A stretch of DNA of 50,451 nucleotides from a virus (lineage: Duplodnaviria > Caudoviricetes). Position 1 is the stretch's first letter; the number at the start of each line of letters is the position of its first letter. The translations under genes and the position numbers were made by a program. The notes beneath the pieces are model-generated. The model was not told the origin of the DNA, ran no database searches, and worked only from the letters and a program-made list of their open reading frames with translations. The stretch spans positions 1 through 50,451 of the IMG/VR virus record IMGVR_UViG_3300015203_000012. The stretch is one strand, 5' to 3'. This document shows positions 1 to 50,451 of the stretch, piece after piece.

Positions 1-822
1 CGGTCGATCGTCGGCGATACCAAACAGTCCTTTGTGGTGCAGGCGCATATGGTGGCCGAACCCCAGGACGCCCACCTGGGCGGTGGCGCCGGCCAGATTG
101 AGCTGTCGTGGCTGAAACTCGACGGTGAGCACGACCCGGCCGGGAACACGTCATCGTGGACGATCGCCGCCCCCGACGTCACGTTCGACCGGGTCCGCAT
201 GTACCAGTCGAACCCGGCCACCCACGGCACGATCGCGTTCTCACCGATCGCCGGCAGCTACGGCAACGGCGACCGGGCCACACTGCGCTACTCGAAGATC
301 CACGACATCGGCCAGAAACCAGTCACATCAACATCCGCGCCGGGCTTCTACATGCACGGCGTGTACGCGCAGGCGCTCCAGCTTGACCTCCACGACGTGT
401 GGGCGTGGAACTGCTCCCGGATCGGCCTGATGTTCCGCGGCGCAACGAACAGTTCGATGATCTACTTCGCGTCCGACCGCAACGGCGCCGGGGCGGCGTT
501 CGCCGACAACGGCACCAGCAACGACCAGATGCACCACGGCATCGTCACGAACTCGTTCGAGGCTCTCCACAATGACGACTTCGGGATCGCGATCTTCAAC
601 CCGTCAACCGGCAACCTGTTCGACCACATGATGTCGTTCGGGAACCACCAAGGAGACTTCGACACCGGCGCCGGTGTCACTGACGGCGGCTCCAATGTTG
701 TCGGCACCGACCCGAACTACATCAACCCCGTCGACTCCGACCCCGCCCTCGTTGACCTTCGCCCCGCCGCCGGCTCGTTCATCGACGCGACGTTCGGCGC
801 CCGCCAGATGATCCCATTCTGA
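1..822 (+). CDS. C-terminal part of a right-handed beta-helix (pectin-lyase-like) fibre/depolymerase; 5'-partial
   Basis: Frame is open from base 1. Repeating beta-helix-like rungs (SKIHDIG, HGVY, LHDVWAWN) and a C-terminal DP-Y...DLRP..GS motif. Probably the same gene as 50025..end. Confidence 0.6.
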   Translation, partial: RSIVGDTKQSFVVQAHMVAEPQDAHLGGGAGQIELSWLKLDGEHDPAGNTSSWTIAAPDVTFDRVRMYQSNPATHGTIAFSPIAGSYGNGDRATLRYSKIHDIGQKPVTSTSAPGFYMHGVYAQALQLDLHDVWAWNCSRIGLMFRGATNSSMIYFASDRNGAGAAFADNGTSNDQMHHGIVTNSFEALHNDDFGIAIFNPSTGNLFDHMMSFGNHQGDFDTGAGVTDGGSNVVGTDPNYINPVDSDPALVDLRPAAGSFIDATFGARQMIPF

Positions 823-1073
823 TGGCCGATCATCCCCACATCGAGCTCCTCCGCCAGGTGTACCCGGACCTGACCGACACAGACCGGATCGTGGCGTTCG
901 AGGAGTTCGAGGACCCGGCGTGGGCGGAGCACGGCGACCCGGCGTTCCAGGATCCCGAGACCGGCCTGAACCCGAACACGCATGGGATCATCCCGGGGCC
1001 GCTCGAGCGGCACACCGGCACCCGGACGGCGCTCGCCGACCATCTGATCGCCCGGAACCAGCGGCCCGGCTGA
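822..1073 (+). CDS. hypothetical protein
   Basis: TGATG coupling to upstream gene; typical codon usage. Confidence 0.6.
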   Translation: MADHPHIELLRQVYPDLTDTDRIVAFEEFEDPAWAEHGDPAFQDPETGLNPNTHGIIPGPLERHTGTRTALADHLIARNQRPG

Positions 1074-1090
1074 CGGCGACACCGAGGGGC

Positions 1091-1120
1091 TTGCACGATG
1101 TCCCCTCGATGATCTAGGGT
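1091..1120 (+). promoter_or_regulatory. putative sigma-A promoter overlapped by a CGAGGGG/CCCCTCG inverted repeat
   Basis: TTGCAC-N18-TAGGGT in an intergenic gap. Confidence 0.4.
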
Positions 1121-1226
1121 GACAGGCGTGACGGAGCTTAGAGTCCCCTTCCGCCTTACGACCCGCGCCTGCCGTGCTCCGTCACAGGGCTCCGGTGGGC
1201 GCGGATCGCAGGGCCAGGAGGCACCC

Positions 1227-1331
1227 ATCAAGCTCTCGCTCACCCAGACCGTTTTCCGCACCCGGCTCGCCGCCGGCGCGAACCTTTTGGGCGGATCGCA
1301 GATCCTCGCCGACCGGAACACGAACGCGTGA
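1227..1331 (+). CDS. small ORF, possible ATC start
   Basis: AGGAGG 5 nt before ATC; stop overlaps next GTG. Confidence 0.3.
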   Translation: MKLSLTQTVFRTRLAAGANLLGGSQILADRNTNA

Positions 1332-1507
1332 CGACGGTGTGGACGACCCGCACCGGCACCGTCCTGCACGCAACACCGTCATGCCCGACCTTGGACGGCC
1401 GGAAGATCCTGAAGCTCGACCGGTCGGATGCGCTGCCCGGCTCGACGCTCTGCACGACGCCGCTGTGCCGGATGGTCCGCGGCCGCGCACGGGAGAAAGC
1501 CGCATGA
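1328..1507 (+). CDS. small Cys/His-containing protein, 59 aa (not in ORF track)
   Basis: VTTVWTTRTGTVLHATPSCPTL...LCTTPLC; GTGA and ATGA overlaps at both ends. Confidence 0.6.
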   Translation: MTTVWTTRTGTVLHATPSCPTLDGRKILKLDRSDALPGSTLCTTPLCRMVRGRAREKAA

Positions 1508-1529
1508 CCGACGCACCGTGCTCGCTGTT
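1504..1529 (+). repeat. module-start motif B, copy 1 (ATGACCGACGCACCGTGCTCGCTGTT)
   Basis: Aligns without gaps to 37246-37271 and 43582-43607. Confidence 0.6.
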
Positions 1530-1917
1530 CGATCACCGCGTTATCGTCTGCGGAAGCCGCCGATTTCACGACCGCGAGCTAATGGCATCCGTCCTGAGCG
1601 AGTTGCAGATCGACCGTGGCTGGACGCCGCTGATCGTCCACGGAGCCGCTCGCGGAGCCGACCGGATCGCAGGCGAGGAGGCAGGAAAGCTCGGCTTCCA
1701 CACCGAGGAGCATCCGGCCGACTGGGACAGGCTTGGAAAGGCAGCGGGCTTCATCCGCAACGAGGAGATGGCTGCGCTCGGAGCATCGCTGTGCATCGCT
1801 TTCTGGGATGGCAAGAGTCGCGGGACGTGGGACATGGTCGAGCGGGCGAAGAAGCACGGGATCGACTGGGAGATCCACTGCGGCAAGCCGGGGGAGTTGT
1901 CCTTTGCAGCCGCGTGA
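1504..1917 (+). CDS. SLOG family (YspA/DUF2493-like) nucleotide-binding protein
   Basis: VIVCGSRRF, VHGAARGAD, HPADW..GKAAG.IRN, AFWDGKSRGT. Confidence 0.85.
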   Translation: MTDAPCSLFDHRVIVCGSRRFHDRELMASVLSELQIDRGWTPLIVHGAARGADRIAGEEAGKLGFHTEEHPADWDRLGKAAGFIRNEEMAALGASLCIAFWDGKSRGTWDMVERAKKHGIDWEIHCGKPGELSFAAA

Positions 1918-1937
1918 CGTAGGGCATGGAACCGGGC
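1915..1937 (+). repeat. 23-bp site A (TGACGTAGGGCATGGAACCGGGC), consensus copy
   Basis: Identical to 43995-44017 and 44194-44216; its TGA is the SLOG stop. Confidence 0.9.
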
Positions 1938-1980
1938 AGTCGGGCCGTCCGATCGTCGTCGCCATCCCGGGGAGATCGCT

Positions 1981-2580
1981 GTGAGAGGCTTCCCCGGCAC
2001 GACGCCCACGTGCTCCATCGACGGCTGCGAGTCTCCCACCCGGGCGCGCGGATGGTGCAACCGCCACTACTGCCTCTGGCGGGCTCACGGCGACCCACTC
2101 GCAGGAGCCTACGAGGTCGGTCTTTCGATCGAGGAGCGTTTCCGGCGGCAGATCCTCGTCGACGACGCGACCGGCTGCTGGCTATGGCTAGGAGACCATG
2201 ATCGACGGGGCTACGGCAGGTTCTGGATCAGCGGGCAAAGAGACGACCGTGTTCGCCCTATGGCTCACCGCTGGTCATTCGAGCACCACGTCGGCCCGAT
2301 TCCAGACGGACTCTGTGTGTGCCACCGCTGCGACAACCCGCCCTGCTGCAATCCCGAGCATCTCTTCGTGGGAACTCACAAGGAGAACGTCGCTGACTGC
2401 GCCGCAAAAGGAAGGCGGGCGACACCGACCAGAAAGCTGACGCCCGAGCAGGTGTTCGCCATTCGCGCAAGCCACTCGTCAGGACGGGGGCCTACTCATC
2501 GTGAACTAGCGAAGGCGCATGGCGTTGCGAAGTCGACGATCACCAGCGTGCTGCGCGGCGACACGTGGAAGGCGGCATGA
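1981..2580 (+). CDS. HNH endonuclease with C-terminal HTH
   Basis: CSIDGC...CNRHY, CWLW, AHR, VCHRCDNPPCCNPEHLF. Confidence 0.9.
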   Translation: MRGFPGTTPTCSIDGCESPTRARGWCNRHYCLWRAHGDPLAGAYEVGLSIEERFRRQILVDDATGCWLWLGDHDRRGYGRFWISGQRDDRVRPMAHRWSFEHHVGPIPDGLCVCHRCDNPPCCNPEHLFVGTHKENVADCAAKGRRATPTRKLTPEQVFAIRASHSSGRGPTHRELAKAHGVAKSTITSVLRGDTWKAA

Positions 2581-3257
2581 AGACCATCACGGTTGCCATT
2601 CCTGTGCTTTCGCGTCCGCAGAACGCCCAGGCGGTCGTCGCCTCGCTCGAGCTGTCCGACCCGAACGAGCTGTGCCGGCCGCTCTTCGTCACGTCGCCCG
2701 GTGACCTCCGCCAGATCGAGGCATGCCACGCAACGGGCGCCGACGTTCTGATGGCCGACTGGCCGACAGGCCCAGGCGACTACCAACGGAAGATCAACCT
2801 CGCTGTCCGGGCGACCACCGAGCCGTTCGTGTTCACCGGTGCCGATGACCTCCGGTTCCACCCGGGATGGGCCGACGAAGCTCTCCGTGTAGCCAGCCAA
2901 CACAACGCTGGGATGGTCGGCACCGACGACATGGGAAACGGCCTCGTCCGGCAGGGCCTCCACTCCACTCATTCGCTGTTCAGCCGTCGCTACATCGACG
3001 AGTGCGGAACGATTGATCAGCCGGGCCTGGTCTACCACGAAGGCTACGGTCATCAGCACTGCGACGTCGAGGCGTACGAGACAGCCGTCGCGCGCGGCTG
3101 CTTCGCGTTCGCACCGGCCGCAGCAGTCGAGCACTTGCACTTCCTCTGGAATAAGGGGCAGCGTGACGCGACGTACGACAAGGGCCTCTCCACGTCCGAC
3201 GAAGACCTCGCGCTGTACCGAAGCCGTCGACATCTATGGCAGGCGATCGCCGCATGA
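2577..3257 (+). CDS. glycosyltransferase (GT-A)
   Basis: VAIPVLSRP, FTGADD, GYGHQHCD, VEHLH. Confidence 0.8.
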   Translation: MKTITVAIPVLSRPQNAQAVVASLELSDPNELCRPLFVTSPGDLRQIEACHATGADVLMADWPTGPGDYQRKINLAVRATTEPFVFTGADDLRFHPGWADEALRVASQHNAGMVGTDDMGNGLVRQGLHSTHSLFSRRYIDECGTIDQPGLVYHEGYGHQHCDVEAYETAVARGCFAFAPAAAVEHLHFLWNKGQRDATYDKGLSTSDEDLALYRSRRHLWQAIAA

Positions 3258-3799
3258 ACGCCGTCCTGTTCGCCCCGCACCAGGACGACGAAGCGCTCTT
3301 CGCCGGGATGCTCGCGCAGCACCATCAGGCACACATCATCGTCGTCCTCCGTTCGTTCGTGCAGGCATCTCGTGGTCTCCCGATCTCGGCGCAGATGCGC
3401 GAGCATGAGTCCGCGGCGGCCGCCCAGGAGCTCGGCCTCACGGTCGAGCAGTGGCCGTTCCGCGACGACACCCCGGATTGGCCGGCGGTTGAGGCGTCGA
3501 TGCGTGCGCTCGACGACCGGCTTGCCCCTGACGTGGTGCTCGCCCCGGCGGTCGAACTGGGCGGCCATGAGCAGCACAGCATGGTCGGCGACCTCGCCGA
3601 CGCCGTGTTCGGCGGCCGTGTCGTGAACTACCTCACCTATGTGCGCGGCCAGTCGCGCACCGTGTCGAAGCGTCCGTTCGTTGGCACACCCGATCAGATC
3701 TGTCGGAAGCTGCGCGCGTTGGCATGTTACCGGTCGCAGATCGCGGAGCCGTCGACGCAGCCGTGGTTCCTCGGCGAGTTGACGGAGTACCTCGCGTGA
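3254..3799 (+). CDS. PIG-L/LmbE-family N-deacetylase
   Basis: APHQDDE, GGHEQH, K..AL.CY.SQ. Confidence 0.9.
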   Translation: MNAVLFAPHQDDEALFAGMLAQHHQAHIIVVLRSFVQASRGLPISAQMREHESAAAAQELGLTVEQWPFRDDTPDWPAVEASMRALDDRLAPDVVLAPAVELGGHEQHSMVGDLADAVFGGRVVNYLTYVRGQSRTVSKRPFVGTPDQICRKLRALACYRSQIAEPSTQPWFLGELTEYLA

Positions 3800-4380
3800 G
3801 CGGCGACACTCAGCCAGACTCGACGGGGAAGCCCGTCAAGATTCCTCGCGATATGTCGTTGCGTCTGCGCGACTCAAGCAAGGAACTCGACTTCGCGACC
3901 ATTGACGAGTTCTGCGAGGCGATCGGTATGTCTGAATATGACACCCGGTCCCGTGAAGCGGTGGTGTGGTATCTCTCGCGCCGTCAGGGGCCAGACGGGA
4001 ATGCAGCGTTCGGCTTATGGAGGGACGACGAAGGTGATTACCACGCGGATGCCGAGATGGTTGCATACTGGAATCTTCGTCACGAGCGACTGGCGCGTCG
4101 CGCGCGTCGCTCCTATGCCGCGGCGCATCCGAAGACCATCGCACACGACCGCGCTGAGTTAACACCTGAGCAGCGCGCCGACCTTGAGGCATTCCATGCA
4201 GAGGTCGCGGCTGAGCGTGAGCGCAGTCGCGCCGAGCGTATTGCCTCGCGCCCGGTCGAGCCCACGATAGAACCACGCAAATGCACCACCTGCGGCAAGA
4301 AGCCCGCTCGGCTTGGCGATCTATGCAAGCGGTGCGCGTACGCGGCAGGCGTGATGCCGAAAGGAAAGATCGGGGCATGA
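3796..4380 (+). CDS. hypothetical protein with C-terminal Zn finger
   Basis: Coupled overlaps; CTTCGK...CKRC. Confidence 0.6.
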   Translation: MSGDTQPDSTGKPVKIPRDMSLRLRDSSKELDFATIDEFCEAIGMSEYDTRSREAVVWYLSRRQGPDGNAAFGLWRDDEGDYHADAEMVAYWNLRHERLARRARRSYAAAHPKTIAHDRAELTPEQRADLEAFHAEVAAERERSRAERIASRPVEPTIEPRKCTTCGKKPARLGDLCKRCAYAAGVMPKGKIGA

Positions 4381-5228
4381 CCGTCGGCCTGTACGTGATG
4401 ACCGAGAAAGGCCTCGCTGTGCTCGGCGCCGCGATCGACGCAGGTGTGGAGATCGCGCACGTCACGACGGCCGAAGCTCGCGGCATGAACGACCTGTCGC
4501 ACCAGCAGATCGGGGAGACAGCGAAGGCGCATGGCATCCCGACGTTCCTGCGCCAGCATCCGCCCGAGTTCACCGGCACGTTCTCGATCGCTGCGGGGTG
4601 GCGGTGGATGCTCGACGTGCCGCAGTTGGTCGTGCTGCACGACTCGCTGCTGCCCAGATACCGCGGCTTCTCGCCGCTCATCACAGCCCTGATCAACGGC
4701 GAGCCGCAGGTCGGCGTCACGGCGTTCCTCGCCGAGACGGAACCCGACACCGGCCCGATCATCGCGCAACGCTCGATCCCTGTCAGCTACCCGGCGAGGA
4801 TGCGTGACGTGCTCGACCGGCTCGTGCCGCTCTACGGCGACCTGGCCGCTGACGTTCTCGCCGGGGATCTCCGCTCGACGCCGCAGGACCATGCGAAGGC
4901 GACCTACTCGCTCTGGCGTGACGTGAATGACTTCCGCATCGACTGGCATGCCGACGACCGCCGCGTCTGCCGGCTCGTCGACGCTGCCTCCGACCCATTC
5001 GAGGGCGCACGCTGCTGGTTCACCCGCTCCGGCGGCGAGCGCACGCATCTCGCTCACATCGTCCGCGCGACGCCCGAGCCCGACGTTCGCTTCGAGGATC
5101 GCCATCCGGGCAAGGTCGCGTTCATCCGTGACGGCTGCCCGATCGTGGTGTGCGGCACCGGCATGGTGCGGATCCTGGAGATGCACGGCGGCGGCGGGAT
5201 CGAGTCGGTCAAGACGAGGTTCGAGTGA
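4377..5228 (+). CDS. formyltransferase (sugar N-formyltransferase/FMT-like)
   Basis: HDSLLPRYRGFSP, GVTAF, DTGPII, DPFEGA. Confidence 0.9.
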   Translation: MTVGLYVMTEKGLAVLGAAIDAGVEIAHVTTAEARGMNDLSHQQIGETAKAHGIPTFLRQHPPEFTGTFSIAAGWRWMLDVPQLVVLHDSLLPRYRGFSPLITALINGEPQVGVTAFLAETEPDTGPIIAQRSIPVSYPARMRDVLDRLVPLYGDLAADVLAGDLRSTPQDHAKATYSLWRDVNDFRIDWHADDRRVCRLVDAASDPFEGARCWFTRSGGERTHLAHIVRATPEPDVRFEDRHPGKVAFIRDGCPIVVCGTGMVRILEMHGGGGIESVKTRFE

Positions 5229-5881
5229 TCAGGAAGCTGATGATCTGTCCGTGGTTCGGCGACGAACCCGTGTGGGCCGCACGCTGGCACGCATCAGCCG
5301 GCGCATTGGCCGAGCACGGCTACGACTTCCTCAACGACCGCGACCTCGACGACTTCAAGCAACGAGTGAAGGATGTCCTCGGCGTCGACTGCCCCATCAC
5401 ACCCGGCTCGGCGAAGATCCATGATTACCGGCCCGCGTTCGGCCACCTGTACGCCGACGAAATCAGGGCGGGCGGCTACGAGTTCTGGGGGCACACCGAC
5501 TACGACTGCGTCTACGGCCGCGTCGACAGGTTCGCCACCGACGAACTGCTCAACCGGGTGGATGTGCAGACCGACAACGTCTACGACTACCTCTGCGGGC
5601 CGTGGACGCTCTACCGGCAGAGCGTCTGCGTTCGCCTCTACCAACTCGACCCGTTCTGGGGAGACAAGCTCGAGGATCCGGTGACGTCAGGGTGGGTCGA
5701 AACGTCGTTCACGGACATCGCGAAGCATCACACTCATGTCAGCATCGAGCACCACCACGCCTACACCGAGCCCGACAAGTTGACGACCGACGGCGACGGG
5801 CTGTTCTGGCATGGCGTCGAGATCCCGTTCTTCCACTTCCGCAGGTCGAAGGTCTGGCCGACAGTGCGGTACGCCACGTGA
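5225..5881 (+). CDS. glycosyltransferase-like protein (DUF6625-like)
   Basis: PWFG, KIHDYRPAFG, YEFWGHTDYDCVYG, FFHF. Confidence 0.65.
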   Translation: MIRKLMICPWFGDEPVWAARWHASAGALAEHGYDFLNDRDLDDFKQRVKDVLGVDCPITPGSAKIHDYRPAFGHLYADEIRAGGYEFWGHTDYDCVYGRVDRFATDELLNRVDVQTDNVYDYLCGPWTLYRQSVCVRLYQLDPFWGDKLEDPVTSGWVETSFTDIAKHHTHVSIEHHHAYTEPDKLTTDGDGLFWHGVEIPFFHFRRSKVWPTVRYAT

Positions 5882-6192
5882 TCTTCCAACCGGACTTCGC
5901 ACAGCTCGTGCTCTCCGGCAAGAAGACGCAGACCAGGCGCCGCGCGATCGGGAAAACCCCATGCCGCTACAGAGCCGGTCGCACGTATGCGGTGCAGGAC
6001 GGCCGTGGCCGTCGCGCGCTCGGAAGGATCCGCGTTCTGTCGGTCGCGCTCACACCAGTCGCGCACATGACCCCCGCTGACGCCACCGCCGAAGGCTTCG
6101 CGAGCCCAGCGTCATTTTGGGAATGGTGGACGAACCGTTACGGCGACATCCGCGACCAGTGGTGCTGGCGCATCGAGTTCGAGGTCGCGTGA
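5878..6192 (+). CDS. ASCH-domain protein
   Basis: LVLSGKKTQTRR, DATAEGF, WRIEF. Confidence 0.85.
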   Translation: MIFQPDFAQLVLSGKKTQTRRRAIGKTPCRYRAGRTYAVQDGRGRRALGRIRVLSVALTPVAHMTPADATAEGFASPASFWEWWTNRYGDIRDQWCWRIEFEVA

Positions 6193-6767
6193 ACGTCTCC
6201 GCTGTGGTCGTCACCCGGGGAGACGTCGACCTCGATCCCAGCGTCGTGCCGCTCCGCGAAGCAGGCATCGACGACATCGTGGTCTGGGACAACTCGAAGC
6301 GCGCCCATGACCTCGCCGTGTACGGCCGATACGCCGCAATCGCCGAAGCAACCGGCGCAGCCGTGGTCGTCCAGGACGACGACGTGATTCTCGACATCGA
6401 CTCGGTGCGCTCCCTGATCGACGCGCACCAGCCGGGCCACGTTATCTGCAACATGCCCGCCCGGTTCCGCCACGGTTTCTACCGCGACCATTGCCTCGTC
6501 GGCTTCGGCGCCATCTTCGACCGCGATCTGCCCGAGCAGGCGTTCAAGCGATTCGGTGGCGACCGCCTCTGGTCGTTCTTTGACATCACGACCTTCAACC
6601 GCACTTGCGACATCGTGTTCACTGCTCTCACTCCTCGCGTGCTTGTCGACGTCCCCTACCGGGATCGCGAGTTCGCATCCGCACCCGGACGTATGTGGAC
6701 GTCGCGGGGCCACGTCGAGGAGCGCACCCGCATGCTCAATCTCGCCCTGAAGGTGCGTGACCGGTGA
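6189..6767 (+). CDS. glycosyltransferase (GT-A)
   Basis: SAVVVTRG, VWDNS, YGRY, VQDDD, CD. Confidence 0.75.
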   Translation: MNVSAVVVTRGDVDLDPSVVPLREAGIDDIVVWDNSKRAHDLAVYGRYAAIAEATGAAVVVQDDDVILDIDSVRSLIDAHQPGHVICNMPARFRHGFYRDHCLVGFGAIFDRDLPEQAFKRFGGDRLWSFFDITTFNRTCDIVFTALTPRVLVDVPYRDREFASAPGRMWTSRGHVEERTRMLNLALKVRDR

Positions 6768-7213
6768 TCGTCATCGACCTCGGCTGCCACACCCACGGCG
6801 ACGCCGACTCGATCCACACCCTGATCGCACGGTTCGGCCCCCGGCTTCTGTACGGGTTCGACCCGCACCCTCAGAACCTCGAACGGGTCATCACGATCGG
6901 GACGACGACCGTCGTCACCGCACGGCGCGCAGCATGGGTTACCGACGGGCCGCTCACGTTCACCATCGACGGATCCCGCACACGGATCGGTGGTAACCAC
7001 CAAGCAGAAGCCTTCGACCTTGTCCGCTGGCTGCGCACCCTGCCGCGCGTCCCGACGATCATGAAGCTCGACGTTGAAGGCGCCGAACACGAGATCCTCC
7101 GCCACCTCCGCGCGAACAGCGTCGACGAGCTCCTCGACCTGATCCTCGTCGAATGGCACGGGCCGCCGACGAAACTCGTCTACGCCTGCCCGGTCGAGGA
7201 GTGGACGATCTGA
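6764..7213 (+). CDS. FkbM-family methyltransferase
   Basis: IDLGC, YGFDP, MKLDVEGAE, VEWH. Confidence 0.85.
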   Translation: MIVIDLGCHTHGDADSIHTLIARFGPRLLYGFDPHPQNLERVITIGTTTVVTARRAAWVTDGPLTFTIDGSRTRIGGNHQAEAFDLVRWLRTLPRVPTIMKLDVEGAEHEILRHLRANSVDELLDLILVEWHGPPTKLVYACPVEEWTI

Positions 7214-7944
7214 TCACCGACATCCTGTACCTGACGTTCAACCGTCTCGAGTTCACCCGCTTCACGTTGCAGATGATGATCCGCAACACCGACTGGCATC
7301 TCGTCAGACAAGTCGTGATCTACGACGACTCCAGCGAAGACGGCACCCGCGAATACCTCGACCAGGCGGTCGCCGACATCCCCGTCGACGTGTCGCTCCG
7401 CTGCGAAAAGCTCCGGTCCCCCGTCGCCGTGATGAACCGGTATATGCGCGACACAGACGCGCACCGGTTCGTGAAGATCGACTCCGACATCGCCGTCCCA
7501 CCACGCTGGCTCACCAACCTCTCCGATGTCATGGACGGCAACCAGGAACTCGACCTCCTCGGCATGGAAGGCGGCCGGATGGGCCTGCCACGCTATGACC
7601 CCGTGAAGTACGGGTACACGCTGTGCACCCATATCGGCGGGGTCGGGCTGATGCGCACCCACCCGTTCCGCGAATACGGGCCGATCCCCGAACAAGGCCG
7701 CTTCGGGTTCGGCGACTGGCAGCAGGAACACGGCCTCGTCCGCGGCTGGATCACCCCCGACCTTCTCGTCTGCGAGCTCGACAAGGTGCCTATCGACCCG
7801 TGGGTGTCGCTCTCCCAGCGGTACATCGCCGAGGGTTGGCAGCGGCAGTGGGGTCACTACGACAACCGGTTCCCGTACTGGTACGAATGGTTCGACCCGG
7901 CCGTCGTTGCCGAATGCACTGCCGACGAAGGGGCTGCCGAGTGA
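7210..7944 (+). CDS. glycosyltransferase family 2; probable CTG start
   Basis: LTFNRLEFT, YDDSSEDGT, KIDSD; GAGGAG upstream, CTGA overlap. Confidence 0.8.
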   Translation: MITDILYLTFNRLEFTRFTLQMMIRNTDWHLVRQVVIYDDSSEDGTREYLDQAVADIPVDVSLRCEKLRSPVAVMNRYMRDTDAHRFVKIDSDIAVPPRWLTNLSDVMDGNQELDLLGMEGGRMGLPRYDPVKYGYTLCTHIGGVGLMRTHPFREYGPIPEQGRFGFGDWQQEHGLVRGWITPDLLVCELDKVPIDPWVSLSQRYIAEGWQRQWGHYDNRFPYWYEWFDPAVVAECTADEGAAE

Positions 7945-8696
7945 AGCTCGCGGCCTCCCTGATCGTCCGCAACGAGCTCTCGAGGTTTCTCGAGCCGTGC
8001 ATCGAGTCGCTCCTCGAGTTCGTCGACGAGATACGCGTGCTGGACGACCACTCCGATGACGGGAGTTGGGAGTGGCTGCTGAACCGTGCCGGTGTGCAAC
8101 CGTTGAAGGTCGGCGGATCAGCAGCCTTTTTCGCACATGAGGGGCGGGCCCGGCAGACGCTGCTGGAGTGGACATTGGAGGGCGACCCGACGCATGTGCT
8201 CGCCGTCGACGCCGACGAGCTCGTGTCGGACGGGGCAGCCGTCAGACGTGTCTGTGAGGAATCGCCTGCGGACGTGTTCTCGCTCGACATGCTCGAGGTG
8301 TGGAACGCCCAGTCGGACTGTCTGTGTGTGCGCGGCGATGGTGGCTGGCGGCCGCATCCGGTGCACGCGTTGTGGCGTGTGCCGGCCGACCGGTCAAGGT
8401 TGCATGTCGCCGATCGTGCTTTGGCGTGTGGCCGTGTCCCGCAGATCGTCGATCAGGCGAAGGCCCTGCCGACGGGTGCCAGGATCCTGCATTTCGGATG
8501 GGCGAACGAGACGGAACGCGTCGCACGTCATCACCGCTACACGGTCGCGGACGGCGGCCGGTTCCACCAATCGCAGCATCTCGACTCGATCCTCTGGCCC
8601 GACGAGCGTGTCGGCCTACACCCGTTCGGCTGGCCGTCCGCGATCGTCCCGCACCGACACCTCATCCTTGAACGCTGCAACCCGAAAGGAACCTGA
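7941..8696 (+). CDS. glycosyltransferase family 2
   Basis: IVRNE, LDDHSDDGS, VDADE, ILHFG. Confidence 0.85.
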   Translation: MKLAASLIVRNELSRFLEPCIESLLEFVDEIRVLDDHSDDGSWEWLLNRAGVQPLKVGGSAAFFAHEGRARQTLLEWTLEGDPTHVLAVDADELVSDGAAVRRVCEESPADVFSLDMLEVWNAQSDCLCVRGDGGWRPHPVHALWRVPADRSRLHVADRALACGRVPQIVDQAKALPTGARILHFGWANETERVARHHRYTVADGGRFHQSQHLDSILWPDERVGLHPFGWPSAIVPHRHLILERCNPKGT

Positions 8697-8938
8697 TGGC
8701 AGGCATCACCCGCACCGTGCATCCGCAATCGAACTTCTTCTGGCGGCCGCTCGCTGAAGCGGCCCCCGACATGAACCTCCAAGGCGGCGACCCTGGCAAC
8801 CCGCCGATGGCGTTGGTGTTCGTCGACCCCGACGTCGAAACCCACGTGTTCGTGTTCGGCGAGGACGGGAGGCAGGCGTTGCTGAAGGCGCTGACCGGCG
8901 GCGTCATCATCCCCAACGGCGTCGTGCCGATCCAGTGA
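8696..8938 (+). CDS. hypothetical protein
   Basis: Coupled overlaps. Confidence 0.6.
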   Translation: MAGITRTVHPQSNFFWRPLAEAAPDMNLQGGDPGNPPMALVFVDPDVETHVFVFGEDGRQALLKALTGGVIIPNGVVPIQ

Positions 8939-9282
8939 GCGCGTGGGTGCCGGCACCGTGGCAGTTCGTTCTGCTCGCGCTCGCATGCTTCCGGGCCACG
9001 AGGATCATCGGGTGGGACTCGATCACCGAGCCGTTGCGGCGAAGATTCACCGGCTACACCGACCAGGGAGCCCCGACGATCGACGACGCGAAACGCCTCA
9101 CCCACGGGCGCGCGAGGATCTACATGTCAGCCCTCCTGAGATGCCCCTGGTGTGTCGGAACCTACGTGTGCTTGGCCGCCTACGGGCTCTGGCTGTGGCA
9201 GCCGATCATCGCGGTTGCGGTGTCGGTGCCTGCGGCCCTCGGGGCCGTCACCGGCCTCGTCGCGAAGAACCTCGACGCCTGA
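8935..9282 (+). CDS. DUF1360-like membrane protein
   Basis: LA.FR.TR...WDSITEPLR, LLRCPWC; precedes portal. Confidence 0.75.
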   Translation: MSAWVPAPWQFVLLALACFRATRIIGWDSITEPLRRRFTGYTDQGAPTIDDAKRLTHGRARIYMSALLRCPWCVGTYVCLAAYGLWLWQPIIAVAVSVPAALGAVTGLVAKNLDA

Positions 9283-9358
9283 GTGACCTATACGTCGTCC
9301 CCCTAGTCCCCTACACTCCGCGGCGAGACCGACAGGGCACGAACGAAAGGGGAACGGT

Positions 9359-9526
9359 ATGCCGTGCAATTGCGGCGGGTCAGGGCAGTGGCAGCCGCCA
9401 GCCGAAGCAGGACACCAGCAGCCCGTCGTGGCGGCATCCGGGCCGGCGGCACCCGGGTATTTCTCTGAGCCTGCCGCACCGAAGGTCTGGAACGGGCCTG
9501 CGCCGGCACCGGCGAAGAGCGCCTAG
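9359..9526 (+). CDS. small CxC protein, 55 aa (not in ORF track)
   Basis: MPCNCGG...; AAAGGGG RBS. Confidence 0.65.
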   Translation: MPCNCGGSGQWQPPAEAGHQQPVVAASGPAAPGYFSEPAAPKVWNGPAPAPAKSA

Positions 9527-9548
9527 CCTTGAACACAGGGGTGCGCTG

Positions 9549-11426
9549 ATGGTGCTCGGCCGGCGCAAACCTGCGCCTGTGCGTGCGGTGACGGCGTCGG
9601 CGGCACGGGCGACGATCAACAACTCCGCGTCGATGCGCCGCCTCGTGCAGCCGTGGCAGGAAACAGCGCTCGGCTACTACGACGACATCGGGGCGATCAA
9701 GTACGCCGGGAACTTCCTCTCCCGCGCACTGACACAGCTTCGGATATTTCCGGCGTTCCTCGATCAGAACGGCGAGCCGCAAGAGACCGACGACGCCGAC
9801 CTGGTCGCGTTGCTCGACCGGGTGCAGGACCCGAACGGTGGCCGGTCGAACCTTTTTGGCACCTACGGACGTCTCAGGATGCTGATCGGCGAGTCGTATC
9901 TGACCTGCACGTTCGACGACGAGGTCGGTGAGAAATGGGAGATGCTGTCCGTCGACGAGTTGCGTGTGAACTCGTCAGGAACGTACACAAGGATGATGGC
10001 GCCGCAGCTCGGGGCGACGGAGCTGAAGTCGATCCCTGATGACGCGTTCGAGCCGCTACCTGACACGGCGGCGGTCTACCGGCTGTGGCGGCCACACCCA
10101 AGGTTTTCGCTGTGGGCGGACTCGTCGATGCGCGGCATTCTCGGCGACTGCGAGGAACTGGTCTTGTTGCAGGCCGCCGTCCGTGCCCGTGTCCGCTCGA
10201 GGCTCGCCGGGCCCGGCATGTTGGTGATGGCGAACTCGATCTCTCCTGCACCACCCGAACCCGTCGGTGACGAGGACATGGAAGCGGACGTCTTCTACCA
10301 GGATCTGATCGAGGCGATCACCGAGCCGATCCGGGATGAAGGCACCGCAGCCGCGGCCGTCCCGTTCCTCGTCCGCGTCAACGACGACATGGTCGACAAA
10401 GGCTTCAAATACGTCACGTTCCGTGACTCGAACGAGGAATACCGCGAAGTCACGTTGCGTGACGAATGTTTGAAACGCATCGCGATCGGCCTGGACATGC
10501 CACCCGAAGCTTTGCTCGGGATCGGCGACATCAACCACTGGGGTGCATGGCAGGTCGACGAGAACTCGTTCAAAGCCCATATCCAGCCGGTCTGCCAGGA
10601 ACTCGTCGACGACCTCGGCTCCGCCTACCTCCGTCCCGCCGCCCGCGAACAAGGAACCGCGAACTGGCAACGCGTCGTTGTCGGCTACGACGCCGCCGGA
10701 ATCATCAACCATCCCGACCGGGCCAAAGACGCCAAAGAGCTATACGGGCTCAGGGCGATCTCGAAAGCGACGCTGCGGGATGCCTGCAACTTCGACGACG
10801 ACGACGCGATGCCCGACGATGAACGCGCCGAACAGATCGGTATCGCAACCCGTGACTCGTCGCTCGCCTGGTTCGGTATCCCGTCGATCCGTGGCGGCGC
10901 GATCGAACCGCAACCGGGTGAGGTCGAGAACGCCGGCGGTTCGTCGTCGGTGCCGACCGGTCCGACGACCGGATCCGAGGTTGAGTCGGGCCCGCCGCCG
11001 GGTGCGACACCAGAACCGGTCACGTCGTCCGCCCACCACCGGATCTTGGGTGCGTCAGAGCTGGCCGTTGAGCGCGCCCGCGCCCTAGCCGGATCAAGGC
11101 TGCGCACCAGGGCGAACAACGGCTGCCAAGCCTGCAAAGAGAAACTCACGGATATCCCGCACGCCTTGGTTGCGGCCGCGCTCGGTGTCGACCAGGTCCA
11201 CGAACTGAACGCGCCCGGCGAGCTGCAACTGGTAGCAGGAGGTGCCGACGACCTCGTTCAGACACTCGGACGTTGGGGTGTTGCACCGGTAGCCGCCCGT
11301 GCGATCGCAGACCAGGTCGAGGCGCACGCCGCACGCACCCTCTACGACACCCACCCCGCCGAGCTGCCCGCAGGGTTCGCCGGCTACGTCCAGCGACTCA
11401 CCCAGCCCGAATCCGTCGCGGCGTGA
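9549..11426 (+). CDS. portal protein
   Basis: GESY, RLWRPHP...ADS, RIAIGLDMPPE.LLG...NHW; position. Confidence 0.85.
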   Translation: MVLGRRKPAPVRAVTASAARATINNSASMRRLVQPWQETALGYYDDIGAIKYAGNFLSRALTQLRIFPAFLDQNGEPQETDDADLVALLDRVQDPNGGRSNLFGTYGRLRMLIGESYLTCTFDDEVGEKWEMLSVDELRVNSSGTYTRMMAPQLGATELKSIPDDAFEPLPDTAAVYRLWRPHPRFSLWADSSMRGILGDCEELVLLQAAVRARVRSRLAGPGMLVMANSISPAPPEPVGDEDMEADVFYQDLIEAITEPIRDEGTAAAAVPFLVRVNDDMVDKGFKYVTFRDSNEEYREVTLRDECLKRIAIGLDMPPEALLGIGDINHWGAWQVDENSFKAHIQPVCQELVDDLGSAYLRPAAREQGTANWQRVVVGYDAAGIINHPDRAKDAKELYGLRAISKATLRDACNFDDDDAMPDDERAEQIGIATRDSSLAWFGIPSIRGGAIEPQPGEVENAGGSSSVPTGPTTGSEVESGPPPGATPEPVTSSAHHRILGASELAVERARALAGSRLRTRANNGCQACKEKLTDIPHALVAAALGVDQVHELNAPGELQLVAGGADDLVQTLGRWGVAPVAARAIADQVEAHAARTLYDTHPAELPAGFAGYVQRLTQPESVAA

Positions 11427-13567
11427 ACGCCGACCGGTTCAACCAGCACATCGCCGCGGGACGCCAAGCAGCGGAAGGCAACCTTGCGGCGCTCGAGCGC
11501 GGCTACCGCATCACATTGCAGTCGGCCGCCCGGCATGCAGCCGACAGGTTCGCCGCCCTCGCAACGGACCATCTGACCGCCGACGTCACCGATCCGAAAT
11601 GGACGCCACCGGAGAACGACCAGCTGATCGACCCGGCCCGCATGGCGGCCGACGCGCAGAAACGCACCCAGCCGGCACGCCATGCAGCGTTGAAGGCCGT
11701 CGTCGCACCAGCGCTCGCGGACATCGGGATCTCGTACACCGTCACAAACCCTCTCGTTGCGGGGCTGATCGACACGCTGGGTGTGCGCGCGCAAGACATG
11801 GGCGACGCGATCCGCAACGATGTCGCGGCCGCGGTCCTCGACGGATACCAGACGGGCATGTCCGTCGCCGACACCGCCAAGCAGATCCAGCAGGCCATCG
11901 AGGATGTCGCACCCGCACGGGCGGCGATGCTCGCACGCACCGACCTCGTCGCTGTCGCGAACGGCGCATCCGTCGCCGCCGTCCGGCTCATCAACAACAA
12001 CGCCGACGGCGGCCCGCAGATCGGATACAAGCAATGGCAGGCCACCGCCGACGAACGGACCCGCGAAACACACGCGGAAGCTGACGGGCAGACCGTGCCG
12101 ATCGACCAGCCGTTCCAGGTCGGCGGCGAACAGGCCGACTACCCCGGCGACCCCGGGTTGAGCGACGAAGAAGCCTGCAACTGCAGATGTTCAATAACGT
12201 ACATGGAGGCCGCCGGGGCACTCACCGCTATCGCGGCCGACGGTGGTCCGGACGTGTCAAACCTCGCGATGGTCGCCGTCTACCCGCGCGCCCACGAAGC
12301 GACATCGCTCGCTGTCGACGGTGGACTCGACCCCGGTGACCTCCACTGCACGCTGTTGTTCCTCGGCGACGCCGAGAGCATTGATCTGCAAGCGCTCACC
12401 GATGCCGTTGCCGCGACGGCGCGTTCTCTGCCGCCGATCGACGGTGAGGTCGGAGGGGCTGCTCACTTCGCGGAAGGCCCCGACGGATACCCGTCGATTG
12501 TGCTGCCTGACGTCCAAGGCCTTTCGACGCTTCAGGAGACGGTGCGGGCCAACCTCTCGGATGCCGGGATCGTCTCCCCATCCGAGCACGGCTTCACGCC
12601 GCACATGACTCTCAGATACACCGAGGGGCCGCAGGTACCCGACCCTGCGAACCTCGGATCGCCGCTTCACTTCGATGCTCTATCGATCGTTGTGGCGAAG
12701 AATCGAACCGACTATCCGCTGACAGGAACGCTCGCGGCGTCTATGCAATCTCCGACCGGGGATGTACCCTCGGCGGGACACATGGACGAGTCACCCTCTG
12801 TCACCTTCGTCACGGACGCGCTCGAGGAGCGGATCGCCGAACTGCTGACCGCCGCGGTCACGGTCACCGTCGACGATGAGGCCTCCGAGGCGGCCGCGGA
12901 GCTCGCCCCCACCCCTACACGGTGGCGCGCGATCCTGTGCATCGAAGGCCAGGAAACCCAGGACAATCCGACGCTCGCCAGGGTCATCCGTGAAGGAACG
13001 ACGACGTGGCGTGAGCTTCCGTTGCCGCTCGGCGTGATGTACCAGACACCTCACAGCGACGACGTCGAGGCCGAAGTGTGCGGGCTGATCGACACGATCT
13101 ACCGTGACCAGGCCGACTTCCGGATCATCTGGGGCGAGGGGTTGTTCAACATGGATGAGGTCGGCGTCCGTGCGGCGGCCAGGGTCGGCGATCTGAGCCT
13201 GCGCGGCGTTTCGATCGACCCGTATGTGCCGGAGATCGAGATCACCGAGGTCTCGCCAGACACGCCGGAGGCGCCCGGGAAGACGCTGGTCACGATGATC
13301 AACGCGGTCATCTGCGCGGCCACGATCTGCCCCGTCCAGGCGCTCGACGGTGCGCAGATCAGCCTGCTCGCGTCCGCCGACGGAACCGAGGTGATGCCCC
13401 TCCGGTCGGACACATGCTTCGTCCTGACACGCGAGATCATCCGTGACGGTGTCGCGTCGGCAGGCGTCGATAGTGCACAGCTCGAGGCGAAGATCGACCA
13501 TCTCGCCGGCCTGCTCGAAGAAGACCGCGGCCGGCGCCGTGCGGTCATGTCGGCGATGGCGCTATGA
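11423..13567 (+). CDS. MuF-like minor head protein fused to a 2H phosphoesterase and a prohead-protease-like domain
   Basis: MuF KQW...D.RTRETH...YPGDP...CNCRC; 2H motifs HCTL and HMTL; C-terminal LPLPL...GVSID. Confidence 0.8.
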   Translation: MNADRFNQHIAAGRQAAEGNLAALERGYRITLQSAARHAADRFAALATDHLTADVTDPKWTPPENDQLIDPARMAADAQKRTQPARHAALKAVVAPALADIGISYTVTNPLVAGLIDTLGVRAQDMGDAIRNDVAAAVLDGYQTGMSVADTAKQIQQAIEDVAPARAAMLARTDLVAVANGASVAAVRLINNNADGGPQIGYKQWQATADERTRETHAEADGQTVPIDQPFQVGGEQADYPGDPGLSDEEACNCRCSITYMEAAGALTAIAADGGPDVSNLAMVAVYPRAHEATSLAVDGGLDPGDLHCTLLFLGDAESIDLQALTDAVAATARSLPPIDGEVGGAAHFAEGPDGYPSIVLPDVQGLSTLQETVRANLSDAGIVSPSEHGFTPHMTLRYTEGPQVPDPANLGSPLHFDALSIVVAKNRTDYPLTGTLAASMQSPTGDVPSAGHMDESPSVTFVTDALEERIAELLTAAVTVTVDDEASEAAAELAPTPTRWRAILCIEGQETQDNPTLARVIREGTTTWRELPLPLGVMYQTPHSDDVEAEVCGLIDTIYRDQADFRIIWGEGLFNMDEVGVRAAARVGDLSLRGVSIDPYVPEIEITEVSPDTPEAPGKTLVTMINAVICAATICPVQALDGAQISLLASADGTEVMPLRSDTCFVLTREIIRDGVASAGVDSAQLEAKIDHLAGLLEEDRGRRRAVMSAMAL

Positions 13568-14142
13568 CGGTCGAGCGGCGCTTCGAAACAGGGGCGCGTG
13601 GCACCCCTTCGACCGACCCCGGCCTGGTGCTCGGAGACGATGGTATCGCCTATGTTGTCGCGCCTGACGGCTCCAGGACGGCGGTCGGAAGTGGCGGTTC
13701 CAGTGCCTCCGTAGGGAGCGAACAGGTCTACGGCAACCCGACCGGATCAGTGGCGGCAGGGGATCTAGCGTCGCTGACGTTCGACTCGTTCGGGCAAGGT
13801 GACGACCTCCTCGACTTCACGGTTCCTACTCTGCCGGTCGTCAAGGTGGCAGGCCTCTATACCGTCACGATCAACGCTTTCCCTGGCGAGGATATGTCGA
13901 GCGACGCACAATTTTATATGACGTTGACGCTCGACGCCGCAGGACAAGTGGCTTACGCTGTCAACAACAGTGCTTCGGCATATCCGGGCAGTCTGCGGCC
14001 TGAAAACTCCACGACCGTCTCCTATTTCATTCCTCTTGGTGGCGCGATCCTCGCGACTGTCAGGAACGCGGACAGCATCGCGCACACCTTCGCGATCGAC
14101 GTTGCGGTGATTAGCTGCGTCGTTGCTTCCCGGATGACGTAG
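13564..14142 (+). CDS. beta-rich (C1q/TNF-like) virion or accessory protein
   Basis: VKVAGLYTVT pattern; atypical codon usage; ends in site A. Confidence 0.5.
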   Translation: MTVERRFETGARGTPSTDPGLVLGDDGIAYVVAPDGSRTAVGSGGSSASVGSEQVYGNPTGSVAAGDLASLTFDSFGQGDDLLDFTVPTLPVVKVAGLYTVTINAFPGEDMSSDAQFYMTLTLDAAGQVAYAVNNSASAYPGSLRPENSTTVSYFIPLGGAILATVRNADSIAHTFAIDVAVISCVVASRMT

Positions 14143-14157
14143 GGCATGTAATCGAGA
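14135..14157 (+). repeat. site A variant (TGACGTAGGGCATGTAATCGAGA)
   Basis: First 14 nt match consensus; contains the TAG stop of 13564..14142. Confidence 0.8.
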
Positions 14158-14186
14158 CAACGGTGCGTCCGTCGGGACATTGCGGC

Positions 14187-14215
14187 TTGTCACCGACCGC
14201 CCCCGCGCCTACCAT
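14187..14215 (+). promoter_or_regulatory. sigma-A promoter, leaderless to GTG 14223
   Basis: TTGTCA-N17-TACCAT, 7 nt before GTG. Confidence 0.6.
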
Positions 14216-14222
14216 CCGTGCC

Positions 14223-14912
14223 GTGGATGTCCTGACCGCCGCCGCCGCAGGGTTCGCCCCGATATACCCGCCAGCCGGCTGGTTCGACAACCCGGCCCTT
14301 GACGGGCCAACAGCGCTCACGGTCACCCGTGACGGACGTGTCTACGGGCACGCCGCACTGTGGGACAGCTGCCATGTCGGATTTCCCGGCCGGTGCGTCG
14401 CGCCGCCGCGCTCCCGGACCGGGTACAGCCACTTTCATCTCGGCGAGATCTCCACCCAGGAAGGCCACGAGGTCTACGTCGGCAAGATCACCCTGGCGTC
14501 AGGGCACGCCTCGACAGCGGCGGGGATGACCGAGGAGGCCGCCCGCGCCCACTACGACGACACCGGCACCGTCGCCGCATACGTCAGGGCAGGCGACGAC
14601 CAGCACGGCATCTGGCTCGCCGGCGCCGTCCGCTCAGACCTGCCGGCCGAACGGCTGCAAGACCTCCGCGCAAACCCCGTGTCGGGGGATTGGCGTGGCG
14701 GCGAGCTCATCGCCGCCCACTGCGTACCGACACCCGGGTTCCCGGTGCCACGTGTCGCGTCGAGGCTCGCCGCGTCGGCTGCAGAGACGCCACTAGCGCT
14801 TGTCGCATCGAGCGGTCTGCGACCGACCGTCGACGAGGCAGACACGCTGGCGTTGATCGCGGCGCTCTCCGCCCCCGAACGGCGTGTCGCACGGCCCGGG
14901 TTCGGCCGCTGA
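14223..14912 (+). CDS. head-maturation protease-associated domain protein
   Basis: GRVYGH.A.W..CH.G, HYDDTG, GIWLAG, SGDWR, PGFP; typical of actinophage head modules. Confidence 0.65.
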   Translation: MDVLTAAAAGFAPIYPPAGWFDNPALDGPTALTVTRDGRVYGHAALWDSCHVGFPGRCVAPPRSRTGYSHFHLGEISTQEGHEVYVGKITLASGHASTAAGMTEEAARAHYDDTGTVAAYVRAGDDQHGIWLAGAVRSDLPAERLQDLRANPVSGDWRGGELIAAHCVPTPGFPVPRVASRLAASAAETPLALVASSGLRPTVDEADTLALIAALSAPERRVARPGFGR

Positions 14913-15568
14913 CCCGGATCGTCTGCCGGATCCAAACGCATCCGGCGCGCGCCGCCCTGATCCCGCCGCTCCTCGAACGCCTCCACGGCTTCGACGACCT
15001 CGCTGCCATCGCCGACCCCGAACCTGGCGCATCCGTCGCGAACGCATGGCGGAGCTACCGCGCCTGCCTCGAAGCGATCCCGCCCGGCGCGCATGGCCTG
15101 ATCGTCCAGGACGACTCGATCCCGTGCCGCAACCTCGCCGCCGCGCTCGACCGGATCGTCGCGGCCCATCCCGACAGGATCATCTGCCTGTTCGTCGGCG
15201 GCGCACCGAAACGATCCGCCGACAACGTCACAGCCGCCGGCGGCCGCGGCGACCCGTACGCCGAACTCCACACAGGCGACTGGCTGCCATGCGTCGCCAC
15301 CGTCTACCCGCCCGCACATGTCGCCGGCATCCTCGAGTTCGTCGACCGGCGCGACTGGCCGCACAACAATCTCGGCGACGACCACCGGCTGGGCGAATAC
15401 ATCCGTGCAGCCGGCATCACGGCGCTCGCAACGGTCCCGAACCTTGTCCAACACCCCGACGAGGTGCGTTCCCTGATCGGCACACATGCACTCGCCGGAC
15501 TCAACCCGGCACGGGTCTCGTGCTGCTACATCGGCAACCACGACCCGCTGCAGATCGACTGGAGCTGA
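14909..15568 (+). CDS. glycosyltransferase-like protein; probable CTG start
   Basis: IVQDD, GDDHRL, VPNLVQH...SLIG; CTGA overlap. Confidence 0.7.
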   Translation: MTRIVCRIQTHPARAALIPPLLERLHGFDDLAAIADPEPGASVANAWRSYRACLEAIPPGAHGLIVQDDSIPCRNLAAALDRIVAAHPDRIICLFVGGAPKRSADNVTAAGGRGDPYAELHTGDWLPCVATVYPPAHVAGILEFVDRRDWPHNNLGDDHRLGEYIRAAGITALATVPNLVQHPDEVRSLIGTHALAGLNPARVSCCYIGNHDPLQIDWS

Positions 15569-15571
15569 CTG

Positions 15572-15928
15572 CTAGATCGTCGCGCCGTGCAGCTTGCGAT
15601 GACAGTTAGAGCAGAGCACGATGCACTTGGCGATCTCGGCTCGCAGTTTGGTCTCGCCACAGTCTCGTGCTTGCCCACGTCCGAAGCCAAAGCTCTTAGT
15701 TGTCGGATCGACGTGGTGAAAGTCAAGACAGCGAAGGTCACGCTCGTCGCAGCGTGAACACCCTTCTGCCTGGGCCTCGGCGATGATTCGACGGTTTCGT
15801 TCAACCGTTCGTTTCTTCACGACTCGGCGAATCGCTCGAGCCTTCTCAATGTTCTCAGGCCGGAGCCGCCACTCCTTCTGATACTTGCGATGATAGGCGA
15901 GGAACGCCTCTCTGTCCTTGATCGGCAC
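15572..15928 (-). CDS. free-standing HNH endonuclease, antisense to late genes
   Basis: CSRC...LDFHH...KCIVLCSNCHRKLH. Confidence 0.85.
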   Translation of the reverse strand: MPIKDREAFLAYHRKYQKEWRLRPENIEKARAIRRVVKKRTVERNRRIIAEAQAEGCSRCDERDLRCLDFHHVDPTTKSFGFGRGQARDCGETKLRAEIAKCIVLCSNCHRKLHGATI

Positions 15929-15977
15929 GGGGTTTACGCCACCACCTTCGAGGATGAGCATAGGTGACCACGGTGAC

Positions 15978-16007
15978 TTGCGCAACGTCCTCTGATGCGC
16001 ATACACT
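15978..16007 (+). promoter_or_regulatory. putative promoter of major capsid gene
   Basis: TTGCGC-N18-TACACT. Confidence 0.45.
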
Positions 16008-16110
16008 CCCCGCCATAAGGACAGGCCGCGTAGCAGCCTTCCTCTAGCGGAGCCCGTAGGTGCTCTCGCGACGACCGCACTTTCAACACTCGTCACGAGG
16101 AGCCCACGGC

Positions 16111-17853
16111 ATGAAACTCTTTCCCGCACTCCCGGCAGACCTAGCCGCAGCCACCGACGAAGACCTCGCCGCGCTGCATAGCGCGCATGTCGAGGCGATG
16201 TCGAAGATCAAGGCGAACGACACCGAGTTCCTCGGCGAGCTCGCAGCATCAGAGATTCTGGCGCAGCTGACCGCGGGCCGCGCCCAGCTCGACCAGCTGA
16301 AGGCCGAGCAGACCGCGCGTGTCGAGGCGCAGGAGAACTTCGCCGCCGAGGTCGCGAAGCTCACCGCCGACATCGACGACGTGACCGCAGAGGCGGAGAC
16401 GCCCGAGGACGGCGACGCGGGCACCGAGGACGCCGACGAGGCGGACGCGGCAGCCGACGCGGATGTCGTCTCGGAGGCCGAGCTGGTCACCGCCGAGGCC
16501 GCAGCCGAAGAGACCGGTCCCGTCGAGGACGTCGTGGAGCCGGTCGCGGAACTCGTCGCCGCAGCCCCCAGGTTTTCCCGTCCGCCCGCGACGGCGAAGC
16601 GGCACCAGCCGCAACCGGCGAAGCCGCAAGGTGCCGCACTCGTCGCGTCCGCCGGGCTCGAGAAGGTCGTTGCTGCCGGTGAGGCGCTGAACCGCGAAAC
16701 GCTCGCGCTCGCGATGCAGGAGGCTTACCGGAAAACAACGGCGCTCCCGGGGTCAGCCGACGTCGTCGTCGCCTCAGCACGCTACGACTTCCCCGACGAC
16801 CGAACCCTCACCCTCGCCGACGCGAACCATGCTGGCGAGATCACGATCGACAGTCCGAAGGTCAAAGCCGTTGTCGGCGAGGAAGCACTTGTCGCGTCCG
16901 GCGGCCTCTGCGCGCCTGTCACGCCGTACTACCAGCTGATGAATATCGCGACCGCGTCCCGGCCCGTCAGGGACGCGCTGCCGTCGTTCGCGGCTGTCCG
17001 TGGCGGCCTCCGGTTCGCCGCACCTCCGTCGATCGGTGACATCACAACGGCCGTCGGGAAGATCACAGCCGCGCAGGATCAGGCGGGCGGATCGACCGGA
17101 ACGAAGACCTGTCAGACCGTCATCTGCCCAGCGTTCTCCGAAGTCGACGTCGCGGCGATCTACCACTGCATCACCGCCGGCAACCTCGGCGCGCGTGCGT
17201 TCCCGGAGCAGATCGCGCAGTTCATCGACCTCGTCCTCGCCGCACACGCCCGGGCGGCCGAGACCGCGCTCCTCGACAGCCTCAAGGCAGGCTCGACGCA
17301 GGTGACGACTGCTGAGATCGCAGGTGCGACCGCTTCGCTGTTCCCGGCGATGCTCGCCGCGGCCGCACAGATCCGGTCGTTCTACCGGATGGCCGACGAC
17401 GCGATGCTTCGCGTCATCCTCCCGACGTGGTGCGACGACCTGATCAAGGCCGACATCGTCCGGCAGCCCTACGACAAGTTCGGGATGTCCGACGCCGAGT
17501 TCGAAGCGATCCTGGCGTCGTTCAACCTCAACGTCTCCTACTACCTCGACGGTGCGACCGGAGACGGGCAGGTTCTCGGAGTCCAGAACGCAGGGGCGAT
17601 CAACGGGTTCCCGTCAACCGTCAAGTGGTTCATCTTCCCCGAAGGAACATGGCTGCATCTCGACGGTGGCACGCTCGAGCTCGGACTCGTCCGCGACTCC
17701 ACGCTGAACGCGACGAACAGCTACCAGATCTTCGGTGAGATCTGGGAGAACGTCGCCAAAGTCGGCCCCGTCTCCTACGAGGTCACGAGCACCCTCCATG
17801 ACACGGGCGCGCTGAGCGCACCGATCACCATCGCCACGCCGACGGCCTACTAA
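16111..17853 (+). CDS. major capsid protein with N-terminal acidic scaffold region
   Basis: GAGGAG RBS; ASGGLCAP, RPVRDALP.F...RGG, LDGGTLELGLVRDSTLN..N.Y..F.E. Confidence 0.85.
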   Translation: MKLFPALPADLAAATDEDLAALHSAHVEAMSKIKANDTEFLGELAASEILAQLTAGRAQLDQLKAEQTARVEAQENFAAEVAKLTADIDDVTAEAETPEDGDAGTEDADEADAAADADVVSEAELVTAEAAAEETGPVEDVVEPVAELVAAAPRFSRPPATAKRHQPQPAKPQGAALVASAGLEKVVAAGEALNRETLALAMQEAYRKTTALPGSADVVVASARYDFPDDRTLTLADANHAGEITIDSPKVKAVVGEEALVASGGLCAPVTPYYQLMNIATASRPVRDALPSFAAVRGGLRFAAPPSIGDITTAVGKITAAQDQAGGSTGTKTCQTVICPAFSEVDVAAIYHCITAGNLGARAFPEQIAQFIDLVLAAHARAAETALLDSLKAGSTQVTTAEIAGATASLFPAMLAAAAQIRSFYRMADDAMLRVILPTWCDDLIKADIVRQPYDKFGMSDAEFEAILASFNLNVSYYLDGATGDGQVLGVQNAGAINGFPSTVKWFIFPEGTWLHLDGGTLELGLVRDSTLNATNSYQIFGEIWENVAKVGPVSYEVTSTLHDTGALSAPITIATPTAY

Positions 17854-17893
17854 AAGCCGTCAAGCAGATCGAGGCGAAGAGGAACACGGGAAT

Positions 17894-17936
17894 GTCGGCA
17901 AGGCCACTGATCCATACGGACGGTGGCCTTGCCGAC
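17894..17936 (+). terminator. 14-bp perfect stem-loop after capsid gene
   Basis: GTCGGCAAGGCCAC...GTGGCCTTGCCGAC; no U-tract. Confidence 0.55.
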
Positions 17937-17953
17937 CGCTTCCACGGTGAGGC

Positions 17954-18823
17954 ATGAGCGGATACGGCCCGTGGCTTCCAGTAGACGGGCCTGCACCGCA
18001 GCCGCCCCGGTACGGTCTGCTTTCCGCGGCGACGATCATCACGGGTGAGGACGAACGCTGGGCGAACGGTGTCGAGGTGTGGCCGTTCCCGCCCGACAGC
18101 GTTTTGGGCCATGACCCTTGCGGTGCCGGCGGTTCGTCGTTGGTGAAGTCGACGGGCGGGTCGGTGTCGAAGCCGCAGTTCGCAGCGTTCACCGCGTATC
18201 TCGCGGCGACGTGTAACGCGCGCGGGATAGCGACGAATGACGATTTCCGTGCCCGTGCGGTGGCGGCGTTTACAGCGGTCGAGGGTGCGGCCGCGGAGAG
18301 ACAGTTGGCATCGGGCACATATGTGGCGTCGCCGAACCGGTTCCTGACCGACCTGAACCTGACATCCCCGTCGGGTGGGGTGCTTTCGCTCGCGTCGACG
18401 TCACCGGAGAACGCGCTCGAGCAGCTCGAGAACGCGATTGGTTCCACGCAGCGGGCCGGTGTCATCCATGCCGACCCGGCCACGGTTGTCGCATGGGACG
18501 CAAAGTATCTTCTGGCCGACCCGCCGTCCACCGGGCCGAGGTATACGAAGCGTGGCACCCCGGTCGCGATCGGTGACGGCTACATCGGCGCCCACCCGAT
18601 CGGCCACTCCGCCCCCGCAACCTGTGAAGGGTGGGCGTTCGCAACAGGCCCAATCGCTGTCCGCCGGTCCGTTGACGTCACCGTGTACGGCGACCTGACG
18701 CAAAACCTTGACCGTGTCAACAACGTCATCACGTTCCGGGCCGAACGCGATCTCGTTGTCTACTGGGACGGCGTCCTCCAAGCCGGCGTTCTGGTTGACC
18801 GGGGGAAGACCGGATGTCCCTGA
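17954..18823 (+). CDS. head-associated structural protein
   Basis: Position after MCP; YGLLSAA, T..GTPV..G.GY, N......AER. Confidence 0.6.
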   Translation: MSGYGPWLPVDGPAPQPPRYGLLSAATIITGEDERWANGVEVWPFPPDSVLGHDPCGAGGSSLVKSTGGSVSKPQFAAFTAYLAATCNARGIATNDDFRARAVAAFTAVEGAAAERQLASGTYVASPNRFLTDLNLTSPSGGVLSLASTSPENALEQLENAIGSTQRAGVIHADPATVVAWDAKYLLADPPSTGPRYTKRGTPVAIGDGYIGAHPIGHSAPATCEGWAFATGPIAVRRSVDVTVYGDLTQNLDRVNNVITFRAERDLVVYWDGVLQAGVLVDRGKTGCP

Positions 18824-18878
18824 TCTCTAACCGTGCCGCATCCCGCGGCGCAACGACCCCAGAAAGGGTGGTGGAAGG

Positions 18879-19532
18879 ATGACCGCAATCTGTGGAACCC
18901 CGCTGGGGCTCTGCGCCGTCAGAGTGACCCGTCTCGACTCGCTCGGCAACGTCGCGGCCGGGCCGAACAACTCGTATGTGACGTCGTCGCCGATCTCGAT
19001 CGTCGCGACGCCGGTGCTGTCCGCCGGCGACGACCGTGAGCTGAAGTCGGGGTGCGGATGCATCACGGCCGCCGCGAAGCTCCCCGATGTGCTGAAACGG
19101 TTCACGTTGGCGTTCGTCGACGGCATCCTCGAGCCCGCGATGGTCGAGATGCTGCTCGGCGCAACCCTGATCTCGTCAGGTGCGGACCCGGTCGGGTTTT
19201 CGTATCCGAACCAGGTCGGCTGTGCGAACCCGCAGCAGCCGAACGTCGCGATCGAAGGGTGGGCGAAGAACTGGAATAGCACCTACCAGGATCCGACACG
19301 GCCGTGGATCCACTACGTGTGGCCGATGTCGTCGTGGCAGCCGGGGGCGGAGAACCACCAGAACGACTTCGAGCAGCCCACGTTTGACGGGTTCACGAAG
19401 CCGAACGCGTTGTGGAACCACGGCCCGTACGGTGACGGTGTGGTGGTCGGCCAGATGGGTGCGGTGTTCCAGACCGCGATCGCGCCGCCGGTCGGTTCGT
19501 GCGGCTACGCGACGGTCTCCCCGTCGAGCTAG
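18879..19532 (+). CDS. major tail (tube) protein
   Basis: RVTRLD..G, VAIE.W, W..GPY; position. Confidence 0.7.
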   Translation: MTAICGTPLGLCAVRVTRLDSLGNVAAGPNNSYVTSSPISIVATPVLSAGDDRELKSGCGCITAAAKLPDVLKRFTLAFVDGILEPAMVEMLLGATLISSGADPVGFSYPNQVGCANPQQPNVAIEGWAKNWNSTYQDPTRPWIHYVWPMSSWQPGAENHQNDFEQPTFDGFTKPNALWNHGPYGDGVVVGQMGAVFQTAIAPPVGSCGYATVSPSS

Positions 19533-19543
19533 ACGAAGGAGTT

Positions 19544-19591
19544 GGGGCTGTGACCGGATCCATCCTCTCCCCGGATCCGGGTCACGGCCCC
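19544..19591 (+). terminator. stem-loop after tail tube gene
   Basis: GGGGCTGTGACCGGATCC...GGATCCGGGTCACGGCCCC. Confidence 0.5.
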
Positions 19592-19662
19592 TGGCGCACG
19601 CTGGTGCAGAACATGTGCGCGTGCGCGCGACGCAAAACGAACCAACGGATGGGAGCGCCAGC

Positions 19663-20505
19663 GTGAGCACGCCGCCAGGGCCAACGCTGGGACCTTGCAC
19701 TAGCTGGTGCTCAGGCCAGGATGTTGCGGCATGCCAGGATCCGCCGTTCGGCGACCCGGCGGCGTTCGACACGGCCGCGGTGGAGGCGTCGATGCTGCTC
19801 TACGAGATCACCGGCCGGCAGTTCTCCGGCCTGTGTACGGCAACCGTCAGGCCCGCAAATCAGCGGTGTACGTGTTGGTGGTGGATTCCTGCGGGTGTTG
19901 CGTTGCCGTCGTCGTGGGGTTGGGGTTCGTTCGGCGGGTACGGGTGGGGTTGGGGAAACCGGGCGACGAACGAAAGGTTTGGCTGTCAGCCGCTGTCCCG
20001 GGTGAAGCTTCCCGGCTATCCGGTCAGGGAGATCCTGGAGGTGAAGATCGACGGTGCCGTCGTTGACCCGTCCCAGTACAGGCTCGACGGGTGGCGGTGG
20101 CTGACGAGGCTTGCGAGCGAGGATGCGGACGGGAACCTGACGGCGCAGCGGTGGCCTGGATGTTCGAGGTCGGACTGCGCCGACGACGAACCCGGAACGT
20201 TCAGCGTCAGTTACCAATTCGGAATCTCTCCGCCGCCGTTGGGTGTCGCCGCCGCCGCCGCGTTGGCATCGGAGATCTTCAACGCGTGCACCGGTGGCGA
20301 GTGCGCGTTGCCGTCCCGTGTCACGAAGGTTTTGCGGCAGGGCGTCCAGATCGACCGGGTCATCACCGCCGCCGCCGCGCTCAGGCAGGGGAACTCCGGC
20401 ATCCAGCTCGTCGACGCGTTCCTAGCGGGATATCCGGGAACCGGGAGACGGCCCTCAGTTTTCAGCCCGGACGTTCAGGCTTTTGCACGCCGGGTCGGGT
20501 CGTGA
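19663..20505 (+). CDS. head-to-tail adaptor
   Basis: AS.LL..ITGRQF.G.C...VRP, C.LP.RVT...RQGV, G...VD. Confidence 0.7.
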   Translation: MSTPPGPTLGPCTSWCSGQDVAACQDPPFGDPAAFDTAAVEASMLLYEITGRQFSGLCTATVRPANQRCTCWWWIPAGVALPSSWGWGSFGGYGWGWGNRATNERFGCQPLSRVKLPGYPVREILEVKIDGAVVDPSQYRLDGWRWLTRLASEDADGNLTAQRWPGCSRSDCADDEPGTFSVSYQFGISPPPLGVAAAAALASEIFNACTGGECALPSRVTKVLRQGVQIDRVITAAAALRQGNSGIQLVDAFLAGYPGTGRRPSVFSPDVQAFARRVGS

Positions 20506-20508
20506 ACG

Positions 20509-21021
20509 GTGCCGTCGACCGTCGACGCGCTCTACCAGGCCGGCGCTGACCTCCTCGCCGCCTGCGTCGACGCGCTCAACCTGACCGCCGACGGTGCACC
20601 CGCCCGCCAGTACGTTTCCGACGGGCCCGTCGCGCTGGACTGCGAACAGATCACCGTCGAGTTCACGAGCATCGGGCAGGCCGACACGATCCCGATCAGT
20701 CCGCCGCTCGTGCCTGCGAGAAGGGTGCTAGTCGCCTCATTGGGGATGGTCGGCATGCAAGCTGTCGCAACGAGGTGTGTCCCGACCGTGGACGCGAACG
20801 GCCGGCCGCCCACCGTCGCGCAGATCGCAGCGTCCGGACAGATCGTTGCGGCGGACGGGTGGGCGCTCTGGAACCATCTCCACCAGGCCATCCACGCCGG
20901 AACGCTGTTCCCGGGCTGCCAAGGGGTGCTGATCCTTCCGATGCTGCCGATCCCGACATCAGGTGGTGTGGGCGGCTGGACAGTCCAGGTCAGGGTGCCG
21001 ATGGACGGCTTCGCCGCATGA
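20509..21021 (+). CDS. tail terminator/neck protein
   Basis: Position; RCVP, GG..G. Confidence 0.5.
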   Translation: MPSTVDALYQAGADLLAACVDALNLTADGAPARQYVSDGPVALDCEQITVEFTSIGQADTIPISPPLVPARRVLVASLGMVGMQAVATRCVPTVDANGRPPTVAQIAASGQIVAADGWALWNHLHQAIHAGTLFPGCQGVLILPMLPIPTSGGVGGWTVQVRVPMDGFAA

Positions 21022-21338
21022 TCGGCGAGGTCTACTTTAACGAGTTCGAGCTTCAGGCGCTCCTCAAAAGCACCTCGGGCCCGGTCGGCCGTGACCTCGC
21101 GCAACGCGCGATCCGCGTCGAGTCAGCAGCGAAACGGAACGCATCCGGCAGGCCGGGCCCGAACATCCAAACCGGCAGGCTCAGGTCGTCGATCACCTGG
21201 GCGCTCGGGACGGATCTCGACGGGCTCTTCGCCGACATCGGAAGCAACGTCGAGTACGCCGGCTACGTCGAAGAGGGCACCTCGCATGCCCCGCCCTACC
21301 CGTACCTGAAGCCCGCCCTGGGCGCGGCCGGTGGCTGA
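21018..21338 (+). CDS. HK97-gp10-like neck protein
   Basis: TGRLRSSI, IGSNVEYA.YVEEGT, PYLKPAL. Confidence 0.8.
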   Translation: MIGEVYFNEFELQALLKSTSGPVGRDLAQRAIRVESAAKRNASGRPGPNIQTGRLRSSITWALGTDLDGLFADIGSNVEYAGYVEEGTSHAPPYPYLKPALGAAGG

Positions 21339-21393
21339 CCGTGTGGTGGCGTAGAGTGACATGCGTTCAGTCCCCCACCGCTAGGAGCCACCC

Positions 21394-21756
21394 GTGAAGG
21401 ATTTCGATGAGGCACGCCGCCGGCGTGCCGAGCAGGACCGCGAGTTCACGATCGGCGGCGAACGGTTCGTGATGCGCGCCGGTGTCCGCCCGGAAGTGCT
21501 CGCCCCCTACGAAGGCTTGACGGCGGACACGTCGCCGACGGAGTCGCTGCAGATCATCGACGAGCTCGTGATGGCGTTCGTCGAACCGACCGACGATGCC
21601 GCACGCCGCTGGGTGCGGCTACGGGAGCGCGACGACGACCCGGTGACGTTGCAGGATCTGACGGAGCTTGTGCAGTGGCTGGTGGAGGGCCAGACCGGCC
21701 GCCCTACCGTGCCGCCATCGCCCTCTACGCGGTCGTCCGAGATCAGTGGAACGTGA
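21394..21756 (+). CDS. tail assembly chaperone (G)
   Basis: Upstream of tape measure; ends ...GRPT..PS.S. Confidence 0.75.
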   Translation: MKDFDEARRRRAEQDREFTIGGERFVMRAGVRPEVLAPYEGLTADTSPTESLQIIDELVMAFVEPTDDAARRWVRLRERDDDPVTLQDLTELVQWLVEGQTGRPTVPPSPSTRSSEISGT

Positions 21757-21974
21757 TCGACGGGCGCCTTACCCTCGCCGGCTGTGACGCGTCGACGTTC
21801 ACCCTTCGACGTCTCCTGAACGCCGTGTACGCGATGCTCGCCGACGGCAAAGACGAGAAAGAGATCGCGAAGCTCGACGCGTCGCTCGAGGGGCCCGATT
21901 CGGCAGCGGAGATCCGGTTGCAGGCGCGGGCGCAGGCCGAGATCGCCGCCGCGATGGGAATGGCCGCACAGTGA
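21700..21974 (+). CDS. tail assembly chaperone T part (-1 frame; alternative GTG at 21753)
   Basis: Open -1 frame overlapping G; W..IDG. Confidence 0.6.
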
Positions 21975-24499
21975 GCATCGTCGGCGAAACGTTCATCCGT
22001 ATCAGGCCCGACACCACAGGCTTCAAGTCGGAGACGGAAGGTGCGGTGCGTGCCGGTGTCGCAGGGGTCGGAAAGATCATCGCTGGCGCGTTCGCGGTCA
22101 AGGGTGTGTTCGATTTCGGGAAGCAGATCGTTGAACACGCTGCCGATGTGCAGAAGCAGATCGAGGCGATCAAGACGGAGTTCGGGTCAGCGTCCGACTC
22201 AGTCATCGCGTTCGGTGAGCATGGCGCGACGGCGCTCGGCGTGTCCGCCCATTTGGCCGACCAGACATCGGCGAGGTTCGGAATCATCGCGAAAAGCCTC
22301 GGGTTGACAAACGAGCAGGCCGCAACGATGACCGTCGGCTTCGAGAAGCTCGCCGGCAGCGTCTCTCAGATCCGCAACGTCGACCCGGCCACCCTGTTTC
22401 AGAACCTGCCGTTGGCGTTGGCGGGCAACACCCGGTCGATGCGGCAACTGGGGATCGTGACCGACCAGACGCAGCTGAAGATCGCCGCGTTCAAGCTCGG
22501 CCTGACGGATTCGATCACGCAGGCGTTGACGCCGGCGCAGAAGGCGTTGGCGATCTACGCGATCGGCACCGCGAACCTTGGCCAGTTCCAGGCGCAGGCG
22601 ACTTCGCATGCCGGCGATTTCGCGAACGTGCAGCGCAAGTTGAGTGCGGAGTTCGATAACGCGAAGGACTCCCTCGGGCGCGGCTTGTTGCCGGCGATGG
22701 AGAAGGTGTTCGGGTTCCTCGCGAACACCCTGCCCGGGGCGGTCGTGAAGATCAAAGACGACTTCAAGACGTTCAGGGACGACCTAGAGAAATTCACCGG
22801 GCCGATCGGGCATATCACGGGGCTCGTCGAGACGTTCGTCGGGGCGTTCGCTGTCGGGAAGATCATCGCGTTCGCGGGGGCGATCCGCACCGACCTGATC
22901 GCGAACGGGTTCGCCGAGCTCCAGGTCGCGACGAAGGTCGAGCAGGCCGCCTACCTCGAGGCGTTCGGGTCGATGGAGGTAGCGACGATCGGGTTGTCGG
23001 CGACGATCAAGGGCGCCTTGATTTCGACGGGGATCGGTGCGATCGCTGTTGCGGCGGGGATCGCGGCGGAGTTGGTGATCAACCATTGGTCGACGGTGAA
23101 GCGGTTCTTCATGGAGATGACATCGGGGTGGGTGCGGATTTTCGGGGCGGCGTGGGTGGCGATCAAGCAGGGAGCGAAAGCAGCCGCCTACTATTTGCTC
23201 GAGTCGTTCACGTTCGCGTTGCAGAAGATTTTGGAGTTGGCGTCGCATCTGCCGTTCGTCGGTGATTACGCGAGGCAGGCGTTGCAGGCGATCCAGGGGT
23301 TCATCGACCAGTTCACCCCTGATTTCTCGAAGGTGACGGCGGCGTGGGCTGCCGGCGGGCAGCAGGCCGGGCAGGCGTTCGCCGCGGCGGCGTCACAGGC
23401 CGCGAACGCGATCGCCGCCAACAGCGACCCGAACAAGGCTTTGCAGGCGCTGGCTGATCAGGGTTTCTCAACGGACATCTTGAGCGGGGCTGCGTACAAG
23501 TCGACGGCGCAGACAAAGGCGGCACTGGCCGCGTTGAACGACAACCTACGTACGGCTGTTGCGGAGAACACGTCGGCGGTCGACAGCGCACGCAACGCGC
23601 TCGGCTCAGCCGGCCAATCATTGGCGTCAGCGATCCAGCAGCAGGCCGCCGACGTTAGGAATGCGGTGCAGCAGGCGCAGCAGAACCTGACGTCGCTCGG
23701 GCAGGGGCTCGCGCAAACGGTGGCGACGTTCATCGACCAGGGGCCGCTCGGCCAGTACATCAAAAGGTTGCAGGACGCGTTGGCGGGCAGACAGTCCGCG
23801 CAGCAGCGCAAACAGCTCGTCGCCGCAGTCGTGGCTGCGCAGAAGTCGCTGAACGACAGCCTCGCCGCGGTCGGCCCTTCGGTCACACAGAACCCGCAGG
23901 AACGCACAGCGTTGAACGCCTATCTGGCGCCGCAACGGCTCGCGCTCGAACAGGCCCAATCAGCGCTCCAGGATTTCAACACCCAGGCGCACATCGGCAC
24001 GCTCCAGTCCCGTGCGCAACGGCTGAAGGACTCCATCTCGCGCGGCTTCAGCGATCTCACCGACGAGTTCAACAAGGGCGCGATCAACACCTCGACGTTC
24101 AACACGAGGATCGCCGCGTTGTTGGCGAAGGGTGGCATCAACTACCGCAACGCCGGAAAAACACTTGGTGTGTCTTTCGGCGACGGGTTCCGTGACCAGG
24201 TCACCACCATTCTCCAGCAGGCGTTCGCGATCAACCAAGGCCCCCAGCTCGGACTCATCGGCGGCACCATCGTCCGCCCCCTCGACGTGCTCCGCACCGA
24301 CCAACAAAACGTCGCGAAAGCGCAACACCAGGTGGCGTTGAAACAAACCGGGCTGCAGGAACGCATCGCGAAAGCGTCCGAGAAGACCGCCGCCGACCTC
24401 GCCGCGATCAAATCCGTGCAGCTCGGCCCGACCGCGTCGACCGTCACGAAACCCGCACCGACATCGAACCCGCGCGGCACAGCAGTGAGGCACCGATGA
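21971..24499 (+). CDS. tape measure protein
   Basis: 842 aa, Ala-rich helical; VGE.FI.IRPD..GF N-terminus. Confidence 0.9.
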   Translation: MSIVGETFIRIRPDTTGFKSETEGAVRAGVAGVGKIIAGAFAVKGVFDFGKQIVEHAADVQKQIEAIKTEFGSASDSVIAFGEHGATALGVSAHLADQTSARFGIIAKSLGLTNEQAATMTVGFEKLAGSVSQIRNVDPATLFQNLPLALAGNTRSMRQLGIVTDQTQLKIAAFKLGLTDSITQALTPAQKALAIYAIGTANLGQFQAQATSHAGDFANVQRKLSAEFDNAKDSLGRGLLPAMEKVFGFLANTLPGAVVKIKDDFKTFRDDLEKFTGPIGHITGLVETFVGAFAVGKIIAFAGAIRTDLIANGFAELQVATKVEQAAYLEAFGSMEVATIGLSATIKGALISTGIGAIAVAAGIAAELVINHWSTVKRFFMEMTSGWVRIFGAAWVAIKQGAKAAAYYLLESFTFALQKILELASHLPFVGDYARQALQAIQGFIDQFTPDFSKVTAAWAAGGQQAGQAFAAAASQAANAIAANSDPNKALQALADQGFSTDILSGAAYKSTAQTKAALAALNDNLRTAVAENTSAVDSARNALGSAGQSLASAIQQQAADVRNAVQQAQQNLTSLGQGLAQTVATFIDQGPLGQYIKRLQDALAGRQSAQQRKQLVAAVVAAQKSLNDSLAAVGPSVTQNPQERTALNAYLAPQRLALEQAQSALQDFNTQAHIGTLQSRAQRLKDSISRGFSDLTDEFNKGAINTSTFNTRIAALLAKGGINYRNAGKTLGVSFGDGFRDQVTTILQQAFAINQGPQLGLIGGTIVRPLDVLRTDQQNVAKAQHQVALKQTGLQERIAKASEKTAADLAAIKSVQLGPTASTVTKPAPTSNPRGTAVRHR

Positions 24500-25365
24500 A
24501 TCTGCAGTGGGGAAATATTCCGCTGACGTTGCTGTCGCCGTTCGCGAACATCACGTTCAACGACGACACCAACCCCGTCGGGCTGTTCCTGCTCGACGAC
24601 TCGAAATGCTCGATCAGTGTCGCGCTCAGGGTGACGAAGGACGACATCCCGCAGGGGTCGGGGGCGATCTTTCACCGGCCGAGGTTGCAGTCGGAGACGC
24701 TGATGACGTTGGGCGTCGAGTTCTACAAGGACAGGCACACGCCAGCGTGCGACCACCAGCTCGTCCAGATGTCGGATCTGCTCTTGGGTGCGCTCAACTC
24801 GCTTCTTGACGCGGACCAGGGCCGTGTCGAGTGGACGCCGTCGGGGTTCGGCACAAGGCTTTTGGATGATGCGTTGTGGGCGGTTGCGGCGGTGCCGTTC
24901 ATCGAGGGCACGTCGATTCGCGGGTACACGTTCGGTCTGGACTCGCCGTTCCCGTATGCGATCGATTTGGCGCAAACGGTCGTGACTGTCGCGGCGGGTG
25001 CGACCGTCACGCTGACGAACGCCGGGTCGGCACCGTTCCTGCCGGTCGTGAAAGTCTCCCCGGCGTCGTCGGTCCCTTTGACGGCGTTCACCCTGACGAA
25101 CCACACGGTGCTGGACGTTGACGGCAACCCGCTGATGGTCGTCTACGACTCGACCCGGCCGGGAGCGCAGACGATCGCGCCAGGCCATTACGCGGAGATC
25201 GACTTCTTCCGCAACACCATCTACCTCGACGGAGCATCGACGAACCTCAAACCGGGCCTCGACGTCTCAACACTCGATTTCTTCCCGATCAACCCCGGCG
25301 CGAACAGTGTCACGGTGACGGGCGGCAACGCCGACTTCCTTCTCAACAACGCCTGGGCCGGGTAA
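24496..25365 (+). CDS. distal tail protein (Dit-like)
   Basis: Follows TMP; P.PY, N.G....P, FF.I.PG.N. Confidence 0.75.
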   Translation: MNLQWGNIPLTLLSPFANITFNDDTNPVGLFLLDDSKCSISVALRVTKDDIPQGSGAIFHRPRLQSETLMTLGVEFYKDRHTPACDHQLVQMSDLLLGALNSLLDADQGRVEWTPSGFGTRLLDDALWAVAAVPFIEGTSIRGYTFGLDSPFPYAIDLAQTVVTVAAGATVTLTNAGSAPFLPVVKVSPASSVPLTAFTLTNHTVLDVDGNPLMVVYDSTRPGAQTIAPGHYAEIDFFRNTIYLDGASTNLKPGLDVSTLDFFPINPGANSVTVTGGNADFLLNNAWAG

Positions 25366-27218
25366 TGGCTTCCTTCACCTATGACGGGGGCGCGAACATC
25401 TCCGCGACGTTCGACAGCGTCGCCGGGCACACCTACCAGCTTGCGGCAGATGATCCTGATTCCTCGACAGTGAACGGCACCGGTACGGGTTCGCCCCTGA
25501 CCTTGAATATCACCGACGCAGGTGGTCCCGCCGGCACGCACTTCTACATCATCGTTTTCGACTTCACCGACAACACGTATGTGGCCGTGACAATGGCCGC
25601 GATCGGCCAGACCAGCGATCAGGATCTCGCGATCTCGTGGTCATATGATGGAGCGCACGCGGTCTCCGCAACCTTTCACTCAACAGCTGGGTGGGACTAC
25701 GAGCTCCTTTGTCACCAAGGGGACGGAACCTCGGTTGGGTCTGACGCGAACACCGCCTCTGGAGCAAGCCTCACGCTCTCTGCGACGATCTCCACGCCTA
25801 CTGCCGGGCTTGAGGCGCTTTGGTTCTCGGTTTTCATCGTCGCCACCGGGACAGATTCGGCGACGACCCAGCGCCTTGCCACCTATGGCAGCTCGTCGCT
25901 TGGCTACACCACTTTTGGCTCCGGCCCGCCGCCGCCCATGCCGCCGATCCGTCGGTTTTTCCGCGGCTACCCATGGCGGTTCATCGTCACCGACCTGAAT
26001 ACCCAGACGCTGACGCTGCTTGACCGGCTCGCGTCCGCCCGGACCGTGACGAAAGCGATGGATCAGCCGATGGACGCGTCCGGCCATGTGCCATCAGACA
26101 GCCCCGAGATCAACATTTTGCATACCGACGGTGACCCGTTCATGGCCGAAGGTAACCGGCTTGTCTACGGGTTCCGCAGGGAGGGCTGGGACGGGTCGAA
26201 CCCGCCGTGGGTGTGCCGGTTCGCCGGCGTCCTCGACCATCTCGAGGACATCGTCGGTACGAACTCGCCGGTCACGCAATGGACAGCACGTGATCCGTGG
26301 CAATACATGTACAGCCGGCCGGTCAGGCTTGCCGACGGCCAGCTGTCCGGGCCGCTCGGCCGTGTGTTCCTCGCCGCCGACGGGTGGACACCAACCACGA
26401 TCGCGCAGCAGCTGCTTCTCGACACGATCGCTTTCGACGGGCCGTGCTTCGTCGAGTCCGGCACCGTCGCCGACTCCGTCTCGATCGGCGACGTCACGTT
26501 CCAGCAGGGCCTCTCGGTCGGTGCCGCCTGGGATCAGTTGTGCGCGACGAACAAGGTGCACATCGTCCTCGACCCAGTCTACGACCCCGTCGGCCACCCC
26601 GGCATCTGCTCGTACTTCAACGCCTACCCGGACATCGGCCAGGTGCGGAACGCGGCGATCTTCGCCTGGGACCTCCCCTCGAGGTCTCTGCTATCCGTCG
26701 ATCGGATCATCGACGGCACCTTGCGCGCGAACAGCATCCAGTTCTACTTCGGCCAAGGCGGGCCACCCGTTGACCTCGCAACCGATGCGGCGTCGATCGC
26801 GAAGTACGGAAACTACTGGGCGCAGCAGTTCTGGCCCGGATTCAAACAAGCCGGGCCAGTTGCGGCGATGGCCGCCCAGCAGCTCCTGCTGCTCCGGAAC
26901 GGTTCGGTCACCTACCAGTTCGCGCCGGCGCCGGAGCGCTCACCGATCCCGTTCGACGACTACGACGTAGGCGACTACGCCCCCTTCTACGCATCAAAGA
27001 AACTCAGGGCGCCCCTCCAGCCAACCCTCGTCGACGGAGCCTGGGCGGACCTGCCGAGGATCCGGGCGTTCACGATCCAGATCGCCGACAACCAAACCGA
27101 AACCGTCAGCCAACTCCTCACAAGCTTCGAGGGTGAAGCGTCCGTGCCCGCCGGCCCCCACGTCGTTGTGACCGGCACACCCGTCGAAGGCGCAACGCTG
27201 ACCGCGACGATCTCATGA
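25365..27218 (+). CDS. tail tip/hub protein with duplicated N-terminal beta domains and C-terminal Ig-like tag
   Basis: Follows Dit; SIAKYG, DYDVGD; internal repeat. Confidence 0.7.
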   Translation: MASFTYDGGANISATFDSVAGHTYQLAADDPDSSTVNGTGTGSPLTLNITDAGGPAGTHFYIIVFDFTDNTYVAVTMAAIGQTSDQDLAISWSYDGAHAVSATFHSTAGWDYELLCHQGDGTSVGSDANTASGASLTLSATISTPTAGLEALWFSVFIVATGTDSATTQRLATYGSSSLGYTTFGSGPPPPMPPIRRFFRGYPWRFIVTDLNTQTLTLLDRLASARTVTKAMDQPMDASGHVPSDSPEINILHTDGDPFMAEGNRLVYGFRREGWDGSNPPWVCRFAGVLDHLEDIVGTNSPVTQWTARDPWQYMYSRPVRLADGQLSGPLGRVFLAADGWTPTTIAQQLLLDTIAFDGPCFVESGTVADSVSIGDVTFQQGLSVGAAWDQLCATNKVHIVLDPVYDPVGHPGICSYFNAYPDIGQVRNAAIFAWDLPSRSLLSVDRIIDGTLRANSIQFYFGQGGPPVDLATDAASIAKYGNYWAQQFWPGFKQAGPVAAMAAQQLLLLRNGSVTYQFAPAPERSPIPFDDYDVGDYAPFYASKKLRAPLQPTLVDGAWADLPRIRAFTIQIADNQTETVSQLLTSFEGEASVPAGPHVVVTGTPVEGATLTATIS

Positions 27219-27904
27219 CACCACCGATCGGCAGACAGCCAAACAGCGACGACGAGCTCCGCGACCACCTAGACCGCATCCGTGCGCTCGAGGCCGCCAC
27301 CGCCGACGACCCAGACCCAGACCACGACTGGGCACCCACGTTCATTCTTTCCCAGACGTTCGCCTCCAGCAACATCCCGGTCGCGACCGACTACCTGCCG
27401 ACATGGTCGAGCGACGTCATCTTCAGAACCAACGACGGGGGCTTCAGCCTCGAGAGCGGCCCCGCACCAACGAGCCCGTTCGCCGGCACCTACTTCACCT
27501 TCGACTACGGCTCCGACGCGCACAACATCTCCGTCGTCAGCCCCGGCCTCTACCTCTTCAACGTCCAGTTCCAGATCGACGGTATGGACGACGGCACCAT
27601 GATCTCGCCGGGCGTGAACTTCATGATGATGACGATCAACCCGGTCGTCAGCGGCGGGTTCTTGTTCGGCGGTTACTTCGCGTTTTCCCAGTTCCCCACA
27701 CTGGAAGCGACGAGCCAGCTCTACTGGACGCTTTCCGGCACACCTGACCTCAGCAGCACACGGGCGGTCGGCATGACAGGCGTCTTCCCTTGCACTGGAG
27801 CAACCACCATCAAGATCGGGAACGTGCGCCACGACGGCAAAGAAGGAAACGCGACCCTCTGGAGCGCAGGCATCCAGATCTATCGTCTCGGCGACATAGC
27901 GTGA
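27215..27904 (+). CDS. minor tail/receptor-binding protein
   Basis: RIRALE coil, then beta-rich PGLYLF domain. Confidence 0.55.
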   Translation: MTPPIGRQPNSDDELRDHLDRIRALEAATADDPDPDHDWAPTFILSQTFASSNIPVATDYLPTWSSDVIFRTNDGGFSLESGPAPTSPFAGTYFTFDYGSDAHNISVVSPGLYLFNVQFQIDGMDDGTMISPGVNFMMMTINPVVSGGFLFGGYFAFSQFPTLEATSQLYWTLSGTPDLSSTRAVGMTGVFPCTGATTIKIGNVRHDGKEGNATLWSAGIQIYRLGDIA

Positions 27905-28173
27905 CCGGATCCGCCGCAGACCCTGGTCTCGGCGGTGAGAGCCCGGGGCCGAAGCCAGGGGGGCTGACGGCCCCGGGCCCACAACTCGTCCGTGTCCGGG
28001 CGACCGTCCACCTCCCAGGCGGCCCCGGGGAGCCCACGCTGGCCCCAGGAGACATCGTCGACGTCACCCCGTCCTCCCCGTTCATCCAGGACTGTTTGCG
28101 TGCACAGACGCTCGTGCCGCTCCCCGCACACCTCCAGCCGGCAGGCGAACGGCCGAACAAGGACGTAAAGTGA
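27901..28173 (+). CDS. hypothetical protein
   Basis: GTGA overlap. Confidence 0.5.
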   Translation: MTGSAADPGLGGESPGPKPGGLTAPGPQLVRVRATVHLPGGPGEPTLAPGDIVDVTPSSPFIQDCLRAQTLVPLPAHLQPAGERPNKDVK

Positions 28174-28182
28174 CAGGCAACA

Positions 28183-28953
28183 ATGTCCCCACCGTTCCCT
28201 ACCCTGAAGGCAGCGCGCCCGCTGATGCGAGACCCGGGCGAAACAGGGCCCGTCCACGATGCCCAGTGGCTCCTCTCCGGCCACGGACGCTTCGCCGAGG
28301 TCTACTACCACGGCAAACCCGATGGCATCTACGGGCCGTCCTGCGGCCTCGCCGCCTACGAGGCGAAATGGTGGTGCGGCTACGCCTCGAGCGAACTCGA
28401 CCATGTCTTCGGACCTACCCTCTACAGCTACCTTCTGCCGCTCACATCCGGTGACGCAGCCAAGCTGCCGATCGCAAACCGGATACGCCGCCAGGGCCGC
28501 CTCGCGGAACGCCAGCGTCTCGAATACGTAAACCCGTACCGGGCCGTGCAGCATCTCGGCGCTGCGGGCGTCGACCAAGGAGTCGATTACAGCGGCCAAG
28601 GCGACGTGTACGCGATCGGGCCCGCCCGTGTCACGGTCGTGTCAACGAGCTCCGGCTGGCCCGGCGGCGGCGCCGTCTCCTACACATTCACGGACGGTCC
28701 GAAGGCCGGGCAGGCCGTCTACTTCGTCGAGAACGTCATGCCGCGCGTCAAAGCCGGACAACTCGTCGACCACACCACCGTGATCGCGACGATGTACGAC
28801 TCCTACCCGTACACCGAATCAGGGTGGGCACATCCCGGCACCATCAACCCGCTCGCGCCGCTCTACCCGGACCCGCACAGCCCGAAGCCCGAAGGTGTCG
28901 ACTTCAACCAGTTCCTCGCGTCGCTCGGCGTCACACCCATCGTGGCCGTATGA
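28183..28953 (+). CDS. endolysin-like: peptidoglycan-binding domain plus atypical M23-fold domain
   Basis: DGIYGP; DQGVDY...VYAIG...VKAGQLV. Confidence 0.65.
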   Translation: MSPPFPTLKAARPLMRDPGETGPVHDAQWLLSGHGRFAEVYYHGKPDGIYGPSCGLAAYEAKWWCGYASSELDHVFGPTLYSYLLPLTSGDAAKLPIANRIRRQGRLAERQRLEYVNPYRAVQHLGAAGVDQGVDYSGQGDVYAIGPARVTVVSTSSGWPGGGAVSYTFTDGPKAGQAVYFVENVMPRVKAGQLVDHTTVIATMYDSYPYTESGWAHPGTINPLAPLYPDPHSPKPEGVDFNQFLASLGVTPIVAV

Positions 28954-29516
28954 CAACCCCGGCCGTGACGGCAGACCTCGACTGGGCGAGCCTCGCCCGT
29001 CACGCCGCGACACCGTTCCCACATGGATGGGCCCCCGACGAATGGGTGTTCTTCTCGCCTAGAGATCCGGGCGTCCATGACGCGATCGTGGAGGTCGTCC
29101 AGTCGACGTCGCACAGACTGCTCGGAAACCACTACGGATTCGATGACGACCAGGTCTCCGACCTGATGCTGCAGAAGGCAGCCGACCCGTCGATCTTCTT
29201 CCTGCTCAACCTTGACAGCTCACAGGCCGCAGGCGTTCACGAAAAGAAGATCCTCGCGAATTGGCAGCAGTTCGAGGGAACGATGGTCGCGGTCGGCCGG
29301 TCTGTGCATGCCGCGATCTCGCATCTGAAGGTGACCGTCGTCGACGGCCTATATGTCATCTCGGGTTCGACGAATCTGTCGGCCTCCGGCGAAGGGCTGC
29401 AAGACAATGAGCTTCGGATCACCCGCAACCCGCTGCTGGCTGGACGGTACGAGTCGGTGCTGCTGTTGAACCACGCGGCGATGTTGAAACAGATGGCCGC
29501 GAAGAAGGCCGCATGA
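28950..29516 (+). CDS. phospholipase D-family (single HKD) protein
   Basis: HLKVTVVD...SGSTN.S...DNE. Confidence 0.85.
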   Translation: MTTPAVTADLDWASLARHAATPFPHGWAPDEWVFFSPRDPGVHDAIVEVVQSTSHRLLGNHYGFDDDQVSDLMLQKAADPSIFFLLNLDSSQAAGVHEKKILANWQQFEGTMVAVGRSVHAAISHLKVTVVDGLYVISGSTNLSASGEGLQDNELRITRNPLLAGRYESVLLLNHAAMLKQMAAKKAA

Positions 29517-29989
29517 CACATCTTTTTTTTTACGGGGCGCCGCGAACTTCGGTTGTCGCAGGGGTGTTCAGCAACTCGATCTCGTTGGGCACCGCGCTCG
29601 TCGGCGTCATGCTCCTCGCGTTCGCCGCCTACTTCGCATGGAAGAACAAAGCGCTCGAGTCCGCACAGGGAAGCGCCGTCAGTGCGAACACGTCGGCGGA
29701 GCGGTGGCGTGAGGACTACCTGGGGCTGCGGGAGGTGCTCGAGGACAAAGAGACACAGCACGCAGCCGCGCTCGCGGATGCCAACGCCCGCTATGAGGAG
29801 CAACGTGCGTTGAAGCACGCCGCGCTCACCGAGAACGCCGCCCTCAAGATGGCGACCGACCTGTCCGGGGTCATGCAAGCGCTCACCGACATGGCGACCC
29901 GGTTCGCGTCGTTCAGTGATGTCCAGCAGTCACAGACCCGGGTGCTCGAGCAGATCGAGAAACGACTCGCCGCGATGAACGGCCACTAA
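29513..29989 (+). CDS. membrane-anchored coiled-coil protein (lysis cassette)
   Basis: One TM segment then heptads. Confidence 0.65.
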   Translation: MTHLFFYGAPRTSVVAGVFSNSISLGTALVGVMLLAFAAYFAWKNKALESAQGSAVSANTSAERWREDYLGLREVLEDKETQHAAALADANARYEEQRALKHAALTENAALKMATDLSGVMQALTDMATRFASFSDVQQSQTRVLEQIEKRLAAMNGH

Positions 29990-30274
29990 ATGCGGCACGA
30001 CAACCTGATCCTCGCCGTCGGTGTCATCCGCTGCCTCGTCTGGATCACCGGGACCGTCGCCGCGTTCAAGTTCAAACGGTGGATGGTCGGAGCCGGCTTC
30101 GCGCTCTCCTCAGCGAACAGCATCGCCTTCTCGTTCTTCAACGCCCACTACCACGTGCCGCACTCGCTCATCCAGATCGTCAACTACGAGTCAACCCTCG
30201 CGGTCGCCCTGATCGTCGCCGGGTTCGTCTTCGGAACGATTGCCTACTCCAGCCACAAAGCTTGGACGCCGTGA
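29990..30274 (+). CDS. small multi-TM protein
   Basis: Three hydrophobic segments. Confidence 0.6.
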   Translation: MRHDNLILAVGVIRCLVWITGTVAAFKFKRWMVGAGFALSSANSIAFSFFNAHYHVPHSLIQIVNYESTLAVALIVAGFVFGTIAYSSHKAWTP

Positions 30275-30315
30275 CGGAGACCGAAAAACCGCTACCCGAA
30301 GGGACGGAAAACAGC

Positions 30316-30402
30316 ATGACCATCACTCTCAAAGATGTCTGCCTCGTCGTCATCGCCGTCTGCGTCGTGATCGCGACGTTCTCGGGCTGGAACGCGTTCT
30401 GA
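30316..30402 (+). CDS. tiny membrane peptide (alternative GTG at 30271)
   Basis: MTITLKDVCLVVIAVCVVIATFSGWNAF; TGATG coupling. Confidence 0.45.
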   Translation: MTITLKDVCLVVIAVCVVIATFSGWNAF

Positions 30403-30653
30403 TGCCGAGCAGCACGAACACGCAGACGATCGCAGGTGCCGCGATCCTCGTCGCTGTCATCGCCGCCGTTGTCGCGCTCGCCTGGCACAACACCCTCACC
30501 GGGACAGAGGCGATCACCGCGCTGACGACGATCATCGCGCTCGGCGGCGGAGCTCTCGCCGTCCACTCCGGCGCGAAGATCGGTGCTGCAGCCGCCACGT
30601 CCGGCACAACCAGCCAGACGGCCGCCGACCAGGCCGCAGCGAAAGCGAAGTGA
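30402..30653 (+). CDS. holin-like 2-TM protein
   Basis: Two TM segments, basic tail. Confidence 0.6.
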   Translation: MPSSTNTQTIAGAAILVAVIAAVVALAWHNTLTGTEAITALTTIIALGGGALAVHSGAKIGAAAATSGTTSQTAADQAAAKAK

Positions 30654-31408
30654 CCTACCAGCTCGGAAAGCTCCCCGCCGCACCGAGGCCAAAAGACCTC
30701 CGGTTCAGCGCCTACCGCACCGACGGAGGAATCCAGGTGCCGGACACGTTCGGGCACCAGGAACTGATCGCCCCGGACGGCTGGGGAATGCTCGGAAACG
30801 ACCAGGTCGGCAACTGCGTCTTCGCCGGCGCCGACCACGAGTCGCTGCTCTGGAACACCGAGGCCGGCGTGACGGTCGAGTTCACCGCGGACACGGCGAT
30901 CGCGGATTACTCGGCCGTCACCGGATACCAGCCCGGCGACCCGTCAACCGACCGCGGCACCGACGTCCACAATGCCCTCGAATACCGCCGAACCGTCGGC
31001 ATCCAAGACACCGTCGGCGGCCGCCACCGGATCGCCGCCTACGTGTCGGTCACCCCCGGAGAGTTCGACCATCTCCTCCAAGCCCTCTACGTGTTCTCGG
31101 CCGTCGCGATCGGCGTCGAACTACCGGACACCGCCGAGCAGCAGTTCCAGGCGGGGCAGCCGTGGGACGTTGTACCGGGTGCCCGTATCGTCGGAGGCCA
31201 CTACGTGTGTGCAGTCGGCCGTCCCGGCCTCGACGTCGTCGACATCGTCACGTGGGGACGTGTGCAGCCGATGACCCGCAGGTTCTTCGAGACCTACTGC
31301 GACGAATGCTACGCCCTCCTGTCCGCCGAAATGCTCAACTCCGGAGAGACCCTTGAAGGCTTCGACCTCGAGCAGCTCCAGGCCGACCTCGCGACGCTAA
31401 CCGGATAA
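30650..31408 (+). CDS. papain-like cysteine peptidase
   Basis: NDQVGNCVFA, GGHYV, VTWG. Confidence 0.75.
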   Translation: MTYQLGKLPAAPRPKDLRFSAYRTDGGIQVPDTFGHQELIAPDGWGMLGNDQVGNCVFAGADHESLLWNTEAGVTVEFTADTAIADYSAVTGYQPGDPSTDRGTDVHNALEYRRTVGIQDTVGGRHRIAAYVSVTPGEFDHLLQALYVFSAVAIGVELPDTAEQQFQAGQPWDVVPGARIVGGHYVCAVGRPGLDVVDIVTWGRVQPMTRRFFETYCDECYALLSAEMLNSGETLEGFDLEQLQADLATLTG

Positions 31409-31681
31409 CGGCTGTGCCGTCACCGCGGCGACGGCATCGTCGACCGTCTCGCCTGCGCGCACGAGATCCATTGCGCGCACCGTCGCACGCAACCTCTCCC
31501 CCTTGTTGGCCATTCCGGCCCGCTCGAGCCGAGCCGCGATTTCCTTCACCGCGGCCGCGTTGCGGTCTGGCGTATTCGATTCGGCAGGGTGTTGGTCGCG
31601 GCCGCAGTGATGGCAGACGTCGGCGCCGAGTTTCATCCGTTTGTGACACCACCGGCACTTGAAGACACCCTTCGGCATCAC
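31397..31681 (-). CDS. Zn-ribbon protein
   Basis: CRWC...CHHCG. Confidence 0.65.
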   Translation of the reverse strand: MMPKGVFKCRWCHKRMKLGADVCHHCGRDQHPAESNTPDRNAAAVKEIAARLERAGMANKGERLRATVRAMDLVRAGETVDDAVAAVTAQPLSG

Positions 31682-31995
31682 AGTCCTGCCTTCTGGAGCC
31701 GGCTGTCGAGGTCGGCGATCTGACGTTCGAGTGCCGTCATCCGCTCCTCGCGTATCTCGCGCGGGTCGTAGAACCAGTCGGGTTTTGCCTTCAGCTTCTT
31801 AGGTGCGACGCGCGCGAGTTCGACCGCGTTCGCCTCTGAGGGGAGGTCGCCCGCCTCCCACCGTTTGATTTGGCGAACGTTTACACCGACCTCTTCAGCC
31901 AGCTCTTGCTGCGTCAGTCCGCGCATCGCACGGAGCGCTTTCACGCGCTGCTCTTTCGGCAACCCGAGCAGATCAACATGGCCGTTCAAACCCAT
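31678..31995 (-). CDS. Xre-family HTH regulator
   Basis: LR..RGLTQQELAEEVGVN.RQIKRWE.G..PS. Confidence 0.85.
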   Translation of the reverse strand: MGLNGHVDLLGLPKEQRVKALRAMRGLTQQELAEEVGVNVRQIKRWEAGDLPSEANAVELARVAPKKLKAKPDWFYDPREIREERMTALERQIADLDSRLQKAGL

Positions 31996-32187
31996 TGCGG
32001 CCACCCTCCCAACCACTCACAATGAGCGGCTCGATGGCTACAAGCGACGAACTGCGGCAGGCGATGAACGACTACGCCTGCGCGTGCGAACTCCCCGATG
32101 CCGAGCGTCGCCGCGTCGGCGTGATGTCGCTCCTCGTGTGCCGCCGCTGCGGCCTCTTCGTGCTCGGCGAACCCTCCCCGACGCCCG

Positions 32188-32694
32188 TCAGGCAGCTTCG
32201 CCAGGAGCTTCGAGACCTCCAGCTGCTCGTCCGTGCTCTTCAGAGCGGAGCCGGGCATCGCGGAGAACCTCAGCAGGGTCGATCCCCTCAGCGCGTAGGA
32301 GAGCCTCGACGAGCGCGCGCAGTTCGCGGGTTTCTTCGACTCCTGCCTCCGCCCGATCCGGAGTAGCCGGCGGCGCGTCGGCCGGCTCATCGTCGTCGGC
32401 GAAGATGTCGCCGGCGTCTCGGCCGAGCTTCTCGAGGATCGCGTTGAGGTCGTCCCAGCTCGGCAGTGAGGGGTCGCTCTCGTCCTCGAGGCGCTGATAT
32501 TGCCGGAGCGAGTATCCGAGAAGTGCTGCCATCTCTGGCTGTGGGAAGCGCCGGGGATCACCTTTACCTCGTTGCCGTCTTTCGTCAGCCAGGACGGCGG
32601 CGAGCCGGGCCTTCATGCGCGCCTTGTCCAAAGCCATTTCCAGAAGGAACGTAGCCAGACCGTCACGCCGTGTCGCCGACATTTGACGCGCCAT
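32188..32694 (-). CDS. cI-like immunity repressor (Xre HTH)
   Basis: Q.EMAALLGYSLRQYQRLE; divergent from cro-like gene. Confidence 0.75.
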   Translation of the reverse strand: MARQMSATRRDGLATFLLEMALDKARMKARLAAVLADERRQRGKGDPRRFPQPEMAALLGYSLRQYQRLEDESDPSLPSWDDLNAILEKLGRDAGDIFADDDEPADAPPATPDRAEAGVEETRELRALVEALLRAEGIDPAEVLRDARLRSEEHGRAAGGLEAPGEAA

Positions 32695-32697
32695 CAC

Positions 32698-32731
32698 TTG
32701 ACACGTTAGGTCGCGTCGCCTAACATGTCAA
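32698..32731. promoter_or_regulatory. palindromic pair of overlapping divergent promoters/operator
   Basis: TTGACA-N17-TAACAT on +, TTGACA-N17-TAACGT on -; 13-bp arms with 1 mismatch. Confidence 0.85.
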
Positions 32732-32734
32732 TAG

Positions 32735-32995
32735 ATGACGCGACGCGAAACACGCCACGCCGAGACGCCGACCAAGCTCATCATCGCCGCTCGGATCCGT
32801 GAAGCCCAGCTAGAGCTGGGCATCAAGACCGAGGATCTCGCCCAGCAGACCGGGATCAGCCTCCGCCTCGTCCAGAAGCACCGCGCCGGCGACAACGCGC
32901 CCGGAGACATCAGCCTCCGGCGTTACGCCGAGGCACTCGACAAGCCGCTGTCGTTCTTCTTCACGGGTGAACCCCTTGAGAAGGCGGTCGCCTGA
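32735..32995 (+). CDS. Cro-like HTH regulator
   Basis: RIRE...LG...EDLA..TGIS...G...P...L...A.AL..PLSFF. Confidence 0.8.
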   Translation: MTRRETRHAETPTKLIIAARIREAQLELGIKTEDLAQQTGISLRLVQKHRAGDNAPGDISLRRYAEALDKPLSFFFTGEPLEKAVA

Positions 32996-33342
32996 TGCTT
33001 GAGCACCGCGAGGCAGCGACGGAACTGATTGGTCGCCCGCTCAAGCGCGGCGAGCTCGTCCACCACTGCAACGGCATCACGGGCGACAACCGCCCCGAAA
33101 ACCTCTGGGTTCTCAATTCCCAGGAACACGTCCGCATTCACAGCGCCGCCGATCTGAACATCGGGATGCTCACTCCGATTGCGATGACGTTCGAGTGCGG
33201 ATGCCGGACGTGGCTAAAGACTGATCGGCTGCTCATTCCAGACAGAGAAGTGCTTTGGGCGCCGTGTGTGCTTCATGAGCATTTCAAGCCCGATTCCACC
33301 TACCTGACGCCCAGTGACTACGGCCGTGAGGTCGCAGCGTGA
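32995..33342 (+). CDS. HNH endonuclease
   Basis: EHR...GRPL...E.VHH.NG...DNRPENL. Confidence 0.85.
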   Translation: MLEHREAATELIGRPLKRGELVHHCNGITGDNRPENLWVLNSQEHVRIHSAADLNIGMLTPIAMTFECGCRTWLKTDRLLIPDREVLWAPCVLHEHFKPDSTYLTPSDYGREVAA

Positions 33343-33527
33343 CTTCGCTCGCCGCCGAGCATGCCGTTCGTGAGTCCCGCCGGCTGATGGCCGCGGTGAC
33401 CGACCAGCAGGCTTTGCCGTCGTTCAACGGCCGCTGCGGATTTTGCGGCTCCCGCTGCTACGGGAAGGCGTGTAGCGCCCATTCCGATCTTGTCCTGCTC
33501 GAGCAGCAGGCGATGAGGGCCGTCTGA
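33339..33527 (+). CDS. small Zn-binding hypothetical protein
   Basis: CGFCG..C....C..H. Confidence 0.55.
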   Translation: MTSLAAEHAVRESRRLMAAVTDQQALPSFNGRCGFCGSRCYGKACSAHSDLVLLEQQAMRAV

Positions 33528-33614
33528 ATGGCCGGCCTGTCAGCAAGCAACGCCCGCGGCCGCACCTCATTGGCTGGTGCGCGGCCGGGGCGTCGACACG
33601 AAGGAGAGTAAACG

Positions 33615-33911
33615 ATGGACGACCAGACGGCCACACGGCCGCCGCAGCCACCCACGCCCGCTGGCGATGGGGGAACCAAGTACCTCGTGCTTCGCGAGCT
33701 CGGAGAAACCGCGGACGGCCTGAACGAGCAATGGGAGACCGTCAACTTCGCGCGCGCGCGCACGGCTGAGAAAGCGATCGAACAGGCGGTAGGGAAACTC
33801 CCCGAGGAGGAGCAGGCTGGCACGTTCGTCGCGGTCGCGGTCTCACGGTGGACGCCGATGCTGATCACGCCGAAGGTCGAACGGTCGCTGATCCTCAAGG
33901 CGGTCAAGTGA
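33615..33911 (+). CDS. hypothetical protein
   Basis: AAGGAG RBS. Confidence 0.7.
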   Translation: MDDQTATRPPQPPTPAGDGGTKYLVLRELGETADGLNEQWETVNFARARTAEKAIEQAVGKLPEEEQAGTFVAVAVSRWTPMLITPKVERSLILKAVK

Positions 33912-34201
33912 TGGCTGCTCTTCACGCCGTCGCCCGCGACTGGCTCGACTGGACGTTGTCGACCGTCGCCCTCGTCTTCTGGCTGGCCTGGGCCCGGCAT
34001 CTCGCGCACCGGATCCGCTGGGACCGCCGGAAGAGCGCCCAACTCAAACTGCGCACCGCCCGGGTGCCCGAGGACGTCATCTGGCATCACTGCCGCCATC
34101 AGGCCTTGCGCGACTGCATGAACCTCACGATCCGCAGGGCCGAGTGGAGGCGCCTCGCCCATCTCGGCATCCCCGTCGACGACTCGAAGGCGGCGATCTG
34201 A
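33908..34201 (+). CDS. hypothetical membrane protein
   Basis: Coupled overlap; one TM. Confidence 0.55.
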   Translation: MMAALHAVARDWLDWTLSTVALVFWLAWARHLAHRIRWDRRKSAQLKLRTARVPEDVIWHHCRHQALRDCMNLTIRRAEWRRLAHLGIPVDDSKAAI

Positions 34202-34202
34202 C

Positions 34203-34649
34203 ATGGATCCCACGATCACCTGCCCGAGCTGCGGATCCGTTGAAGGCAAGGTCACGGTCGAGTCGATCGCGACGCTCGCCTACAGCGGCACCGTCCAGGC
34301 CGAGATCAACATCGCCGAAGACCTCATCGCCGACAACGGCACCCATACATGGGAGCACAAGCACGTCGTCGAGGTACGAGACCGGCTCAATCCCAGCCGT
34401 GAGCTCTCGACGTTCCGGCGTGACGGCGACCCGTCAGAACTCAACCTCGTCGACTGGAGCAGCCTCGAGCTCGACAACGACCAGCTGATCGCGTTCTGCT
34501 GGCAGTGCCAGTCCGACGTGACCGAACAGTTCAAGCAGCTCCTCGACGCACGGGTGCCGCTCGAGCCGCAAGACCCGACCGACGACGAGATCTACAACCG
34601 CACCCAGTACGTGCCCGACGGCCGCGACGAAAACCATTGGAGTCTCTGA
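34203..34649 (+). CDS. hypothetical protein (two CxxC)
   Basis: CPSC...CWQC. Confidence 0.65.
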   Translation: MDPTITCPSCGSVEGKVTVESIATLAYSGTVQAEINIAEDLIADNGTHTWEHKHVVEVRDRLNPSRELSTFRRDGDPSELNLVDWSSLELDNDQLIAFCWQCQSDVTEQFKQLLDARVPLEPQDPTDDEIYNRTQYVPDGRDENHWSL

Positions 34650-35125
34650 TGTCTGAGATCGCAACCCGGTCCCCGGGGTTTTTGTCTGACCGTGGGGCCT
34701 TCGATCGCTTCTGCGAATCGGTGGATGTTGCTGACGACGGCTGCTGGCTCTGGACAGGGCGCACGTTCCCTGATTCCGGTCGCGGAGTCTTCCCGATCCA
34801 GCGGACAAACGGTAAGTGGCAGCGTGCACAGGCGCATCGGGCCGCCTACGAGCTGCTCGTCGGCCCGATCCTCGATCGGCTCGTACTCGACCATCTCTGC
34901 AACAACAAGATCTGCGTCGCGCCCGAACACCTCGATCCCGTAACTCAAGCGGTGAACCGCGAAAGACAAACAACGCGGCAGACCCGTTGCTATCGCGGCC
35001 ACCCTTTGAGTGGCGACAACCTCTACACCTACGTGCGGCCTAGCGGCACTGTGACGCGGCACTGCCGCGAATGCCGGCGGCTTGCTGACCGTCGCTGCGA
35101 CGCGCGCAAAAGGGAGCGCTCATGA
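34649..35125 (+). CDS. HNH endonuclease
   Basis: CWLWTG, AHRAAYE, LDHLC.N..CV.P.HL..VT...N, C..GH. Confidence 0.9.
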   Translation: MSEIATRSPGFLSDRGAFDRFCESVDVADDGCWLWTGRTFPDSGRGVFPIQRTNGKWQRAQAHRAAYELLVGPILDRLVLDHLCNNKICVAPEHLDPVTQAVNRERQTTRQTRCYRGHPLSGDNLYTYVRPSGTVTRHCRECRRLADRRCDARKRERS

Positions 35126-36069
35126 CTGAAATGGTCAAGCGGTCACCAATGCAGGAGTTGGTGTCTCAAGTGCGCAGCGAGCAGTTCTTGGAGCAGGTGA
35201 GGGCGGCTCTCCCCGGCAATGTCTCGCCCGAGCGCTTTGTTCGGGTAGCGGTAACGGCGATTAATCAAAACCCAGATCTCGTTGCAGTCGATAAGTCGAC
35301 GCTCTTTTCCTCGATCATTAGATGTGCGCAGGACGGCCTTTTGCCGGATGGCAGGGAGGCGGCGTTGGTTGTCTTCAATGACAAAAAGGCAGCGGGCGGA
35401 AAGCGGTCGAGTTACCTCCCAATGGTGTCTGGATACCGCAAGATCGCGGCGAAGCATGGGCTGTCGTTGGAGGCGTTCATCGTCAACGAGAACGACGTGT
35501 TCGAGTATGAGCTCGGCTACGAGCCGGTGCTGATCCACAAGCCGGCGAGACTCGGCAGCGACCGGGGCGATGTCCTTGGCGCGTACGCAGTCGCACGGCA
35601 CACCGACGGACGCAAGTGGCTCGACGTGATGTCACGGGATGAGATCGAGAGGGTGCGGTCGGTGTCACGGGCGGCCACGTCGGAGTACGGGCCGTGGGTG
35701 AACCACTGGGGTGAGATGGCCCGCAAAACCGTTGCCCGCAGGTTGTTCAAGCAGCTGCCGTTGGACGACCTCGACATCGCCGACGTCCAGGTGATCGAAG
35801 CCGGTGACGCCGACGCCGACCTTGCTGCGCTGCCGAAACCGACGATGACGGAGGCCGAGGCGAACGTCGCCGCATCACTGGGCTCGGCAACGCCGCCACA
35901 CACCGAGGGCCCCGACGACCGCGCACCTCAACCCGAGCCTGAAGGCGTCGAGGAGGCTGACTGGTCGGAGGCCTACCCAGCCGGCGAAGACGAGCCGGAG
36001 CCCGACGCCGACGAGTCGTTCTCTGACCGGATCCCGAAGGGCGCGCGGGGCGCGGGAGGCCACGCATGA
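35122..36069 (+). CDS. recT: RecT-family single-strand annealing protein
   Basis: ERFVRVA, AQDGLLPDG, V.END.F, GPW..HW.EMARKTV.RRL.K.LP. Confidence 0.9.
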   Translation: MTEMVKRSPMQELVSQVRSEQFLEQVRAALPGNVSPERFVRVAVTAINQNPDLVAVDKSTLFSSIIRCAQDGLLPDGREAALVVFNDKKAAGGKRSSYLPMVSGYRKIAAKHGLSLEAFIVNENDVFEYELGYEPVLIHKPARLGSDRGDVLGAYAVARHTDGRKWLDVMSRDEIERVRSVSRAATSEYGPWVNHWGEMARKTVARRLFKQLPLDDLDIADVQVIEAGDADADLAALPKPTMTEAEANVAASLGSATPPHTEGPDDRAPQPEPEGVEEADWSEAYPAGEDEPEPDADESFSDRIPKGARGAGGHA

Positions 36070-37082
36070 CCGCGACCGCCACCCCGCCGCTGCGCTGGTC
36101 GTCCGTGCGTGACTGCGCGCGCAAAGCCGTCTACGAAGCAACCGGTGTCGAGGGACGCGACCGGACGCTGGCCGAGCAGCGGCAGCTGTACCGTGGCCGG
36201 TCCGTCGGCCACGACTGGGTCGTCGCGGTCGCGACAGAGAAGATGTGGAAGGTCTGGGTCGACTCCGGCCCGACCAACTGGCTTCCCGCCGAGCTGACCG
36301 CGGCCACGGAGGACGAAGCCGACGCAATCGCGGAGCTACGCGTGCAGTGGGAGATGGGTGTCGGCCACGCCGACCTGTACATCCGCGAGACCGACACCGT
36401 CGTCGAGGTGCTCTCGTCGCAGAGCCCGACCGGCGACACCATCCATTCCAAGCTGATCCAGGCAAGGGGTTACGCCCGCGCGGTCGACGCGTCGAACGTC
36501 GCTCTGATCATTGTCGACCCGGCGACGCTTGCGGAGGAGCGCGTGATCGTAACCGCCGGCTCGCCGCAGTGGGATGACCTCGCGCGCGAGTGCGATGACC
36601 GTGTCGCGAAGGTTGTCGCGTGGCGTGACAGCGGCGAGATCCCGGCGCGGGTGTGCTCGAAGCCAGGTGAGGCGTGGGGCCACTTCTGTGTGTTCGCCTC
36701 CCACTGCTTCGACGGCTACGAGCCGCCGCTGGTCGCCTCCGTCGAGTCGGAGGAAGCCCAGATGCTCGCGATCAGGTTGGCGAACGTGAAGAAGCAACGA
36801 CGCGAGATCTCGCAAACCGATCGCCGACTCGAGGAGGAGCAGAAGGAGATCCAGGCCGAGCTCGAGCCTCTGGTGCCGGGCGGGGAATGGCAGGTCGGAG
36901 GTTGGCGCGTGAAGCGCTCCGACCGCACCCGGAAGTCGTTCAAGCTCACGCTCGCGGAGAGGGACTCGCGGCTGCCCGACGAGCTGCTTGCCGAGTTCAC
37001 ATCGATATCTGAGTTCACGGTGTGGGATGTCGAGCAGACCGGACCCGCACTCGTGTTCGACGATGAAGTGGCACCGTTCTGA
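36066..37082 (+). CDS. PD-(D/E)XK Cas4/RecB-like exonuclease
   Basis: C.RK, GHAD, VE, Q..GY, C-terminal Cys cluster; adjacent to recT. Confidence 0.7.
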   Translation: MTATATPPLRWSSVRDCARKAVYEATGVEGRDRTLAEQRQLYRGRSVGHDWVVAVATEKMWKVWVDSGPTNWLPAELTAATEDEADAIAELRVQWEMGVGHADLYIRETDTVVEVLSSQSPTGDTIHSKLIQARGYARAVDASNVALIIVDPATLAEERVIVTAGSPQWDDLARECDDRVAKVVAWRDSGEIPARVCSKPGEAWGHFCVFASHCFDGYEPPLVASVESEEAQMLAIRLANVKKQRREISQTDRRLEEEQKEIQAELEPLVPGGEWQVGGWRVKRSDRTRKSFKLTLAERDSRLPDELLAEFTSISEFTVWDVEQTGPALVFDDEVAPF

Positions 37083-37249
37083 TGGATGCCACAGACCGCA
37101 GAGTGAAGAAGCAGATCGGTGAGGCTGTCGCCTATGCGTACGGGTTCCACGCGACCGTTGACCCACCCGATCCAGAGTTGTGTGCGTGTCAGCGCGAACG
37201 GCCCGAGCAGGGAACCGACCGGTGCGTCTACTGCCGGGAGGCGTCATGA
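37082..37249 (+). CDS. small Cys-rich protein, 55 aa (not in ORF track)
   Basis: CAC...CVYC; coupled at both ends. Confidence 0.55.
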   Translation: MDATDRRVKKQIGEAVAYAYGFHATVDPPDPELCACQRERPEQGTDRCVYCREAS

Positions 37250-37271
37250 CGAAGGAACCGTGCTCGCTGTT
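37246..37271 (+). repeat. module-start motif B, copy 2
   Basis: ATGACGAAGGAACCGTGCTCGCTGTT; last 15 nt identical to copy 1. Confidence 0.6.
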
Positions 37272-37452
37272 ACATGTCCGCTCTTGTGAGTCGTGTGGCC
37301 GTGCGCCGATCGGTTCCTACCGTGCGAATCCGACCAGGGCCTACCTCTGCCCCTATTGCAACGAGAGGGCCGTCTTGCGGGACGAGGGTGTGGTCGTGGA
37401 CAGCTTCACGAACGTCTGCCACGAAACCTGCCTAGCGAAGGCGACTGCGTGA
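37246..37452 (+). CDS. small Zn-finger protein starting with motif B
   Basis: CESC, CPYC, CH..C. Confidence 0.6.
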   Translation: MTKEPCSLLHVRSCESCGRAPIGSYRANPTRAYLCPYCNERAVLRDEGVVVDSFTNVCHETCLAKATA

Positions 37453-37658
37453 ACATTCCGGTCACCGGCAAGCGGGCCTGGCCTGAGTCTCTGTGGCTCC
37501 GCTACGAGATTCTCGTCTGTCCCGAGTGCCGCGCCCAGATCACACCCTTGCCAGATGACGGCGAAGGAATGTATCCGCGAGGCTGGTGCAAAGGCCCCGA
37601 GAGGCATCTCGTCCTCGATAGGAACGCTCTCCGCCTACGCGTGGTGGAGGTCGCGTGA
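37449..37658 (+). CDS. small hypothetical protein
   Basis: Coupled overlaps; CPEC. Confidence 0.55.
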   Translation: MNIPVTGKRAWPESLWLRYEILVCPECRAQITPLPDDGEGMYPRGWCKGPERHLVLDRNALRLRVVEVA

Positions 37659-38128
37659 CCAGTCTCGAACTCGTCAACATCGACCTGACCGACGCTAAGC
37701 GGTTCGTGCGCGAGCATCACCGCCACAACCCCAAGATGACCGGCTGGAAGGTCGGCGTTGGCCTAGCCAATGGGGAACTGCGCGGCGTGGCCGTCCTGTC
37801 GCGGCCAATCTCGAAAGAGGTTCAGAAGCAGGAACCACGCACCGCTGAGATCATCCGTACCTGCACGCTTGGCGACAAGAACGCCAACAGCCGTCTCTAT
37901 GGCGCGATGGCCCGCGCAGCTGCTGCCCTGGGCTACACGGCCGTCATCACGTACACCCGTCCCGACGAAAGCGGTGCGAGCCTCAAGGCCGCCGGTTTCG
38001 TTCGGGACGAAGGCGAGTTCGGTTCTCGCGAGGGCCAGATTTGGCACAGCAGGCAGCAATCGCTGATCGACGACGACCGCGACAACTCAGGTCCGAAGTA
38101 CCGATGGAGGCGCGTTCTCCGTGGCTGA
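37655..38128 (+). CDS. XF1762/Mom-like GNAT-fold protein
   Basis: FV..HHRH, GVA...RP, E..R.C, NA.S.LYGA, ITYT...E.G.SLKAAG. Confidence 0.75.
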   Translation: MTSLELVNIDLTDAKRFVREHHRHNPKMTGWKVGVGLANGELRGVAVLSRPISKEVQKQEPRTAEIIRTCTLGDKNANSRLYGAMARAAAALGYTAVITYTRPDESGASLKAAGFVRDEGEFGSREGQIWHSRQQSLIDDDRDNSGPKYRWRRVLRG

Positions 38129-38321
38129 CGTAGGGCATGTAACCGGGCAGCACCATCGCGCGTTGCTGTCGATCATCCCGATCACGGATGACGAGGTTGA
38201 ACGGCTCTGGGCGACCATCGACAAGCCTCTCGACAAGATTCACGAAGCCGAGGTTTGGTACGAAGTCACGTCGCTCCGCGAGTCGATTCGTCGCCTGCTA
38301 ACCGAACGGGAGCAGCGATGA
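38121..38321 (+). CDS. small cassette-like ORF between two A sites
   Basis: Starts MADVGHVTG. Confidence 0.6.
   Translation: MADVGHVTGQHHRALLSIIPITDDEVERLWATIDKPLDKIHEAEVWYEVTSLRESIRRLLTEREQR
38126..38148 (+). repeat. site A (22/23)
   Basis: TGACGTAGGGCATGTAACCGGGC. Confidence 0.9.
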
Positions 38322-39499
38322 ACGTGGGGCATAGAACCGGGCAGGAAACGCCGCCGAGCGAGGAAGCGCTCCTGCCGGTTCTGCTCGAGCGCGTCACGGA
38401 CGTGTCGTCGTTCGCGAAGGCGAAAGACATCTCTCTCCCGCGCGCCGCGGCCACCTACATCATGTTCAAACGCAAGCGCCTCACGGCGGCGTCGGAGCGC
38501 GGCTACCAGACGATCCTGAACGAGTTCTCGAAGCACCACCCCGGCGCCACGCTCGGCGACTTCGAGCCGCCGCGCGGCAACATCCTCATCGAGGACTTCC
38601 TGACCGCACGGTGGGGCGACAGCGCACCTCGCACGTACAACAAAGCCCATTCGGTGCTCTGCGACTTCTTCTCGTGGCATGTCGCCCGCGACACCATGCA
38701 GCGGGACCCGATGGCGACGATCGAACGGGCGAAGGCCAGACCTCCGCGCCGCATCACGTTCTCGAAGGCTCAGGTCGCCGCGATCTTCGCCGCCAACCAT
38801 GAGCCGCACGACCAGATCGCCCTGCGGCTGCTCCTCCACTACGCGATCCGCAAAGGCGCGTTGCGCGGAGTCCAGTTCGACCACTTCGACCACGAGAAGC
38901 GCACCCTCACCGTATTCACCAAGGGCGAGCAGTTCCACACGTTGCCGATCGTCGAAGACCGCATCTGGGAGCTCATCGACGACCTTGGCGAGCCGGGCCA
39001 CCACTACCTGCTCCCGAGACGGCTTCTCCGGAAGCGAATCTCGCCGAGCCGGGCCGAGTTTGCTGCGGCTTCAGACCACCTCGGCGATTTCCTCTTCGCG
39101 CTGACCGAGATCGAGGACACCGCGTGCGCGGCCGAACTCGCGACGCTCCTGGCGCATGCCGAGCGGACTCTGCCGTTGTTGAGCCTGATGGTCGAGGCGG
39201 CGGCGATCCGCGAGCATGTATTTCCGGCCGAGCCGATGGGCGAGCACGGCGCTCACCTCTGGTGGTACCGCTGCCTGTGGCGCGCCGGCGTCGTCGAGCC
39301 CGGCACCACGAGCGGCCGCAAATTGCATTCGGCCAGGCACACCGCGATCCAGGCGGTTCTCGACACGACAGGAAACCTTCGCGCCGCCCAGGCCGTCGCC
39401 GGCCACAAAAACGTCGGCACGACCGGAGACAACTACACCGACTGGACCGAGGGGCAGACCGAGAAGACGCTCCGCGACACGATCGGGGCGTCGTCGTGA
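38318..39499 (+). CDS. tyrosine recombinase 1
   Basis: Catalytic set AIRK, TKG, HSARH, GH, NY; ~60-aa insertion in catalytic domain. Confidence 0.85.
   Translation: MNVGHRTGQETPPSEEALLPVLLERVTDVSSFAKAKDISLPRAAATYIMFKRKRLTAASERGYQTILNEFSKHHPGATLGDFEPPRGNILIEDFLTARWGDSAPRTYNKAHSVLCDFFSWHVARDTMQRDPMATIERAKARPPRRITFSKAQVAAIFAANHEPHDQIALRLLLHYAIRKGALRGVQFDHFDHEKRTLTVFTKGEQFHTLPIVEDRIWELIDDLGEPGHHYLLPRRLLRKRISPSRAEFAAASDHLGDFLFALTEIEDTACAAELATLLAHAERTLPLLSLMVEAAAIREHVFPAEPMGEHGAHLWWYRCLWRAGVVEPGTTSGRKLHSARHTAIQAVLDTTGNLRAAQAVAGHKNVGTTGDNYTDWTEGQTEKTLRDTIGASS
38320..38342 (+). repeat. site A variant (19/23) at start of recombinase 1
   Basis: GAACGTGGGGCATAGAACCGGGC. Confidence 0.8.
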
Positions 39500-39546
39500 C
39501 GGTGCGCGGCGTGATGATGCGGACCCCCAACCTGGAGGTCACACCC

Positions 39547-40617
39547 ATGGCGCGCAAAGCGCAGCTGTCACTCGACCACGCGACCGACCTGTGGCTTGGC
39601 GAGCTCGCCCGCCAAGGCCGCGCCGAAACAACCCGGCGGAAGTACCGCGAGACGCTCGACCCGTTCTGCGCCACCTACGAGCACCTGATGCCCCGAGAGA
39701 TCACCGCCGACCACTGCCGGTCGTTCCTCAACCGGTGGTCGAACCATTCGAAATCGACTCTCGCTCTCCACGTGACCGTGTTGCGGGGCTTCTTCCGGTT
39801 CCTCTACAACGAGGAAGTGATCGACCGCAACCCGGCCGAGAAGCTGCAGCGGCCGCGGAGGCTCAGGCCCGAGGACGTCGACGTCGTCTCGGTCTCGAGC
39901 AACGACGTCCGCCGGATGTTCGACGCGGTCGCGACCTGGCAGGAATTGATCTGCCTTTCGGTCCTGCTCTACCTCGGCGTTCGCCGCCGCGCTGCGTCTT
40001 CAGCCCGCCGGCGGGATCTCGACTTCGAGCAAGGGACGATCCGGTTTCGTGAGAAGGGCGGCAAGGCGATCGTGAAGCCGATGCCCGACGAGCTCGCCGC
40101 GATCCTCCGTGCCGCCGACGAGCACGGCGTGTGGTCGACCCCGGACGACTACCTGATCCCCAACCGGAAGCCGTGGCTCGTGCGCGCAGGCGCCGAGCGG
40201 GGCCACAAGGTGATCTACGAAACGGTGATCAAGGTCGCCCAGCGCGCCGGCGTTCGCTCGCACGTGCACGCGCTCCGGGCGGCGTTCGCGGTGCAGTTCG
40301 ACGAGGCGCACCCCGACCAGGTGGTCGCACTCAAGGAACTGCTCGGCCACTCCCGCATCGAGACGACCATGACGTACCTGCGCCGCAAGGACAAAGCCCG
40401 TGCGATGGAGACGGTACGTGACCTCTCGTGGGGCTCATCCGTGTTTCCGGCGAACACCGCAGTACCCCCAACGGGATTCGAACCCGTGTTGGGAGCCGAC
40501 GCTGACGGCAACAGGGATTCGCCGGCAGCAGAGACTGTAGACGTTCCGGCGGCGCTTCAGGCGAAGCTGCGTGAGCTCTCGCTCGCGGCGAAACACAGGG
40601 GGCGCGTCGAGCAGTGA
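39547..40617 (+). CDS. int: tyrosine recombinase 2 (integrase, contains attP)
   Basis: GGAGG RBS; GVRR, EKGG, HALR, LLGH, TTMTY. Confidence 0.9.
   Translation: MARKAQLSLDHATDLWLGELARQGRAETTRRKYRETLDPFCATYEHLMPREITADHCRSFLNRWSNHSKSTLALHVTVLRGFFRFLYNEEVIDRNPAEKLQRPRRLRPEDVDVVSVSSNDVRRMFDAVATWQELICLSVLLYLGVRRRAASSARRRDLDFEQGTIRFREKGGKAIVKPMPDELAAILRAADEHGVWSTPDDYLIPNRKPWLVRAGAERGHKVIYETVIKVAQRAGVRSHVHALRAAFAVQFDEAHPDQVVALKELLGHSRIETTMTYLRRKDKARAMETVRDLSWGSSVFPANTAVPPTGFEPVLGADADGNRDSPAAETVDVPAALQAKLRELSLAAKHRGRVEQ
40462..40490 (-). other. attP core = 3' half of a tRNA (likely Glu)
   Basis: Minus strand AACACGGGTTCGAATCCCGTTGGGGGTAC: T-arm plus acceptor strand. Confidence 0.8.
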
Positions 40618-40775
40618 TCGTCGTGGCCGACCTGTTGCGCGAGAAGGCGAAGCTCTACGAGCTGAACGCTCTCGCGAACCGCGACGCCGGCCAGACCACA
40701 GCGGCGACCGCCTTCTCGACGATCGCGATCGTGCTCTACGAGATCGCCGAGGCGCTCGAACAGGAAGCCGCATGA
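40614..40775 (+). CDS. small helical protein, 53 aa (not in ORF track)
   Basis: GTGA overlap with int; ends EQEAA. Confidence 0.55.
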   Translation: MIVVADLLREKAKLYELNALANRDAGQTTAATAFSTIAIVLYEIAEALEQEAA

Positions 40776-40842
40776 CGGACAGCACGTCTGATCGCCAGCT
40801 GCTTGCACAGCTGAGGCCATGTTCCCCACGGAGAGGTGACTC

Positions 40843-41367
40843 ATCCGCCTGCTACTCGCCACGGCCCTCGCGGCCCTCGTCGTCGTCCCCTCATCGCTCG
40901 CTGCGAGCGCGCACGTGTTGAAGCAGCGCGAGCACCGGCAGGTCAGATCGTTGCACCGGTACGTCGGCACGCTCCGGTTCTTCCGCCACCACGAGCGGCA
41001 GGCCCGGTCGCGGATCGGCCGTCGCGAGGTGCGCCGGGCGCGCAGGTGGATCGTCGTGATCCGCCGCGAGATCGCCGAGACGCGGGGGCAGCTTCGTCCG
41101 CGTCGGCCGCTCTTCGATCGTGGTTGGCTCGCCGAGGCGACGTGCATCCATGAGCACGAGGGCGCCTGGAACGCGAACACCGGCAACGGTTACTTCGGCG
41201 GCATGCAGTTCCTGCCGTCGACCTACAGGTCGGTCGGCGGCCGTGCCGATGGTCGCGCTGATCTCGACTCGCCACAGGAGCAGCTCAGGAGGGCTCACAT
41301 GGTTTGGGCGCGCGACGGCGGTTCGTTTCGGGAATGGGGAACCGCTGGGATGTGCGGGCTCGCGTGA
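40843..41367 (+). CDS. secreted Rpf-like lytic transglycosylase; probable ATC start
   Basis: CI..HEG.W.ANTGNGYFGGMQF..ST...G...AD..SP.EQ; signal peptide upstream of GTG 40915. Confidence 0.85.
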   Translation: MRLLLATALAALVVVPSSLAASAHVLKQREHRQVRSLHRYVGTLRFFRHHERQARSRIGRREVRRARRWIVVIRREIAETRGQLRPRRPLFDRGWLAEATCIHEHEGAWNANTGNGYFGGMQFLPSTYRSVGGRADGRADLDSPQEQLRRAHMVWARDGGSFREWGTAGMCGLA

Positions 41368-41675
41368 TCCCGACGATCACATGGACGTTGCCGAGACCTC
41401 CGAGGTCGAAGTACCGGGGCGGCTTCCCGTTGTTCTTCGAGCAGAACCTTGTTCAGTTGCTCTTCTCTCGGGAGGCGGTACGTGTGCTTCGCCCGGGCGG
41501 CTGGCTGTGTGTCTACACCGATCGTGAGCCACGCAGGCCACCGCGCTGCAACCACACGATGCGGATCGTCGTTGTTCTGCGTCCCGGCCATTCGCCGCGG
41601 GTCTGCATGGTGTTCCAGAAGCGCAAGCCCGGGATGCCGCATTACGGGTCTGAGCCGGGCGAGGTTGTGGCGTGA
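41364..41675 (+). pseudogene. possible internally deleted methyltransferase-like gene
   Basis: Y.GGFP N-terminus joined directly to EAVRVLRPGG; no SAM-binding or DPPY segment. Confidence 0.4.
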
Positions 41676-42640
41676 CGGCGGCTGCGTTCGAGGCGAACCT
41701 GATCGACTACCGGCACTCCGTCGTGCAGGCGAACAAGCGCGCGGATGCGGGCGACGAGTCGTTGGAGATCTGCGCGTGGTGCATGTGCGAGATCGACCTG
41801 GATCCGCAGCCGCATCGGCCGGAGTGCCCGGGGATAGGCCAGCCACGCGCGACGTCGGAGCCTGTCCTCGCGAACGTCGGGCCGCTCAGTCATTCGCCGG
41901 CGCCGCGGCGTGCCGCGGTCGACGGGCTGGATGCGTTGGAGCGGATGGACGCCGGTCTGCCACAGGAGCCCGACCTCGACGACGAAGAGGACGACCCGGA
42001 CGACGACTTGGGGGAGCGGGAACCACAGGCAGCCGACCCTGCCTCGGCGCCGGCGATTGAACCGCCAGCACCGTCCCGCTCCTCGAGCACCATCCGTGGT
42101 CGCGTACCGGCGTGGACGAGAGAGGCCGCGATCGCCGCTGTGCAAGCGTTCGCGGCCGAGCACGGCCACCCGCCGTCGCACGCAGACCTAGCCGGCAATC
42201 CCCTTCTCCCGTCTGCGCCGACCGCGAAGCGCCTCTTCGGCGGTCCGTTCAGCGACCTGATCGTCGCTGCCGGCTTCCGGCGCCCGGGCAGAGGTACCCG
42301 CTACAAGGATTCGTCCAGCGAACGTGCTGCGAGCCAGTCGTCGGAGAGGGGCCTCGCTCGCCTACACGACGACGGTGGACTGGACGACGAGCAGCCGGCG
42401 ATGGGGGCACGCACGCCGGAAGCGACCGCCGACGGGACGGGGGAGCCGGAACCCGGGCCGGCTCCCGATCCCGCCCAGCCTTTGGGTGAAGCCCCCCCCT
42501 GTGGACTGACCCTCGACGAGCTCGCTGCTGCCGGCAACGCGATGGAAGCGATCGCTTCGAGGCTGCAGCATCTCGAGCGTCCGTCACGCCGCAACGTCTG
42601 GGACTTCATCCGGCCGCTGATCGACGAGGCGCTCGCATGA
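41672..42640 (+). CDS. low-complexity protein with homing-endonuclease-associated repeat
   Basis: WTRE..I.A...F..EHG.PPS..D...PS......FG......AAG. Confidence 0.6.
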   Translation: MTAAAFEANLIDYRHSVVQANKRADAGDESLEICAWCMCEIDLDPQPHRPECPGIGQPRATSEPVLANVGPLSHSPAPRRAAVDGLDALERMDAGLPQEPDLDDEEDDPDDDLGEREPQAADPASAPAIEPPAPSRSSSTIRGRVPAWTREAAIAAVQAFAAEHGHPPSHADLAGNPLLPSAPTAKRLFGGPFSDLIVAAGFRRPGRGTRYKDSSSERAASQSSERGLARLHDDGGLDDEQPAMGARTPEATADGTGEPEPGPAPDPAQPLGEAPPCGLTLDELAAAGNAMEAIASRLQHLERPSRRNVWDFIRPLIDEALA

Positions 42641-43203
42641 TCGATCTCTTCCGGGTCTATGAGGATGTCGGCGCTGACGGCTACCCGACCGAGTGGCACG
42701 ACACGATCAAGCACGTCGTGCGCGAAGCAGCAGGGCACCGCTGCGTCCGCTGCGGGCATCCCTACACGAAGGGGATGGGCGAATGGTCGCCATGTGACGA
42801 GCGCTGCCGCCATCACGACAACGGCCCGATCCGCGTCATGCAGGCAGGTGAGCTCGTCGGCCACTGCGAGGCCTACAACGGCGGACTCGACGTCGCACGC
42901 GCAGGCTGGGACGAGATCCCCGACGCGATCCTGGAGGCGCAGTGGCGGATCCTCACCGTCCACCATCTGAACGGCGACAAGGCCGACTGCCGCTGGTGGA
43001 ACCTCGCGAGCCTCTGCCAGCGCTGCCATCTGCGCGTCCAACGCGTCGTCGTGATGGAGCGCATCTGGCCGTGGGAGCACTCGGACTGGTTCAAGGTGCA
43101 CGCCGCCGGCTGGTACGCCCACGCCTACCTCGGCGAGAACATCAGCCGCGAGGAGGCGCTCGAGCGGCTCGACGAGCTGCTGGCGTTGGAGCGTGCGGCG
43201 TGA
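42637..43203 (+). CDS. HNH-family protein
   Basis: RC.RCG...LTVHHLNGDK.DC...NL..LCQRCH. Confidence 0.8.
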   Translation: MIDLFRVYEDVGADGYPTEWHDTIKHVVREAAGHRCVRCGHPYTKGMGEWSPCDERCRHHDNGPIRVMQAGELVGHCEAYNGGLDVARAGWDEIPDAILEAQWRILTVHHLNGDKADCRWWNLASLCQRCHLRVQRVVVMERIWPWEHSDWFKVHAAGWYAHAYLGENISREEALERLDELLALERAA

Positions 43204-43433
43204 CCGCGGATCCGCATCCGCTCGCGCGAACCGCCGAGATCGTGATGGCCCGCGACCCGCTCAACGAGCTGCTCGTCGCGTGCGCCGGCTGCGGCCAGCA
43301 GGTGCTCGTGTGCGGCTACGTGACCGACCTGCCTGCCCCGCACCGGTGCATCGAGTGTCGCGGCCCTGGGAAGCGTCCCGGCGGTGCTGCAGAGGCTATG
43401 CAGGCCGCCCGGAAGGCCGCGGGTGTCGCGTGA
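43200..43433 (+). CDS. small Zn-finger protein
   Basis: CAGC...CIEC. Confidence 0.55.
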   Translation: MTADPHPLARTAEIVMARDPLNELLVACAGCGQQVLVCGYVTDLPAPHRCIECRGPGKRPGGAAEAMQAARKAAGVA

Positions 43434-43585
43434 CATCAGGTGACTTGATCTATGTCCTGTCCGGCGGTACGGTCGTGAGCGTGCAGCCTCACCTCTCGTC
43501 GTCTCGGAGCCCGCGCCTGCAGCGGAGGCTGCACACCATCTCTGCGGGAGCGGACTCGGAAACGACTGAAGGAGGCTCGCTGTGA
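43430..43585 (+). CDS. small hypothetical protein
   Basis: Coupled overlaps. Confidence 0.4.
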   Translation: MTSGDLIYVLSGGTVVSVQPHLSSSRSPRLQRRLHTISAGADSETTEGGSL

Positions 43586-43607
43586 CGGACGCAACACGGT
43601 CGCTGTT
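43582..43607 (+). repeat. module-start motif B, copy 3
   Basis: GTGACGGACGCAACACGGTCGCTGTT. Confidence 0.5.
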
Positions 43608-43785
43608 CTCGGCCCGCCGTGTGGTGGAGCATCTGGACGAGATCCGGGCGACTTTGTCCGATCTCAAGCTTGCCGCTAACGACGAATCAGTGCGCTCGAT
43701 CGTCCAAGAGGCACAGGATGCCGTCGCACTCGCGGCCGACCAGATTGAGGCGATGCTCGCTCGATTTGCGAGTGAGGCGCTGTGA
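43582..43785 (+). CDS. small helical protein starting with motif B
   Basis: AAGGAGG RBS. Confidence 0.65.
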   Translation: MTDATRSLFSARRVVEHLDEIRATLSDLKLAANDESVRSIVQEAQDAVALAADQIEAMLARFASEAL

Positions 43786-43997
43786 AACTCCCAGAGGTTC
43801 ACATCTGGCGCAGCAAGTACGGCCGTGTCGAACGCGTCGAGTTCCGCGACGGCCCTGAGCGAATGGAGATGCGGGTCTGGCGCATCGTAAGTTCGTACGA
43901 CGCGAATGACGGGGTTCCGCGCGTTGAGTTCGCGGTGATCGCAAAGCCCATCTACCACGACATCGAGGACGAGGACGATGGCGATGGCGATGACTGA
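43782..43997 (+). CDS. small hypothetical protein; stop supplied by site A
   Basis: Coupled overlaps. Confidence 0.6.
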   Translation: MKLPEVHIWRSKYGRVERVEFRDGPERMEMRVWRIVSSYDANDGVPRVEFAVIAKPIYHDIEDEDDGDGDD

Positions 43998-44196
43998 CGT
44001 AGGGCATGGAACCGGGCTGGGTGCTGAGGTCGTGGCGAAGCTTCGCGAGGCGGACGACGCTACATCCGTCGTTCACGACTACCTGTGCGGTCTGAACGAG
44101 GTCTCACCGTCGGACTGCGAAGCCGCAATCTGGCAGATCCACAACACGCTCAGGCCGCTGATCGACCCGAGTGGCGAGGAGTGGATTCGTGTCTGA
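43990..44196 (+). CDS. cassette-like ORF (MTDVGHGTG...)
   Basis: Bounded by two perfect A sites. Confidence 0.65.
   Translation: MTDVGHGTGLGAEVVAKLREADDATSVVHDYLCGLNEVSPSDCEAAIWQIHNTLRPLIDPSGEEWIRV
43995..44017 (+). repeat. site A, consensus copy
   Basis: 23/23. Confidence 0.9.
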
Positions 44197-44401
44197 CGTA
44201 GGGCATGGAACCGGGCCGCGCATCGCGCTCTGGCAGGACGTGTTCCAGAAGCCGCACTGGGTTCTCCAGGTTGGCCGTCTGCTCGTTCACTACTACGGCA
44301 AGCCTCGCCTCAAGCCGTTCTACTTTCGACGGCTCAGCAAGGGCGACACGCTGAATCTGCCGGACGACGAGCCTGAGTTTCGGATGGTGTTCGGTGTCTG
44401 A
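44189..44401 (+). CDS. cassette-like ORF (MSDVGHGTG...)
   Basis: GAGGAG RBS; bounded by A sites. Confidence 0.6.
   Translation: MSDVGHGTGPRIALWQDVFQKPHWVLQVGRLLVHYYGKPRLKPFYFRRLSKGDTLNLPDDEPEFRMVFGV
44194..44216 (+). repeat. site A, consensus copy
   Basis: 23/23. Confidence 0.9.
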
Positions 44402-44594
44402 TCGCGGAACGGAAACCGGGCCTTCAGACGGTCTGTTCTTCCTCCAGAGGCTCACGGAGAAGAAGGGCAAGCACTACCTCATCTGGCACGAATACATGAC
44501 TGCCGAGGCTCGCGAGCGGTGGGCCGCGAAGTACCGCGAGCGCGGCGACAAAGTGACCTTCGTCGGAGACGGCACGGGAGGCATCTATGTCTGA
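44394..44594 (+). CDS. cassette-like ORF (MSDRGTETG...)
   Basis: Bounded by A-site variants. Confidence 0.6.
   Translation: MSDRGTETGPSDGLFFLQRLTEKKGKHYLIWHEYMTAEARERWAAKYRERGDKVTFVGDGTGGIYV
44399..44421 (+). repeat. site A variant (14/23)
   Basis: TGATCGCGGAACGGAAACCGGGC; same junction geometry. Confidence 0.65.
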
Positions 44595-44802
44595 TCGAGG
44601 GCATGGAACCGGGCACCCCAAATCTTCGTCGGAAGCGGTAACTGGCACAGCCAGTCCCGCGCAGGGAAACCGGAGCGCGGTGAGATCAGCCGCTTCCGAC
44701 GAAGGAACTAGAACCGGGCAAGGATCAGGCTCGCTGTTCCAGGGCGCTGAAACGCCTGGAAATCCGCAGATTGTGACACGGAAGGAGGATGCATGGGCCT
44801 GA
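44587..44802 (+). CDS. ORF made largely of stacked repeat remnants
   Basis: SDRGHGTG...SEAVTG...SDEGTRTG...GSLF. Confidence 0.35.
   Translation: MSDRGHGTGHPKSSSEAVTGTASPAQGNRSAVRSAASDEGTRTGQGSGSLFQGAETPGNPQIVTRKEDAWA
44592..44614 (+). repeat. site A variant (20/23)
   Basis: TGATCGAGGGCATGGAACCGGGC. Confidence 0.85.
44697..44719 (+). repeat. site A variant (17/23)
   Basis: CGACGAAGGAACTAGAACCGGGC. Confidence 0.7.
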
Positions 44803-45167
44803 CCACCGACCCGAACGATCCGAGGCTCGGCCACGGTGTGGATGATGAGCCACTACAGGGCCAGCACGACGTCTACCTCGTCCTGAGCGACGAGGAGCGC
44901 GCGAAAGGTTTTGTGCGCCCGGTGCGCCGCTCCTACGTCCATCGGTTCATGCTCGACGGGAGCGCCCTTCCGGTTGTCCTGACGAGCTTGAACGGCGTCG
45001 GAGGATGCGGCGCGCTGACGACGATGGCGCAGGCCATCGCCGAGACATACGCCCGCAACCCGGCCTTTTACGGCTCGACGTGGTGCGTGGGGTGCAACAA
45101 GCACTTGCCGGTCGGCGCTGATGGCGAGTTCGTGTGGGATGGCACCGACGAGAAGGTGGGCACGTGA
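44793..45167 (+). CDS. phage hypothetical protein (Cys/His motifs)
   Basis: YLVLS.EERAKGFVRPVRRSY.H...CG..T.M...IAETYAR.P.FYGST.C..C. Confidence 0.75.
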   Translation: MGLTTDPNDPRLGHGVDDEPLQGQHDVYLVLSDEERAKGFVRPVRRSYVHRFMLDGSALPVVLTSLNGVGGCGALTTMAQAIAETYARNPAFYGSTWCVGCNKHLPVGADGEFVWDGTDEKVGT

Positions 45168-45412
45168 GCACGCGCTGCGTTGCCTATATGCGGCCGTTCC
45201 CGAACCCGACCGAGATTCGCTGCGGCCTTGAGCAAGGCCACCCCGACGAGTTGCACAAAGGCGAAGTACGCGACTACGCCTACCCCGGCTCCAAGACGGT
45301 GATGACCTGGGCTGACAGCGACCGCCGCACCTACCACGGAGAGTGGCCCGGGCCGTGTGACTCTGCGAGATGCATCTTGCCGCTCGGTCACCACGGGAGT
45401 CACGCGACGTGA
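45164..45412 (+). CDS. small Cys/His protein
   Basis: C.L..GH twice. Confidence 0.6.
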   Translation: MSTRCVAYMRPFPNPTEIRCGLEQGHPDELHKGEVRDYAYPGSKTVMTWADSDRRTYHGEWPGPCDSARCILPLGHHGSHAT

Positions 45413-45669
45413 TCGACTTTGTGCAGCCCGGTGGCGGGCATGGAGCCGGGCCTAGCCGTTGCACTGATCCGTGCTGGACGCCGCTTGATTGTCCTGATTG
45501 CGGTCGCCGGATGAACCCTCGTGGCCGCAGCGCCCCGTTGGAGATCGTGTGCCTCCGTGAGCCGTGTCCGGCCGACGACCCGAACGTGAATCCACGGCAT
45601 CTGTGGAGCGCGACCGACGATGAGCGGTGGCGGTTTTACCCGGACGAGAGGCCCGTCGATGAAGACTGA
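45409..45669 (+). CDS. small Cys-rich protein; stop supplied by site A
   Basis: CPDCG...PRGRSAP. Confidence 0.6.
   Translation: MIDFVQPGGGHGAGPSRCTDPCWTPLDCPDCGRRMNPRGRSAPLEIVCLREPCPADDPNVNPRHLWSATDDERWRFYPDERPVDED
45429..45451 (+). repeat. site A variant with degenerate left arm (17/23)
   Basis: CGGTGGCGGGCATGGAGCCGGGC. Confidence 0.55.
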
Positions 45670-45689
45670 CGTAGGAACGGTAACCGGGC
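45667..45689 (+). repeat. site A variant with alternative spacer (18/23)
   Basis: TGACGTAG-GAACGG-TAACCGGGC. Confidence 0.85.
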
Positions 45690-45711
45690 CCTCTGGGCGG
45701 TCGTTGGTCTA

Positions 45712-46422
45712 GTGCCTCGTTCTCACGGGGTGATCAAGGTGTCGGTGTGGGAGGTCGGGTCGGACTTCCGGGGGCTCTCGCTCGACTCGCAGTGGGCGTA
45801 CGAGATGCTCGTCTCGCAGCCGCAGATCAACAACCTCGGCCTGCTGCCGTACACCCCGGAGAAGTGGTGGAGGTTCGCCGCCGACCTCACAGCTGTCCGG
45901 TTGCACCAGGCGCTCACGCAGCTCGAGCAGGCCGCGATGACCGTCACCGACAGCGAGACCGGCGAGCTCCTCGTCCGCACGTTCATCAAGCACGACCGGA
46001 TCTGGAAACAGCCGAAGCTCGTCACGAACGCCCGGAAACTCATCCGGGAAGTCGAGTCCCATCCGATCCGAAGCTACCTCCTCGACCGCCACCCATGGCT
46101 CATCGAGGAGTCCTGGTCGCACGACAAAATCGAACGGCACGAGACCACCAGACGCCGGCCCAGAACCACCACGACGGAACCCCTATCCACACACGAACCC
46201 ACAGCCAACGGGAAACCCCTAACCGAAGGGGAACACGAAGGAGTAACCGAAGCCCTAACAGAGGGGGTATCTCCCCCGCGGGCGCGCGTACGCGATGGCC
46301 TACCCCTACCCCAAGCCCCTACCCCAACTACGGGTTCAAGCGTTAGCGAGACAAGGGCTGTTGCGGCACCCCTCGGAACAGCCCTTACTCAAATCACCCC
46401 AGAACTGCGGAACATCCAGTGA
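45712..46422 (+). CDS. putative replication initiator
   Basis: I..S.W...DF..LS...QW.Y..L.SQP.IN..G.L, E.LVRTFIKHD; low-complexity C-terminal region with repeats. Confidence 0.65.
   Translation: MPRSHGVIKVSVWEVGSDFRGLSLDSQWAYEMLVSQPQINNLGLLPYTPEKWWRFAADLTAVRLHQALTQLEQAAMTVTDSETGELLVRTFIKHDRIWKQPKLVTNARKLIREVESHPIRSYLLDRHPWLIEESWSHDKIERHETTRRRPRTTTTEPLSTHEPTANGKPLTEGEHEGVTEALTEGVSPPRARVRDGLPLPQAPTPTTGSSVSETRAVAAPLGTALTQITPELRNIQ
46177..46330 (+). repeat. iteron-like repeats, candidate origin
   Basis: TAACCGAAG x2, TAACAGAGG, CCCCTACCCCAA x2. Confidence 0.45.
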
Positions 46423-46679
46423 GCGACCGCCACCAGATCTGGGAGCTCCTCGACGGCACCCAGATGGACATCCGCGCCGCCTCCGCGAAACTCGTCGCGC
46501 TCCGCTCCTACGTCGCCGGACTCGACCTCCCCGAACCATCCACCGTCACCTGCCCACACTGCGGCCTGAAACTCCACGGTCCGCGCTCGCTCTCAACCCA
46601 CCTCCACCAACTCCACGACGGCCCACTCCCCGACCACATCGCCGCCGCAGACGCCCTCGCCGACGAGCCGCCGCTGTGA
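46419..46679 (+). CDS. C2H2 Zn-finger protein
   Basis: CPHCG......SL..H....H. Confidence 0.7.
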   Translation: MSDRHQIWELLDGTQMDIRAASAKLVALRSYVAGLDLPEPSTVTCPHCGLKLHGPRSLSTHLHQLHDGPLPDHIAAADALADEPPL

Positions 46680-46747
46680 GGGTCGCGCGCGCACGCGTCC
46701 CCCAGCCCGGTTTGGTGTTGTCGCCGTCTGGGGTTACGCTTGAGGAC

Positions 46748-46945
46748 ATGACGGACGCCACCGTGAGTCCCCTGCTGTCGCTCGAAGCACAAATGCTGAC
46801 CGCCGACGAGGCACGGATCTTCTACGGGTTCGAGCGCGAGAAGCCGCCGATGAAACTCTCACCGATCTGGATTGCGCTCCCGGCTGGTCTGGCGTGCTGG
46901 GCTGTCCTCGCCGCAGCCGTGTGGGCGGCCTGGACATGGCTGTGA
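46748..46945 (+). CDS. small membrane protein, leaderless (TACGCT 7 nt upstream)
   Basis: C-terminal TM. Confidence 0.5.
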   Translation: MTDATVSPLLSLEAQMLTADEARIFYGFEREKPPMKLSPIWIALPAGLACWAVLAAAVWAAWTWL

Positions 46946-47046
46946 CCGTCCTCGCGGTCTTCGGCGCGGTCTTCGTCGTCGGTCTCGCGCTGCTCACCCT
47001 CGCGTTCGCGGTGACGTGGGTGAACGGAAGGTCGGGCCGGTCGTGA
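46942..47046 (+). CDS. tiny TM peptide
   Basis: Coupled overlaps; hydrophobic. Confidence 0.5.
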   Translation: MTVLAVFGAVFVVGLALLTLAFAVTWVNGRSGRS

Positions 47047-47384
47047 TCGTTCGGGTGACCGCGCATGCGGTGTTGCGCGCCCGCGCCCGCCGGCACTTCG
47101 CGCTGCTCGCCGGCCTCGAGGTCGAAAGGCTGATCGGGTTGGAGGTCAGGGAGGCGATCATGGCGGGCAGGGTGTCGAGGGAGAAGCCCGCATGGACGAA
47201 ACTCGTGCGCCGCTCCGAGGTCATGAACGGCTGTCTGTCGTCGAAGCCGGTGCAGTGTCGTGAAGGCACCCAGTTCGTGTGGAACCACGACGAGACGCTG
47301 GGCTGGATCGTGAAGCGCGAAGGCCCGGTGACGGTTGTGTTGACGTCGCTGCACCGGGTCCGGTCGGAGACGTTGGCGGCTTGA
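47043..47384 (+). CDS. hypothetical protein
   Basis: VT.HA..RAR N-terminus; coupled. Confidence 0.6.
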   Translation: MIVRVTAHAVLRARARRHFALLAGLEVERLIGLEVREAIMAGRVSREKPAWTKLVRRSEVMNGCLSSKPVQCREGTQFVWNHDETLGWIVKREGPVTVVLTSLHRVRSETLAA

Positions 47385-47692
47385 GCGTGTTCTGGATCTA
47401 CGTCACGTTGGCGGTCGCCGCGGTCTTCGGCCTGGGTGTGTTCGTCGGTGCGCTCTCATGTCCGCCGGGTCGGCGTGGCGGAACGATCGACCTGACCGGG
47501 TCGGCGGCACGCGGCGAGCTTGACTGGACGGATCGCATCTACCGAACCCAGACGCTGCAGGCGAACGCGACGGTCAAGTTCAGCAACATCCAGGCATCCG
47601 GGTTCACCGGCGCCTCGTTCGTGAACGCCGCCGGCGAAACATTCAACGCCGAACCAGCCACCCCGGCATGTCATCTACGGGCAGTCGAATGA
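47381..47692 (+). CDS. membrane-anchored hypothetical protein
   Basis: TTGA overlap; N-terminal TM. Confidence 0.5.
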   Translation: MSVFWIYVTLAVAAVFGLGVFVGALSCPPGRRGGTIDLTGSAARGELDWTDRIYRTQTLQANATVKFSNIQASGFTGASFVNAAGETFNAEPATPACHLRAVE

Positions 47693-48159
47693 CCGCCCAG
47701 CTCGTCGAGATCACCGCCGAGCAGCGTGCCGCGTTCCTGCAGACGATCCGTGACAGCGGCGACGAAATGATCGGCAACGTCGCGGCGCTACGTGCTGTCG
47801 GTGTGAAAGGAACCCGCGGCCAACTCCACGACCTCATAGACCGGGAAGGCTTGAAAGAGGAGATCACGGAGGCGCGGAACCGGAACGTCGAGAAGGTGAA
47901 GCAGGCGGTGTTCCAGGTTGCCTGTGACCCGTCACACAAGGACTTCCAGAGGTGCGCGGCGATGTGGCTGAAAGCGCACGGCGGGTCGGAGTGGAGCGAC
48001 CGGATGAGCCATGAGATCACCGGCAAAAACGGCGGCCCCATCGCCCTCCTCGCCGGCCGCTACGACCTCGAGCAGCTCACCGTCGACGAACTCGAAGGCC
48101 TCCGCGGACTGCTCGAAAAGGCACGACCAGAACTGACCGTCGGCGATGCCGACAGTTGA
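47689..48159 (+). CDS. terS: terminase small subunit
   Basis: Directly upstream of terL; WLK, HEITGKNGGPI. Confidence 0.7.
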   Translation: MTAQLVEITAEQRAAFLQTIRDSGDEMIGNVAALRAVGVKGTRGQLHDLIDREGLKEEITEARNRNVEKVKQAVFQVACDPSHKDFQRCAAMWLKAHGGSEWSDRMSHEITGKNGGPIALLAGRYDLEQLTVDELEGLRGLLEKARPELTVGDADS

Positions 48160-49762
48160 GCTCACAGTCGAGGAGATCGACGCCGCCATCGAACGCCGCC
48201 GCAACGGCGAACAACTCCAACAGGAAGCCGACCGTCTCGCACTCGACCTCCGAGGGTTCGTCAAAGCGTCCTGGCACACCATCGTCCCGAACGTCCCCTA
48301 CGTCCACGGCTGGCACATCGACACCATCTGCGACCACCTCGAGGCCGTCACCGCCGGCGAAATCCTCCGCCTCCAGATCTGGATCCCACCGGGCACATCG
48401 AAGTCCACGACCGTGTCGATCGCCTGGCCCGTCTGGGAATGGCTGCAACGGCCCGAGCTCCGCTACATCACCTGCTCCTACGACCTTCGACTCGCAACAC
48501 GGTTCGCTGTCAAATCCCGTGACCTCATCCGGTCCGCGTGGTTCCGCGCACGCTTCCCCCACGTGCAACTCAAGCCCGACGAAGACCTCAAACAGTCATA
48601 TGCAAACACCGAAGGCGGCCGCAGGTTCGCGACCTCGCCGACCGGCGGCGCGACCGGTGAGCACGCCGACCGGATCCTCATCGACGACCCGTTGGACGCC
48701 AACGACGTCGTCAGCGAGGCCGCCCTCGAGCAGGTGCGGGAGTGGCATGACGGCACGATCTCAACGAGGTTCGCGAACGCGAAAACTGGTGCGGAAGTCA
48801 TCATCCAGCAGCGGCTCGCCGAACGTGATCTGCCCGGCCATGTGATCTCCGGCCAGGAGCACTGGACGGTCTTGTGCCTGCCCGAACGATACGAGCGGCA
48901 GCACCCGTTCGTCTACCCCGACAAGACCGAGCTGCCGTCCGGCCGTATGCTGCAGGGAGACATCCGCACCCATGACGGCGAGCTTCTCTGCCCCGACCGG
49001 GTCGGCGAAACCGAAAACCGGCGGCGCGCCGAAGTCCTCGGACAGTTCCGTGCCGCCGGCCAACTACAGCAGCGCCCCGCAGCCCGTGAAGGCGCGATCC
49101 TGAAACGGTCCGGCTGGAAGTTCTTCCCACGACGGTGGCTCGAAGACGACGGCCTCACCGCGCTCCCGAAGTTCACCGCGATCGTGCAGTCATGGGACAC
49201 CACGTTTAAAGACAAAACCACCAGCGACTACGTCGTCGGCACCGTGTGGGGGCAGATCGGCGCCGACCTGTACCTGCTCCGCAAAGCCCGCCGCCGGATG
49301 TCGCTCTCGATGACCAAAGCCGAGATGCGTGCCATCACGGCATGGGCCGACGAACGGTGGCCGAGGCTGCCGCACCGGATCCTGATCGAGAAGTCCGCGA
49401 ACGGTGTCGAGATCATCGAGGAGCTGAAGCGCGAGCTGCGCGGCGTCACCGCGGTCGTCGCTTCCACGTCGAAAGTCGCCCGGGCCGAAGCGGCCGAGCC
49501 GGCGTTGGAGGCAGGGAACATCTATCTGGCCGGCCAGGCCGAACCCGGCGCCCCGTCCGGGTACAGCGAGGCGCTCACCCCAGCGGACTCGCAGGAGCTG
49601 ATCGAGGAGTGCGCCGCGTTCCCGTTGGGTGACCATGACGACCAGGTCGACTCGTTCACGCAGGCGGTGAACTGGACGAGGGCGCACCGGTCGCAGCCGG
49701 CACGCACCGCGGTCGCCAGAGGCCGGATCCCGACAGGGGCGCCACGACGGCTCGCCGCGTGA
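48146..49762 (+). CDS. terL: terminase large subunit
   Basis: PPGTSKST, ILIDDP, IQQRL, QLQQRP, SWDT, IEKSANG, HDDQVD. Confidence 0.95.
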   Translation: MPTVELTVEEIDAAIERRRNGEQLQQEADRLALDLRGFVKASWHTIVPNVPYVHGWHIDTICDHLEAVTAGEILRLQIWIPPGTSKSTTVSIAWPVWEWLQRPELRYITCSYDLRLATRFAVKSRDLIRSAWFRARFPHVQLKPDEDLKQSYANTEGGRRFATSPTGGATGEHADRILIDDPLDANDVVSEAALEQVREWHDGTISTRFANAKTGAEVIIQQRLAERDLPGHVISGQEHWTVLCLPERYERQHPFVYPDKTELPSGRMLQGDIRTHDGELLCPDRVGETENRRRAEVLGQFRAAGQLQQRPAAREGAILKRSGWKFFPRRWLEDDGLTALPKFTAIVQSWDTTFKDKTTSDYVVGTVWGQIGADLYLLRKARRRMSLSMTKAEMRAITAWADERWPRLPHRILIEKSANGVEIIEELKRELRGVTAVVASTSKVARAEAAEPALEAGNIYLAGQAEPGAPSGYSEALTPADSQELIEECAAFPLGDHDDQVDSFTQAVNWTRAHRSQPARTAVARGRIPTGAPRRLAA

Positions 49763-50028
49763 CATATCGGAACGTCCCGTCTGTCACCTACACTCTCGGC
49801 CTGATGGCCGACGCGCTCACGGAAGCCCAAGCCGCACGGGCCGAGCTCCACCAGTCCGTCTACTGGCCTGCAGCACAGCGGCAGAAAGGCAGCAACCATC
49901 TCTGGCAGACCGACCAGCACCTCGCCGCCGTAATCGCCGACCTCACCATCCCGCTGCCGCCGCCGCTCGCGGTGACAGTCATGGGGGTTGCACGGCAAGG
50001 CCAGACGCTGCAGGCGGCGATCCGGTGA
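49759..50028 (+). CDS. small protein ending in an Ig-like tag (alternative ATG at 49804)
   Basis: Helical body, PPP linker, VTVMGVARQGQTLQAAIR. Confidence 0.6.
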   Translation: MTYRNVPSVTYTLGLMADALTEAQAARAELHQSVYWPAAQRQKGSNHLWQTDQHLAAVIADLTIPLPPPLAVTVMGVARQGQTLQAAIR

Positions 50029-50451
50029 CAGACACGTTTCAGTGGGAACGCTGCGACGCGGTCGGCGGAGCATGTGTCGACATCGGCGGTGCCACCAACC
50101 CGACTTACCTGATCGTGTCCGCCGACAACGGCCACATGCTGCGCGCGCGCGGCTACCGCAACCTGATCCTCGTCGGCGTCTCACCCCCCGTCGGCCCCGT
50201 CGAGGCCGCACCACCCCCCGGCGTGTTCTTCTCAACCCCCGACGACCTCCGATCACTGACCCCTGATGTCGAGTTCACCGGCGGCACCGCGAACGACTTC
50301 CAAACGTTCCTCGACTCACTCGACGGCGTCACGAAACGATACGGCGGCATCCGGTGGGGCGTCAACGTCGACCGCGGCCTGACAGGGAACTGGCGGCTCT
50401 CACACCACGGCCTCGACGCAGCCCACCCGATCCGGCTGTACCCGACGAACA
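50025..50451 (+). CDS. N-terminal part of fibre protein beginning with an incomplete Ig-like domain; 3'-partial (not in ORF track)
   Basis: MTDTFQWERCDAVGGACVDIGGATNPTYLIVSADNGHMLRAR; frame open to window end. Confidence 0.7.
   Translation, partial: MTDTFQWERCDAVGGACVDIGGATNPTYLIVSADNGHMLRARGYRNLILVGVSPPVGPVEAAPPPGVFFSTPDDLRSLTPDVEFTGGTANDFQTFLDSLDGVTKRYGGIRWGVNVDRGLTGNWRLSHHGLDAAHPIRLYPTN

Follow-up and report, generated by a model that had tools for sequence, protein, structure and literature searches.

Att-like sites in the first codons of small genes suggest a single-gene cassette system in a soil phage

The phage DNA analyzed here (50,451 nucleotides, hereafter the window) carries 14 att-like sites, 13 of which are built into genes, mostly small and translationally coupled ones, at their 5' ends. 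Since the sites match the attachment sites of the integrase family to which the tyrosine recombinase int1 of the same phage belongs, the phage probably takes up and sheds single genes there by cut-and-paste. Judged from the sequence, we consider it reasonably probable that int1 drives the gain, loss and exchange of single-gene cassettes at these 38-bp sites, which would amount to an integron-like cassette system of separate origin. It has long been asked how small orphan genes come and go in phages precisely at gene boundaries, and conserved sequences at such boundaries are usually not found, according to the excerpt of PMC3029335 considered here. In this phage such boundaries are spelled out, are built like tyrosine recombinase sites and point to an enzyme, int1, that the phage itself encodes, so that the proposal is testable with one protein and 38-bp sites. 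The features discussed below are as follows.

1506..1543, minus strand: reversed att-like site with centre TCGCTG, N-terminus of the SLOG gene 1504-1917 (arms p=0.048/0.052, external attP weight matrix)
1916..1953, plus strand: att-like site with centre CCGGGC (1915 in the original prediction); arm pair 11.0 on the external matrix, second in the window
14136..14173, plus strand: complete att-like inverted repeat with centre TCGAGA; top arm pair in the window, 20.6
35122..37082, plus strand: RecT-like annealase and Cas4-like nuclease
37248..37285, minus strand: reversed site, TCGCTG, start of ORF 37246-37452 (arms p=0.003/0.020)
38127..38164, plus strand: site, CCGGGC, start of ORF 38121-38321
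38321..38358, plus strand: site, CCGGGC, encoding the first codons of int1
38318..39499, plus strand: int1, tyrosine recombinase, candidate cassette recombinase
39496..40617, plus strand: int2, distant tyrosine recombinase, likely prophage integrase
40462..40488, minus strand: tRNA-Glu 3' end within the 3' part of int2, a probable attP core
43584..43621, minus strand: reversed site, TCGCTG, head of the main array, start of ORF 43582-43785 (arms p=0.0085/0.009)
43996..44033, plus strand: site, CCGGGC, start of ORF 43990-44196; partner arm at background
44195..44232, plus strand: site, CCGGGC, start of ORF 44189-44401
44400..44437, plus strand: site, CCGGGC, start of ORF 44394-44594
44593..44630, plus strand: site, CCGGGC, start of ORF 44587-44802
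44698..44735, plus strand: site, CCGGGC, internal to ORF 44587-44802, giving a 105-bp "empty" unit
45430..45467, plus strand: site, CCGGGC, near the start of ORF 45409-45669
45668..45705, plus strand: site, CCGGGC, coupled to the replication initiator gene through the 17-codon ORF 45659-45712
44012..44608, plus strand: three putative single-gene cassettes, overlap to overlap, of 199, 205 and 193 bp

The original prediction had placed a repeat at 11 positions, all on the plus strand, and the motif was indeed present at each of them. A position weight matrix (PWM) gave these repeats 21.0-36.8 bits, against 9.6 for the next-best position on either strand of the whole window, and in leave-one-out scoring they reached 14.5-35.9 with no non-site above them. 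The literal pattern proposed for the repeat was too strict, being exact in 5 of the 11 copies and within three mismatches in 9; it passed over 44399 and 45429 and picked up a non-site at 22780, its search returning 10 matches against 0.26 expected. Three copies (1915, 43995 and 44194) are identical, as had been noted, and the first two of them lie 42,080 bp apart. Three further sites, at 1506, 37248 and 43584, are reversed and have the overlap TCGCTG, and one of them stands at the head of each of three clusters; a partial TCGCTG site follows site 44698 at 44731. An array of single-gene units with sites in one orientation was found at 43996-44698 and in a second phage record, G001. The predicted spacing of about 200 bp with one unrelated gene per interval agrees with the observed 199, 205 and 193 bp and one ORF each, but the genes do not lie between the repeats. 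No mutual similarity among the array ORF bodies was detected at E<0.1, the one weak pair (37449/44793) lying elsewhere.

Contrary to the earlier description of conserved arms, the left 8 bp are highly variable, and it is the last 6 bp, CCGGGC, that are invariant (10 of 11 sites). What had been taken for two classes of central spacer are variants within a binding arm, the probable overlap being the terminal CCGGGC. Among 14 distinct CCGGGC-class sites the centre is invariant in all 14 and arm columns range over 7-14 of 14, the invariance following in part from the way the sites were identified. Within the arm, blocks appear shuffled among copies.

Ten of the 11 repeats read in frame within an ORF, nearly always as its first codons, and encode a start peptide of the type M-[TSA]-D-[VR]-G-H-G-T-G. 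The first TGA in the repeat is usually the stop codon of the upstream gene, and an 8-nt overlap, RTGnnTGA, occurs at five junctions. The invariant centre together with retained rare codons (GTA, 4%; GGG, 20%) indicates that the constraint acts on the DNA. An explanation at the peptide level was rejected, since rare codons are kept and no in-frame start exists at site 14136 or at the corresponding sites of G002 and G003.

These observations are consistent with a site made of a 16-bp arm, a 6-bp centre and a weaker inverted arm, at which int1 would likely recombine to insert, excise or swap genes. The crossover would fall in the 6-bp centre (CCGGGC, TCGAGA or TCGCTG), so that only sites of the same class would recombine. 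A cassette would extend from one CCGGGC to the next and comprise a gene body, its stop codon, and the start codon and arm for the next gene, and with this layout any cassette would land in frame and translationally coupled. Each of the three putative cassettes at 44012..44608 closes with the start codon and arm of the next gene, and for five of the six units tested, circularization would yield an intact ORF that begins at the 3' start codon of that unit. Because a reversed TCGCTG site heads each cluster, a double crossover at TCGCTG and CCGGGC could exchange the block between two phage genomes. A point against the proposal is that sites of one class separated by 5.7-36 kb would permit harmful deletions, so that any present-day activity must be low or restricted.

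The enzyme assignment depends on the family of int1, a group of Thermoleophilia tRNA/tmRNA integrases whose members adjoin a tDNA att. A tRNA or tmRNA 3' end lies at most 350 bp after int1 relatives at 92 of 123 loci, compared with 96 of 2400 random windows (ARAGORN was also used). The family att consists of a 16-bp arm, a 6-bp overlap and an inverted 16-bp arm; attP-type copies diverge from the tRNA/tmRNA gene sequence just past a 6-bp stretch, and 16+6+16 pairing averages 9.1/16 in 30 attP-type rows versus 5.1 among the 76 of gene type; only symmetry places the left boundary of the overlap. A 7-bp overlap centred on the T-loop was considered but dropped, since identity between attP and attB in the family extends 6 bp beyond the loop. 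On an external matrix built from 23 attP right arms free of tRNA sequence, all 11 window arms fell within the top 1.7% (median 0.1%), and only at offset 0 of 13.

Each repeat corresponds to one arm plus the overlap CCGGGC, and the second arm was sought in the unique DNA 3' of the repeat. Out of sample, the unique 16 nt after the overlap matched the inverted arm at a spacer of 6 (Fisher 1.1e-6; p<0.02 at 5 of 16 sites), while the other 14 spacers gave p>=0.06, save spacer 10 at 0.003; the att match came to notice once dif had been considered, and the sites and loci tested are not independent. With all 24 arms the test gave p=0.002 against random positions and <1/20000 against 50 position-matched gene starts, and p=0.00025 when site 14136 was left out. 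The second arm is clear at 14136 and 1916, in that order the two highest-ranking arm pairs of the window, and weak at most array sites. The score of 14136 compares with 23.3 for a genuine attP in G004; this site ends ORF 13564-14142 and precedes a protease gene, its right side being non-coding. It counts against the assignment that the partner arms of ten CCGGGC sites have p>0.15 in six cases and p<0.05 in 1916 only, and that the overlaps of the family itself (CCCGCG, CCGGTG, CCTGCG) differ from CCGGGC. The repeats share 12-15 of 20 positions with a tDNA end and have a different centre; no tRNA or tmRNA gene was found in the window, and the repeats are not displaced fragments beside an intact gene. 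A motif trained on the window was not enriched near distant int1 relatives (2 of 22 matches at most 1.5 kb upstream versus 1.1 expected).

In int1 the catalytic residues R178, K202, H337, R340, H363 and Y373 are invariant. An insertion of ~55 aa (about 236-295), shared by its clade, appears in a structure model as a beta-hairpin tipped by two helices. An adjacent tRNA att was found at none of 5 loci of insertion-bearing relatives versus 73 of 96 others (Fisher 0.0012), and a second recombinase is present in all five insertion-bearing records with downstream ORFs listed (the window, G002, G003, L016 and L018). That of the window, int2, shares 22% with int1 over 152 aa, and no int2-like gene was found beside int1 relatives in 165 loci; second integrases have long branches in the integrase tree, which was a quick build. 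A fixed XerC/XerD-like pair of int1 and int2 was discarded because the second recombinase differs among relatives. The tRNA-Glu end in int2 has the same sequence as the tRNA-Glu(TTC) end in the Gaiellaceae locus L133, and int2 is likely the prophage integrase, which would carry out ordinary integration at tRNA-Glu. As this att leaves the host tRNA where the family of int1 typically does, int1 could instead be the prophage integrase.

The integrase family is the sole thing that G001 and the window have in common, and G001 nevertheless carries a four-site array, one site of which is 22/23 identical to a site of the window. In this 61%-complete record one integrase was found, an ordinary family member with 30% identity to int1 and its own tmRNA att, so that the int1 clade may not be needed. 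Two other records have sites related to 14136: that of G003 at 9182 scores 22.2, against at most 14.3 for shuffled sequence, and that of G002 at 34449 is in the orthologous position, where this syntenic record has an unrelated gene upstream and conserved DNA resumes ~40 bp downstream. It counts against the proposal that G002, the closest relative, has int1 but no array (best site 9.9, below the shuffle maximum of ~13). Arm-only scans of held-out records returned recurring overlaps, among them two CACTGA in G003 just before int1 and a TCGCTG-class site at a gene start in L018, these extra matches each being within the shuffle range. At the protein level, a homologue of the SLOG gene in L034 lacks the N-terminal peptide, its similarity beginning at residue 12, and in P0125 an unrelated gene body follows an identical stretch of 11 N-terminal residues. 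No clean breakpoint is given by P0126, a 75% homologue of ORF 38121 whose N-terminus has diverged without a shift of register.

No cassette gene common to two different arrays was found and no recombination product was seen, both of which also count against the proposal. Among sequencing runs one holder, possibly the source of the window and stored as contigs only, and no RNA holder came up; no joint was present at any site, which speaks neither for nor against recombination. The exact motif had no match in IMG/VR, and looser patterns matched 1, 28, 33 and 0 loci there, with arrays only in G001 and G003 and the rest resembling chance. It was absent from the 401 Thermoleophilia and 61 Gaiellales genomes searched, and 50,697 GenBank phages yielded only short chance pieces. 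No viral relatives of the rep protein were found. The cassette proteins matched no PHROG, Pfam or PADLOC family save SLOG (1504) and Mom-like/XF1762 (37655), an Atlas search with ORF 43990 gave no match above 0.82, and a promoter scan of 43200-46000 found none.

The array of G001 beside an ordinary tmRNA integrase, the weak partner arms and the presence of int1 without an array in G002 would also be expected if the sites were scars, left by occasional captures by ordinary family integrases at secondary sites and kept for start codons and coupling, with no dedicated ongoing shuffling. Accretion and tandem ssrA islands, described in the excerpt of PMC3146451, provide a precedent. We regard this as unlikely, since arms and centre are far from any tRNA end seen, yet the same centre recurs in two otherwise unrelated phages; the units are near 200 bp and have a common frame, and an insertion-bearing clade without att exists. 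The arm-type start peptide moreover begins 10 of 43 clade proteins versus 1 of 76 others, a pattern chosen after looking.

Homologous recombination of the RecT type, with the repeats as short boundary sequences and their att likeness incidental or historical, would lead one to expect neither a second, inverted arm that keeps a 6-bp spacing within unique DNA nor reversed sites with another centre class or a match to int1-family att, and the shared identity is just 15-23 bp. The phage does encode RecT and a Cas4-like nuclease, the arm blocks have their shuffled look, and mosaicism at boundary sequences is a published proposal (excerpt of PMC3029335); still, this explanation appears very unlikely.

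Much the same low probability is assigned to regulatory sites, stoperator-like or resembling Start-Associated Sequences (SAS), bound by a phage repressor or, uncut, by int1. MrpR/YopR, recombinase-fold regulators according to the entry title, are among the fold matches, and one site covers the start of int1; all six catalytic residues are, however, kept in int1, and the conserved part of the sites is the centre, flanked by two arms as needed for strand exchange. Eleven sites in one orientation at gene starts do recall stoperators and SAS (excerpts of PMC3029335 and PMC3203893), but they lie after the start codon and not at the position of a ribosome binding site. The cI/cro region (31678-32995) has no site, homologues of the window's repressors were not found in G001-G004 (incomplete records), and the near-identical site in G001 belongs to an otherwise unrelated phage, which leaves the stoperator alternative of the original prediction weak.

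The original prediction favored a dif-module-like or integron-like system; gain and loss of single genes by tyrosine recombination is supported, whereas the dif label and the 8/6/9 parse fit less well. Gaiellales dif was found as one copy each in 29 of 81 genomes, with 0 control matches. The motif resembles it modestly (p about 0.005; column permutation 10/2000, also 2/500), at offset 0 and on the same strand, and sites 14135, 38126 and 45667 reach the three highest scores of the window on the dif PWM. These scores, 6.8-6.9, are nevertheless below chance matches of 10-16 in other loci, and only 7-12 of 22 arm positions match. The host consensus from 30 distinct sites is ATAA-N6-TTAY, compared with GTAG..KAAC or more changed in the phage, and the inner ATAA/TTAT bases are altered at every phage site; a single T to C at that inner XerD position is called likely inactivating in the excerpt of PMC13141974. 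The int1-family att core fits better than dif at 9 of 11 sites (one tie, one better for dif), and the second arm at spacer 6 is not predicted by the dif parse. Recombination of degenerate dif sites by host XerCD, in the manner of Acinetobacter dif modules, would account for sites common to unrelated phages, but such modules alternate in orientation, whereas the CCGGGC sites of the array are direct repeats and only the cluster-heading TCGCTG sites are reversed. We therefore consider this origin highly improbable.

An attC-like hairpin was likewise considered and rejected: folded as DNA, two of 17 sites reached z<-2 (-2.6 at the int1 start and -2.2 at a site of G001), complementarity gave a Fisher p of 0.51 over 19 sites, and there was no Rfam match. 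With the IntI models TIGR02249 and NF011946, int1 had no match and int2 reached 58.8 bits against a cut-off of 265.

Returning to cassette exchange by int1, we tentatively raise the possibility that Thermoleophilia phages run a gene-cassette system that evolved independently of integrons and dif modules and would be the third of its kind. A tmRNA/tRNA integrase lineage may have dropped its chromosomal target, gained a helical insertion and come to use att cores in first codons, with start codons borrowed from the upstream unit and two incompatible overlap classes allowing natural recombinase-mediated cassette exchange between co-infecting phages. Single-gene cassette exchange by int1 would in itself show how an ordinary phage integrase could give rise to an integron-like platform, allow phage accessory genes to be mined via their sites, and possibly provide a core-only recombinase whose several overlap classes do not cross.

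Compared with known systems, as far as the excerpts cited describe them, mycobacteriophage stoperators and SAS (PMC3029335, PMC3203893) are likewise asymmetric one-orientation repeats at starts of non-structural genes; they are 13 bp long, lie upstream of or between genes and have no second arm at a fixed spacing, whereas the phage sites are 38 bp, inside coding starts and tied in sequence to an integrase family. HE-PICI satellites (PMC10111431) also have an integrase clade with its target moved into phage genes, but are multi-gene, carry their own integrase and sit in late genes, unlike the single genes without integrase seen here. Tandem tRNA/tmRNA islands (Dehalococcoides ssrA islands, PMC3146451; Islander-type) share repeats related to a tmRNA/tRNA 3' end, units without their own integrase and the family of target; in the window there is no tRNA/tmRNA gene, the repeats are non-fragments with a new centre, and the units are single genes of ~200 bp. 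Acinetobacter dif modules (pdif, XerCD; PMC13141974) resemble the phage system in two arms around a 6-bp spacer with partner-limiting spacer classes, and in small accessory modules, some between inversely oriented sites. They differ in that the phage arms are nearer to int1-family att than to host dif, with inner dif bases altered, the arrays are direct repeats with sites within coding sequence, and the candidate enzyme is phage-encoded. Like integrons (PMC4889954), the phage has tandem single-gene units in one orientation and a core-binding tyrosine recombinase with an insertion near patch III (~55 aa in int1, ~35 aa in IntI). In contrast to integrons, its sites lack a palindromic attC-like fold and resemble the double-stranded att cores of the tRNA/tmRNA integrase family, int1 is unmatched by IntI models, and the system is phage-borne and spread over several clusters, each array gene taking its start codon from the upstream unit.

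The window, a virus record of 50,451 bp with 66% G+C, has a completeness of 75% (CheckV). It is a temperate siphovirus with genes for portal, capsid, tail, cI/cro-like regulators, terminase and replication initiator, together with RecT, a Cas4-like nuclease and two tandem tyrosine recombinases:

38318-39499, int1, tyrosine recombinase
39496-40617, int2, tyrosine recombinase, in tandem with int1

Relatives of int1 in named genomes (70 loci) belong nearly all to Solirubrobacterales and Gaiellales, and the tRNA-Glu end at 40462-40488 of the window is the same as in one Gaiellaceae locus, from which we infer a Gaiellales host. Between terminase and portal lies a gene cluster (2577-8938) with weak glycosyltransferase and formyltransferase matches, which is conserved in the related phage G002. 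Five HNH endonuclease-like genes are present (1981-2580, 15572-16129, 32995-33342, 34649-35125 and 42637-43203), one of which comes after the repeat at 1916 via a 26-codon ORF. The start of ORF 29513 contains a run of nine T residues (29522-29530) that is unusual for 66% G+C and may be a slippage site.

The 11 repeats claimed in the original prediction are real and well set apart from background. They had been placed at junctions between genes, but they are not spacers: ten of the 11 belong to the reading frame of an ORF, where they nearly always supply the first codons, in one case those of int1. The upstream gene is usually stopped by the opening TGA of the repeat, with an 8-nt start/stop overlap at five repeat junctions. 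The exception to in-frame starts is the repeat at 14135 (site 14136 below), which terminates ORF 13564-14142 just ahead of the protease gene. Since rare codons are kept across the repeats while the amino acids change, the constraint acts on DNA. A second motif, around TCGCTG, is common to three further gene starts (1504, 37246 and 43582), and these represent the same site type in reversed orientation (arm p 0.003-0.05); three copies of TCGCTGTT distant from gene starts had arm scores at background. The sites thus number 14 and fall into three centre classes. Each of the three clusters is headed by a TCGCTG site in reverse, which lies 410, 879 or 412 bp ahead of the first CCGGGC site. The site at the int1 start forms a long hairpin with downstream sequence (38333-38385; z -2.6 for DNA, -2.8 for RNA), which possibly controls int1 translation. 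PHROG 859 is matched in consecutive parts by two genes at 11423-14912, a MuF-like one that includes a 2H-phosphoesterase domain and the protease gene; the two are split by ORF 13564-14142 and site 14136, and other genes fill this slot in G002.

The repeats had also been called dif-like. A pattern search recovered dif-type sites, one apiece, in 29 of the 81 Gaiellales genomes and no match in controls. Where found, the site is present once per genome, with the consensus ACTTGACATAA-N6-TTATCGTGC in Gaiellales and TKACATAA-N6-TTATCGRGC in Solirubrobacterales (L204-L211, L214-L242). We take the Gaiellales site to be dif from its one copy per genome and the actinobacterial consensus. The phage motif and Gaiellales dif line up at offset 0, a fit that 10 of 2000 column permutations reached, and the window's best dif scores are three of the phage sites. 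However, these three score below chance matches in other loci, arm positions agree with dif at 7-12 of 22, and the inner ATAA/TTAT of dif is altered at every phage site. PMC13141974 rates one substitution at the first inner XerD base as likely inactivating; it also describes dif modules as alternating in orientation. The resemblance of the phage sites to dif is thus partial. An identical 20-mer with a dif-like right half, TGACGTGGACAGCTTTATCG, occurs at 16 places in genome G009 and at 2 in G006, and also in locus L213, scattered over the chromosome; it is possibly an insertion-sequence end.

The wider int1 family consists of ordinary tRNA/tmRNA integrases. T-arm sequence was found within 350 bp after the integrase gene at 92 of the 123 loci with enough flank, compared with 96 of 2400 random windows, the targets identified by ARAGORN being tmRNA, tRNA-Arg, tRNA-Cys and tRNA-Glu. 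Partial tDNA copies diverge from the gene right after a 6-bp stretch that is followed by an inverted tDNA arm, giving a 16+6+16 site whose geometry is alike for tmRNA, tRNA-Cys and tRNA-Arg; gene-type and attP-type rows were separated by the first letters past the 6 bp. In this family (L003-L163, downstream of the integrase gene), attP/attB identity stops 6 bp past the T-loop, on its 5' side, and the inverted repeat of attP has the 16+6+16 form. Both features suggest that crossover falls within the 5' strand of the T-stem rather than the loop. Three Solirubrobacterales loci (L101, L118 and L149) each hold three tandem tmRNA 3'-end copies, that is, stacked ssrA islands, and L145:10001-13105 holds two facing int1-family copies in opposite orientation, apparently interrupted.

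The phage consensus agrees with the int1-family att core at 15 of 20 positions. On two scores, permutations reached the observed value in 7/500 and 0/500 cases for att and in 2/500 and 2/500 for dif, while in the per-site comparison (5 att against 25 dif references) att exceeded dif at 9 of 11 sites, with one tie and one site closer to dif. In the att register, the repeat consists of one arm, GACGTAGGGCATGGAA, and the centre CCGGGC; this parse predicts that unique DNA past the centre resembles an inverted arm. On a PWM built from 23 attP right arms alone (one of 24 being left out for weak pairing), every one of the 11 left arms ranked within the top 1.7%, and this was so at no offset but 0. 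The unique right flanks scored as an inverted arm at spacer 6 (Fisher 1.1e-6; 16 sites in four phages, 5 at p<0.02), and among spacers 0 to 14 no other came near (spacer 10, 0.003). With the 24-arm PWM, the right-flank signal held against random positions (p=0.002) and against 50 gene starts matched for position (p<1/20000, or 0.00025 with site 14136 left out). An arm-pair scan of the whole window placed 14136 first (20.6) and 1916 second; the genuine attP of phage G004, where the arm scan found nothing else, scores 23.3. Inside the array the second arms are mostly weak, that of site 43996 being at background, which counts against the att parse. Overall, we regard it as highly probable that the sites are int1-family att sites.

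Phage G002 is syntenic with the window at ~70% nucleotide identity. Its site at the position of 14136 has TAATCGAGA in common with the window; the gene upstream of this site is unrelated, and conservation picks up again ~40 bp downstream. By arm scan of G002 the site is weak and no array is present. Phage G001 (43.8 kb) has only the integrase family in common with the window, yet four genes in a row start at a CCGGGC site there. One of these four sites is 22/23 identical, and a partial TCGCTG site lies ahead of the array. In phage G003, a strong TCGAG-class site (22.2; shuffle maximum 14.3) lies at a gene end distant from its int1, and just ahead of int1 are two reversed arm matches with the common centre CACTGA, whose score is within shuffle range. 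Locus L018 has a TCGCTG-class match at a gene start, with a score that alone is within shuffle range, and L016 has two arms at the int1 start. Protein P0125, whose source lies elsewhere, has the first 11 residues of ORF 44189 and an unrelated body; a homologue of the SLOG-family product of ORF 1504 lacks the site-encoded N-terminus; and P0003, an 87%-identical int1, differs in its first ~16 residues and upstream sequence. No cassette body occurring in two of the arrays compared here was found.

In int1, the residues R, K, H, R, H and Y are kept in 54/54 aligned rows, and its fold matches are tyrosine recombinases. An N-terminal arm-binding domain was not found with Pfam, and int1 scores far under the XerC, XerD and IntI cut-offs. 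A quick tree supported the int1 clade (16 rows, SH-aLRT 98). Its insertion of ~55 residues, at about 236-295 of int1, occurs in 36 of 54 rows and is a beta-hairpin tipped by two helices in the predicted model. PMC4889954 places a ~35-residue insertion of IntI near patch III, at what we infer to be a comparable position. An adjacent tDNA att was found at 0/5 insertion-bearing loci compared with 73/96, the loci not being independent, and a second, different recombinase is present in all five records examined downstream (L019 and L017 stand outside this count). Two observations count against a dedicated role of int1. The integrase beside the G001 array is an ordinary member of the family and has a tmRNA att of its own, and the tRNA-Glu att of the window could belong to int1 instead of int2, although the right arm of this att scores poorly on the family PWM. 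Because the core of the tRNA-Glu att (40462-40488) is contained in the int2 ORF, integration would alter or remove the last ~45 codons of int2.

Tyrosine recombinases require identical overlaps. Crossover of neighbouring CCGGGC sites would release a circle of 193-205 bp, and five of the six predicted circles tested contain a complete ORF from their own 3' start codon. Put back at any CCGGGC site, such a circle would place its gene in frame and coupled to the preceding gene. TCGCTG and CCGGGC sites would not recombine with each other, and one crossover at each would swap a block between two genomes. Since same-class sites lie 5.7-36 kb apart, this activity would have to be rare or restricted. 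We consider cassette traffic driven by int1 a reasonably probable explanation. That the sites are passive scars of capture appears unlikely, and XerCD, regulation and RecT linkers jointly take up the probability that these two leave. The feature itself is real; its anatomy is defined and testable, and int1 is the candidate enzyme.

Comparison with known systems drew on PMC13141974, PMC3203893, PMC3029335, PMC3146451, PMC4889954 and PMC10111431. The proposed cassette sites would act like those of integrons and of dif-module arrays, yet membership tests placed them outside both, and the phage sites also fell outside tandem tDNA islands. Phage cassette sites that derive from an att core and are embedded in coding sequence were not described in the literature searched, which consisted of main texts with few subscription papers. 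Among site-specific gene-cassette systems, the arrangement seen here is a new form, and it would be categorically new if int1 were shown to shuffle genes.

Follow-up and report, generated by a model that had tools for sequence, protein, structure and literature searches.

A 23-nt repeat at the gene joints of a soil phage as a likely recombination site for the tyrosine recombinase Int1

The origin of the precise joints seen at the borders of tiny phage genes is an old question, and such joints are usually ascribed to illegitimate or homologous recombination. The locus described here raises that question again, as one short repeat, site A, sits at the stop/start joints of small accessory genes and also supplies the start of a recombinase gene. 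What, then, is this repeat for? The window (the whole stretch of DNA that was analysed, 50,451 nt) is a 50.4-kb soil phage contig of 66% G+C that carries genes for a portal, MuF, a protease, a major head protein, a terminase, repressors, RecT, two tyrosine recombinases and a replication initiation protein. Relatives of one of the two recombinases, Int1, are found in genomes almost only of Solirubrobacterales, Gaiellales and other Actinomycetota, which makes it likely that the phage's host is a member of Thermoleophilia. Some further features of the window can be recorded here in their own right. About ten sugar-modifying genes, including a PIG-L deacetylase, a formyltransferase, three glycosyltransferases and an FkbM methyltransferase, lie between the terminase region and the portal (2577–8696) in a block common to the related phage G003. 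A 2H phosphoesterase (2'-5' RNA ligase family) domain is fused to the MuF minor capsid protein (11423–13567), and an early-region gene with an Rpf-like transglycosylase domain (40915–41367) is conserved in G003. The protease gene (14884–15609) seems to run on in another frame near 14884–14912, a frame break that is spanned by the G003 DNA alignment.

Mismatch and matrix scans of the window found site A, a 23-nt repeat, in 11 copies, all on the plus strand and four of them exact. In the numbering used here, positions 2–17 form the arm and positions 18–23 the core, CCGGGC. The copy at 14135 is listed further below; the others, each beginning with the T of its TGA, are the following class A sites:

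1915–1937, plus strand: class A site, exact consensus, in the mini-ORF 1904–1984 ahead of an HNH gene
38126–38148, plus strand: class A site, from the scans
38320–38342, plus strand: class A site that forms the first codons of Int1 (MNVGHRTG)
43995–44017, plus strand: class A site, exact consensus, from the scans
44194–44216, plus strand: class A site, exact consensus, identical to contig L006 at 29 of 29 nt from the GTG on
44399–44421, plus strand: class A site with a variant arm, from the matrix scans
44592–44614, plus strand: class A site, from the scans
44697–44719, plus strand: class A site with a variant arm, at the 3' foot of a long hairpin and followed by a class B site
45429–45451, plus strand: weak class A site, in the ORF 45409–45669 from codon 8 on and in the same frame
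45667–45689, plus strand: class A site within the mini-ORF 45659–45712, which overlaps the GTG of the replication initiation gene

The copies at 38320 (the start of Int1), 44697 and 45429 are absent from the list in the initial annotation, most of whose account of the remaining joints is borne out. It had described the first TGA as the stop of the upstream gene in seven copies, and ORFs indeed end there in 7 of the 11 (at 1917, 38128, 43997, 44196, 44401, 44594 and 45669). The start codons that it placed 5 nt before the TGA are found at 38121 (MADVGHVTG), 43990 (MTDVGHGTG), 44189 (MSDVGHGTG), 44394 (MSDRGTETG) and 44587 (MSDRGHGTG), and the mini-ORFs said to couple onward at the array ends, 1904–1984 (TTG start, 26 aa) and 45659–45712, both overlap the next start. 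In the case of the 14135 copy, the frame stands and the coupling falls: the site is in frame with the downstream ORF, but the upstream gene ends at a TAG (14140–14142), the interval from the preceding in-frame stop to the site contains no start codon, and the next gene comes with a sigma-70-like promoter of its own (14187–14215). On its sequence, this copy is best read as a different class of site and not as a coupling site.

The consensus of site A contains stops in two frames (TGA at positions 1–3 and TAG at 6–8) and leaves a single open frame; genes that arrive in two of the frames therefore stop, while one frame stays open. In the 14135 copy and in L006, the upstream gene stops at the TAG of positions 6–8. 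Among the 55 overlapping or abutting junctions in a hand-made list of 76 genes of the window, an 8-nt overlap occurs five times, always at site A, and 4-nt overlaps account for 40. The units of the array are tandem and co-oriented, spaced at 199, 205, 193 and 194 bp, with one ORF per unit. The cassette genes and the hairpin that accompanies them are as follows:

38121–38321, plus strand: cassette gene with one relative (75%), whose head has diverged
43990–44196, plus strand: cassette gene with a body from a family of 38 proteins whose heads vary
44189–44401, plus strand: cassette gene for which the search found only the gene itself
44394–44594, plus strand: cassette gene with no match in Pfam, PHROG or Atlas
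44624–44705, plus strand: long multibranched hairpin between two class A sites, with no Rfam match

The ORF at 44587 is doubtful, since the codon model does not pick it and it crosses a strong hairpin (z −4.5). That hairpin, with z −4.5 over 44580–44760 and a second hairpin after it, makes up a non-coding 105-bp unit of the array, which is perhaps a small RNA or a terminator-like part; Rfam gave no match anywhere in the window.

A DNA-level constraint had been claimed for the repeat, and the comparison of synonymous changes agrees with it: 3 of 17 distinct variant codons are synonymous, and 14 of the 17 alter the residue. Codons for the same residue are identical in 53 of 59 cases against 19.6 expected from codon usage, an identity that shared descent also yields. 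The third base of codon 5 is A in all 11 copies while the residue there varies (G, V, R or E), and rare codons such as GTA (3% of Val) are retained. A peptide that is conserved with free codon variation is not what site A presents, nor do homologous sites turn up in random frames; in L006, L007 and L004 the starts lie at six offsets, all in one frame, as the proposed frame lock would have it. The head encoded by the site is missing from most Int1 relatives and from all 38 proteins of the family to which the 43990 gene body belongs, and in the structure model of Int1 it is disordered, with pLDDT under 50 across most of residues 1–30. The relatives of the 43990 gene (P0122–P0159) are mosaics of short heads and tails common to otherwise different proteins, a pattern that suggests frequent recombination within small genes.

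Outside the window, the exact 23-mer recurs in two metagenome contigs, L006 (1.0 kb) and L007 (4.3 kb), which bear no Int1 and are both too short to show it. L006 is identical to 44189–44217 at 29 of 29 nt and an integrase follows, whereas L007 has three tandem copies and then tRNA-Met sequence. Three looser copies lie in contig L004, directly upstream of the Int1 homolog that it encodes. On the minus strand of L006, the site-led frame (666–440) is 75 codons long and extends over the start of the integrase; it encloses, in a different frame, a second ORF whose RBS is very strong. Among the class A searches, that of metagenomes gave three matches, two real (L006 and L007) and one by chance, and exact and degenerate searches of viral contigs gave no match, two chance-looking matches, and three matches of which one was real (L092, which is L004). 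Two matches in genome contigs were rejected as chance, one of them being the antisense of a ferredoxin start, and 120 single matches there included none with a second core and none at a stop/start joint. Cultured phages gave 12 weak 17-nt matches, and the 23-mer is no commoner than expected by chance in 401 genomes of the likely host class (4 matches vs 2 control matches). A CCGGGC-class array is missing from G003, the closest of the relatives that have Int1; the only sites there are one of class C and two in gene heads, whose cores read CACCTC and CACCGC. When coupled gene starts in the site A frame were tested blind for att-like arms, nothing was enriched beyond the known copies, and weak head-like arms in L181 and L183 were discounted, these being complete genomes without an Int1 match. 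The heads of P0161 and P0003 look drifted in register and not swapped at a sharp edge. In the contigs of one read run that contain the window stretch, no joint was seen at any site, which counts neither way because contigs drop rare variants.

The enzymes that could act on such a site are the following:

38318–39499, plus strand: Int1, a tyrosine recombinase and the candidate enzyme, with no arm-binding domain seen and a helical insertion of about 50 residues
39511–40617, plus strand: Int2, a second tyrosine recombinase, unrelated to Int1 (22% over 152 aa)
40462–40490, minus strand: tRNA-Glu-like 3' end inside the 3' end of Int2, which reads PPTGFEPV
35122–36069, plus strand: RecT family recombinase, the rival enzyme, followed by an exonuclease-like gene (36066–37082)

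The gene of Int1 starts within the site A copy at 38320. At the sequence level, its R-K-H-R-H-Y set is intact: R178, K202, H337 and R340 are invariant, and H363 and Y373 are found in at least 90% of 42 sequences. The model of Int1 folds as a tyrosine recombinase in which the roughly 50 extra residues form two helices in the catalytic domain. In a quick tree, the proteins that have this long insertion (24 of 70 rows) group together with a support of 100 and stand apart from the tmRNA/tRNA integrases. Of 45 long-insertion members, 11 have a site-like N-terminus, vs 0 of 51 short relatives, as scored with a pattern written after reading the N-termini and with 23 of 120 proteins unclassed. In the window, L003 and L004, Int1 has no adjoining tRNA-type block and a separate integrase follows; Int1 is therefore spare for integration. 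Int2 is likely the phage integrase, and the tRNA-Glu-like segment at 40462–40490 is likely its attP; integration there would alter the C-terminus of Int2. In L003, an ORF at about 6330–6857 resembles, by eye only, a Spo0H-type sigma factor and is absent from the window.

The link between Int1 and site A comes from the integrases to which Int1 is distantly related, as the site A matrix repeatedly matched tRNA-like 3' ends behind their genes. A tRNA-type 3' block lies at most 600 nt after the gene in 69 of 86 such loci, and these blocks comprise 55 in an intact RNA gene (38 tmRNA, 9 tRNA-Arg, 5 tRNA-Glu and 3 other) and 14 fragments. A tRNA-Ser identity of the block was rejected, ARAGORN calling it tmRNA. 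At the fragment, or junction-type, sites, identity to tmRNA/tRNA stops at site A position 23, and positions 24–39 are an inverted copy of positions 2–17. The junction-type dyad averages 8.8 of 16 matches at a core of 6 bp vs 3.6–6.0 at other core lengths between 2 and 11, in the 13 rows left after L153 was dropped as not tRNA-like, three of which resemble cut genes without a dyad. Read from the sequence, the junction-type sites behind Int1 relatives are att sites with 16-bp inverted arms around a 6-bp core. The intact tmRNA/tRNA targets are one-armed, with 5.2 of 16 dyad matches. These relatives form part of a large family of simple tyrosine integrases in Thermoleophilia (L104–L180) whose targets are tmRNA, tRNA-Arg, tRNA-Glu and tRNA-Cys, and their crossover is apparently 5' of the T-loop, not across it.

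A matrix made from att arms only ranks the copies at 38126, 14135, 44194, 43995 and 1915 first to fifth of about 100,000 window positions, although these five represent two distinct arms, and it places three more copies in the top 15; it is not specific alone, since unrelated positions rank 6th and 7th. Ordinary tRNA 3' ends match the site A consensus at 9–15 of 23 positions. In a register-corrected test that used 11 junction sites, hand-picked as dyad-type, none of 400 column-shuffled matrices, each taken at the best of 90 registers, reached the score of the eight distinct class A arms, and 1 of 400 did so when only phage-side arms, which owe nothing to tRNA, were used. When 15 class A copies are compared in pairs, identity is 1.00 over positions 18–23 and drops to 0.30 at position 24, in a profile that left out the 14135 and L004 copies and for a class that is partly defined by its core. 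The copies of site A are related, so that counts over them are not independent. CG stands at positions 36–37 in 7 of the 11 window copies, mirroring GACG at 2–5, and CGT is there in 7 of 11 att sites. Together, the match of the arm, the conservation that ends with the core and the one-armed intact targets argue that site A is built as a one-armed target with a new core, that is, as one arm plus core. It probably belongs to the att type of the Int1 family.

Two further classes of site bear on this assignment:

14135–14173, plus strand: class C site with two inverted arms and the core TCGAGA, with counterparts in G002, G003, L237 and L245
1522–1544, minus strand: class B site with an A-like arm and the core CAGCGA, in a gene head, with a weaker link to the att arms than A and C
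37264–37286, minus strand: class B site in a gene head
43600–43622, minus strand: class B site in a gene head
44731–44753, minus strand: class B site behind the 44697 copy

Class C is present in all three Int1-clade phages examined (the window, G002 and G003), and it is the top two-armed match in both the window and G002. The counterpart at G002:9181 has 34 of 44 nt aligned in a phage that shares only Int1 with the window at the DNA level and, like the 14135 site, it lies at the end of a structural-region gene ending RMT-stop. The counterpart at G003:34448 is in the same place, before the protease, with about 4 kb of cargo ahead vs 0.6 kb in the window. A search with the class C pattern gave 12 matches, namely G002, L237 and L245 (the latter two intergenic and in a dyad-like context) and nine that are likely chance (dyad 2–6 of 16, mostly in coding frames). 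The right arm, which was no part of the search pattern, is the same in L245. The fragments bearing L237 and L245 (47% and 6% complete) gave no Int1 match, and G002, G003, L237 and L245 share the same dataset number. The register-corrected test gave 0 and 12 of 400 for class C, with the mirror arm as second-best register, and the site is not translated into a gene. Inverted arms around a 6–8-bp core, the form of a tyrosine recombinase core site, are found in class C (14135, G002 and L245) and in the att sites of the relatives; in class A, one arm is good and the other weak.

Class B is a second gene-head repeat, read S-L-F. Scored only at arm positions that had no part in its definition, its seven copies rank 1, 6, 7 and 14 of 366, 1 of 27, and 1 and 2 of 102. 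Against the att arms, class B did not pass the register-corrected test (33 and 46 of 400 shuffles), and its membership in the Int1-type sites is less sure. An inverted A-like match at 13692–13714 (and at G002:6921) lies in GGSS-type coding sequence and is likely chance. B-then-A pairs were considered as attC-like or transposon-like inverted ends and rejected, complementarity within the pairs being inconsistent. Three spaced repeats at G002 25097–25190 also have an arm-like score (GGCAGAAAATGCCGG type) and are probably replication iterons.

How else can the repeat be explained? Site A could be a boundary sequence, a short head that genes have in common and that lets the phage's RecT system exchange them by homologous recombination, with Int1 not acting and the likeness to att sites due to ancestry or chance. 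RecT and an exonuclease-like gene are present in the window, 23–29 identical nt are common to copies on unrelated contigs, selection for open frames would give the frame lock, and a boundary-sequence model has been described for phages (PMC3233612, in part). However, it does not account for a conserved stretch that coincides exactly with arm plus core, for the mirror CGT, for a class C with two arms or for the confinement of site-like heads to the Int1 clade, and we consider it unlikely. A second alternative accepts the sites as Int1-type and takes class A as scars, decayed relics or Int1 repressor-binding sites, so that only class C works, for example in resolving genome dimers. It draws on the 14135 site, which alone scores well on both arms, on class C being the class common to all three Int1-clade phages, on the drift of heads in relatives and on the lack of joints in contigs (which drop rare variants). 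Yet the intact tmRNA/tRNA targets of the family are one-armed as well, and all 15 class A copies have an identical core despite varying arms, which binding alone would not need; we think this reading quite unlikely. A further possibility is that the next gene is driven by an ECF sigma promoter of the GGAAC-N17-CGTT type, with site A as its −35 half. In the window, 6 of 11 copies have CG[AT] 17 nt after AAC (one offset of 29, p 2e-5), this spacing is that of the Corynebacterium SigH/SigE consensus (PMC10012870, in part), and at 45667 the next start lies 6 nt past the CGTT. The same bases are, however, the mirror arm of the att dyad; the spacing recurs in just 1 of 9 copies outside the window, the 23-mer stays at chance level in the host-class genomes, and a promoter needs neither 13 conserved upstream bases nor a fixed frame at six offsets, all of which makes the promoter very unlikely. 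Readings as sigma-54, sigma-H (Spo0H), boxA/boxB or T-loop hairpin were dropped after by-eye comparison with consensus motifs. Finally, an N-terminal peptide tag or a sense-strand RNA re-initiation signal, either of which would suit the constant frame and, for the RNA, the start-codon hairpin that folds in three copies, is largely refuted and highly improbable given the residue-changing codons, the disordered and mostly missing head, the A-like arms on the minus strand (class B) and the untranslated class C.

Site A is thus likely a recombination site for Int1, which would swap gene cassettes there. Int1 would bind the arm, recruit a partner to the poor arm and exchange strands in the core, as proposed for Rci at the sfx sites of R64 (PMC11852207, in part). 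A crossover in CCGGGC between two class A sites would join a left part (the upstream stop, RBS, start and about seven codons) to a right part that can be any gene body, and the joined product would read on in the sole open frame of site A. The exchanged unit would begin at one core, take in a gene body and end with the RBS, start, stop and arm that come next, each new neighbour being fused in frame to a head of about seven codons. As the class A sites are direct repeats, 100–200-bp units would be excised or re-inserted within one genome and exchanged between genomes. The second arm would be poorly conserved because it is the coding sequence of the incoming gene. The mini-ORFs at the array ends would hand translation on to fixed genes, and the class-specific cores (CCGGGC in A, CAGCGA in B and TCGAGA in C) would prevent recombination between classes. 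The initial annotation had held that each cassette donates RBS and start so that coupling is preserved; this fits the one-arm-plus-core anatomy, but an RBS inside the upstream gene is usual throughout this phage and not peculiar to site A.

Several known systems can be compared with this arrangement. The sfx sites of shufflons lie in frame in coding sequence. Those of R64, on which Rci acts, are asymmetric, with a conserved core and one arm and with a variable other arm, and site A has the same asymmetric form; sfx sites and site A alike lie in coding sequence, where recombination fuses a constant part to alternative parts (PMC11852207, in part). Unlike site A, sfx sites flank invertible segments and Rci only inverts, whereas the same-core sites of the phage are direct repeats over 44 kb; no same-core inverted sites were found, all 10 CCGGGC sites being on the plus strand and the minus-strand sites having the core CAGCGA. 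The donated part in the phage is a gene head, and Int1 has an internal insertion where Rci has an extra C-terminal domain.

Integrons, which are known in phages too (PMC9892861, in part), are rows of single-gene units that all point one way and each end in a repeat, next to a tyrosine recombinase whose catalytic domain carries an insertion (PMC8618304, PMC8138268 and PMC9892861, each in part). Tandem, co-oriented, repeat-ended units are found in the array of the window, and three in L007. Int1, however, has no match to TIGR02249 (IntI) at E 0.001, and Int2 scores 58.6 bits vs a cut-off of 265. The best Foldseek match of Int1 is an IntI structure, with a TM of 0.30 that is no better than for other tyrosine recombinases. 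In a search for an attC-like bottom-strand hairpin, 19 copies folded as DNA (−2.7 to −16.4 kcal/mol) gave no common structure. Site A also differs from integron sites in overlapping the start and first codons of the next gene, and the relatives of Int1 are tmRNA/tRNA integrases. The site A system works like an integron array of sfx-like sites and, by the defining tests, is a member of neither integrons nor shufflons.

The simple integrases of Thermoleophilia that target tmRNA (ssrA) or tRNA are 35–47% identical to Int1, and their sites have the arm sequence of site A and its layout of arm and core. Each has a single att site, directly behind the gene, in contrast to the Int1 clade, which has a 50-residue insertion, a neighbouring second integrase and many new-core sites but lacks an adjacent tRNA-type site. 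We infer that the Int1 lineage derives from, or is sister to, these integrases and now acts on sites within phage genomes. Oriented short repeats at phage gene junctions are also known from the L5 stoperators. In other phages, the SAS/ESAS repeats and the motifs of Microbacterium clusters EC, EF and EG are likewise short oriented repeats at junctions of small non-structural genes, and in cluster EC one of them adjoins the MuF-protease junction (PMC7302621, in part). They are intergenic, upstream of start codons and not tied to a recombinase, whereas site A lies in the first codons. Helper-embedded satellites offer another case of an integrase clade adopting sites inside phage genomes (bioRxiv 10.1101/2022.07.18.500453, in part). 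The satellite integrase excises its own element from a late gene, whereas Int1 lies in the early operon, and between the sites that flank it are found the phage's other integrase and the likely attP. No description of an arrangement like that of site A was found in the open-access literature searched.

Taken further, and tentatively, a phage lineage may have turned a tmRNA-targeting integrase into its own gene-cassette engine. Such an engine would be independently evolved and integron-like, with double-stranded one-armed sites, with classes kept from crossing by their cores, and with the start of every captured gene, the recombinase included, built from the site. A named enzyme and a named site make the shuffling of phage gene rows directly testable. 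A recombinase that needs one arm and a 6-bp core, and for which several natural cores exist, would be a useful tool. The system suggests a third route to gene cassettes beside integrons and shufflons, one in which expression is built into the joint, and it hints at a role for the 'extra' integrases that are common in phage annotations.
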